This document shows, piece after piece, positions 1 through 32,000 of a DNA stretch of 32,000 nucleotides; the first letter of the stretch is position 1, and every line of letters starts with the position of its first letter. The DNA lies in NCBI GenBank assembly GCA_047651235.1, contig CP178758.1, positions 3,300,001 to 3,332,000 on the forward strand, written 5' to 3'. Made by a program: the position numbers and the translations under genes. The notes under the pieces were generated by a model. It did no database searches. It was given only the letters and a program-made list of their open reading frames with translations, and was not told the origin of the DNA. Origin of the DNA: Candidatus Electrothrix yaqonensis (GTDB lineage Bacteria; Desulfobacterota; Desulfobulbia; Desulfobulbales; Desulfobulbaceae).

Positions 1-2
1 CG

Positions 3-845
3 ATCAGGAAACTGCTGGTAGTGGAGGATGACGACAGGCTACGCAGTGCGCTGCTTGATCTTGTCGGCAGCAGGGAGACAGAAGCACTGGAGGCCAAAAC
101 CGGCCGGCAGGTTCGGGAAATTCTCCGGACCCAGACTGTTGACTGCATGATTCTGGATCTCGGCCTGCCTGACTGCAACGGGATTAGCCTGCTCAAAGAG
201 CTGTCGGAAGAGGCGGATATCTCTGTACCGCCGGTTATTGTCTATACAGGCAGAACCCTGAGCAGAAAGGAGGAGAGGGAGCTGAACAGGTATTCGGAAT
301 CCATTATCCTCAAAAACGCCAGTTCCGGAGAGCGGCTCAGAGATGAAACAAAAATGTTTCTCCGCCAGGAACAGGTACAGGTGTCACAACAGGTGCCGCA
401 GGTGTCTGATGTGGTTGATGCAGCACCGGAACCGTCTGAACAAGATGTTGGCGAAGATACTGTCCTGCAGGATAAACGGGTTCTGCTGGTGGACGACGAT
501 ATGCGAAACGTCTTTGCCCTCTCCGCTGCCCTGCGGACTGGCGGCATGAACGTCAGCATTGCGGAACACGGGCGTATGGCTCTGGATATGCTTGCTCAGG
601 ACCCGGATGTTGATATTATCCTGATGGATATTATGATGCCGGAAATGGACGGCTATACAACCATGCAGAAAATCAGAGAGAACGAAAAAATTCGCAGCCT
701 GCCGGTCATTGCCCTGACAGCCAAGGCCATGAAGGGGGATCGGGAAAAATGTCTTGAAGCAGGAGCAGATACCTATCTTGCCAAACCTATTGATGTGAAG
801 CAGCTTTTCGCCATGATGCGGCAGCTGCTTTCCCGGAAGGCATGA
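3..845 (+). CDS. Tandem-receiver (REC-REC) response regulator, 5' end runs off the window
   Basis: The frame is open from nt 3 (IRKLLVVEDDD...), so the GTG at 21 in the ORF track is probably internal. There are two CheY-like receiver domains with acceptor-Asp contexts CMILDLGLPD and IILMDIMMPEMDG. The tail ALTAKAMKGDREKCLEAGADTYLAKP is typical of receivers. The stop overlaps the next start (ATGA at 842-845). Confidence 0.85.
   Translation: MRKLLVVEDDDRLRSALLDLVGSRETEALEAKTGRQVREILRTQTVDCMILDLGLPDCNGISLLKELSEEADISVPPVIVYTGRTLSRKEERELNRYSESIILKNASSGERLRDETKMFLRQEQVQVSQQVPQVSDVVDAAPEPSEQDVGEDTVLQDKRVLLVDDDMRNVFALSAALRTGGMNVSIAEHGRMALDMLAQDPDVDIILMDIMMPEMDGYTTMQKIRENEKIRSLPVIALTAKAMKGDREKCLEAGADTYLAKPIDVKQLFAMMRQLLSRKA
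258..840 (+). repeat. Copy 1 of a direct segmental duplication (3' end of the REC-REC gene)
   Basis: Collinear with 2003-2545 at both protein and DNA level. Shared identical runs include ATTGCGGAACACGGGCGTATGGC, CTGCCGGTCATTGCCCTGACAGCCAAGG and CAGCTTTTCGCCATGATGCGGCAGCTGCT. The copies differ mainly in the inter-domain linker, which is longer in copy 1. Confidence 0.8.
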
Positions 846-2551
846 CCGGGAAGGCTTTTACAGCGTCAGAACTCGCTTCGCTCAGTGAATTTTCCGCTGA
901 GGATCAGGAGTTTCTGCAGGATGTGCTGAACAATATTACCACAGTATTCGTCTCAACCAGAAGCCGCCGGATACAGAAGCTGGTTGAACAGACGCAGCAG
1001 CAGGCCGAGGAGCTGTGTCTGCTCAATGAAAAACTGGCAGCCCGGACCCGTGAACTGCAGACTATCCAGGAAAAGCTGGAGGCGGCTGATCAGGCACTTG
1101 CCGAAAAAGCACAGCTTCTGGAAGTGCAGAAAAAGGAGCTGGCTCTTGCTTCGAAGTATAAATCTGAGTTTCTTGCCAATATGAGTCATGAGCTGCGCAC
1201 GCCCATGAACAGTCTGCTGCCGCTTGCCCAGTCGCTGCAGGAAAACAGAGAAGGCAATCTGACGGAAAATCAGCAGCATTCCGCTGGAATTATTTTTGAT
1301 TCAGGAAGGGAGCTGCTGGATATTATAGATGAGATTCTTGATCTGGCCTTTCTCGAAGCCGGGCGGGTGAAGAAAGAGACTGAAGAGATGGTGTTAGCTG
1401 ATGTGGCGGAAAATATGCATAATCTTTTCATCCATATGGCTGCGGCCAAAGGGCTTGCTTTCCAGGTTTCTGTTGATCCAGCCCTGCCCTCGACCATGTT
1501 GACGGACCGGACACGTTTGGAGCAGATTCTAAAAAAAATTATCAGCAACAGCCTGAAATTTACGGAACAGGGGGAGATAAGCCTTGCTTTTGCCCGGCCT
1601 CCGGCAGATGTTCAGTTCCGCTCGGATACCCTCGTTCCTGCGGAAACCCTTGCTGTCCGTGTTGCAGATACCGGCATCGGTATTCCTGCGAAAAAGCAGG
1701 AGGCCATCTTTGAGGCTTTTCAGCAGGCAGACGGTTCAACCGCCCGCAAATACGGGGGAAACGGACTTGGTCTTTCCATTTCAAGACAGCTTGCCGCCTT
1801 GCTGGGCGGTGAAATTCACCTCAGCAGCGAACCGGAAAAAGGCTCTGTTTTTATTCTGTATCTTCCTTTTCAGTTTGAAAAGTGCATTGGAGAGGACCAG
1901 CAGACAGAAAAAAAACAGCCGGAGAATGACCGAACCGGCGGCAGTGAACCTGCAGAACAGGCAGACTTGGACGAGGCCAAGGCCTTCAGTCACGATGAAC
2001 GGCTGAGCAGAGATAAGGAAAGGGAGCGGAACAGATATTCGGAATTCATTATTCTGAAAAATGCTCGTTCCGGAGAACGGCTGCCGGATGAGACAATTAT
2101 GTTTCTGCACCAAGAACCGGTACAGGAGACTGATGCGCCGGATACGCTGTCCGAGTCCTCCAAAGAAGATGCTGTCCTGAACAACAAACAGGTTCTGTTG
2201 GTGGATAATGATATGCGGAATGTCTTTGCCCTTTCCGCTGCCCTGCGGGCAAAGGGGATGGAGGTCAGTATTGCGGAACACGGGCGTATGGCCCTGGATA
2301 TGCTTGTTCAGGATCCGGAGGTTGATATTATCCTGATGGACATGATGATGCCGGAAATGGACGGTTATACAACCATAGGGGAAATCAGGGAGAACAAAAC
2401 AATCAGCAGTCTGCCGGTCATTGCCCTGACAGCCAAGGACATGAAAGGCGATCAGGAAAAATGTCTTAAGGCCGGGGCTGATACCTGTTTTGCCAAGCCT
2501 GTTGATATGGAACAGCTTTTCGCCATGATGCGGCAGCTGCTATATGATTGA
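842..2551 (+). CDS. Soluble hybrid sensor histidine kinase (coiled coil - HisKA - HATPase_c - REC)
   Basis: The N-terminal ~100 aa are coiled-coil-like (QQQAEELCLLNEKLAARTRELQTIQEKLEAADQALAEKAQLLEVQKKELA). The H-box is FLANMSHELRTPMNSLL, with the His codon near nt 1187. ATPase motifs are NSLKFT, DTGIGIP and GGNGLGLSISRQL. The C-terminal receiver reads VLLVDNDMRN...IILMDMMMPEMDG...ALTAKDMKGD. I see no hydrophobic transmembrane stretch. Confidence 0.9.
   Translation: MTGKAFTASELASLSEFSAEDQEFLQDVLNNITTVFVSTRSRRIQKLVEQTQQQAEELCLLNEKLAARTRELQTIQEKLEAADQALAEKAQLLEVQKKELALASKYKSEFLANMSHELRTPMNSLLPLAQSLQENREGNLTENQQHSAGIIFDSGRELLDIIDEILDLAFLEAGRVKKETEEMVLADVAENMHNLFIHMAAAKGLAFQVSVDPALPSTMLTDRTRLEQILKKIISNSLKFTEQGEISLAFARPPADVQFRSDTLVPAETLAVRVADTGIGIPAKKQEAIFEAFQQADGSTARKYGGNGLGLSISRQLAALLGGEIHLSSEPEKGSVFILYLPFQFEKCIGEDQQTEKKQPENDRTGGSEPAEQADLDEAKAFSHDERLSRDKERERNRYSEFIILKNARSGERLPDETIMFLHQEPVQETDAPDTLSESSKEDAVLNNKQVLLVDNDMRNVFALSAALRAKGMEVSIAEHGRMALDMLVQDPEVDIILMDMMMPEMDGYTTIGEIRENKTISSLPVIALTAKDMKGDQEKCLKAGADTCFAKPVDMEQLFAMMRQLLYD
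2003..2545 (+). repeat. Copy 2 of the direct segmental duplication (3' end of the hybrid kinase gene)
   Basis: LSRDKERERNRYSEFIILKNARSGERLPDETIMFLHQEP plus the whole receiver matches LSRKEERELNRYSESIILKNASSGERLRDETKMFLRQEQ plus receiver 2 of the upstream gene. Confidence 0.8.
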
Positions 2552-2852
2552 CTGCTCCAGCTATAACATATCAAAAGCTCAACTTCTCCTATTAATTTGA
2601 CGGTAGGTAGTTACCCCTCCTTTATATTTTCAGGCCGGTCGTCCTGCGAATGACGTACAGTTAGGAGCTAACTATACCTTATATTGAGGGGAGGTTCCAG
2701 AAGAATGCGGTAGTAAATGCAAGGTTGGAGGAAAAATCACTTGACAGGATTGCTCTCTATAAAGTCCGGTGAGGCGGTTACCGCATCATCTGCACCTGAA
2801 CACAGAGGCACTGGCCGCACCCGGATGCTTTGAAAATAAGAATGAAAAAAAA

Positions 2853-3269
2853 TTACTGGGAAAATTTTACGTTGAGTTGACTTGCAACGACTACACTACC
2901 TAGTGGCATATTGGCATTACTGCCATTATGACCTGTGATGGATAAAAGACGGATGCATCTACTCCCTTGGGCCTTAACCTTGGCGCTTCCTTTTTTAAAC
3001 GCTATCTTTCCCATATTCATGCCGGACATAACGCCTTTATTAACTCCGGCTTCATCTCCCATGGAGCGAGAAATATAAGATTTTACAGTGACGGCCTGCT
3101 TACCGGAGAATTTTACCTTTCTAGACGTTTTCTTGGCCTGATTCACCATGCCGCTATTAGGATACGGTGTCGGAACAGGGGGTGCTGGAGGAGCGGGAGT
3201 CAGACAGACATCCGGTGCGCCCAGACAGTTTCCCCCACCTTTTGTAGATGCTGGAAATATTGCTACCAT
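2853..3269 (-). CDS. DUF4150 (PAAR-like) T6SS spike-tip protein, stand-alone 138 aa
   Basis: The motif series matches what I recall for DUF4150: PDVCLTPAPPAPPVPTPYPN, then KVKFSGKQAV, then SRSMGDEAGVNKGVMSG, then a C-terminal GHNGSNAN. It is the last gene of the vgrG1 cassette. Confidence 0.8.
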   Translation of the reverse strand: MVAIFPASTKGGGNCLGAPDVCLTPAPPAPPVPTPYPNSGMVNQAKKTSRKVKFSGKQAVTVKSYISRSMGDEAGVNKGVMSGMNMGKIAFKKGSAKVKAQGSRCIRLLSITGHNGSNANMPLGSVVVASQLNVKFSQ

Positions 3270-3300
3270 GTGAAATAACCCATCAATATTAAAGTTTAAA

Positions 3301-4152
3301 TTACCCCAGGTTAATCTCTTCAGCTTTCACCTTGAAATCTTCTTCGGCTTTTAATACGGTATCCTTGCTCTTAATGTGGCAGGTTGATTTGATCAGCATC
3401 TTCAGCCTGCCGGTTTTAAGCTGAGAGAGGTTTTCAACTGACTGATACATATCCTGTGCTTTATGGATAAGTGTTTTTGCCTTTGTTTCAATCTTGCTTA
3501 TATTGAGCGTTGCCTGCACCAGATTCGTCAGTACTTTTTTTCCTGTTATTTTCAACTGATCTATAAATAAATTTCCATTCTTTGCTGTCACGTGCAAATT
3601 GGGACAGTTCAGCTTAGTTTGGTAATTTCCCAACGACAGTGTTGAGAGAGAACCTTTGCTATAATCCTGCACCTTCATATTGATCTTATCTTTTCCTGTA
3701 AAATCAATTGAATTGCTTTGGAAGGTTATAGATTCCGGAGAATTAAATTCCATATTGCCGGTAAGAGAACTCACTGTAGTTGTATCTTTTCCTGTATCAT
3801 ATTCAATAATAAGTTTATTATGTGGAGAGAAAATCTGCAGGGATGTCCTGTCATTATCAAGGCGAGCATAGGCACCGTTATCTGCGCGTATTGTTGCGAA
3901 CGCTTTTGCTGACAATACTCCAATGATATAGATACTGCGTATATCCTCACCGGCAATAAGCACCTTATCCCCACAGCTCAAATCAATATCATAAGGCAGG
4001 GCCAGAGCGGCATCTATCGCCTGTATCTCCGGCAGGGTGTCAATATGTATTTTTGCGGTTCTTTTTTCCCGGTCAAAAGAAACTATTTCTGCTTCCTGGG
4101 CAGAGAAACGCTTTGTGTAGTCTACAGGATAAAGTGAAGCAATTTTTGTCAT
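3301..4152 (-). CDS. DUF3540-like protein of the vgrG/DUF2169/pentapeptide cassette (family call is largely context-based)
   Basis: The ORF-track start at 4257 would overlap the upstream gene by 91 nt. The ATG at 4152 follows GGGAGA and lies 14 nt after the upstream stop. The 283-aa protein is beta-rich with a C-terminal helical tail. It sits in the slot DUF3540 occupies in cassettes I know of: vgrG, DUF2169, pentapeptide, DUF3540, DUF4150. Confidence 0.55.
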   Translation of the reverse strand: MTKIASLYPVDYTKRFSAQEAEIVSFDREKRTAKIHIDTLPEIQAIDAALALPYDIDLSCGDKVLIAGEDIRSIYIIGVLSAKAFATIRADNGAYARLDNDRTSLQIFSPHNKLIIEYDTGKDTTTVSSLTGNMEFNSPESITFQSNSIDFTGKDKINMKVQDYSKGSLSTLSLGNYQTKLNCPNLHVTAKNGNLFIDQLKITGKKVLTNLVQATLNISKIETKAKTLIHKAQDMYQSVENLSQLKTGRLKMLIKSTCHIKSKDTVLKAEEDFKVKAEEINLG

Positions 4153-4166
4153 ATCTAATCTCCCGC

Positions 4167-5999
4167 TTAGATTGAAGAACGAGGCGGCTTCCAGTTTTCC
4201 GCAGCAGCAAGGTCTTTGTCTGTTGTCTCCACAAGCACTCTGGATGCTCCTTTCCAATCAGTACCGACCTCCCTGGTGCGGTGCATAACCGATTGAAGAA
4301 GATTTGCCCCTGCCATATCACAATTCTGCAGGTTTGCGTGGGACAAATCGCTATACAGCATCCGGGTCTGCGAAAAATTTGAGCCACGGCAATCCGCATA
4401 ATTAAATTCAGCCCGCTCCAGATTTGCACCGGAAAAATCGGTTTTTCGCGCATTGGTATGGAGAAAACAGGAGCAAGGTAAAGTTGCCCCTTTAAAATCT
4501 GCGGCATCAAGAACAGCTTCCGTAAAATCAGCTGTATCGCAGAATGCACCCTGCAGGGTGCTGTTTCGTAAATCAGCTTTAAAGAAATCTGCCTGGTTGA
4601 GAACTGCCCGATTTAATATAGTATTCTGCATCTTGGCCGAGGTGAAGTCAGCATCCGTGAAATCACATCCGGTAAGGTCCATGCCGCTGAAGTTACACTC
4701 TGCCAACTTGCACAGGACAAATTTCGTCTGCTTTATTTTTGTTTGGGTAAAATCAACTCCCGGAAGATCAGTGCGCTCAAGTGAGGCATGGGTCAAATCA
4801 ACCTGCTCCATATTACACTGCTTCATATCACAATACTGCAGGCTTGCTTCAGTAAAATTTGCACCAACCAGCTCACTTTTTGCAAGATCTGTGTTATCCA
4901 GCAAGGCCTTGCTGAAATCAACTCCTTTCAGATTTGCTCCGGAAAAATCAGCGTCCGTCAAATTACATCGGCAAAACTTTGCTCCCTGAAGTTCAGTATC
5001 AGAAAAATTTGCGTCACAGAGGGCCTGACCGCTGAAATCCAGCTGCGGCATAAATGATTTGTGAAATGAAACTTCAATAAATTGAGCGTCTTTTATTTTG
5101 GCGTTCTTAAAATTGGAATTATTGAAAGTACATTCGGAAAACTGCATTTCGGAAAGATTCTGCCCGTACAAGTCACAGTCCTCAAAAACACAACCTGTCA
5201 GTTGAGCAGGAAACGACTCCTTAAACGAGGTGAAAATAGTATGGTGAAATTCGGTTTGTTCAAGGACGGCTGTTCTGCAATCAACATCTGTAAAATTCAC
5301 TTCCTTAAATGTTGTCTCATGCAGATTAACTTCTGAAAAAACAGCATTACTTAAATTGGTTGTTTCAAATAACGTGTTATCAAGGAGACCCTTTGTAAAC
5401 GTAGCTGCCGACAGCGAACAGTCCTCAAATCGAGCCCGTTCAAGGATTGATTCCTGAAAGAGCACTTCATCCAGTTCTGCTTCCATGAACATGGCCCCTT
5501 TGAGATTTGCCTGACTGAAATCCGTACTGCAGAGCCGCATTTTTCCCTTGGAAAAACCGACGATCCCTTGTTCTCTCAGGACGTTCTGCGTATCTTCATC
5601 AAGCTCAAAGGTATCAAACTCAAAGAGAACTTTTTCCTGATCCTTTTCCGGAACATTATCGACAAGGAAAAGAGCATCTGCAAGATCTGCACGGGTAAAA
5701 TTGGCCTGACAGCAATCTGCATTGACAAAGATTGTTCCGGCAAGTTTCGCCTCGGTGAAATCAACGCCGGACATAATGCAGTTATTGAAAACAACATTAT
5801 TCAACGTTGCCCCGCGCAGGTCTGTATTTGTCAAATGAACCGCATTAAAAGTGACAGTGTCAAACGTTGCGCCCTGTAAATCAAGACCGCTTAAATCAAT
5901 TTCATTCAGCAGGGTATTTTCTATTGCCGAACCGGCCCGAACCGCCTCAACGACATCATCAGAGGTCAGGAACCCCTTCATGTCTTCAATAGTAGCCAT
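4167..5999 (-). CDS. Pentapeptide-repeat protein (610 aa)
   Basis: Almost the whole length is A(D/N)LxX-type pentapeptide repeats, e.g. LSGLDLQGATFDTVTFNAVHLTNTDLRGATLNNVVFNNCIMSGVDFTEAKLAG. One non-repeat insert occurs near residues 115-160. The start overlaps the upstream stop by 14 nt. Confidence 0.9.
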   Translation of the reverse strand: MATIEDMKGFLTSDDVVEAVRAGSAIENTLLNEIDLSGLDLQGATFDTVTFNAVHLTNTDLRGATLNNVVFNNCIMSGVDFTEAKLAGTIFVNADCCQANFTRADLADALFLVDNVPEKDQEKVLFEFDTFELDEDTQNVLREQGIVGFSKGKMRLCSTDFSQANLKGAMFMEAELDEVLFQESILERARFEDCSLSAATFTKGLLDNTLFETTNLSNAVFSEVNLHETTFKEVNFTDVDCRTAVLEQTEFHHTIFTSFKESFPAQLTGCVFEDCDLYGQNLSEMQFSECTFNNSNFKNAKIKDAQFIEVSFHKSFMPQLDFSGQALCDANFSDTELQGAKFCRCNLTDADFSGANLKGVDFSKALLDNTDLAKSELVGANFTEASLQYCDMKQCNMEQVDLTHASLERTDLPGVDFTQTKIKQTKFVLCKLAECNFSGMDLTGCDFTDADFTSAKMQNTILNRAVLNQADFFKADLRNSTLQGAFCDTADFTEAVLDAADFKGATLPCSCFLHTNARKTDFSGANLERAEFNYADCRGSNFSQTRMLYSDLSHANLQNCDMAGANLLQSVMHRTREVGTDWKGASRVLVETTDKDLAAAENWKPPRSSI

Positions 6000-8010
6000 T
6001 TGTAAGTTTGGTCATTTTTAAATTTGCAGATTTAAAGATGGTTCCCTCTAGCTGACTTCCCAGAAATTCCGTCCCGTAAAGATTGGAGCCGGTAAAGTCA
6101 GTCTGCATTAAATTGGCATTTTCAAAACTGGATTCAAACAGATTCATGCTGATACAACGTGCTGCCTGCAGATTTGCTTTGGCGAATTTGGCTTGTTTCA
6201 TGTCTGCGGCGAGAAAGTTCACCCCTTTAAGTATTGCAGAAGAAAAATCAGCCGCCGCCATATCTGAGCAAGAAAAATCAGCTCCGGTTAATTCCGCCTC
6301 TTCCCATGTGGAATCATTACCGATCACCCGCGTAAAATTTCCTTCAGGAAAACAACACTTCTTCGAAGCACGCAATTCGGTGAGATCGCACTCTCTCATG
6401 CTGAGTTGTTCTCCTTGGGCAGCATCCAAAGTTGCTTCTTTAAGGCTTGCCTTATGGAAATCCGCCTTATGCAGGAGCGTATTTGAAAAGTCAGCGCCAT
6501 CCAATATTGCGTTTTTCAGGCTGGCTCCCGACAAATCTGCTTCAGAGAAGTATCCGTCCACAGCCTGTGCATTATCCAGGACAGCCTCCGTCATTCTTGC
6601 TTGTTCAAAAATCGTATCTTGAAGGACAGCCTCACTCAAATCAGCACCGTTCAGACATGCTGAAGTAAAGTCTGCTTCACAGGCATCTACCTTTTTTAAT
6701 GAGGCCCCGGTCAAGTCAGCTTGGGCAAAATTCGCTTCAGTTAGGATAGCTTCATCAAGGAGGGCATTTCTGAGGTTCACCTTGGAAAAAACAGCCTCCC
6801 TGAAGTCCCCGCCGCGAAGATCCAAATCAGAGAGGTCAAGACCGGAAAAATCTTCTTCAGCAAAGAATTCATTATTGGCCAGTCGTTCGAGAATTTTTTC
6901 ACGGGTCAGGGCTTCTTCTTCAGTGACTTTATCAAGTCCGTATTTGGCCAGAATGCGGGCCTCCATTTCTTTGTCTTCCTGACTCGGCTCCGGGATATCC
7001 TGTACAGGTTCAAGACCTGCTTCTTTCAACTCTTTCTCTAATTCTTCCTGGGCTTTTTTAACTTCCAGTTCCGCCTTCTGTATTTCTTCTTCAATGGAAA
7101 TGGTCGGTTCTTCTTCTACGCTTTCTGTTTCCGGGAATTCCTCTTCAAAAGGAGCGTCTTCCGCAGCAAGGGCAGCCCAAAAATCTTTTCGGCAATCTTC
7201 TATTGAACGGGGAGATTCATCCAGCTGTTCAGATACAATAAAAAGCCCTGTAACCTCCTCGTAGTCTTCCGACCGCACTTCGGTGACCCCGCGCCAGACA
7301 AGAACGAGTTTTTCCGCCTCCATATCAACCCAGAGGGTATCCAGATTCATTTTTACTTCAGCAAACTCGGTTTCATCTTGGTCTGTTGAAGCAAGCCTAT
7401 CCGTAAAGCACCGGACCCGCAAGCCGGGCAGTTGCGTTTGATAGACCGGGATTTCAGGATGCAGGTTTGTGCAAATAATCGGTTCGTCACCTCTGAGATA
7501 GCCGCTGACCTGCATGTTTTTCGGGGCAGCGTTATAATACTCCCAGCTGAAATCAAGCGGGAACCAAGGCCAGCGTTCTTTCAGCCAGTTGTTCTCATAG
7601 GTTCCAAGTTTGGAAGAACGTTGCGGCCCCATTTTATTCAGAGGGCCGAAGCCTGCCGGTTCACCGTCAGCGGAAAGCTGATGTGTTGTCCGTTTAGTGC
7701 CGACCTGAAAGGTTGCGGTACGGGTTGCCAGAGGAGTCCCTTGTGGCGGATGGCATTTGCCGATAAGCAGTAAATCCGCTTTGGGTTTGTAATAGGCAAA
7801 GTCGGATTCGTAGCGGACGTTCTGCTGTTGTTCATCATCCGGGTAGAACTCATCGCCGGTGGGGTAGAGTTGTTCTTCTGAAATAGTGGCTGTCTCCCCG
7901 TGTTTCAGGTCAAAAGTGCCTTTGATGATCAGGGTAAGTGTATGACCCGGAAAACTCATCCTGCCCACGAACGGGGCGATGGTGAATCCGGTTTTATTTA
8001 AAAATTCCAC
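5986..8010 (-). CDS. DUF2169 domain protein fused to an acidic coiled-coil linker and a C-terminal pentapeptide-repeat domain
   Basis: The N-terminus (NKTGFTIAPFVGRMSFPGHTLTLIIKGTFDL...LYPTGDEFYPDDEQ...YESDFAYYKPKADLLLIGKCHPP) matches the DUF2169 pattern I recall. A Glu-rich helical linker follows (EEEIQKAELEVKKAQEELEKELKEAG). About 290 aa of pentapeptide repeats complete the protein. The start is a GTG 15 nt after the vgrG1 stop. Confidence 0.8.
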   Translation of the reverse strand: MEFLNKTGFTIAPFVGRMSFPGHTLTLIIKGTFDLKHGETATISEEQLYPTGDEFYPDDEQQQNVRYESDFAYYKPKADLLLIGKCHPPQGTPLATRTATFQVGTKRTTHQLSADGEPAGFGPLNKMGPQRSSKLGTYENNWLKERWPWFPLDFSWEYYNAAPKNMQVSGYLRGDEPIICTNLHPEIPVYQTQLPGLRVRCFTDRLASTDQDETEFAEVKMNLDTLWVDMEAEKLVLVWRGVTEVRSEDYEEVTGLFIVSEQLDESPRSIEDCRKDFWAALAAEDAPFEEEFPETESVEEEPTISIEEEIQKAELEVKKAQEELEKELKEAGLEPVQDIPEPSQEDKEMEARILAKYGLDKVTEEEALTREKILERLANNEFFAEEDFSGLDLSDLDLRGGDFREAVFSKVNLRNALLDEAILTEANFAQADLTGASLKKVDACEADFTSACLNGADLSEAVLQDTIFEQARMTEAVLDNAQAVDGYFSEADLSGASLKNAILDGADFSNTLLHKADFHKASLKEATLDAAQGEQLSMRECDLTELRASKKCCFPEGNFTRVIGNDSTWEEAELTGADFSCSDMAAADFSSAILKGVNFLAADMKQAKFAKANLQAARCISMNLFESSFENANLMQTDFTGSNLYGTEFLGSQLEGTIFKSANLKMTKLTNGYY

Positions 8011-8025
8011 TTCTATTCAGGACGG

Positions 8026-10275
8026 TTAGTCTCTTGACGAGTTTTTATCCTTAGCGGTACCTTTTACTTCTAAATCTTTTTTTGCCAGTACCTTTTTGTT
8101 AGCAATTAAGTTTCCATCTATCACTACGTCAGGAGCTTGCAAGACAATTTTGGTGTCGGCTTTAATGGTAATAATTGTCCCTCCCTTCAAGTCAAGAGTA
8201 GTAAATGTCTCTAATTCGTAATTCCCTATTTCTTCTTTTTTCTCCCCTAAATATTTTGAAAGTTTTTCAGAACCTATCTTTATCTCCTTAACTTTAGTAC
8301 GTGTGTGTTTTATCCCGGCAGTTACTTCACTGGTGGCAGCAAGATTTTGGGTTGCTTTCAGTCCGACAAAAAGTTCTTGTGTAGCAGCAAGTTGCTGAGT
8401 CGATTTTGCTGCCACACAAACTTCATGACTAGCTCCAACTTTCATTTCACTTTTGGGCCCGTCAACCTTGCACCACGAATTACCTTTTACTGATTTTTTT
8501 TCTGCACCAATAACCGTCACAGTCCTGTCAGCGTTAACACGAAGTTCCTGATTGCGTACAACCGTGTCCTGATCACCAGTAACCTTTATCCCTTGATTAC
8601 CCCCTACAACTTGCTCATCATCGCCGGTAATCTCCAATTTGCTATCACCGCCAATATTAGTTGTATTATTAGCACCGATTTTTGACACCCAAGTACCATC
8701 GGATCTTAAGAATATATTCCCCTCATTCACATCACCTAAAGATATAATAGAATTGCTCGTCGGCGAAGACATATGAATCTGCTGCCCCCCTTCACCATCC
8801 TCAATCCGAATCTGATTTCCGCCTCCGGTCCGTATCACACTCTGCGTCTGATTACCTGAAGTTACAGGAGTTTTCGTCTCCGGGTTCGGCACGGCCCCCG
8901 CAATAATCGGTCGGTCAGGATCACCGTCGATAAAGGTCAACAGCACCTCGCCTCCCTTATGCTGAGGAAAATGCATGCCGTAATCCGCACCGCTATAAGG
9001 CTGCATCATCCGGCACCAGGCCGAAGCCTTGCCGCTGCCGCGCCCGCTGCGGTCAAAAGGCAGAATAACCTTGTACCGTCCTTGATCATCCAGTTCGGCA
9101 TATTTGCCGCTGGTGGCCGCATCTATCTTCGCATTGATGGTTCCGGATATCTTCGGCTTCACCGCAGTCCGTTCCGGCCTGAATTGGGCATCTGAATAAA
9201 TAGCCGTAAAGGTGTTGGCATAAAACATCTGCTCATCCCTGGGTTGCAGCGCTGCCGTTACCCCGGAAATGAGAAAGCCGGTCTGATGCCCTTCATGATT
9301 GACATCAGTGATCAGGTATTTTCGGTTGTATAGCTTCTGGTAATGCTCCTGGAGGTCAAAGGTAAAGCCGGGCACGATAAACGGCACCGAACTTTTGCCG
9401 AAGAAGAGAGATTTGCGACAGAGCAGCTCTTCTGCCCGAATTCCGGCCAACCGGTTTCCCTCTTCCGGGGTGGGAAAATGTTCGCCGTAGATATAGTTTT
9501 CCCCCCGACCGTCCGGATCAACCTCTGCTGAACCTTCCATGGCCAACGATGGTTTACGGTAATTATAGTCCTTCAGAAAAACCCTCTGCGGCAACAGACT
9601 GTGTTTGCAGAGGAATTCTTTGATAACCTCTTTGGTGTGCAGAGAATCCAGACCGGACTGAGGCGAGTAAATCAGATCCTTGCCAAGGACAAGGTCGGTC
9701 TGGGAAATGTTGGTGTCCGTGAAAACAACTTTTTCCCCCTGTTTGGTCTGCTCAAAGAAATAATAAATCCCTTCCCGTTCCGCCCACCTGGCGACAAAGT
9801 TCAGATGGGATTCACCATACTGGCAGATATACTCAAACGGCTGATAGTCATTCTGCAGCCTGAACTCAAAATCTATTCCGCTGACCAGATCACCGTCTTT
9901 CAGAGCTGCCTCCATAATTTCCGGGGCTGTCTGATCAAGAAAAACCTGATTATGATGGGTCAGGGAAAGCCACTGGAGCTTGGGCGCCAAAACGGCCTTG
10001 AAAAAAAGATACCCGTTGAACTCCTGGGTCTCTTCAAACTGGATCAGAATGCCGTTGAAGATCACGTCCTGTTCATTGTCCCGATGAATGGTGAACACCG
10101 CAGGATTTTGCAGCACCTGCAAAGGGTCAATATTCTTTTTTTCCGAGACCAAGACGATCTCAAACTGGTAGGGTATGGAGACTGCCTCAAAGCCCTTGAA
10201 ACTGACCACGGCAAAGCTGTCTTTATCTGTTGCTTTGGAGGTAAAAGAGAATTTCTTTTTGGTTAACAGGGCCAT
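8026..10275 (-). CDS. vgrG: T6SS spike protein VgrG (TssI), canonical length (749 aa)
   Basis: The gp27-like N-terminus reads FSFTSKATDKDSFAVVSFKGFEAVSIPYQFEIVLVS...LSLTHHNQVFLDQTAPEIMEAALKD. The gp5 OB-fold core reads GTINAKIDAATSGKYAELDDQGRYKVILPFDRSG...ASAWCRMMQPYSGADYGMHFPQHKGGEVLLTFIDGDPDRPIIAGAVPNPE. A beta-helical C-terminus follows. A strong SD is present (AGGAGGAAAACCAAATG). Confidence 0.92.
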   Translation of the reverse strand: MALLTKKKFSFTSKATDKDSFAVVSFKGFEAVSIPYQFEIVLVSEKKNIDPLQVLQNPAVFTIHRDNEQDVIFNGILIQFEETQEFNGYLFFKAVLAPKLQWLSLTHHNQVFLDQTAPEIMEAALKDGDLVSGIDFEFRLQNDYQPFEYICQYGESHLNFVARWAEREGIYYFFEQTKQGEKVVFTDTNISQTDLVLGKDLIYSPQSGLDSLHTKEVIKEFLCKHSLLPQRVFLKDYNYRKPSLAMEGSAEVDPDGRGENYIYGEHFPTPEEGNRLAGIRAEELLCRKSLFFGKSSVPFIVPGFTFDLQEHYQKLYNRKYLITDVNHEGHQTGFLISGVTAALQPRDEQMFYANTFTAIYSDAQFRPERTAVKPKISGTINAKIDAATSGKYAELDDQGRYKVILPFDRSGRGSGKASAWCRMMQPYSGADYGMHFPQHKGGEVLLTFIDGDPDRPIIAGAVPNPETKTPVTSGNQTQSVIRTGGGNQIRIEDGEGGQQIHMSSPTSNSIISLGDVNEGNIFLRSDGTWVSKIGANNTTNIGGDSKLEITGDDEQVVGGNQGIKVTGDQDTVVRNQELRVNADRTVTVIGAEKKSVKGNSWCKVDGPKSEMKVGASHEVCVAAKSTQQLAATQELFVGLKATQNLAATSEVTAGIKHTRTKVKEIKIGSEKLSKYLGEKKEEIGNYELETFTTLDLKGGTIITIKADTKIVLQAPDVVIDGNLIANKKVLAKKDLEVKGTAKDKNSSRD

Positions 10276-10512
10276 TTGGTTTTCCTCCTTTTGGATTCCG
10301 ACAAATTCGCCTTCAGGTCAGTGCGGCGGCACCGGTGGTCATTTTTTCAGAGAGCTTCCCGCCCACCTCTGCAAATGACAACCACTTAATAGACCGAGAT
10401 AGCACATCCTCCTACCTTGTGTCAATATGTAATTATTTTGTACGAGCTGTTGAACAGTCTTCTTCCCCGGCAAATTCGGTCTCCGGTCCATCTTCATAGC
10501 CTTCCTTTGATA

Positions 10513-11280
10513 TCAGACCGAAACCACATGCATTTCTACCTCATCACCCTCGGCAGCAGGCCCGAACAGAAAACCGGACGGTACGCCGTCCACTTTGACA
10601 AAATAGGAGGACTCCCTGTCCAGTCTGTTGGCAACGGCCCAGCCCGTGTATTCGGTCTCGCCGAGACGGAGCTGCATCCCCTGGATGGGATATTCAAGTA
10701 TGCATTTCTGCGGCAGAGTCCCGGCGGGGCCGACACCGTGTGCTACGATATTTCCGCCGGTTACGGCAAACATCGCCCCAGGCCACTCCTGCTCCCCGAC
10801 CGGGCCGACCTCAAACCAGGTACCGAATCCCGGATTGGCATGAACGCCTAAGCGGTACTCGGCTGATAAAGGCTTTGCCGCTGTGTTTGCCCCGGCTGCC
10901 AGTTTGGCCCCGAGCAGGCTGCTCTTCGAGCCGATCAGGGGCACATCGGCAAAAACACCAGGCAGCGCGTCCGGACTGAACTGATTATCGGTATCAACCC
11001 AGAGAATGGAGAGGTCCGGCCGTTCGGCTCGAATGCTCAGGCAGAGCAGGGTGAGGCCGTACCGGGTCTCCGGGAGCAGATCTTCTGCGCCGCCTGCAAT
11101 GACCCAGAGGGCAATGGCCTTATTCCGGAGTGTGTCCCGTACAGCTGTCCAGGCCATATTTTTCAGGTCGTCGGTCCAGAAATGGCCGTCAGCATTCAGG
11201 CCGTACTGCGCGGCGATACCGGTTATTGTGGCAGCAGATACCTGCTCTTTGGCCAAAGCTGTCATCCATATATTTTTCAT
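10513..11280 (-). CDS. Hypothetical protein (255 aa), translationally coupled to vgrG2; no family recognised
   Basis: The ATG lies 9 nt after the vgrG2 stop, and the SD AGGAGAG overlaps that stop. Amino-acid composition is ordinary, with no signal peptide or TM segment. The N-terminal ~125 aa alternate hydrophobic strands and amphipathic helices, suggesting an alpha/beta fold. The C-terminal ~120 aa are Gly/Val-rich and beta-like. Confidence 0.7.
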   Translation of the reverse strand: MKNIWMTALAKEQVSAATITGIAAQYGLNADGHFWTDDLKNMAWTAVRDTLRNKAIALWVIAGGAEDLLPETRYGLTLLCLSIRAERPDLSILWVDTDNQFSPDALPGVFADVPLIGSKSSLLGAKLAAGANTAAKPLSAEYRLGVHANPGFGTWFEVGPVGEQEWPGAMFAVTGGNIVAHGVGPAGTLPQKCILEYPIQGMQLRLGETEYTGWAVANRLDRESSYFVKVDGVPSGFLFGPAAEGDEVEMHVVSV

Positions 11281-11289
11281 TGTTCTCTC

Positions 11290-14061
11290 CTAACCAAGAA
11301 TGATTTTTGAGCCGCTGTCCACCTGCAGATTTCCTTCCTCAGCCCCCTGGATCTGAATCTGTCCGGAGAGCTTGATTTCGCCGTTGCTGATGGTGATCTG
11401 CGCATCACCGGACTGGATGGTTACAGTTCCCTGCTTCAGTTCAACAGCCGCCAGAGCGCCGCCCGAACCTTCTTCGCTGCTGTCCGTTTCCGTGGTCTGC
11501 GTCTCGCCGCCAGAGGTATCTGTGGTTTCCTCACCGCCCCCTCCCCCACCGGAGAGCAGGCGGATATAATTATCAGCCCCTTCGCCGCTGAGCATCTCAA
11601 TGTTGCCCTGGGAAAGCTGGGCAGTGGCCATAATGCTGCCCGCATCTCCCTTTTCGCCGGAGATCAGCCAAATGGAGCGGGGCACGCCATCTTCCCCGGC
11701 CCCGTTGCCGCTCCGCATGACAAGATCGCCCTGCAGCAGCTCCAGCATGGCCTGGGCATCGCTCTCGTCTCCCTTAAAGCCGGAAACCAGTTTGATAAAG
11801 TTCTTGCCGTCTTCAACCGGGGGTTCGTTGCCGGAAGGCTCTATCGCTCCGGCTTCTCCCCCTTCCTCTTCGGCCTCCTCAGGCTCTGCTGCCTCTTCCT
11901 CTGTCTCGTCACCTTCCTCCTCTTCTTCCTCCTGCGGCTTGCTGCCTAGGTTGCCGCTGGTGATGGTGATATTGCCTTGGGCAAGCTCCATCAAGGCCCT
12001 GGTATCGGTTTCCTCATTACTCAGGCCTGAACCGAGCAGAATATGATTTTCCTCTTCTGTCCCGCTTTCCAGCTCGATGTTGATGCCTTCCGCATAGATA
12101 TCTCCGGGTTCGGTCTTGAGATAAATATGCTTGCCTGCGGCCTTGTTGCGGACCAGGGTTTCCCCTTCTTTGGAGTAGACCAGATAGGCGGATTCACCGG
12201 CTTTGCCCTCAGCCCCCATTTCCTTGACTGTCAGGGCGATGAAATAGAGTTCCACCAGAATTTCTACGACCGAGGAAACCGCCGTGACCAGATCCACCTC
12301 GTTCTGAATAACATTCGGATCCGCATCAGTATAGGCCCGATCATAATTTTCCATGATCTTGGGTGCCCGGAGCATAAATTTCTGCAGGACCTTCATGATC
12401 AGGCCGAATTTCCAGCCGGTGATGGAGGTATCCTGAATAGCGGCAAAAGTATAATTGGCCATCAGGCTGCCGATCACCGACATGGCGGTGCCGCCCATGA
12501 ACAGGTTGGAGGACCAGGCCGCCACAGAGGAATCCGACCCCGCGCCGATGCGCAGGCCGGAATGATCATCCCCGGCCTTGAACATAATATGCTGATGTCC
12601 GGGCCGGTCATCACTGTAAAAACTGCTGCCCCCGGCGGTCTGAAATCCGGAGCGGTCCTGGTTGCCTGCCTCGACCACACTGCGGGTCTCCGGATTGGGC
12701 ACGGCACCGGTGATGATCGGCCGGTCCGGATTGCCGTCAACAAAGGTGAGCAGCACCTCGCTGCCCTTGCGCAAAGGAAAATGCATACCGTAGTTCGGCC
12801 CGGTAAACGGCTGCATCATCCGCAGCCAGGCCGAGGCTTTGCCGCCTGCACGAGTGGAAATATCAAAGGGCAGGACAACCTTGTACCGTCCCTGCTCATC
12901 CAGCTCGGCATATTCCCCGGAACCCTGCGCATCAACACGGGCATTGATGGTGCCGGAAAAACTGGGCCTCGGCGTTGTCCGCTTGGGACGGAACTGAACA
13001 TCCGACGGAATGGCTGTAAAACTGTTGCTGTACCAGCTTTCTCCGCTCAGTTCAGGGTCCTGGGAATCCTCGCCCTGGCGGCCATGATGTTCGATATCGA
13101 CACAGAGATAATGCCGGTTGAGATCCTGGCGGAAATGGCTGCTCAATGAAAACAGGAAACCGGGCTGCATCCCCACAGCTGTGCTCTCTCCCTGAAAGAG
13201 CTGTTCCTGCCAGCGCTGCTCTTCCGCCCGGATCGCGGCCAGCCGCTGCCCCTGTTCATGCGACTGAAAATGGTCGCCGTAATGATAGACATTCCCGAAG
13301 CCGTTTTCCGAGATTTGTGCCTCGCCCGACATTTCCAGACTCGGTTTGCGGTAGTTGTAATCGCGCAGCCGGACTGAACCCGGCACCAGAGAATGGACCT
13401 TGTTGAACTTTTGAACAGATTTTGTTTTTGAAATGCCGTCCAGACCGGTATCCGGAACGTAAATAAACTGACCGCCGTTTTTCGGTGCCTCATGGCTGAC
13501 GAGGGTATCGGTGACTACCAGACGGTCACGACCGGAACCATGCTCAAAAAAGGTGTAGATCCCGTTCTGCTCCATGCGGCGGGCCATAAAATTATAATGG
13601 CTTTCCCGATACTGGCAGACATACTCACGCGGTTCATATTCGCTCTGGAGCCGAAAATCAAAATCTGCCGGGGTCAGGTCGCCGTCCCGAAGAACCGTAT
13701 CGATAATCTGGGGAATGGTGCGGTTGAGAAAAACCTGGTTATGCTCAATCAGGGTCAGCCGCCAGCAGAGAGGAACCAGCCGCGCCTGATAGAGAAAGCG
13801 TTTGCCCACAGGATGCTCCAGGGTGCAGCGGGAAAGAATGCCGTGATACTGCAGGTCACCGGCCTCTTTGCCCCGGATGGTCAGGGTGGCGCCATGACGC
13901 AGGAGTTCGGCCAGATCAATATCCGGGCTTTCCGCCAGCAGGGCAATATCAAAGCGGAACAGGGAAGAAAGCGCCTCGACACCGTCAAAGCGGACAACCG
14001 TAAAGGTCTCCGCGTCCAGGGCATCGCTCTGAAAGGTGAAAAGTTGTTTCGGCTTGGCCAT
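11290..14061 (-). CDS. vgrG: Extended ('evolved') VgrG, 923 aa, with an unassigned ~460-aa C-terminal region
   Basis: Residues 1-460 are collinear with VgrG1, e.g. GTINARVDAQGSGEYAELDEQGRYKVVLPFD...ASAWLRMMQPFTGPNYGMHFPLRKGSEVLLTFVDGNPDRPIITGAVPNPE. The remainder consists of a hydrophobic block, a poly-acidic tract, four 31-aa repeats and a beta-strand-like tail. Confidence 0.9.
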   Translation of the reverse strand: MAKPKQLFTFQSDALDAETFTVVRFDGVEALSSLFRFDIALLAESPDIDLAELLRHGATLTIRGKEAGDLQYHGILSRCTLEHPVGKRFLYQARLVPLCWRLTLIEHNQVFLNRTIPQIIDTVLRDGDLTPADFDFRLQSEYEPREYVCQYRESHYNFMARRMEQNGIYTFFEHGSGRDRLVVTDTLVSHEAPKNGGQFIYVPDTGLDGISKTKSVQKFNKVHSLVPGSVRLRDYNYRKPSLEMSGEAQISENGFGNVYHYGDHFQSHEQGQRLAAIRAEEQRWQEQLFQGESTAVGMQPGFLFSLSSHFRQDLNRHYLCVDIEHHGRQGEDSQDPELSGESWYSNSFTAIPSDVQFRPKRTTPRPSFSGTINARVDAQGSGEYAELDEQGRYKVVLPFDISTRAGGKASAWLRMMQPFTGPNYGMHFPLRKGSEVLLTFVDGNPDRPIITGAVPNPETRSVVEAGNQDRSGFQTAGGSSFYSDDRPGHQHIMFKAGDDHSGLRIGAGSDSSVAAWSSNLFMGGTAMSVIGSLMANYTFAAIQDTSITGWKFGLIMKVLQKFMLRAPKIMENYDRAYTDADPNVIQNEVDLVTAVSSVVEILVELYFIALTVKEMGAEGKAGESAYLVYSKEGETLVRNKAAGKHIYLKTEPGDIYAEGINIELESGTEEENHILLGSGLSNEETDTRALMELAQGNITITSGNLGSKPQEEEEEEGDETEEEAAEPEEAEEEGGEAGAIEPSGNEPPVEDGKNFIKLVSGFKGDESDAQAMLELLQGDLVMRSGNGAGEDGVPRSIWLISGEKGDAGSIMATAQLSQGNIEMLSGEGADNYIRLLSGGGGGGEETTDTSGGETQTTETDSSEEGSGGALAAVELKQGTVTIQSGDAQITISNGEIKLSGQIQIQGAEEGNLQVDSGSKIILG
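11407..12045 (-). repeat. Four protein-level repeats inside the VgrG2 C-terminal region
   Basis: The units are listed below; pairwise identity counted by hand is 13-14 of 31 positions.
- nt 11953-12045: HILLGSGLSNEETDTRALMELAQGNITITSG
- nt 11707-11799: FIKLVSGFKGDESDAQAMLELLQGDLVMRSG
- nt 11584-11676: SIWLISGEKGDAGSIMATAQLSQGNIEMLSG
- nt 11407-11568: YIRLLSG-[G/E/T/S-rich loop]-ALAAVELKQGTVTIQSG. Confidence 0.75.
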
Positions 14062-14442
14062 GATTCTTGTATTTTCCTGTTATTAAACAATAAATCTATA
14101 TAACTGTCGCATCCTGTGTGATAAGTATACCCATGAGAAGCCAGCCTTTGTTTTTGGCACGCGAACGGATAATCACTCTCCTATAAGAACATAAACTGTC
14201 CGGTTTATCATCATGAAATATTATACTGCACAAAAGAGCGCAGACCGCTCCGGCTGTCCATCGGAAAATTCAGCGCTCAGATCTGTCTGAATGCAAGTCG
14301 GTGAAAATGATGTCTGATGATTCTTTCGGCAATTATTAGAGCAAGCCCTGCAGCATTGTGCAGACGTATCCCTGGCTTTTTGAGAAGGCTCTGTTTTATT
14401 ACCTACACATACTTTATTCAATATGTTAAGAAGGCAGTATGA

Positions 14443-14618
14443 AAGCCGGGTTCCGGGGTCATCGGCCTGAACGAGGCGGCCGCCCGCAGGGGGCATGTGG
14501 TGACCTGATCATCATTGTCAGTTATGCGCAATATGAGGAAAGCGAGCTGGAGGGCTTTGCGCCCAAAATTATTCTTTGCGATGAGAAAAATGGGATACGG
14601 AAGTTGATTGATAAATAG
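14443..14618 (+). pseudogene. panD: 3' remnant of aspartate 1-decarboxylase (panD) with a frameshift; N-terminal part missing or unrecognisable
   Basis: One frame reads [19 protein letters not shown] (14443-14499). After a 1-nt frame change, [39 protein letters not shown] follows (stop at 14616-14618). Joined, this parallels the PanD C-terminus I recall from B. subtilis ([53 protein letters not shown]). A TGA sits directly upstream of KPGSG (14440-14442). No convincing pro-enzyme Gly-Ser cleavage region is found further upstream. Confidence 0.6.
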
Positions 14619-14629
14619 AGCGGAGATAC

Positions 14630-15295
14630 ATGGAAAATAGAATAAACGAATCATTAGATACATCGTTAACTCGTTCAGTAGCAACTCAGTCACTCGCTGA
14701 TGTTTTGAGTGCCGTCTCTGAAATTACAATAGATACCACCTTGGAGTCCGGTGTCTTACGTGACATACCAGTAATAGGGATGGTAATCGGAGTTCTGAAG
14801 GCTGGTAGCGATATTAAAGCAACTTTATTTTTGCGAAAAGTAGCGATTTTCTTGAAAACCTTATCCGAAATATCAGATGAGAAACGTAAAGAATTCGTTG
14901 ATAACATGAAAACTCCAGAGCAAAAACATAAATTCGGTGAGGCTATCCTTTTACTGCTCGAACGGGCTGAGGATATGACAAAGCCGAAACTAATTGCGAA
15001 AATAATTAATGCTTATATTTTAGAGCATATTGAGGAGGCAACTGCGTTTAGAATTTGCTCAATGATAGATCGTTGCTATGTCCAAGATCTTGAGCTGTTA
15101 AAAAACTTTAGTGATGGTACACAAGGTGACGATACACCTATAGCTGAGACTTTGCTATCAGTTGGATTTTTGTCTAATGGCGGTATTGATGGCGGTTCTT
15201 GGGGCGAAGAGGAGGATGAGGACAGCGGCGGTGTTATTTATAATATGAACGAATATGGAAAAATGTTTGTTAACTATGCGTTGAGTAACGACTAA
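14630..15295 (+). CDS. Hypothetical protein (221 aa), AT-rich orphan gene; family not recognised
   Basis: The ATG follows GGAG and lies 12 nt after the panD remnant stop. The protein is predicted helical with an acidic Gly-rich C-terminus (GGIDGGSWGEEEDEDSGG). The DNA is visibly more AT-rich than the downstream gene: hand counts give 19/60 and 23/60 G+C in lines 15001 and 14641, against 34/60 in line 15421. Confidence 0.75.
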   Translation: MENRINESLDTSLTRSVATQSLADVLSAVSEITIDTTLESGVLRDIPVIGMVIGVLKAGSDIKATLFLRKVAIFLKTLSEISDEKRKEFVDNMKTPEQKHKFGEAILLLLERAEDMTKPKLIAKIINAYILEHIEEATAFRICSMIDRCYVQDLELLKNFSDGTQGDDTPIAETLLSVGFLSNGGIDGGSWGEEEDEDSGGVIYNMNEYGKMFVNYALSND

Positions 15296-15324
15296 CAAGA
15301 TAAAATATACTGTGAGGAACAACC

Positions 15325-16524
15325 ATGCCCGGTTTTGAAGTATTCGGAGAAGAGGAAAAACAGCAGGCCTTGGAAGTCTTTGACACCGGTGTCCTGTTTC
15401 GTTACGAGTTCGGTGCCCAGCGCAACGGCGTGTACAAGGTGCGCGAATTTGAGCAGGCCTTTGCAAAATACACCGGGGCTGCTCATGCCCAGGCCGTGAC
15501 CTCCGGCACTGCGGCGCTTAAGGTTGCCCTGGCTGCGCTCGGCGTCGGACAGGGCGACGAGGTCATCACCCAGGGCTTTACCTTTGTCGCCACCTGGGAG
15601 GCGATCTTTGATGTCGGGGCAGTGCCCGTGTTCACTGAGATCGATCAGACCCTGAATATGGACCCGGCTGATCTGGAGCAGAAAATCACCTCGAAAACAC
15701 GGGCTATTATCCCGGTGCACATGTTGGGTGCTCCGGCCCGGATCGTGGAGATTAAGGCTATTGCTGACAAGTACGGCATTCCGGTTCTGGAAGATACAGC
15801 CCAGGCGGCTGGCGCCCGGCTTGTTGGCCAGCATCTCGGTACCTTCGGCCATTTCGGCACCTTTTCCTTTGATTCAGTCAAGACCATGACCACGGGCGAG
15901 GGCGGCATGGTCATTACCAACGAGGAAGAGCTGTGGCGCAACTGTTCCGAGTACCACGATCACGGCCATGACCATGTGGTCAATCCCGGCGGGCGCGGTG
16001 GAGAAGGTCGGCGCTTTATCGGCTTCAATTATCGGATGATGGAACTGCAGGGCGCCATCGGCCTGGCGCAGCTGGCCAAACTGGACAGCATGATCGCTTC
16101 CCAGCAGAAGCACAAGGCCATTCTCAAAGAGGCAGCCGCAAAAATCGCCGGGGTCAGCTTCCGGGAGATCCTCGATGAACAGGGCGACTCAGCCACCTTT
16201 TTTGCTTTTATGCTGCCGGATAAGGAGCAGGCTGCCAAGGTCAATCAGGTGCTGCGGGACAATAAGGCCGGAGCCATCAACTTCGGGGAAAATACCTGGC
16301 ATTTTTATCCCTCTTGGGAACACCTGCTGGGCGGCAAGACGCTGTGCCGGAACGGCTGGCCTTTTAATGCCCACAACAAACGCCGGGTTATTTATGATCC
16401 GGAAGCCCTGCCCGCCTCGGTTGAGCTGATGAATCGCACCCTGGTCTATCAGGTGCCGGTCAACCTGAGCGACCAGCAGCGGGATACCATGTTGGCGGCC
16501 TTGGGCAAGGCTGCAGCTCTTTAA
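15325..16524 (+). CDS. DegT/DnrJ/EryC1/StrS-family PLP-dependent (sugar) aminotransferase
   Basis: SGTAALKVALAALGVGQGDEVITQGFTFVATWEAI, DTAQAAG, and the PLP-lysine context SFDSVKTMTTGEGG followed by HDHGHDH. The N-terminus MPGFEVFGEEEK resembles Kdo8N-pathway KdnA-type enzymes as I remember them; that sub-call has low confidence. The SD is GAGGAA. Confidence 0.88.
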   Translation: MPGFEVFGEEEKQQALEVFDTGVLFRYEFGAQRNGVYKVREFEQAFAKYTGAAHAQAVTSGTAALKVALAALGVGQGDEVITQGFTFVATWEAIFDVGAVPVFTEIDQTLNMDPADLEQKITSKTRAIIPVHMLGAPARIVEIKAIADKYGIPVLEDTAQAAGARLVGQHLGTFGHFGTFSFDSVKTMTTGEGGMVITNEEELWRNCSEYHDHGHDHVVNPGGRGGEGRRFIGFNYRMMELQGAIGLAQLAKLDSMIASQQKHKAILKEAAAKIAGVSFREILDEQGDSATFFAFMLPDKEQAAKVNQVLRDNKAGAINFGENTWHFYPSWEHLLGGKTLCRNGWPFNAHNKRRVIYDPEALPASVELMNRTLVYQVPVNLSDQQRDTMLAALGKAAAL

Positions 16525-16540
16525 AATATCTCGACTCCTT

Positions 16541-17794
16541 ATGTCGGATTCCGTCAGGGTGATTGCCCGAAAATTTTGCGGTTTCGGTAGGGACATGGCG
16601 CACCGTGTCCCTCCTTATGCGGAGAAGGGCGTTCTCCTTTTTTGCGGCCTCTGCCTCCTTGCCGTATCAGCTGCTGCCGGTTCTGCCTCCGATAAAGACA
16701 TCAGGAAATTCTGTGCTCCCGGGAGCGGGCAGCAGAAACAGCCCCTGTACCTCTTCCTCACCTCCGATATCAACTCCCAGCAGTCCGTTTTTGCGAGAAA
16801 TACAACCCTGCAGAACGGGCAGATACTCTTCAGCAGGAAGGCAGGAGACAGCCTTTTTCATACTGCACAAATAGCACCGGGTGATTGTGTGCTGGTGAAT
16901 ACCCAGGAAACTCTCCGGCTTGAGGCTGTTGAGGTTTCCTCTGAACAGGGTGATTCCGGTCTGCAGCGGAGGCCGCAGCAGACAACCTTTCTGCCTGCGG
17001 TCTTTTTTGTCCGGAAAAATTCATCAAAACACTACGGCCTGATTGAGGAAAAGGTGCTGCTCCGCCTGACTCTGTCCGCAATGGATCGGGAGACCGCGAC
17101 AGAGGACATTCTTAACTATGCTGCAGACAGGGATCTTGTCCTGCTGTATATCACCTGTCCGGCGGACCGCAACGACCTCTGTGACCTTACCATTAAGCAG
17201 AATGGCGCTTGGCTGATTGACAGGAAAACAGGTCGGAAGTTCAGCATGAAGGTGCTGGCCCGCGCCCGAAAAAACGGATCAGGCAGCAGCCGGAGAATCA
17301 GCATCAACAGTGATACGCCCCAGGGAATCTATACCGTCTGGGGCACGGTGACGGGCGGCGGAGCCGGGCAGTGGTCCCGGACAGCACGCATTGACCTTGA
17401 TGCGGCCCTGCCTCCGATCAACGCGCAGCCGTACACCATCAACTCGTTTCTGCTTTCCCGCATCATCCCGGACAAGGCCCTGGATGACTACTGGGTCAAT
17501 GAATGGCCCCTGGCCTATAGCCTCGGCCGTATTGCTCTGCGTATCGCTCCCGGTGATTTTGAGGTACAGCAGGCGAACACAAACCGGCTTGCTTTTGACA
17601 GCATACCGTACAACCCGACGCACGGCTGTATCAACACCGGTGATCAGCAGAACAGGCTGCTGCAGGCTCTTGTCCGGGCCGGGGGCTTTGCCGAAGATGA
17701 TGTTTCTGGTTATACAGGAGGAACCGGACAGAAAAAATGGTCTGTTGCGCCGAAATTGGGTAAGGTATTTGTGATCCTGAAGGATCGGGACTGA
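16541..17794 (+). CDS. Predicted secreted protein with a C-terminal L,D-transpeptidase(YkuD)-like Cys motif
   Basis: An alternative start at 16595 gives a signal-peptide-like N-terminus (MAHRVPPYAEKGVLLFCGLCLLAVSAAAGSASD). The C-terminal part contains TPQGIYTVWG and NPTHGCINTGDQQNRLL, resembling the TPxGxY and (S/T)HGC(I/V) motifs of YkuD domains. I cannot locate the usual upstream catalytic His. Confidence 0.7.
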   Translation: MSDSVRVIARKFCGFGRDMAHRVPPYAEKGVLLFCGLCLLAVSAAAGSASDKDIRKFCAPGSGQQKQPLYLFLTSDINSQQSVFARNTTLQNGQILFSRKAGDSLFHTAQIAPGDCVLVNTQETLRLEAVEVSSEQGDSGLQRRPQQTTFLPAVFFVRKNSSKHYGLIEEKVLLRLTLSAMDRETATEDILNYAADRDLVLLYITCPADRNDLCDLTIKQNGAWLIDRKTGRKFSMKVLARARKNGSGSSRRISINSDTPQGIYTVWGTVTGGGAGQWSRTARIDLDAALPPINAQPYTINSFLLSRIIPDKALDDYWVNEWPLAYSLGRIALRIAPGDFEVQQANTNRLAFDSIPYNPTHGCINTGDQQNRLLQALVRAGGFAEDDVSGYTGGTGQKKWSVAPKLGKVFVILKDRD

Positions 17795-17819
17795 TTTTTC
17801 CGCCTCAGGGAGACAGGAA

Positions 17820-18428
17820 ATGAACAGAGTACAGACTTTTACCGGCGCAAATACGGGCTTTTTTCTGCATCTGCCTGACTGGGCACTTGAGGCCCTGAAC
17901 AGGCTGCCGGAATATCTGCCGAACGATGAAGAACGGATGGCTGCGGTGCTCGAATTCGCCCGGCTGAACTTCCGGCAGCAGACCGGCGGTCCCTTTGCTG
18001 CTGGTCTCTTTGAGCAGGACACCGGCAGATGCATCGTGATCGGGGTGAATCGGGTTATGCCGTCCTGCTGTTCTTCGGCCCATGCCGAGATCATGGCCAT
18101 ATCCTTGGCCCAGCACCTGTTGGGTACCTATGATCTGGGTGCGGCAGGGCTTCCTGCCCATCAGCTTGTTGTGAGCTGGCGGCCCTGTGCCATGTGTTTC
18201 GGGGCGGTGCTGTGGTCAGGGGTTCGTTCTCTGATGATTGCCGGGGCAGGTCCGGAAGTGGAAGACATTACCGGTTTTGATGAAGGGCCGATCCATCCGG
18301 AATGGCGGCAGGAGCTGACCCGGCGCGGCATTGCCTTTAAGGAAGATGTTCTGCGGGAAGAGGCTGTTGAGGTGTTTAGAGAGTTTGCAGCCAAGGGCGG
18401 GTTTGTCTATAACGCACGATTGGGTTGA
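17820..18428 (+). CDS. Cytidine/deoxycytidylate (CDA-fold) zinc deaminase family protein
   Basis: The zinc and catalytic signature is HAEIMAI ... PCAMCFGAV (HAE / PCxxC). The SD is GGGAGA. Confidence 0.8.
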   Translation: MNRVQTFTGANTGFFLHLPDWALEALNRLPEYLPNDEERMAAVLEFARLNFRQQTGGPFAAGLFEQDTGRCIVIGVNRVMPSCCSSAHAEIMAISLAQHLLGTYDLGAAGLPAHQLVVSWRPCAMCFGAVLWSGVRSLMIAGAGPEVEDITGFDEGPIHPEWRQELTRRGIAFKEDVLREEAVEVFREFAAKGGFVYNARLG

Positions 18429-18487
18429 CCTCATGTGGCAAATCCGGACAGCCAATGCATAAGAAAACGAAAAGAACAAAAAAAACT

Positions 18488-20836
18488 ATGGAGCTTCTTG
18501 CCCCGGCAGGGAGTTTCCCTGACTTTGAAGCAGCCTTGGAAGCCGGGGCCGATGCGATATACGTGGGTGCGCCCGGTTTCAACGCCCGCGCCCTGAGCCG
18601 GGACTTCACCTTTACCGAGATCGGCTCCATGATCCGGCAGGCGCATCAGCTGGGCGTGAAGCTGTATATCGCCATGAACAGCCTGATCAAGGAAGCGGAA
18701 CTACCTGCTGCCCTAGAGGCTCTGTCCTGTTTTGAGAAACTGCGGCCGGATGCCCTGATCATCCAGGATCTCGGTCTGCTGTATCTTGCCCAGACCTGGT
18801 TTCCCGGCCTGTCCCTGCACGCCTCCACCCTGATGTCAGTGCACAACTCCCTGACAGCGGCAGAGCTCACGCGGCTGGGGTGTACGCGGGTCGTGCTTGC
18901 CCGCGAGCTAACCCTTGACGAGATCGGGGCAATACATCGGAAAACCGAAGCCGAGCTGGAAGTCTTTATCCACGGAGCCATGTGCTTCAGTTATTCCGGG
19001 CTCTGCCTGTTTTCCAGTCTGCACGGCGGCAAATCCAGTCTGCGCGGCCAGTGCGTCCAGCCCTGCCGACGCCTTTATTCCTGGCAGCAGGCCGGGAAAA
19101 AGGGCAGATCGGGGATAAGGCAGGGGCAGGAGGTCAGAGGCCGGGGAGCAGGCAGAAAGGGCGGAGCGGCAGATCGAAAAGGGGGAAAAGGAAACAGACG
19201 CGGCAGCGCGGACAGCGGCTATCTTTTTTCCATGAATGATCTCTGCGGCCTGGATATGCTGCCTGCCCTGCAGCGGGCCGGGGTTGCCTGTCTGAAGATC
19301 GAAGGGCGGCTGAAAAGTGCGCACTATGTGGCCAACACGGTATCTGCCTATCGGATAGCCCTAGATTGTCTTGATGAACCGGATGCTGTGCAGCAGGAAG
19401 TTCTGCAGCAGGCCCATATCCTGCTGGATGAGGCAATGGGCAGAAAACGCTCCGGCGGCTATTTTCTGTCAGCACAACCCGGAGGGGCCATAACGCCTGA
19501 GCAGTCCGGCACCAGCGGCAGGCTGCTCGGCCGAATTCAAGGGATTCAGCAGAGCCGGACACGGGACGGGAAGAATAGGCTGACCCTCCAGCTGACCCTG
19601 TCCGCCCAGATTAGTGAGGGCGACCGCCTCCGCCTGCATGACGAGACCGGTGGCAGCCGATTGAGTTTCACCCTGCGCTCTCTCCAGGTGGGAGGACGCA
19701 GGCAGAAGACCGCTCGGGCCGGTGAGCGGGTAAGCCTTGCCCTGTTTGCTGACCGGGATGAGCAGCTGCACCGGCAGTTCCGGGGTACCCTGTACAAGGT
19801 GGACGTAGGGGGCCGCGTTACAGCGGAACGGAGCGGACGTAAATGGCAGAAAAAACTGTCTGCCCGCAAGGTAGTACCGGACAGAAAAAAAGTTGCGGAA
19901 ATCCTTGCCTGGCAGAAAAATGCGGTGGACGGCAGACCCTCCAGCGGAAAAATCAGGCGCAGAGATGTCGGCAGAGAGCCATCCTGGTGGGTGGCTGTGG
20001 CAGGCATCGCTGATCTCCGGCAGCGGCTGCCGGTGCGTCCGGCCCGTTTTCTTCTGCCGCTCAACCGGGAGAATATGGAGCGGCTTGACCGGCAGGCCGG
20101 CAAAATAAAAAAATATCAGTCCCGGATGATCTGGTGTCTGCCTCCTGTTGTCCATGAGGGGGACTTGGCCTGGTTCGGGCAGCAGATCCGCAGGCTGACC
20201 GAGGCAGGATATTTTCGTTTTTCCCTGGGCCATTGCTGCCAGTACGCTCTATTTTCCGGTCTGTTTTCCGACCTTTTGTCCCCGCTGCCGGAGGAACACG
20301 GCCGCCGCAGGATCCGGCTGTACGGAAACTATACCCTGAACCTGCTTAACTCGGCTGCTGTGCAGGCGGCTGCCCGGCTCGGTTATCAGGGCACCCTGTT
20401 TTCCCTTGAAACCGAACGGGAAAACCTGACTGCGGCTCTGCAGCATCTGCAGCACGGATGGCAGCACGGCGGAGAAAAAAAAATGCGCATCGGCGTTTAC
20501 GCTTACGGGCATCCAGCTCTGTTCACGGCCCGGCTGGACAGCAGGCATTTCCGCTACAACCAGCTGGTCGTCAGCCCGAAGAACGAGCTGTTCACTCTGG
20601 AGCACCGGCATGGAATGACAGCAGCCAGAGCAGTGCAGCCCTTTTCCCTGCTGCAGTCCCGCCAGGAGCTGGCAGCAATGGGCGTGGATTTCCTCCTGCT
20701 TAATCTTACTGGCGGCCCGGTCAGCAGAGAGGCGGCAACGGTGAGTGCATTGCTTGCCCGGAAGGGAGTACCGCATTCAGGGTCGGGCAAAGAACCTGCT
20801 CTGCTGCGGGGCAATTTTGACGGCGTTCTGGCCTGA
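18488..20836 (+). CDS. Peptidase U32 family protein, long form with an Arg/Gly-rich insertion and a C-terminal extension
   Basis: The start is chosen at MELLAPAGS, the typical U32 N-terminus; the track start at 18425 adds a basic 21-aa leader that overlaps the deaminase stop. Conserved U32 motifs are EVFIHGAMCFSYSGLCLFSS....RGQCVQPCRRLY and LKIEGRLKSAHYV. Confidence 0.88.
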   Translation: MELLAPAGSFPDFEAALEAGADAIYVGAPGFNARALSRDFTFTEIGSMIRQAHQLGVKLYIAMNSLIKEAELPAALEALSCFEKLRPDALIIQDLGLLYLAQTWFPGLSLHASTLMSVHNSLTAAELTRLGCTRVVLARELTLDEIGAIHRKTEAELEVFIHGAMCFSYSGLCLFSSLHGGKSSLRGQCVQPCRRLYSWQQAGKKGRSGIRQGQEVRGRGAGRKGGAADRKGGKGNRRGSADSGYLFSMNDLCGLDMLPALQRAGVACLKIEGRLKSAHYVANTVSAYRIALDCLDEPDAVQQEVLQQAHILLDEAMGRKRSGGYFLSAQPGGAITPEQSGTSGRLLGRIQGIQQSRTRDGKNRLTLQLTLSAQISEGDRLRLHDETGGSRLSFTLRSLQVGGRRQKTARAGERVSLALFADRDEQLHRQFRGTLYKVDVGGRVTAERSGRKWQKKLSARKVVPDRKKVAEILAWQKNAVDGRPSSGKIRRRDVGREPSWWVAVAGIADLRQRLPVRPARFLLPLNRENMERLDRQAGKIKKYQSRMIWCLPPVVHEGDLAWFGQQIRRLTEAGYFRFSLGHCCQYALFSGLFSDLLSPLPEEHGRRRIRLYGNYTLNLLNSAAVQAAARLGYQGTLFSLETERENLTAALQHLQHGWQHGGEKKMRIGVYAYGHPALFTARLDSRHFRYNQLVVSPKNELFTLEHRHGMTAARAVQPFSLLQSRQELAAMGVDFLLLNLTGGPVSREAATVSALLARKGVPHSGSGKEPALLRGNFDGVLA

Positions 20837-21155
20837 GGAAGATGCTGCGCAAAAATTGACAGACCGTCTGTGGTATACTCGGCACTGCAGCAATCCAAGA
20901 CGTTGATCCCTGCCTTCTCCCTTCCCAAACGCCCGGATTCCTAGTCCGGGCTGAAACTCCACCTGTTTCTTTTCCGGCTGTTCTGAGGTCAAAGGTGAAA
21001 AAGATTGTCTTTTTATGGTTTGCGCTTTCGGTATTAAATGGTATAGAAAATCGTATAACTGTTATGTTTTCCGATTAAAGTGCGCTACGGAGAGGCTCTT
21101 CTGATTTACTTGGCTTTATTCATTTTTTCTTAATTGTTTCCGCATATCATCCCCA

Positions 21156-22559
21156 ATGAATTCACCTGACGTGCTGATCATCGGTGCCGGTCTTTCCGGC
21201 TTGGCTGCGGCCACCTTTCTCAAACATAAACAGCCGGATATTTCTCTGCTGGTTATTGAGGGGCAGGATCACCCCGGCGGCGCTGTCCGCTCCCACATTG
21301 AAGAGGGGTATCTGGCCGAAGCCGGGGCGCACGGTTTTCTCGACAACGTTCTGGAAAGCCGGGTTTTGGTGCATGAGGCCGGGCTGGTCGAAGAGGTGGA
21401 AAAGGCTCCTCTGTCCAAATTTGTCCGCTACATCTGCCTGGACGGTAAACTCAACCTGATTCCACAGAGTCCGGGCAAGGTAATCAAAGCTCCGCTGATT
21501 CCCTGGACTGCCAAACTGCGGGTGCTGGGCGATTTATTCAAGAATCCTCTGCCGGATGAACCGACTGTGGCCGAGTGGGTGCAGACCCGTTTCGGCAAAG
21601 CTCTGCTGCCCTTTGCTGATGCAGTTTTTACCGGGACCTATGCCGGGGATATTGAACGGCTGAGCATTGAAGCGGTTATGCCCGGAGTACGGCAGCTTGA
21701 ACGGGAATACGGGTCCGTCATCCGGGGACAGTTTCTGACCATGCGCCGGAAGCGCAAAGAGAATAAGGGCAGGGAGAAAAAAAAGGGGCTGCCCTCAATG
21801 ATCAGCTTCAAGGCGGGCATGACCCGGCTGCCCCAGGCCATGGCCGCCAGACTGATGCCGAATCAGGAAGTCATGTACCGCACAATGGCTCATTCCATTG
21901 CACAGACCGATACCGGCTGGTTGGTGCGTACCGGCCATCTGGAGCTGCACGCCCGGCATCTGATCATGGCTCTGCCAGTCAACCGCTGCCTGGACCTGTT
22001 CATCAGCAGCGGCCTGCCTGCTCCGCCCATGTCGTCCATCCCGGAAGCCCGCCTTGCCACAGTCGCCCTCGGCTTCACCGAGAAGGCCGATATTCCCTTC
22101 GGGTTTGGCTATCTCGCCCCGGAGCAGGAACAGCGCTTTGCCCTAGGGGCCCTGTTCTCTTCGCACATGTTTCCGGGCAGAGCACCGGACGGGCATGTCC
22201 TACTGGAAGCCTTGGTCGGCGGTCGCAGACATCCAGAACGGCTGGACCTGAGTGATAATGAGCTGATCGATAAGGTCTACGACGATCTGAAACAGCTCAT
22301 TGATTTACCGGAACCGCCGGTTTTCGGCAGGGTGCTGCGCCCGAAATACGGCATTCCCCAGCTGGAAAAAGGCTATCCGGCCCTGCTGGACTGGCGGAAA
22401 AATCTGCATGAAAGTAAAAACAATCTGCATATCTGCGGCTTCGGCTGGCAGGGCATCGGCATCAACGACATGCACAAACAGGCATGGGCTATGGCCAAAC
22501 GCATTCTGGCCGGGTATCAGGAGGAGCAGAAGGAAGATGTGAAGGGGGTATATTTTTGA
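21156..22559 (+). CDS. hemY: Protoporphyrinogen/coproporphyrinogen oxidase (HemY-type FAD amine-oxidase fold)
   Basis: The N-terminal dinucleotide-binding motif is VLIIGAGLSGLAAA...IEGQDHPGGAVRS. Its length (467 aa) and the C-terminal motif HICGFGWQGIGINDMHKQA fit HemY-type oxidases. Confidence 0.8.
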   Translation: MNSPDVLIIGAGLSGLAAATFLKHKQPDISLLVIEGQDHPGGAVRSHIEEGYLAEAGAHGFLDNVLESRVLVHEAGLVEEVEKAPLSKFVRYICLDGKLNLIPQSPGKVIKAPLIPWTAKLRVLGDLFKNPLPDEPTVAEWVQTRFGKALLPFADAVFTGTYAGDIERLSIEAVMPGVRQLEREYGSVIRGQFLTMRRKRKENKGREKKKGLPSMISFKAGMTRLPQAMAARLMPNQEVMYRTMAHSIAQTDTGWLVRTGHLELHARHLIMALPVNRCLDLFISSGLPAPPMSSIPEARLATVALGFTEKADIPFGFGYLAPEQEQRFALGALFSSHMFPGRAPDGHVLLEALVGGRRHPERLDLSDNELIDKVYDDLKQLIDLPEPPVFGRVLRPKYGIPQLEKGYPALLDWRKNLHESKNNLHICGFGWQGIGINDMHKQAWAMAKRILAGYQEEQKEDVKGVYF

Positions 22560-22660
22560 CCGGATTCAACTGGACTTAGCCCTGCTTCTTCATCGTTCCG
22601 CATCAGGTCTGCCTTGCGCCGGGTGCTGCCGTAAAATTTCACTGAAAAATACCATCGCGT

Positions 22661-23257
22661 ATGCATCGAATAAATCTCAGGAAACGTCTGCTTGCTGCAC
22701 GGGATCGGCTGGATGCAGAGCAGCGCCGGAAAAAAAGCAGGTGTATCCACACGCTGCTGCTTGCACAGCCGGAAGTTGTTGCAGCAGAACATCTCTTTGT
22801 TTATGTTCATTTCCGCAGTGAAGTGGAAACAGCAGAGCTGATTGACCAGCTTCTTGCTGCAGGGGAAACTGTGTCCGTACCTGTGACTCTGGTCCGGGAA
22901 TCCCGCCTGCTGGCTGTGCAGATAACGGACCCGGCAACCCAGCTGCACCCGGGCAGTTTTGGCATACCAGAACCGACCGGAGAGCAGATCGGCCGGGCAA
23001 CAGTTGATCCGGCAACCATTGATTTGGTTCTGGTTCCCGGTTCTGTCTTTGATCCTGCAGGAGGGCGCCTCGGGTACGGCGGCGGATTTTACGACCGTTT
23101 TCTGACTCTGGATGCACCGCAGGCCGGACGGATCGGGCTTGCCTATACCCTGCAGATGGTTGATCAGGTGCCTATGGAACCCCATGATCAGCATATGGAT
23201 ATGGTGATGACGGAAGAACGGATATATGAATGCAGAAAACTGCGGGAGGAGAAGTAA
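22661..23257 (+). CDS. 5-formyltetrahydrofolate cyclo-ligase
   Basis: Family motifs are RKRLLAARDRL, GIPEP, DLVLVPGSVFDPAGGRLGYGGGFYDRFL and PHDQHMDMVMTEE. The stop overlaps the next start (TAATG). Confidence 0.85.
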   Translation: MHRINLRKRLLAARDRLDAEQRRKKSRCIHTLLLAQPEVVAAEHLFVYVHFRSEVETAELIDQLLAAGETVSVPVTLVRESRLLAVQITDPATQLHPGSFGIPEPTGEQIGRATVDPATIDLVLVPGSVFDPAGGRLGYGGGFYDRFLTLDAPQAGRIGLAYTLQMVDQVPMEPHDQHMDMVMTEERIYECRKLREEK

Positions 23258-24324
23258 TGCGGAAAACAGCAGTGTACAGAGATGCACTTTTTCTGGAACA
23301 TCAGCCCGGATTCAGTCATCCGGAATCACCGGAACGACTGCGGGTAATTTATGATGCCCTGGATCAGGAAAACATTGCTGAGAAGTTCATTTTTCCCCGG
23401 TTTGATCGGGTCTCCCGGGATGTTCTCTGGCTCAATCATACACCGGCTCTGGTGCAACGAGTTGCAGCCACTCAGGGACAGAGTCACGAATACCTTGACC
23501 CGGATACCCAGACCTCGCCCCGCTCGTATGATGCAGCCTGTCTTGCTGCAGGGGCATTGATCGATGCGCTGACCCGGATAGATCAGGGCGAAATCGACAA
23601 CGCCTTCTGTCTGGTCCGGCCGCCGGGCCATCATGCGGAGCAGGATGAATCCAGGGGCTTCTGTCTGTTCAACAATGTGGCCATCGCGGCCCACTGGGCC
23701 ATGCAGGAACTCGGGCTGCGGCGGATCATGATCCTGGACTGGGATCTGCACCACGGCAACGGCACCCAGCACAGTTTTTACGAGACCGACAAAATCCTCT
23801 ATCTCTCCAGTCACCTGTATCCCTATTATCCGGGAACCGGCGCTGTCCTGGAAACCGGGAAAGGTATCGGGGCCGGGTACACAATCAATATTCCCCTGCC
23901 CGGCGGTGAAGGCGATATGGAATTCGCCCGGCTGTATAATGAACTGGCCGTGCCGCTTGCCCGGCTGTATCAGCCGGAACTGATTCTGGTGTCCTGCGGT
24001 TTTGACGTCTGTCTCGGCGATCCGCTAGGAAGCATGAGGGTGACTCCGGCAGGTTTTGCCTGGATGACCAGAAAGATAGTTAAGGTCGCGGAAGAATTCT
24101 GTGATGGGAAGCTGCTGGTCACCCTGGAAGGTGGGTACGATCTGACGGCCATGCGGGACGGCAGCCTTGCTGTCCTGGCAGAACTCTGCGGTGAAAAGCT
24201 CGACTGCGGCTATCCGGTGAATTTATCTGCCGCCCAGGCAGAGCAGTTTGCCGCTTCCAAGGCTCCCTGTCCTCCTCTGGAGCAGGCCCTGCAGATCAGC
24301 AGGAGTTACTGGCCGCAGCTCTGA
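23257..24324 (+). CDS. Histone deacetylase-family (acetoin utilisation/acetylpolyamine amidohydrolase-like) deacetylase
   Basis: The start is chosen at the ATG at 23257, which follows GGGAGGAG. Motifs are RPPGHHAE, FCLFNNVAIAA, ILDWDLHHGNGTQ and LEGGYDL. Confidence 0.88.
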   Translation: MRKTAVYRDALFLEHQPGFSHPESPERLRVIYDALDQENIAEKFIFPRFDRVSRDVLWLNHTPALVQRVAATQGQSHEYLDPDTQTSPRSYDAACLAAGALIDALTRIDQGEIDNAFCLVRPPGHHAEQDESRGFCLFNNVAIAAHWAMQELGLRRIMILDWDLHHGNGTQHSFYETDKILYLSSHLYPYYPGTGAVLETGKGIGAGYTINIPLPGGEGDMEFARLYNELAVPLARLYQPELILVSCGFDVCLGDPLGSMRVTPAGFAWMTRKIVKVAEEFCDGKLLVTLEGGYDLTAMRDGSLAVLAELCGEKLDCGYPVNLSAAQAEQFAASKAPCPPLEQALQISRSYWPQL

Positions 24325-24329
24325 GTTAT

Positions 24330-24530
24330 TTACTTTTTGCACACCGTCCGGTCGGAAAATATCCGCATATATATCACCACCCCTCTGCCGGATGCAGCTT
24401 TGCTGTCAGTCAGCCGGAGAGAATGTTCCTTGTTTTGTCCCAAGGAGCTGTGGTTATAGACTGCAAAGGCAAACAGAATTGACAAACCGGTTACAATCCG
24501 CAATATACTTTTCATAGAGACTTTCATCAT
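24330..24530 (-). CDS. Small predicted secreted/membrane protein (66 aa)
   Basis: An internal start MMKVSMKSILRIVTGLSILFAFAVYN follows GGGAGAG and gives a signal-peptide-like hydrophobic N-terminus. No homology was recognised. Confidence 0.4.
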   Translation of the reverse strand: MMKVSMKSILRIVTGLSILFAFAVYNHSSLGQNKEHSLRLTDSKAASGRGVVIYMRIFSDRTVCKK

Positions 24531-24615
24531 TTTCTCTCCCTGTTGTTTTGTTTTTTTATCCTCCCCGAATCTGTGTTTCTCCAACGGGGAGGAAAGATAA
24601 TCAGTTATTTTATAG

Positions 24616-24807
24616 CTATTCATCCATCCAGGTACACCGTTCACATCGTTTCTGTTTTTTGGCCTTCATACTTGTTGTATGAATATCTTCTTTAGAAAAA
24701 TCCTTCTTTTTCAGGCGCATATCTCTTCTCAAAGAGAGTACAAAAGAAAACAAAAACAGCAGACCGAACAGAAACAATAGTATTTTATGGGTATCAGATC
24801 TTGTCAT
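24616..24807 (-). CDS. Small single-pass membrane protein (63 aa)
   Basis: A strong SD (AAGGAGGATAGAAAGATG) is present. One hydrophobic helix (ILLFLFGLLFLFSFVLSL) is followed by a Lys/Arg-rich tail ending in CERCTWMDE. Confidence 0.5.
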   Translation of the reverse strand: MTRSDTHKILLFLFGLLFLFSFVLSLRRDMRLKKKDFSKEDIHTTSMKAKKQKRCERCTWMDE

Positions 24808-24958
24808 CTTTCTATCCTCCTTTTTTTTGGATATTAACTGATGATGCTTTTATATAGAGCCCCTTTGTTGTTCTTGTATAAAGAATTTGTATTTTTTCTG
24901 TTTGCTTTTCTGTTTTCATGGCGGTGTCCGGCAGGATTTTCCTTTGGTACTCCTGCAC

Positions 24959-24986
24959 TTGACAGCGGTTGCAGATTCTGTTTAAT
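24959..24986 (+). promoter_or_regulatory. Candidate sigma70-type promoter for trpB
   Basis: TTGACA (24959-24964), a 16-nt spacer, then TTTAAT (24981-24986), about 45 nt upstream of the trpB ATG. Confidence 0.35.
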
Positions 24987-25031
24987 CTGCGCGGAACGTC
25001 TTTAATAATTTTTCATATTCGGTAACACATC

Positions 25032-26264
25032 ATGACAAAAGGATATTTCGGTCAATGGGGCGGGGCGTTCATCCCGGAAGTGCTGTATCAGACCTTTGCG
25101 AAACTCAATACAGCTTATGCGGCTGCACGGGCGGATGCCGCCTTCTGGCAGGAGTACGTTGACCTGATGGGCAATTATTCCTGCCGCCCCACGCCGCTGA
25201 CCTTTGCGGAAAATCTCTCCGATCATCTGGGCGGAGCGCGGATTTATATTAAACGGGAGGACCTGAACCATACCGGTGCCCATAAGGCCAATAATGTCAT
25301 GGGCCAGGGCCTGCTGGTCAGACGGATGGGCAAGCAGCGGGTCATTGCCGAGACCGGTGCGGGTCAGCACGGAGTGGCCACGGCAACAATGGCTGCCCGG
25401 TTCGGCTTTGACTGCACCGTGTATATGGGCGAGGAGGATGTGGCCCGGCAGCGGCCCAATGTCTTCTGGATGGAAAAACTGGGCGCCACCGTGGTGCCAG
25501 TGAAGGACGGCTCACGGACGCTCAAAGATGCCATCAACGAGGCCTTCCGCGACTGGGTCACCAATATGGACACCACCCATTACGTGCTCGGCACGGCCTG
25601 CGGGCCGCATCCCTTTCCGGAAATGGTAGCTTGGTTTCAGTCTATTATCGGAATCGAGGCGGAAAAGCAGATTCTGGAACAGCACGGATCCCTGCCGGAC
25701 CGGGTCTATGCCTGCGTGGGCGGCGGTTCCAATGCGATGGGTATTTTTCAGGGCTTTCTTGAGCACAAAGAGGTGGAGCTGGTCGGCGTGGAGGCTGGCG
25801 GCAAAGGCATTGATACGGAAGAACACGCCTCCAGGATGGTGGGCGAGCGTTCTGCTCCCGGCGTGGCCCAAGGCTATAAGACCATGTTTCTCCAGGATGA
25901 GGACGGCCAGATGCTGGATACCCACTCCATTGCTGCCGGGCTGGATTATGTGGGCGTGTCCCCGATTCTTGCTGATCTGGGGGAAACAGGCAGGGTGCGC
26001 TTTGAAGCGGCAACCGATACAGAGGTGCTGGAGGCCCTGACCCTGGCCATGCGCACCGAGGGGATTATCCCGGCCTTGGAATCCTCCCATGCCTTTGTCC
26101 AGGCCATCAAAGAGGCTCCGGCCATGTCCCAGGAGCAGGCAATTATTATCAATATGTCCGGCCGGGGCGACAAGGATATTTTCACCATTGCCCATGCCTT
26201 TGATGATCCCTCCTGGAAGGAGTTCATTATCGGCCGGGCTGAGGAGTACAGACGAAAAAAATAG
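25032..26264 (+). CDS. trpB: Tryptophan synthase beta chain
   Basis: The sequence runs GYFGQWGGAFIPEVL, then RPTPL, then IYIKREDLNHTGAHKANN (PLP lysine), then ETGAGQHGVATA, then GGGSNAMG. No trpA is adjacent in the window. Confidence 0.93.
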   Translation: MTKGYFGQWGGAFIPEVLYQTFAKLNTAYAAARADAAFWQEYVDLMGNYSCRPTPLTFAENLSDHLGGARIYIKREDLNHTGAHKANNVMGQGLLVRRMGKQRVIAETGAGQHGVATATMAARFGFDCTVYMGEEDVARQRPNVFWMEKLGATVVPVKDGSRTLKDAINEAFRDWVTNMDTTHYVLGTACGPHPFPEMVAWFQSIIGIEAEKQILEQHGSLPDRVYACVGGGSNAMGIFQGFLEHKEVELVGVEAGGKGIDTEEHASRMVGERSAPGVAQGYKTMFLQDEDGQMLDTHSIAAGLDYVGVSPILADLGETGRVRFEAATDTEVLEALTLAMRTEGIIPALESSHAFVQAIKEAPAMSQEQAIIINMSGRGDKDIFTIAHAFDDPSWKEFIIGRAEEYRRKK

Positions 26265-26610
26265 AGACCTTCTCTAAACGGATTCCGGTGAACCGCACAG
26301 GCTGAAGCAGGGATAGAAGAGCTGGCTGAGATATGGCAATGTTTTCCTGATCCGGGCAAACCGGAAGAACAGGGGGGACAGGTGATTGACAGTATATTCT
26401 CAACATTTTGTTTTATCGCTGCGAAATGTGACAGGCTGTTTGCCGGTAAAAAATCTTGCCGCTGTCCCGCCTGAAATGGTACTTTTAACGGATAAAATCT
26501 CGCCGGAGATTGCATGTGCAACTCAAATTAACAATGAAACAGGCTGTCTGGCGTAACGGTTCATCGACTATGCGCCAAATCTGCCAGAACACCATCAACA
26601 GGCTTATATA

Positions 26611-27513
26611 ATGAAGAAAGTATCTGCAACCCAGCTAGCAAAACTGCAGGGAATAACTCCGAAGGAATTCTTCGCACTCCTGTCTGATCAAGGACTGATT
26701 GAAAGAGAGGAGAATTCTTGGATCTTAACCCGAAAAGGAGAAAAAACCTGCGGAGAATACAAGGAATCTGCAAAGTATGGGAAATATATCGTATGGCCGG
26801 ATACATTGAAGCTAACTGATGAAGAATTGACATTAGCACCAGCATCAGCAGATGGAAAACTGCTCACTTCAACGGCAATAGGAAAACATTTTGACCTGTC
26901 TGCAAACAAGATCAACTTTATCCTTTCAGAGATAGGATGGATCAAAAAAGGTCTGAAAGGCTGGCTGCTCACAGAACAGGGAGAAAGACAGGGCGGGCAG
27001 CAGGCTGAAGACAGAAGAACCGGGGTACCTTATGCGAAATGGCCAGCAAGTCTGTTGGCATCAAAAGCGCTTATTGAAACCGTCGAGCATGTAAAAGGCA
27101 CATATTCCGAGCAGGAAAACAAACCGGATCAGAACGCCGGAGTAGAACAGAATGCCGGTTTCAGGGAGAAGTTCGAGGCCAAGCATCGTACCACAGACGG
27201 ACATTTTGTTCGTTCAAAAGCGGAGATGCTGATAGACAACTGGTTGTACATGGCGGAAATTGTTCATGCCTACGAACGAAAACTCCCTATTGAGGAGAAC
27301 GTCTACAGTGACTTTTATATCCCCACAGGGAAGATCTATGTAGAGTATTGGTGATACGAAAACGATGAGAAGTACTTGGCCAGAAAGAAGGTCAAGCAGG
27401 AAATATATCAGAAATACGGATTCAATCTTATTGAGCTGGAAGATAAACACGTTCAGAATTTTGACGACATCTTGCCGCGATTACTTCTGAAATTCGGAGT
27501 GCAGTCGTATTGA
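26611..27513 (+). pseudogene. Duplicated wHTH-like module protein fused to a PD-(D/E)xK-like nuclease domain, interrupted by an in-frame TGA (27352-27354)
   Basis: The reading frame continues in phase past the TGA for 52 more codons to a TGA at 27511-27513: ...SDFYIPTGKIYVEYW*YENDEKYLARKKVKQEIYQKYGFNLIELEDKHVQNFDDILPRLLLKFGVQSY*. The region RSKAEMLIDNWL...YE...DFYIP...YVEYW(G) looks like restriction-endonuclease-fold modules found attached to helicase-type proteins. Confidence 0.6.
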
Positions 27514-27550
27514 ATGCAGGCTGAATAGGAATGCCGCTCCGGCACCTCCT

Positions 27551-28189
27551 TTACCGCGTTCGCATAACACCAGGATTAAAGCTTAGTCCGGTTGCGGACA
27601 GACCGGCGCTGCGGGATTCAGCATAAAGAACGACAGCAACGCCCACTACCATGCCTGCCCCATGTGCTTCAGGTACGCTGCCCCAGCTCAGGTGGGTGAA
27701 AACAGCCTGCTGCTGCATTATTTCAATAGCAATTTTTATGATTGCCGCCAGCCCGATAAGCAGCACGACCGGGTGCCTGTGCTCCTGCCAGAGTCTGGCC
27801 AGCAGGACAGCAAACAGGCTGTTGAGTATGCCGGACAGGCCGCAGTAACGGAGCAGATCGGTCTGACCAAAGTACAGCCAGAAGCTGATTCCCAGACAGC
27901 TCAGTCCGGTCAGACCTGCGCAGCGCAGCCAGCCGATCCGTTGTTCAAGCAGGCCGCTGATGAGCAGCAGAGGCAGCAGGTTCCAGACGAGATGCTGCCG
28001 GTCACAATGGACAAAATGTCCGCTGACCAGCCGCCATAGCTCTCCCTGGGCAATGGCGGCCCGGTTGTATACCAGTGCCTCCGGGGCCGGGCCGAAGAGC
28101 AGAAAAAGCAGCAGGTAGGCTGCGCAGAGGCTGCAGGTCAGCAAGGGGATGCCTGTGCAGCCTCTGTTTGAATCGGTTCCGATGCTCAT
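27551..28189 (-). CDS. rrtA: Rhombosortase (rhomboid-family intramembrane serine protease)
   Basis: The protein is polytopic and hydrophobic. It carries WRLVSGHFVHCDRQHLVWNLLPL, the catalytic-Ser context GLSGILNS and the catalytic-His context HGAGMVVG. The start at 28189 overlaps the upstream stop (ATGA). It is adjacent to a GlyGly-CTERM protein. Confidence 0.8.
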   Translation of the reverse strand: MSIGTDSNRGCTGIPLLTCSLCAAYLLLFLLFGPAPEALVYNRAAIAQGELWRLVSGHFVHCDRQHLVWNLLPLLLISGLLEQRIGWLRCAGLTGLSCLGISFWLYFGQTDLLRYCGLSGILNSLFAVLLARLWQEHRHPVVLLIGLAAIIKIAIEIMQQQAVFTHLSWGSVPEAHGAGMVVGVAVVLYAESRSAGLSATGLSFNPGVMRTR

Positions 28190-30363
28190 TGTATGCTCTT
28201 CTTTTTCAGACCAAACCATGCCAGAGGCAGAAGCAGCAGCAGCGAAAGGAGATCAAAACTGCCTGAACCACCTCCGCCGGACTTGCGGGTGGAGGTGGTA
28301 TGATGACCACCTGAATTTCGGGTGGTGGGGCGCTTGCTCTGCTGGAACATAGGCTGCGCCGTGTCAGCCCGCCGATTGGTTACCGGTCGGGAAGCGCGCT
28401 GCTTCTGCGCAGTAAATTCACGCTCCAGCCGTTTCGCATTCCGCCGTTCAATATTCAGCTGCTGAAATACCTCGTCCCGGACAACCACCATAGAGGTATA
28501 CTCCGTAACCAGCCCGTACTGCTTGCCAATATCGGTAATGGCTTGTTTCATATCCGCCTCTTCCCCGAAATCCTCCATATCCCGGCTGAGCTGCTCAATG
28601 CTTGCATAGGCCCAGAGCCGTTCCAGTTCCGGATGGGCATCAGACTGATCCGGGAAAGAAAATCGGGTCTGATACACCTTGTCCTCACCGGAGATCCTGC
28701 CGTTCAGCTTGACCTCGGCCTCACCGCCGCCGCTGTAATGCCCGAACAGAGTCAGTTGCTGACCCCGGTACAGGCTGCCGATGTTCTTCGGCGTCAGATC
28801 AAAGGTCCTGATACCGCTGATTCTGAGTTCAGCCCCATGCAGGGCTTCGTGGGTGACCTTGGACTGCGCCAGCAGAATGGAGCCGACAATATCGTCGCTG
28901 TTGGAAACGCTCATAGCAAAGCCGTTGGACGCATCAGTCACTGCTGTCAGCAGGGGCCGGTTGGCGCTGTTACCCATGATAAAGGTGAACAACCGCACAT
29001 CATGGCTCCGGATCAGCCGGATAAAGTCCTTCTGCTCGGTCACGCCCACATTGGCCACGCCGTCGGTGACCAGCAGAAGCGCACTGGTCCGATCGCTGTC
29101 CAGTTTTTTCAGCCCCAGCTGCAGACCGTCATAGACATTGGTTCCGCCGTTGGTTTGGATTTTGCGAACTTTGGCGACATACTCCCGCACGTTTTCCGGG
29201 TTGGCCGGAGTGTATCCGTTGGTCAGCTCGGAGGGCGAGTTATTGAACAGAATGATTCTGAACCGCTCTTTTGGCGACATTTTCTGCAGGGCCCTGCTCA
29301 CTCCATCGGCCAAGGTCTGGTATTTGCCTTTCATGGACCCGGAAATATCCAGGATAAAAATCCAGTCTCTCCCCTCAGTGATGGGCTGCAGGTCCATAGC
29401 CGGAGTGACGGTCAGCATAAAGGTGCCCGGTTTGTCCTGTTCCGGTTTATAGGTAACCAGATCAACCGCGCCGGGCAGGTTATCTGCATGACGGTAATAG
29501 ACCACGATATCCTGATTCAGGGTAAAGGCTGTACCGGCAGGCCGGAGTTCTGCGGCTTGAGCAATCTGCTCCTCAGCCTGTTCCGTGCCTTCCGCAGTAA
29601 CTTCTGCTGTAACAGCCTTATCATCACCCGGAACACTGCCAGGATCGCTCCCAAGATTATTACCGAGATGCACATGGTAGCTGTCCCCATTCTTCACAAT
29701 CTTCGCATCAGGGTGATTGGGCAGCCGTATGCCGTCCACCGGATATCCGGAACGCAGAATGAGATCAAAACTGAAGCTCCGGGTCACGGTTTCATTGGCT
29801 GTCCAAAAGGAGAGCTTTGTATCATCCACGCCTCCTTCTTCCAAGGGATAAACGTAACGGCCCATGGAGCTGTCTACGTTGACTGGCTGGATATAGCCGA
29901 AACGGATCCGGGTGTCCTGTCCGGCCCGGACCGGCGAGACAGCAATGTCAAAGGTCTTGAAGCTGTCCTGTTCAGTCAGCCCGGCATCCTGGCCTGCTGC
30001 CTTCTGTTCTTCATAGACCTGCCTGGCTTTTTCCTTTTCCAGGACTTCGCCGTGAACCGGTTTGTTATCAATCCACATGATGAATTCAGCCACAGCGGCC
30101 TGTTCAGGAATCGGAAAGGAGTAGATTGCCTCAAGGTCCCGGTTATGCGGATTATAAAAAATCTGCTCCACAGTGGTGATGGCATAGCCGTCCTCAATCA
30201 CTACCTTCACCAGATGATCCTTGATCTCCAGAGCCGGAAGACTACTGTTTCGGGGTGTCAGCAGACCGGCTGCCGAGGCAGTGGCTGCCCAGAATACGGA
30301 CCAGAGTGCAGCTGCAAAGCAGCAGATGAGCATGTTGCGTGTACGGTGTTTAACGTCTTGCAT
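28186..30363 (-). CDS. Secreted VIT + von Willebrand factor A domain protein with GlyGly-CTERM sorting signal
   Basis: The start is chosen at the ATG at 30363, after GGGAGGAA. The signal peptide is MLICCFAAALWSVFWAATASA. The VIT-like region reads LEIKDHLVKVVIEDGYAITTVEQIFYNPHNRDLEAIYSFPIP. The vWA MIDAS motif is ILDISGSM. The C-terminus is SGGGGSGSFDLLSLLLLLPLAWFGLKKKSIQ. Confidence 0.88.
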   Translation of the reverse strand: MQDVKHRTRNMLICCFAAALWSVFWAATASAAGLLTPRNSSLPALEIKDHLVKVVIEDGYAITTVEQIFYNPHNRDLEAIYSFPIPEQAAVAEFIMWIDNKPVHGEVLEKEKARQVYEEQKAAGQDAGLTEQDSFKTFDIAVSPVRAGQDTRIRFGYIQPVNVDSSMGRYVYPLEEGGVDDTKLSFWTANETVTRSFSFDLILRSGYPVDGIRLPNHPDAKIVKNGDSYHVHLGNNLGSDPGSVPGDDKAVTAEVTAEGTEQAEEQIAQAAELRPAGTAFTLNQDIVVYYRHADNLPGAVDLVTYKPEQDKPGTFMLTVTPAMDLQPITEGRDWIFILDISGSMKGKYQTLADGVSRALQKMSPKERFRIILFNNSPSELTNGYTPANPENVREYVAKVRKIQTNGGTNVYDGLQLGLKKLDSDRTSALLLVTDGVANVGVTEQKDFIRLIRSHDVRLFTFIMGNSANRPLLTAVTDASNGFAMSVSNSDDIVGSILLAQSKVTHEALHGAELRISGIRTFDLTPKNIGSLYRGQQLTLFGHYSGGGEAEVKLNGRISGEDKVYQTRFSFPDQSDAHPELERLWAYASIEQLSRDMEDFGEEADMKQAITDIGKQYGLVTEYTSMVVVRDEVFQQLNIERRNAKRLEREFTAQKQRASRPVTNRRADTAQPMFQQSKRPTTRNSGGHHTTSTRKSGGGGSGSFDLLSLLLLLPLAWFGLKKKSIQ
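28189..28278 (-). other. GlyGly-CTERM sorting signal coding segment
   Basis: A Gly-rich motif (GGGGSGS) is followed by a hydrophobic helix (FDLLSLLLLLPLAWFGL) and a basic tail (KKKSIQ). This is the tripartite architecture described for rhombosortase substrates. Confidence 0.7.
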
Positions 30364-30399
30364 TGTTTCCTCCCTGCGGATTATAAAAAAATCAGGTGC

Positions 30400-30412
30400 T
30401 GAACAGTGTTCA
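30400..30412. promoter_or_regulatory. Operator-like perfect palindrome TGAACAGTGTTCA (copy 1)
   Basis: A 13-bp perfect inverted repeat in the divergent intergenic region between the VIT-vWA gene and the TetR gene. Confidence 0.6.
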
Positions 30413-30431
30413 TTTTTAGGCCAAACAAAAA

Positions 30432-30444
30432 CGAACACTGTTCA
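30432..30444. promoter_or_regulatory. Operator-like palindrome cGAACACTGTTCA (copy 2, 12/13)
   Basis: The same palindrome with the complementary central base. Its centre lies 32 bp from copy 1. Confidence 0.55.
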
Positions 30445-30465
30445 TATAAATATATACCGCATCAT

Positions 30466-30478
30466 TGAACAGTGTTCA
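30466..30478. promoter_or_regulatory. Operator-like perfect palindrome TGAACAGTGTTCA (copy 3; extends to 15 bp, TTGAACAGTGTTCAA)
   Basis: Its centre lies 34 bp from copy 2 and about 100 nt upstream of the likely TetR start. Confidence 0.6.
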
Positions 30479-30569
30479 ACTAAAAAAATTCCTTTTTTAT
30501 ATTTTCTTGTGTAGCATGGCAAAGCAGATCTATAAATCGATCGGAAACAAGCAGAGGAGAAAAATACAG

Positions 30570-31187
30570 ATGGGTCGGACAAAAAAAGTAGAATACAAAG
30601 AACTCCGTGAGCGTATTCTTACAGCGGCAAAGAATATGGTACGATGTCAGGGATCTGCCGCCCTGAGTATCAGAAAAATGGCTGCCGAAATCGGCTGCGC
30701 AGTCGGGACAATCTACAATGTGTTCAGCAATATTGATGAAATCATCCTAACCATCAATTCTGCCACGCTGACAAAGTTGCAGGCCAGACTGCTGGCAGAT
30801 GCCTGTTCAGAAGATGATGCCCTTACAGCCTGGGTCCGCCTGAGCCACTCCTATGTGGCCTTCTGCCGGGAGGAGTATCACCTCTGGAGCCTGTTGATTG
30901 AGCACAGATTGGCACCGGATAATACGCTGCCTGCGTGGTATCAACAGCAGGTAGATGAGTTGTTTCTGCTGGTCAGCCGGATGGCGGAACCGTTAACAGG
31001 CGGGGATAAAAAAAAGGCGGAACGGGCTGCACGGGTGCTCTGGGCCGGACTGCAGGGGATCTGCTCCCTTGCAGTGAGCGGCAAGCTGGATGTGGTCCAT
31101 GCGGAACCGGCAGATGTGCTGGCTGAATCGCTGGCCCGCAATTATGCGCAGGGACTGATCCTGGAAAGTACCAGTCCGCTGCAGTAG
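30570..31187 (+). CDS. TetR/AcrR-family transcriptional regulator
   Basis: The start is chosen at MGRTKK, with GAGGAG upstream, giving 205 aa. The HTH is LSIRKMAAEIGCAVGTIYNVFSNIDEI. The track start at 30465 would place the operator palindrome inside the coding region. Confidence 0.88.
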   Translation: MGRTKKVEYKELRERILTAAKNMVRCQGSAALSIRKMAAEIGCAVGTIYNVFSNIDEIILTINSATLTKLQARLLADACSEDDALTAWVRLSHSYVAFCREEYHLWSLLIEHRLAPDNTLPAWYQQQVDELFLLVSRMAEPLTGGDKKKAERAARVLWAGLQGICSLAVSGKLDVVHAEPADVLAESLARNYAQGLILESTSPLQ

Positions 31188-31193
31188 GCGGGT

Positions 31194-32000
31194 TCAGACC
31201 GTTTTCTTCTGATGCGCATATCGATACCGTATTGGCATCATGCCGAACCAGGTAAGAAGCATGAGCGCAGCAGCCGGTACTATAAGCCACAGCCAGCCGA
31301 AATGCATGGTCAGCCAGGCAGCGCCGGTAATCGGAAGCAGAAGTATTCTGGTGGCAGAGCGCAGTGTACCGTTGGCGCTGATAACATCGGCGATCGGCGG
31401 TGAATAATGGTAATATAGGCGCACCAGAGCGCGGCCTGCAGAATTATGCAGCATAAACCGGTCCCGGAAATCCCGGAGGATTTTGACCGAAGGATGAAAC
31501 AGGGACCCAAAGGCTGCTGTTGCTACAAAGCAGGAGTCTGCCGTCTGAAAGGTGACCGAATTGCCGTAATATATTTTTCCGTCAGCAATGGCATAGGCCC
31601 GTGCGTAGAAAAAAGTGCCGGGTTTGAGATTTTCCAGTTTGCCGGTAAAGGAGCCTGTTCCCGAACCTTCGTCGGTGCTGCCTTGTTCAAGGAAATCGTC
31701 TTCACTGCTGTCTGTGTCAGTAGATGTTGACGTTGTTGAGCTGTCATCCTGAGCTATGGCGGTACTGATGAACAGACTTCCTACGCTATGCAGACCTGTC
31801 CGGATCAGATTACCTCCAGCTGCGTAGAATTCGGGAGCAGAAGATGTCGAGCTAGTTGTCTCAGAACTGTCGTCTGTCTCCGTACTGCTGTCACCAGATG
31901 TGGTATCAGTCTCCTCTGTAAAATCTTTTAGTACCGGATTGGGTGCCGTGCTGAAAACAATCCCGAACTGGGTAATACTATTCCCCAGGCCGTTGAAAAT
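31194..32000 (-). CDS. Cell-surface protein, 5' end beyond the window; C-terminal CFVATAAFGS-type anchor domain
   Basis: My own translation of the minus strand from nt 32000 is open for all 268 codons. The ORF track lists only the last 86 aa, from an internal Met. The protein contains a beta-sandwich-like module (GSFTGKLENLKPGTFFYARAYAIADGKIYYGNSVTFQT) and Ser/Thr/Asp-rich linkers. It ends with CFVATAAFGSLFHPSVKILRDFRDRFMLHNSAGRALVRLYYHYSPPIADVI followed by hydrophobic helices. Confidence 0.75.
   Translation of the reverse strand: MFNGLGNSITQFGIVFSTAPNPVLKDFTEETDTTSGDSSTETDDSSETTSSTSSAPEFYAAGGNLIRTGLHSVGSLFISTAIAQDDSSTTSTSTDTDSSEDDFLEQGSTDEGSGTGSFTGKLENLKPGTFFYARAYAIADGKIYYGNSVTFQTADSCFVATAAFGSLFHPSVKILRDFRDRFMLHNSAGRALVRLYYHYSPPIADVISANGTLRSATRILLLPITGAAWLTMHFGWLWLIVPAAALMLLTWFGMMPIRYRYAHQKKTV

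Follow-up and report, generated by a model that had tools for sequence, protein, structure and literature searches.

Gene T and its neighbors

The window, by which we mean the whole 32,000-nucleotide stretch of Candidatus Electrothrix yaqonensis DNA that was analyzed, carries on its minus strand a gene, here called T, that lies between two vgrG genes. The features of this region are as follows.

11290 to 14061, minus strand: vgrG923, encoding a VgrG of 923 amino acids (Phage_GPD, 1e-77; TIGR03361, 2.5e-108).
11293 to 12561, minus strand: C-terminal extension of VgrG923, amino acids 500 to 923 (hydropathy and repeat analysis).
11281 to 11295, minus strand: junction of the vgrG923 stop and the T start, with TAG, a 9-nt spacer and an AGGAG Shine-Dalgarno sequence overlapping TAG (read directly from the sequence).
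10513 to 11280, minus strand: gene T, with an ATG start, encoding an acidic protein (pI 4.8) of 255 amino acids from an unnamed T6SS-associated family (open reading frame, homologues and model).
10276 to 10512, minus strand: intergenic gap of 237 nt between T and vgrG749, with a TTGACA hexamer and a strong Shine-Dalgarno sequence (AAAGGAGG) ahead of vgrG749.
8026 to 10275, minus strand: vgrG749 (749 amino acids), which heads a Class III Tvp spike module (Phage_GPD, 9e-68; Gp5_trimer_C).
5986 to 8010, minus strand: TvpAB/TagAB-type protein of 674 amino acids with DUF2169 and pentapeptide repeats (Pfam DUF2169, 4.7e-56; Pentapeptide, 3.7e-46; class according to 10.64898/2026.02.23.707444).
4167 to 5999, minus strand: TvpB/TagB-type pentapeptide-repeat protein of 610 amino acids (Pfam Pentapeptide, 3.3e-90).
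3301 to 4152, minus strand: TvpC/TagC-type DUF3540 protein (Pfam DUF3540, 3.5e-20).
2853 to 3269, minus strand: PAAR-like spike tip of the DUF4150/Tox-PAAR-like type, 138 amino acids (46% identity to the Tox-PAAR-like protein of locus L004).

T is a genuine gene. Its homologues, of 40 to 90% identity and constant length, were found in 156 clusters of proteins and at 179 genome loci counted at species level. The junction reads ...ATT CTT GGT TAG GAGAGAACA ATG. The original prediction had placed the start of T 9 nt past the vgrG stop, with the Shine-Dalgarno sequence over that stop, and indeed AGGAG overlaps TAG; the spacing is similarly tight (~12 nt) in E. aestuarii and further Electrothrix relatives. 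T was also said to lack a transmembrane segment and a signal peptide. No such segment was found, the Kyte-Doolittle mean over 19 residues peaking at 1.09, and T is a soluble cytoplasmic protein. The window contained no Rfam family.

When T and a profile built from 42 family members were searched against Pfam, NCBIfam and the sequences of the PDB, no match was obtained to any family, including DUF4123, DUF1795 and DUF2169, in line with the original placement of T outside the known adaptor, toxin and immunity families. The Pfam and NCBIfam models of TagF, TagJ/ImpE, Fha/TagH and TssA-like proteins did not match T either, and these proteins were absent among the best 50 Foldseek matches in the PDB. 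A UniRef label "DUF4430 domain" on one family member was not reproduced in the Pfam search.

The extension of VgrG923 consists of a hydrophobic helical insert, a polyacidic tract and four beta-repeats of ~40 amino acids each. It has no relative in the PDB or Pfam and therefore gave no basis for interpreting the pair as toxin and immunity protein. Among the loci with T directly after vgrG, the extension is kept (65% identity) solely in L001/L002 and L014, and it is not present outside the Desulfobulbaceae. In the Electrothrix/Desulfobulbaceae lineage, vgrG923 and T form a tight, compositionally uniform unit, with GC3 values of 0.66 and 0.65, compared with 0.50 for vgrG749 and 0.43 to 0.50 for the neighboring module. 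In the window and in four Electrothrix relatives, T shows tight coupling to one specific VgrG with an extension, and in Electrothrix and Desulfobulbaceae the vgrG extension (65% identity) and T (62 to 90%) are conserved as a pair. The translational coupling, the conserved pair and the common GC3 all speak for T as a spike-specific adaptor or chaperone, which would bind the VgrG encoded next to it, or the VgrG/Tvp/PAAR complex, and stabilize it or load cargo; in cable bacteria, the binding site would be the VgrG923 extension. The acidic, soluble nature of T, shared with known chaperones, points the same way. Taken with the family-wide evidence given below, we nevertheless regard such a role as unlikely, with a chance that is still appreciable.

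Directly downstream of T and on the same strand, a second vgrG is followed by a complete TvpAB-TvpB-TvpC-PAAR-like module, which was missing from the original prediction. The gap between T and vgrG749 contains no terminator according to a consensus scan, but it does contain the TTGACA hexamer and the strong Shine-Dalgarno sequence; therefore, to judge from these signals, the vgrG749 module is probably a transcription unit separate from T. The listed open reading frame of tvpC begins at TTG 4257, but the likely start is an internal ATG at 4152. A Class III Tvp system is defined by VgrG, DUF2169-PPR (TvpAB), PPR (TvpB), DUF3540 (TvpC) and a DUF4150/PAAR-like protein (10.64898/2026.02.23.707444). 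All five components are present at 2853 to 10275 on the minus strand of the window and also at the large majority of the loci with T homologues. The PAAR-like proteins neighboring T are short (131 to 138 amino acids) and have no effector domain.

Predicted structure of T

The AlphaFold2 model of T is confident (pLDDT 92.6, pTM 0.90) and has the two domains that had been supposed from the sequence, an alpha/beta domain (residues 1 to ~135) and an all-beta domain (~140 to 255).

10876 to 11280, minus strand: N-terminal domain of T, residues 1 to ~135, five-stranded alpha/beta with a flavodoxin/TIR/CheY-like fold (DSSP on the model, Foldseek).
10516 to 10875, minus strand: C-terminal domain of T, residues ~136 to 255, nine-stranded beta-sandwich (separate model, pLDDT 91.2).

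In the alignment of 42 members, the N-domain has the invariant residues K2, W5, Y26, G32, F34, W35, W44 and W59 and a conserved loop motif, DGHFWxDDLxxMAW; in the C-domain, G153, W155, E157, G159, W166, G168, G184, P190, Y197, W214, N218, S225 and Y226 are invariant, and the motifs GxWxEVGP, HGVGPxGxLP, LEYP and SYF are conserved. Foldseek matched the N-domain to SPARTA TIR-APAZ (E 1e-4), the TIR domain of TcpB (TM 0.58, normalized to the target), PurE and receiver domains, with CheY-like, PurE and other flavodoxin-like folds scoring near TIR-APAZ and TcpB. The C-domain alone gave no PDB match with E<1e-3; the best were sandwiches of a generic type (CBM, Ig and mu-homology; TM scores of ≤0.47). 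Against the PDB and BFVD, the full model showed fold-class resemblance only. The apparent likeness of T to SPARTA TIR-APAZ over two domains comes from the TIR part, since the C-domain alone fails to retrieve APAZ.

These matches bear on the question of whether T is itself secreted. A spike-delivered effector that needs no dedicated immunity protein (e.g., an anti-eukaryotic one), whether a TIR-like enzyme of degenerate or atypical form or a toxin that binds glycans, would account for the TIR domains as best structural matches of the N-domain, for the weak top matches of the C-domain to carbohydrate-binding modules, for the conserved polar residues H33, D37, R143, E157, H181, N218 and S225 and for the proximity of T to spike genes. 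However, the catalytic Glu of TIR domains, located after strand C or in helix C, has no conserved counterpart in residues 60 to 90 of the 42-member alignment; E157, which belongs to the C-domain, is the sole Glu that is invariant, and none of the 42 members matched Pfam TIR. T also has no MIX, FIX, PAAR or Rhs-type delivery marker. CheY-like receivers have an acidic pocket, formed by an Asp after beta1 and the phospho-acceptor Asp after beta3, and a Lys after beta5. At the ends of beta1 and beta3, T has W5 and W59/I-A-G instead of Asp, and the 42 members did not match the Pfam model Response_reg.

Distribution and gene neighborhoods of the T family

The family is small, with 243 representatives among 1.84 billion, nearly all of them from Thermodesulfobacteriota; their length is steady at 250 to 270 amino acids, and nearly all full-length members have both domains. 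No viral relatives were found in viral contigs. The only domain fusion of T found, to an FHA-TM-SLT protein (P0124), retains T's own ATG with AAGGAGG just upstream and seems to reflect a stop codon that was lost or overlooked in a MAG; it was left out of reasoning about localization.

T6SS genes were found within 10 kb of T in 71 of 80 species-level loci from several orders, and the homologues thus lie mostly inside a T6SS context and not outside it. In most of the nine other loci, T is near a contig edge or is accompanied by a block of X (a helical protein of 255 amino acids), the TssBC-like gene and a kinase gene. Two loci, L003 and L060, show no recognizable T6SS gene of the core, Tvp or spike kind within 10 kb of T, although L060 keeps X after T. 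These two loci, together with the DUF4430 label, are what could be cited for T as a passenger that has nothing to do with secretion and sits in T6SS islands by chance. This is very hard to reconcile with a linkage that persists across several orders despite heavy shuffling of gene order, and the family matched neither DUF4430 nor anything else in Pfam.

The placement of T varies among the 80 loci. It follows a PAAR-like gene in 27, clpV in 15, a TssBC-like gene in 10 and tvpC in 5, and it directly precedes vgrG in 12; its downstream neighbor is mostly a non-T6SS gene, a vgrG or a TssBC-like gene. In the cultured carrier Desulfogranum mediterraneum DSM 13871 (L016), the order is clpV-vgrG-tvpAB-tvpB-tvpC-PAAR-T. 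In 26 loci, T lies beside the TssBC-like gene, a sheath paralogue in which the VipA and VipB domains are fused in a single chain without VipB_2, and genes for FHA and Ser/Thr-kinase regulators often flank T. At least 44 of the 80 loci have T flanking a spike module, and a phospholipase-like gene and an ankyrin gene come after T in L095, the only locus with this layout; both observations favor the adaptor. On the other hand, most homologues adjoin no vgrG. T directly after vgrG occurs only in Electrothrix and Desulfobulbaceae, and directly behind an extension-bearing VgrG the species-level survey found it only in L014, the same arrangement being present in the Electrothrix relatives. Eight loci (L021, L026, L038, L039, L044, L050, L080 and L082) have a single T despite two Tvp modules. 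Seven loci have T either cut off from every vgrG by tssJKLM or next to clpV alone. L086, which contains all core genes, has T between clpV and tssJKLM. The absence of similarity to DUF4123, DUF1795 and DUF2169 also counts against an adaptor. The original prediction had tied T to the adjacent spike: a link to the T6SS as such stands, but a link to that particular VgrG does not extend beyond Electrothrix and Desulfobulbaceae.

A conserved immunity-like partner was not found, and unbiased clustering of neighbors yielded no companion of T shared by most of the 80 loci; X occurs in only 14. This, as well as the location of T within core operons, with clpV on one side and vgrG or tssJ on the other, speaks against an effector. 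T might instead confer immunity to a toxic activity of the extended VgrG; its place directly downstream of vgrG923 has a parallel in Serratia, where vai1 follows vgrG1 in a Class III Tvp system. But Vai1 is a membrane-anchored periplasmic DUF3192 protein and T is cytoplasmic and unrelated, most T homologues are away from vgrG, and the VgrG extension is missing outside the Desulfobulbaceae. With a core-like conservation of T in addition, immunity is scarcely credible.

Co-divergence with machine genes

The median pairwise identity of T (46%) equals that of TssF (46%) and exceeds that of TssG and TssE (42% each), so that T is conserved to the same degree as baseplate genes. As an identity-based proxy for co-divergence that is uncorrected for phylogeny and uses a locus subset differing from gene to gene, Spearman coefficients of pairwise identities were 0.84 to 0.92 for T and TssF, 0.83 to 0.86 for TssG, 0.59 to 0.87 for ClpV and 0.85 for the TssBC-like protein, compared with 0.09 to 0.11 for PAAR, 0.23 to 0.29 for TvpC and 0.31 to 0.41 for VgrG. 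The divergence of T thus appears to track TssF, TssG and ClpV rather than VgrG, PAAR or TvpC, which speaks against a spike adaptor. Polymorphic effectors, too, are unlike T, which combines this core-like co-divergence with an even length and 40 to 50% identity across orders, and we consider an effector role improbable.

Variable position, copy number, conservation, co-divergence and the absent immunity neighbor argue against a cargo toxin, an immunity protein and a general VgrG-specific adaptor. Of the original proposal of "cargo, adaptor or immunity" or an accessory module, the accessory part survives; cargo and immunity are disfavored, and a VgrG-specific adaptor role is possible for cable bacteria only.

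A putative accessory factor of the T6SS

We lean toward T being a lineage-specific, non-secreted, Tag-type accessory part of the T6SS of Thermodesulfobacteriota, present once per machine and inherited with the baseplate, sheath and ClpV genes. Embedded as it is in T6SS clusters carrying the Class III Tvp module (VgrG, TvpAB, TvpB, TvpC, PAAR-like), T is best read as a putative cytoplasmic assembly or regulatory factor attached to this spike system. The N-domain, TIR/flavodoxin-like but without a conserved catalytic Glu or Asp pocket, may serve in protein-protein docking or oligomerization and the beta-sandwich in partner binding; together, they could act as an assembly scaffold or checkpoint at the interface of spike/baseplate and sheath/ClpV. 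Candidate partners are the fused TssB-TssC-like paralogue, X and regulators of the FHA and Ser/Thr-kinase types. Among the Desulfobulbaceae, cable bacteria included, T would have moved behind the long vgrG at the cluster end and become translationally coupled to it, and this coupling would ensure co-expression there without defining the function of the family.

Four observations run counter to an accessory role. Over half of the loci have T bordering the spike module, ahead of vgrG or behind the PAAR-like gene, which would equally fit a spike-loading factor; the phospholipase-like and ankyrin genes after T in L095 make up the classic layout of vgrG, adaptor, effector and immunity gene; the window and four Electrothrix relatives show the tight coupling to a specific extended VgrG; and L003 and L060 lack core, Tvp and spike T6SS genes within 10 kb of T. 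A more far-reaching proposal, which we regard as a long shot, is that T, the TssBC-like paralogue, X and the products of the FHA and PpkA-like kinase genes form an unrecognized T6SS sub-module specific to Thermodesulfobacteriota that would control sheath initiation or termination, with the TIR-like domain as a switch, driven by a ligand or by oligomerization, that permits firing after loading of the Class III Tvp spike.

The biology of the T6SS has been worked out almost wholly in Pseudomonadota and Bacteroidota. A 2026 review of TAGs still gives T6SS-i as confined to Pseudomonadota (PMC13584744). The T family would be a conserved, unnamed T6SS component in sulfate reducers, syntrophs and cable bacteria. 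A second oddity, the fused TssB-TssC-like paralogue, goes with it, and both come in addition to the Class III Tvp spike system, itself defined only recently. Should T be required for assembly, it would represent a new accessory class and a handle on the contact-dependent weapons of environmentally important anaerobes; should it be a spike adaptor, it would represent a new adaptor fold. On either reading, the family merits a Pfam/InterPro entry, and the case cautions against "cargo" as the default label for a gene after vgrG.

Comparison with known systems

Literature searches on the T6SS of cable bacteria and Desulfobacterota, on TIR-type T6SS effectors and on fused TssBC paralogues yielded nothing bearing on T. 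Eag (DUF1795) chaperones pair with PAAR or Rhs effectors that bear N-terminal transmembrane helices. T resembles these and the Tap-1/TEC (DUF4123) adaptors in being soluble, acidic and located immediately after vgrG and in the putative lipase and ankyrin genes of L095, but it has no sequence or fold similarity to them, is mostly not beside vgrG and occurs in single copy whatever the number of spikes. PF13503 (DUF4123) did not match T or any of the 42 members at E≤1, whereas L097 has a separate, genuine DUF4123 gene. Likewise, PF09937 (DUF2169) did not match T, and the genuine DUF2169-PPR gene of the window is the separate one at 5986 to 8010.

With TIR domains (SPARTA TIR-APAZ, Brucella TcpB), CheY receivers and PurE, the modeled N-domain appears to share fold and strand order; it has no conserved catalytic Glu, receiver Asp pocket or Pfam TIR match, and the likeness is one of fold class only. 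In Serratia marcescens Db10, Vai1 (SMDB11_2245) and SMDB11_2246 directly follow vgrG1, between the extended Class III VgrG and tvpAB, a position like that of T. Vai1, however, is an immunity protein of the periplasm, held by a transmembrane anchor, whereas T is cytoplasmic and widely conserved; SMDB11_2246 shows no phenotype, and no relationship between it and T was detected, the profile search having retrieved no relative of this kind.

T is absent from the Tvp systems of Serratia and Burkholderia and is none of the Class III Tvp components, with which it has no domain in common and no co-divergence, and the TAG table of the 2026 review has no entry resembling it (PMC13584744). The clusters around T are nonetheless like the Class III Tvp and Burkholderia TagAB-TagB-TagC-TagD clusters in holding a long VgrG and DUF2169+PPR, PPR, DUF3540 and DUF4150/PAAR-like proteins (10.64898/2026.02.23.707444, Monlezun, Earl and Coulthurst 2026; PMC13584744), and T itself, being small, soluble and conserved with the machine, is like the TAGs that serve such systems as accessory factors.

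The vgrG923-T pair in cable bacteria

The 255-aa protein under study (T) is encoded directly after an extended vgrG (vgrG923):

10513..11280, minus strand: T, an ORF of 255 codons with an ATG start
11290..14061, minus strand: vgrG923, upstream of T, 923 aa, with matches to Phage_GPD (1e-77), Phage_base_V and TIGR03361 (2.5e-108)

The junction, read directly, is ATT CTT GGT TAG-GAGAGAACA-ATG, and therefore the 9-nt spacer and the AGGAG Shine-Dalgarno (SD) sequence overlapping the TAG stop, as given in the original prediction, are correct. The predicted lack of a signal peptide and of transmembrane (TM) segments was also borne out: T has no hydrophobic segment (maximum 19-residue Kyte-Doolittle mean, 1.09) and is acidic (pI 4.8). 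vgrG923 and T are alike in GC content (0.57 and 0.59) and GC3 (0.66 and 0.65).

The C-terminal extension of VgrG923 (residues 500 to 923; 11293-12561, minus strand) comprises a hydrophobic helical insert (about 510 to 610), a poly-acidic Glu/Asp tract (about 705 to 735) and four beta-repeats, each about 40 aa long (I.L.SG...L.L.QG.I...SG), with acidic or Gly-rich loops between them; no relative was found in Pfam or the PDB. Among loci L001 to L093, which carry T homologues, the extension (65% identity) was present only in L001 and L002 (E. aestuarii) and L014 (a Desulfobulbaceae metagenome-assembled genome [MAG]), which are among the few loci with T directly after vgrG; it is conserved only in Electrothrix and Desulfobulbaceae. 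Four further Electrothrix contexts end likewise, in PAAR-tvpC2-vgrG (896 to 937 aa)-T, and in L097, one of these, vgrG-T is followed by vgrG746-tvpAB-tvpB-tvpC-PAAR, exactly the order of the window. From the conserved extension, these contexts and the common GC and GC3, it follows that vgrG923-T is a genuine co-inherited unit in cable bacteria and is probably co-translated. The proposed tie between T and the extended VgrG therefore holds in Electrothrix and Desulfobulbaceae but not elsewhere, where T has other neighbours; the pairing is a lineage-specific placement.

The island around T

Downstream of T, on the same strand, lies a set of genes that the original prediction did not describe:

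8026..10275, minus strand: second vgrG (vgrG749), 749 aa, separated from T by a 237-nt gap
5986..8010, minus strand: TvpAB, DUF2169 plus pentapeptide protein
4167..5999, minus strand: TvpB, pentapeptide protein
3301..4152/4257, minus strand: TvpC, DUF3540 protein
2853..3269, minus strand: PAAR-like protein, 138 aa

With every defining component present, the set constitutes a Class III Tvp module for spike assembly (VgrG1-TvpAB-TvpB-TvpC-Paar1), as defined in Serratia and equivalent to Burkholderia TagAB/TagB/TagC/TagD (10.64898/2026.02.23.707444). Core T6SS genes (tssB, C, E, F, G, clpV and hcp) were not found across window positions 1-32000.

Unlike vgrG923 and T, the genes vgrG749, tvpAB and tvpB have a GC content of 0.47 and a GC3 of 0.43 to 0.50. 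This composition break within the island (2853-14061, minus strand) falls at the 237-nt gap (10276-10512), where a TTGACA hexamer and, for vgrG749, a strong SD are found. Given the difference in GC3 (0.65 to 0.66 versus 0.43 to 0.50), the gap may be where two units of distinct origin meet. Elsewhere in Electrothrix, PAAR-tvpC2 comes before the vgrG-T pair, and the pair closes the main clpV-tvp cluster. The window has no PAAR-tvpC2 ahead of vgrG923-T; the gene upstream (14630-15295; 221 aa) is divergent, unrelated and without a Pfam match. On this layout, the spike island seems to be rearranged or an orphan. At 21-2551 (plus strand), its PAAR-like end is bordered by genes for a response regulator (274 aa) and a hybrid histidine kinase (569 aa), which may be linked to the island in regulation. 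In the Electrothrix relative L095, genes for an AAA_15/AAA_21 ATPase and a DUF4276 protein, presumably a defence-type pair, lie inside the spike module between the PAAR-like gene and tvpC2 (4614-6379, plus strand).

T is a conserved companion of T6SS loci

A word-indexed search gave 156 T clusters, all of about 250 to 265 aa, the closest in Candidatus Electrothrix (70 to 90% identity) and the rest, at 40 to 50% identity, in Syntrophales, Desulfobacterales and other 'Deltaproteobacteria'. When 1.84 billion representatives were searched exhaustively with a profile, only 243 matched at E<=1e-3, and nearly all full-length ones had both domains of T. Moreover, 179 relatives were found in 185,579 species genomes; the best 80 of these are almost all from Thermodesulfobacteriota, apart from a few bins that carry the label Latescibacterota, Acidobacteriota or 'archaeon'. 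The window evidently derives from a cable bacterium. No relatives were found in the viral contigs searched.

These best 80, each a species-level locus, were screened by tblastn; the T6SS protein queries came from the window and L004. T6SS genes lay within 10 kb of T in 71 of 80, and homologues of T clearly do not occur mostly outside T6SS contexts. The immediate upstream neighbour was a PAAR-like gene (27 loci), clpV (15), a diverged tssC-like gene (10), tvpC (5) or tvpA (1); directly downstream were vgrG (12/80) or, on the opposite strand, the tssC-like gene (10/80). Three orders recur: clpV-vgrG-tvpAB-tvpB-tvpC-PAAR-T; tssBC-hcp-tssEFG-clpV-T-vgrG-tvpAB-tvpB-tvpC-PAAR; and PAAR-(x)-tssC-like-T. 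In L086 (clpV-T-[tssC-like, opposite strand]-tssJ-tssK-tssL-tssM-AMIN-vgrG) every core gene is present and T is an additional gene within the core cluster. Eight loci have a single T despite two complete Tvp modules. Six loci at first seemingly devoid of T6SS genes (L045, L060, L070, L076, L083 and L093) have a block with the protein X and a kinase, described below. Only L003 and L060 lack any recognisable core, Tvp or spike gene in their full flanks, and in L060 X is directly downstream of T.

The median pairwise identity of T among loci was 46%; on the same locus pairs it was 46% for TssF, 42% for TssG, 42% for TssE, 44% for PAAR and 32% for TvpC.

Spearman's rho of pairwise identities of T and other proteins (BLAST-based; global alignment over whole loci), a rough proxy that ignores kinship (no tree correction) and draws on different locus subsets per gene
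TssF: 0.92; 0.84
TssG: 0.86; 0.83
ClpV: 0.87; 0.59
TssBC-like: 0.85 (BLAST-based)
X: 0.86 (BLAST-based)
VgrG: 0.41; 0.31
TvpA: 0.32 (global)
TvpC: 0.23; 0.29
PAAR: 0.11; 0.09
For comparison (global): TssF-TssG, 0.84; TvpC-TvpA, 0.72

By these values T follows the core machine as closely as core genes follow each other, but it does not follow the spike modules, which are exchangeable. The main rival to an accessory role, that T is a spike adaptor or chaperone, draws on the T-vgrG coupling in Electrothrix, on the frequent position of T at the edge of a spike module and on L095, where T is followed by a phospholipase-like gene and an ankyrin gene; we consider it unlikely.

Recurrent neighbours

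Unbiased all-against-all clustering of adjoining ORFs in the 80 loci revealed a tssC-like gene near T in 26. This sheath paralogue (450 to 570 aa; for example L054:10800-12371[-], L041:13506-15125[-], L009:8321-9928[+] and L086:10773-12137[-]) is additional to the normal tssB/tssC, is 23% identical to real TssC and is absent from the window. Of three scanned against Pfam, those of L054 and L041 combine in a single chain a TssB/VipA-like N-terminus with the TssC/VipB N-domain, without VipB_2, and that of L046 matched VipB only; no description of this paralogue was found in the literature. X, a conserved protein (about 255 aa, no Pfam match), is directly downstream of T in 14/80 loci (L060:10862-11620[+], L072:10838-11602[+], L094:5028-5795[+] and 11 others). 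X is often followed, on the opposite strand, by the sheath paralogue, an FHA protein (near T in 6/80) and a TPR-containing Ser/Thr kinase (10/80); together these look like a T6SS regulatory block.

Several Syntrophaceae loci have SBP_bac_3 or ligand-gated-channel-like (iGluR-type) genes adjoining T and the sheath paralogue (L009:7500-8309 and 10797-13149; L068:7083-8249; L096:11849-12781). At L006:1-5472(+) (also L007, L008 and L019), in a relative with T after the PAAR-like gene, the Tvp module is headed by an unusually long evolved VgrG, 1904 aa or more in length. An apparent FHA-TM segment-SLT lytic transglycosylase-T fusion in one MAG (P0124; L094:2662-4938[+]) is probably not a true fusion but the result of a lost or missed stop codon, since T's ATG and the AAGGAGG just before it are retained.

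Fold and conserved residues

Neither T alone nor a 42-sequence profile matched Pfam, NCBIfam or PDB sequences, and none of the 42 members matched a Pfam family at E<=0.1. As had been predicted, T matched none of the adaptor families DUF4123, DUF1795 and DUF2169; TagF, TagJ and Fha models gave no match either. A confident AlphaFold2 model with the family alignment (pLDDT, 92.6; pTM, 0.90) contains both predicted domains, an alpha/beta N-half and a beta C-half. The N-domain (residues 1 to about 135) is modelled as a three-layered (beta/alpha)5 unit, which Foldseek assigned to the flavodoxin-like fold class; its best PDB matches were TIR-APAZ chains of SPARTA (E, 1e-4), the Brucella TcpB TIR gave a target-normalised TM of 0.58, and PurE, type II dehydroquinase, succinyl-CoA synthetase and, in BFVD, receiver domains scored comparably. 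The C-domain (about 140 to 255), a nine-stranded beta-sandwich (pLDDT of 91.2 when modelled alone), had no PDB match at E<1e-3; nearest were generic CBM, Ig and mu-homology sandwiches (TM<=0.47). Therefore, the TIR part carries the apparent two-domain match to TIR-APAZ, and a two-domain likeness was rejected.

Twenty-one positions are invariant in the 42-member alignment, with Trp and Gly prominent among them: K2, W5, Y26, G32, F34, W35, W44 and W59 in the N-domain and G153, W155, E157, G159, W166, G168, G184, P190, Y197, W214, N218, S225 and Y226 in the C-domain. The alignment has neither a conserved Glu at the TIR NADase catalytic position nor a receiver-type Asp pocket, and we infer that the N-domain is a non-catalytic docking module.

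Possible function of T

The original prediction had regarded T as candidate cargo, adaptor or immunity protein. Neighbour clustering in the 80 loci gave no conserved immunity-like partner for T. An effector is improbable, more so than the adaptor. An immunity protein is very improbable, because Serratia Vai1, the obvious positional analogue, is a TM-anchored periplasmic protein; that T is a mere passenger is just as hard to credit. A fixed accessory component, unlike polymorphic cargo or its immunity protein, fits the single copy per cluster, the core-like conservation and co-divergence, the uniform architecture, the location within core operons, the cytoplasmic character and a TIR-like domain without conserved catalytic residues. 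From these features and the missing partner, we lean towards T being a lineage-specific Tag-type (T6SS-associated gene) assembly or regulatory factor. As a proposal for its mechanism, the TIR/flavodoxin-like domain would serve docking or oligomerisation and the beta-sandwich would bind a partner; the recurrent neighbours ClpV, fused sheath paralogue, X, FHA protein and kinase point to a possible action with the sheath, the baseplate or post-translational control.

T clearly represents a real and conserved family, as yet without a name, in phyla whose T6SSs are unstudied; lineage-restricted accessory genes are frequent in T6SS loci. A 2026 table of T6SS accessory factors (PMC13584744) holds nothing resembling T. 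The neighbourhood of T belongs to Class III Tvp, but T itself is not one of its components, and proteobacterial Class III systems lack it. T6SS accessory genes are a known category, and within it T forms a new protein family.

What the first reader, a model, noticed from the sequence alone, without database searches (positions are those of the whole stretch)
11290..12684. VgrG2 carries a ~460-aa C-terminal region I cannot assign to any effector family
Up to about residue 460 (…FVDGNPDRPIITGAVPNPETRS), VgrG2 is collinear with the canonical VgrG1 next door (…FIDGDPDRPIIAGAVPNPETKT). Where VgrG1 continues as ordinary beta-helix, VgrG2 carries four unusual elements:
- A ~100-aa hydrophobic or amphipathic block (SSVAAWSSNLFMGGTAMSVIGSLMANYTFAAI … VDLVTAVSSVVEILVELYFIALTV; nt 12232-12531).
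- A poly-acidic tract (QEEEEEEGDETEEEAAEPEEAEEEGGE; nt 11851-11937).
- Four copies of a 31-aa module.
- A beta-strand-like tail (GTVTIQSGDAQITISNGEIKLSGQIQIQG).

Known evolved VgrGs carry recognisable enzymatic C-terminal domains, such as actin cross-linking, peptidoglycan hydrolase or metallopeptidase domains. I see none of those signatures here. I infer either a membrane-active or pore-forming spike extension, or a novel interrupted beta-helix that presents acidic loops. No PAAR gene accompanies this vgrG.
Basis: partly seen in the sequence, partly recalled or inferred. Interest (0 to 1): 0.75.

Follow-up and report, generated by a model that had tools for sequence, protein, structure and literature searches.

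The report
Cable-bacterium VgrG spike with orphan extension
One of two type VI secretion spike proteins in this cable-bacterium (Candidatus Electrothrix) window has, after its normal core, about 420 residues found only in that genus: a strongly conserved hydrophobic helical block followed by repeated beta-strand modules with floppy acidic loops. It is real and under selection, but its function is unproven.

Summary
VgrG2 (window 11290-14061, minus strand, 923 aa) is a canonical VgrG to about residue 500-510. The remaining ~420 aa match no Pfam, NCBIfam, PHROG or PDB family. All four described elements are present, and the 31-aa module repeat is statistically real.

The region is a genus-level orphan. 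An exhaustive phmmer search of residues 490-710 against 1.84 billion representatives found one cluster. Every relative is from Ca. Electrothrix, always fused to a VgrG core.

Anatomy: a ~105-aa helical hydrophobic/amphipathic block (511-614) sits near the base of the spike. About 22 short Gly-terminated beta strands follow (615-923), interrupted by two variable acidic loops. The helical block is as constrained as the VgrG core (dN/dS 0.03-0.05). The distal strands and loops evolve faster.

- A PAAR-like (DUF4150) gene is present, and the island is a Class III Tvp-type spike system.
- The downstream 255-aa gene is a widespread Desulfobacterota T6SS-cluster protein. It is neither a dedicated partner nor an evident immunity protein.
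- The block's hydrophobicity is marginal and no higher than in ordinary VgrG tails.

Best reading: an extended, loop-decorated beta-prism carrying a conserved internal helical insertion. Membrane activity is possible but unsupported. This is a new variant of a known kind, of moderate interest.

The parts
11290..14061 (-). vgrG2, 923 aa: the whole spike gene
   Evidence: ORF. TIGR03361 matches residues 8-500 at E 2.5e-108. PDB VgrG chains match residues 17-476.
12532..14061 (-). Canonical VgrG core, residues 1-510: gp27-like domain, gp5 OB-fold and the first beta-prism strands, ending at ...GLRIGAGSD
   Evidence: Pfam Phage_GPD 29-329 and Phage_base_V 388-453. 46% identity to VgrG1. The 'RIGAGS' strand is shared with other Desulfobacterota VgrGs, which diverge right after it.
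12220..12531 (-). Helical hydrophobic/amphipathic block, residues 511-614. H1 is rich in small residues (511-543), H2 is a cationic amphipathic helix (549-576, muH 0.42), and H3 is hydrophobic with an acidic stripe (582-614).
   Evidence: The AF2 model assigns helices at 514-614, but pLDDT is only 24-43. Identity to the full-length orthologues is 92-93%. dN/dS is 0.026-0.053 at dS 0.8-1.4. There are no homologues outside one cluster. Hydropathy is marginal.
12049..12219 (-). Beta-strand segment, residues 615-671 (SAYLVYS, TLVRNKA, HIYLKTE, INIELESG)
   Evidence: AF2 strands at pLDDT about 50. 67-79% identity to orthologues.
11944..12048 (-). Repeat module 1, residues 672-706 (HILLGSG / loop / LMELAQG / NITITSG)
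   Evidence: Module alignment and shuffle test. HMM self-hits.
11803..11943 (-). Long acidic loop, residues 707-753 (22 D/E in 47 aa)
   Evidence: Composition. AF2 assigns no secondary structure and pLDDT is below 50. Identity to orthologues is 34-70%, with length changes.
11572..11802 (-). Repeat modules 2 and 3, residues 754-830
   Evidence: AF2 strands at pLDDT 50-63.
11401..11571 (-). Repeat module 4, residues 831-887, split by a Gly/acidic/Thr-rich loop (841-868)
   Evidence: The loop is 0-32% identical to orthologues and is deleted in E. aestuarii.
11293..11400 (-). Terminal beta strands and presumed spike tip, residues 888-923 (QITISNG, IKLSG, IQIQG, LQVDSG, KIILG)
   Evidence: Weak Pfam PF21930 beta-helical trimerization hit over 872-909. 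AF2 strands at pLDDT 58-66.
10513..11280 (-). 255-aa gene, 9 nt downstream and probably translationally coupled. It belongs to a conserved Desulfobacterota T6SS-cluster family and is not specific to this extension.
   Evidence: It follows the VgrG2 orthologue in all 8 loci with sequence there. The family has 156 or more proteins and 326 metagenome loci. Contexts are shown. The AF2 model has pLDDT 92.7. Foldseek finds a TIR/flavodoxin-like N-domain.
8026..10275 (-). vgrG1, 749 aa, canonical, with a Gp5_trimer_C beta-prism
5986..8010 (-). TvpAB-like protein (DUF2169 plus pentapeptide repeats)
   Evidence: Pfam. Class III Tvp definition in PMC13373197.
4167..5999 (-). TvpB-like pentapeptide-repeat protein
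   Evidence: Pfam.
3301..4257 (-). TvpC-like protein (DUF3540)
   Evidence: Pfam.
2853..3269 (-). PAAR-like tip protein (Tox-PAAR-like / DUF4150)
   Evidence: Pfam E 4.6e-33. Gene call.

Best explanation
VgrG2 is a Candidatus Electrothrix-specific specialised T6SS spike protein.

Shown:
- Residues 1-510 are a normal VgrG core.
- Residues 511-614 are a domain found only in this genus, under purifying selection as strong as the core.
- Residues 615-923 are built from short alternating-hydrophobic strands ending in Gly. These include four copies of a three-strand module, with two long acidic low-complexity loops that vary freely in sequence and length.
- The gene sits in a Class III Tvp-type island (DUF2169-pentapeptide, pentapeptide, DUF3540, DUF4150 PAAR-like).

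Inferred:
- Residues 615-923 continue the trimeric beta-prism of the spike. About 22 strands would give roughly 100 Angstrom. One module would equal one turn of a chain around the prism, so the acidic loops would project outward in three rows.
- The tip would be capped by the PAAR-like protein with help from the Tvp proteins. VgrGs of Class III Tvp systems tend to have long prisms, up to 186 Angstrom in S. marcescens VgrG1.
- The block at 511-614 is a three- or four-helix insertion near the base of the prism. Topologically this is where phage T4 gp5 carries its lysozyme domain, not a terminal effector domain.
- It is the only candidate functional payload.

The most likely role of the block is a non-enzymatic, tightly packed helical bundle riding on the spike. 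It would serve either as a docking or stabilising collar or as a membrane-interacting element exposed after firing. I lean slightly to the structural/docking role, because no immunity gene is evident and the hydrophobicity is ordinary.
For: - Canonical core.
- Orphan status: exhaustive phmmer of residues 490-710 gave one representative. Word-indexed searches of 488-923, and of the loop-free beta part as a profile, returned only Electrothrix proteins. Plasmid and phage collections gave no match.
- Always fused to a VgrG core.
- Selection: dN/dS for the helical block is 0.026-0.053 at dS 0.8-1.4, equal to the core. The distal beta part has dN 2-8 times higher, and the loops are 0-70% identical with indels.
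- Beta-module repeat.
- Secondary structure: AF2 gives helices at 514-614, then strands with unstructured acidic loops.
- Weak beta-helical trimerization Pfam hit at 872-909. Non-significant Foldseek hits are nearly all beta-helices, plus the R2 pyocin spike.
- Tvp/PAAR context: and the paper PMC13373197.
Against: - The only structure model is poor: mean pLDDT 40.6 from 5 near-identical sequences, as a monomer. The helix bundle, its placement and the continuity of the prism are unverified.
- No known beta-prism family (Gp5_trimer_C, DUF2345, T6SS_Vgr) scores on VgrG2, even at E <= 10.
- No significant similarity was found to the tails of VgrG1, TvpC or 20 other Desulfobacterota VgrGs.
- The function of the helical block is not tested by anything here.
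- In this window there is only one Tvp/PAAR set, next to vgrG1. Whether VgrG2 uses it is assumed.
Confidence: 0.55

Rival explanations
1. Membrane-active effector. The helical block (511-614) is a toxin module carried by the spike. After firing it leaves the spike shaft and inserts into the target cell's membrane. H1 is rich in small residues and fusion-peptide-like, H2 is a cationic amphipathic helix, and H3 is a hydrophobic helix with two Glu. Insertion would depolarise or permeabilise the membrane. This would be a fused version of the VgrG1-dependent depolarising activity reported for the Class III Tvp VgrG1 of Serratia marcescens.
For: - The block has the strongest conservation in the extension, equal to the core.
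- Three helices of about 30 aa: H2 has muH 0.42 with five basic residues on one face, and H3 has KD19 of 1.96.
- Precedent: a VgrG of the same Tvp class carries a membrane-depolarising activity without any recognisable effector domain (PMC13373197).
- Precedent: the Burkholderia VgrG-5 C-terminal domain is needed for membrane fusion (PMC5626464).
Against: - Hydrophobicity is marginal. The Wimley-White octanol minimum is -3.0 kcal/mol, no better than a segment of the soluble core, and the Hessa free energy is +3.7 or higher.
- Ordinary VgrG tails reach the same values.
- No immunity-like gene is evident. The only conserved neighbour has no Pfam, NCBIfam or PHROGs family match, no signal peptide by my reading of its N-terminus, and occurs widely without this extension. 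No conserved small ORF lies in the flanks.
- The block is internal, so release would need unfolding or cleavage.
Confidence: 0.25
2. Cargo or adaptor dock. The lineage-specific extension (helical collar plus acidic loops) is a binding platform. It would select a separate effector or the Tvp/PAAR-like proteins for this spike, in the way the variable C-termini of other VgrGs determine cargo specificity. The acidic loops would recruit a basic partner.
For: - VgrG2 orthologues are flanked by their own DUF3540 and PAAR-like genes in L004, L005 and L011.
- In Class III complexes the TvpAB helices clamp the prism through hydrophobic contacts (PMC13373197).
- By my reading of its translation, the PAAR-like protein is Lys-rich.
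Against: - No partner is identified.
- The loops vary freely in length and sequence, and one is deleted in E. aestuarii. That argues against a specific binding site in them.
- The 255-aa neighbour is not specific to this extension.
Confidence: 0.15
3. Decaying or neutral appendage. The extension would be low-complexity expansion without function, or a mis-assembled or chimeric ORF.
For: - The acidic loops behave neutrally.
- A panD fragment and a low-GC stretch just upstream suggest local rearrangement.
Against: - The ORF is intact in six or more independent assemblies, including a closed genome.
- dN/dS is 0.03-0.15 across all ordered parts despite near-saturated dS.
Confidence: 0.03

Closest known systems
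Serratia marcescens Db10 VgrG1 of the Class III Tvp system (Monlezun, Earl & Coulthurst, EMBO J 2026, PMC13373197)
   Same: - A VgrG in an island with DUF2169-pentapeptide (TvpAB), pentapeptide (TvpB), DUF3540 (TvpC) and a DUF4150 PAAR-like protein.
- A C-terminal extension with no recognisable effector domain.
- The extension is proposed to be mainly an elongated beta-prism.
   Different: - The Serratia extension is about 144 aa and is predicted as uninterrupted prism. A transmembrane immunity protein (Vai1, DUF3192) is encoded just downstream.
- Here the extension is about 420 aa, contains a ~105-aa helical block and long acidic loops, and has no Vai1-like gene.
- I had no Serratia sequence, so sequence similarity could not be tested.
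Phage T4 gp5 (OB-fold, lysozyme domain, beta-helix)
   Same: The order of parts is the same: OB-fold, then a non-prism globular insertion, then a long trimeric beta-helix ending in the tip. This is established knowledge of gp5, and the gp5 OB domain is detected here.
   Different: - The insertion here is helical, hydrophobic and non-enzymatic by every search. No lysozyme or other Pfam hit was found.
- It follows the first prism strands rather than the OB-fold directly.
Evolved/specialised VgrGs with terminal effector domains (V. cholerae VgrG1-ACD and VgrG3, P. aeruginosa VgrG2b, Burkholderia VgrG-5)
   Same: A VgrG core with extra C-terminal sequence. The VgrG-5 C-terminal domain is likewise unassigned and linked to membranes (PMC5626464).
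   Different: In those proteins the extra domain is terminal, after the prism, and mostly enzymatic. Here the candidate domain is internal, and the protein ends in ordinary spike-tip strands.
Other long VgrGs of Desulfobacterota T6SS clusters (for example L048, 939 aa, and E. aestuarii L005:14410-17166, 918 aa)
   Same: They share the core and the 'RIGAGS/RIGAPN' strand, then diverge into lineage-specific extensions. The L048 VgrG also has a hydrophobic Gly/Ala-rich insertion at this point, followed by beta strands.
   Different: No detectable homology beyond the shared strand.

Membership tests
VgrG / TssI (TIGR03361, TIGR01646) | gp27-like domain plus gp5 OB-fold, scoring above the curated cut-off | tested here: met
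   TIGR03361 scores 362.9 bits against a cut-off of 186. Phage_GPD has E 1e-77 and Phage_base_V has E 1e-9. PDB VgrG chains match at E 7e-63.
Known VgrG beta-prism/extension families (Gp5_trimer_C PF22178, T6SS_Vgr PF13296, DUF2345) | A profile match in the post-OB region | tested here: not met
   No such hit on VgrG2, even at E <= 10 on residues 490-650 and 651-923. VgrG1 next door does hit Gp5_trimer_C. The only VgrG2 hit is a sub-threshold PF21930 match (19.6 bits against 27).
Evolved VgrG with toxin domain | A recognisable enzymatic or toxin domain in the extension | tested here: not met
   Pfam, NCBIfam, PHROGs and PDB sequence searches are empty. The Foldseek search used a low-confidence model and gave nothing significant.
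Evolved VgrG with toxin domain | A cognate immunity gene adjacent | tested here: not met
   The downstream gene has no Pfam, NCBIfam or PHROGs family match and, by my reading of its N-terminus, no signal peptide. Its family occurs in many clusters without this extension. The flanks hold no conserved small ORF.
Class III Tvp-associated VgrG (PMC13373197) | Linked TvpA(B) DUF2169-pentapeptide, TvpB pentapeptide, TvpC DUF3540 and DUF4150 PAAR-like genes | tested here: met
   All four are in the same gene string in the window. They also flank the orthologues in L004, L005 and L011.
Class III Tvp-associated VgrG (PMC13373197) | An unusually long continuous beta-prism whose tip binds the PAAR-like protein | tested here: inconclusive
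   Strand repeats and AF2 strands support a prism. However, mean pLDDT is 40.6, no trimer or complex model could be built, and a helical block interrupts the prism.
Pore-forming / transmembrane T6SS toxins | Helices hydrophobic enough for membrane insertion | tested here: inconclusive
   The best 19-aa windows have a Wimley-White octanol sum of -3.0 kcal/mol, a Hessa free energy of +3.7 and KD of 1.96, with two Glu in the best helix. Comparable values occur in the soluble core and in ordinary VgrG tails. No dedicated TM predictor was available.
Pore-forming / transmembrane T6SS toxins | Toxicity or membrane depolarisation on delivery | not testable with these tools
   Needs experiments.

The most novel reading that the evidence does not exclude
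The invariant helical block is a non-enzymatic membrane-insertion or fusion module built into the shaft of a T6SS spike. It has a fusion-peptide-like helix rich in small residues, a cationic amphipathic helix, and a hydrophobic Glu-bearing helix, each present three times in the trimer. It would be kept inert inside the producer by packing against the prism and exposed on firing. This would make it a mechanical/physical toxin or fusogen specific to cable bacteria, needing no classical immunity gene.
Probability: 0.15. Interest if true: 0.75.

Novelty: new variant of a known kind. Interest (0 to 1): 0.42.

Why it matters
Most characterised specialised VgrGs carry a terminal enzymatic domain. This one has a strongly constrained, genus-restricted helical domain inserted inside the spike shaft. 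That would be a different way of decorating a T6SS spike, and the nearest analogue is the internal lysozyme domain of phage T4 gp5.

It belongs to the recently defined Class III Tvp spike systems. In that class, a VgrG-dependent membrane-depolarising activity has been reported with no recognisable effector domain. A natural variant with a discrete conserved insertion could help locate such an activity.

It also shows that cable bacteria carry elaborate, diversified T6SS spike islands, a feature of their biology that is little described. Against this, orphan VgrG extensions are common, and nothing here demonstrates a function.

Tried and rejected
- Scans of species-representative genomes (genome contigs) with the protein and with alignment A1 found nothing. 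The automatically chosen peptide patterns were poor, and both scans are now spent. Absence from that collection is therefore not informative.
- AF2 on residues 441-923 with a 5-sequence alignment gave mean pLDDT 40.6. Foldseek with that model gave only non-significant beta-helix and pyocin-spike hits. I use the model only for secondary structure.
- I tested whether the VgrG2 tail is related to TvpC (DUF3540) tails, because both end in '...I(I/N)LG'. There was no significant similarity.
- I tested whether other long Desulfobacterota VgrGs, especially L048, are remote homologues. Only the shared pre-insertion strand aligns (E 2e-6). The remainder gave no domain hit better than i-Evalue 0.03 and no full-sequence E below 0.006 in a 22-sequence set.
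- I considered the 255-aa neighbour as an immunity protein, a chaperone, or a TIR NADase effector. I rejected the dedicated-partner role because of its distribution. I rejected the NADase role because no acidic residue is invariant in its TIR-like domain, and the Foldseek TIR matches are only fold-level (TM 0.35-0.39).
- The promoter/terminator scan of 10200-14700 found no more sites than shuffles did.
- Plasmid and phage tblastn searches found no match.
- A literature search for T6SS in cable bacteria found nothing pertinent.
Full report
**1. What is there**

The ORF at window 11290-14061 (minus strand) encodes a 923-aa protein.

- Pfam finds Phage_GPD (residues 29-329, E 1e-77) and the gp5 OB domain Phage_base_V (388-453).
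- NCBIfam TIGR03361 (TssI/VgrG) covers residues 8-500 at 363 bits.
- Solved VgrG chains match residues 17-476.
- The neighbouring VgrG1 (8026-10275, 749 aa) is 46% identical and collinear to about residue 530. The alignment is weak after about 500.

**2. The region has no family**

- Residues 490-650 and 651-923 were scanned separately against Pfam at E <= 10. The only result is a sub-threshold hit, PF21930 'beta helical trimerization domain', at residues 872-909 (19.6 bits against a cut-off of 27).
- PHROGs, NCBIfam and PDB sequence searches are empty.
- VgrG1, in contrast, hits Gp5_trimer_C.

**3. It is a genus-level orphan**

- An exhaustive phmmer search of residues 490-710 against 1.84 billion cluster representatives returned one protein, P0005 (937 aa, 82% identical).
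- Word-indexed searches of residues 488-923, and of a profile of the beta part with the acidic loops removed, returned only Candidatus Electrothrix proteins or unlabelled close relatives.
- Plasmid and phage collections gave nothing.
- Orthologues with context are:
  - the window itself (a Logan assembly);
  - L004;
  - the closed genome of Ca. Electrothrix aestuarii, CP159373 (896 aa, 78% identical);
  - two metagenome contigs, L010 and L011.
- Wherever the N-terminus is present, the extension is fused to a VgrG core.

**4. Anatomy of the extension**

*(a) Residues 511-614.* The AF2 model, built from a 5-sequence alignment, has mean pLDDT 40.6. It is usable only for secondary structure. It makes helices at 514-522, 524-543, 549-576 and 582-614.

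- H1 is rich in small residues: SSVAAWSSNLFMGGTAMSVIGSLMANYTFAAI.
- H2 is amphipathic and cationic (muH 0.42).
- H3 is hydrophobic (KD19 1.96) but carries D590, E600 and E604.

*(b) Residues 615-923.* This part consists of short strands with alternating hydrophobic residues, ending in Gly.

- By my count on the sequence there are about 22 strands, for example HILLGSG, LMELAQG, NITITSG.
- They include four copies of a module made of three strands plus a loop.
- Pairwise module scores have z = 5.7-15.7, with 0 of 1000 shuffles reaching them.
- A family HMM of module 1 re-detects the other modules in orthologues.
- AF2 places strands here at pLDDT 50-66 and leaves the acidic stretches unstructured.

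*(c) Two long loops.* These are residues 707-753 (22 D/E in 47 aa) and 841-868.

**5. Selection**

| Region | Identity to L004 / E. aestuarii | dN/dS | Other |
|---|---|---|---|
| Helical block (511-614) | 92% / 93% | 0.053 / 0.026 | dS 0.8 / 1.4 |
| gp27-like core (1-360) | 91% / 86% | 0.055 / 0.042 | - |
| Distal beta modules | 89-50% | - | dN 2-8 times higher than the helical block |
| Acidic loops | 70-0% | - | indels; the second loop is absent in E. aestuarii |

Sources.

The helical block is therefore a real, tightly constrained domain, and the loops are close to neutral spacers.

**6. Is the block a membrane segment?**

The evidence is weak.

- The best 19-aa windows have Wimley-White octanol sums of -3.0 kcal/mol (residues 516-534) and -1.3 kcal/mol (591-609).
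- Segments inside the soluble core reach -2.5 and -2.0 kcal/mol.
- The Hessa apparent insertion free energies are +3.7 to +7 kcal/mol.
- In a panel of 22 VgrG tails from related clusters, several ordinary tails reach the same level. Examples are L087 (KD 1.87, Hessa 4.3) and L008 (Hessa 3.9).

Hydrophobicity alone therefore does not single out this block.

**7. Context**

The window's gene string runs, in order, on the minus strand:

| Gene | Coordinates | Identity |
|---|---|---|
| vgrG2 | 11290-14061 | this finding |
| 255-aa gene | 10513-11280 | conserved T6SS-cluster family |
| vgrG1 | 8026-10275 | canonical VgrG |
| DUF2169+pentapeptide | 5986-8010 | TvpAB-like |
| pentapeptide | 4167-5999 | TvpB-like |
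| DUF3540 | 3301-4257 | TvpC-like |
| Tox-PAAR-like/DUF4150 | 2853-3269 | PAAR-like tip |

Sources.

- This is the Class III Tvp arrangement defined in Serratia marcescens. There, TvpAB, TvpB, TvpC and Paar1 build the VgrG1-PAAR tip, and Class III VgrGs have unusually long beta-prisms (PMC13373197).
- In L004 and L005 a PAAR-like gene and a DUF3540 gene lie directly upstream of the VgrG2 orthologue. In L011 DUF2169-pentapeptide and DUF3540 genes lie upstream of it; PAAR was not probed there.
- In the window that upstream position is occupied by a low-GC stretch holding a panD fragment. This is probably a rearrangement scar.

**8. The downstream 255-aa gene**

- It follows the VgrG2 orthologue in all 8 loci where sequence is available.
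- The family is far broader: 156 or more proteins and 326 metagenome loci, from Syntrophales, Syntrophobacteria, Desulfovermiculus and others.
- In 46 loci of at least 8 kb, it sits in one of three places:
  - after ClpV and before a VgrG;
  - after a VgrG-DUF2169-pentapeptide(-DUF3540) string;
  - beside a 531-aa TssB/TssC-like protein.
- Only the Electrothrix loci have the VgrG2 extension.
- Its AF2 model is confident (pLDDT 92.7). It shows a flavodoxin/TIR-like alpha/beta domain plus a beta domain. Foldseek's best matches are the TIR-APAZ subunits of SPARTA (E 1e-4, TM 0.38) and the TcpB TIR domain.
- No acidic residue is invariant in the N-terminal domain, so a TIR NADase role is unlikely.
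- It has no Pfam, NCBIfam or PHROGs family match and, by my reading of its N-terminus, no signal peptide.

I conclude it is a general accessory protein of this T6SS type, not an immunity protein or chaperone dedicated to the extension.

**9. Explanation**

I think VgrG2 is best read as an extended beta-prism decorated with loops. It would be capped by the PAAR-like protein. It carries a conserved helical insertion close to its base.

- Topologically the insertion sits where T4 gp5 carries its lysozyme domain, rather than at the C-terminus as in classical evolved VgrGs.
- One 31-aa module has three strands. In a gp5-type intertwined prism that would be one turn of a chain, so the acidic loops of each chain would emerge along one edge. 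This is inference.
- The function of the helical block is open. I lean slightly toward a structural or docking bundle, because no immunity gene is evident, the hydrophobicity is ordinary and the position is internal.
- A membrane-active payload remains a serious rival at about 25%. The Serratia Class III VgrG1 carries a membrane-depolarising activity without a recognisable domain. Burkholderia VgrG-5 offers another membrane-linked precedent.

**10. Novelty and score**

Unassigned VgrG extensions are common. E. aestuarii itself has a second, unrelated one, and other Desulfobacterota VgrGs diverge at the same strand.

What is unusual here is the combination of three things:
- a strictly genus-restricted extension;
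- a helical domain, as constrained as the core, placed inside the prism;
- long neutral acidic loops.

This is a new variant of a known kind. Interest is moderate (0.42), limited by the lack of a confident structure or of any functional evidence.

Noticed in passing
window 10513-11280 (-); L008:10001-10780; 80 loci L010-L089: The 255-aa protein belongs to a widespread family with no Pfam match, tied to Desulfobacterota T6SS clusters. It has a confident two-domain model (pLDDT 92.7): a TIR/flavodoxin-like N-domain plus a beta domain. It may be an undescribed T6SS accessory component.
   Followed up: partly
L008:8291-9886 (and 20 of 46 long loci): A 531-aa protein hits the sheath domain VipB (E 1e-28) and weakly hits VipA. 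It looks like a TssB-TssC-like fusion, encoded in addition to the regular TssC, and often lies next to the 255-aa gene.
   Followed up: no
L005:14410-17166: Ca. Electrothrix aestuarii has a second long VgrG (918 aa). Its ~430-aa C-terminal region is unrelated to VgrG2's and equally unassignable. Two Y2_Tnp transposase genes lie near it, one upstream beyond hcp and one just downstream.
   Followed up: partly
L048, the VgrG ORF about 7.5 kb upstream of the 255-aa homologue: A 939-aa VgrG from an unrelated metagenome contig has a ~190-aa insertion at the same point, after the 'GSGSPSS' strand. The insertion contains two hydrophobic Gly/Ala-rich segments (KD19 2.0) and is followed by beta strands. 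The architecture is analogous, but there is no detectable homology.
   Followed up: partly
window 14100-14620: A low-GC (0.43) stretch directly upstream of vgrG2 holds a 59-aa aspartate decarboxylase (panD) fragment at 14439-14618 (+). In L004 and L005 this position holds PAAR-like and DUF3540 genes (DUF2169-pentapeptide and DUF3540 in L011), so this is probably a rearrangement scar.
   Followed up: no
L003:1956-2300: The 255-aa homologue after the VgrG2 orthologue on this ENA contig is cut to 114 aa by a frameshift near residue 95. This could be an assembly error or a pseudogene.
   Followed up: no
window 14630-15295 (+) and 16541-17794 (+): Two ORFs, of 221 aa and 417 aa, have no Pfam match. 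They flank a DegT-type aminotransferase and a cytidine-deaminase-like gene. The 221-aa product ends in an acidic Gly-rich tail.
   Followed up: no
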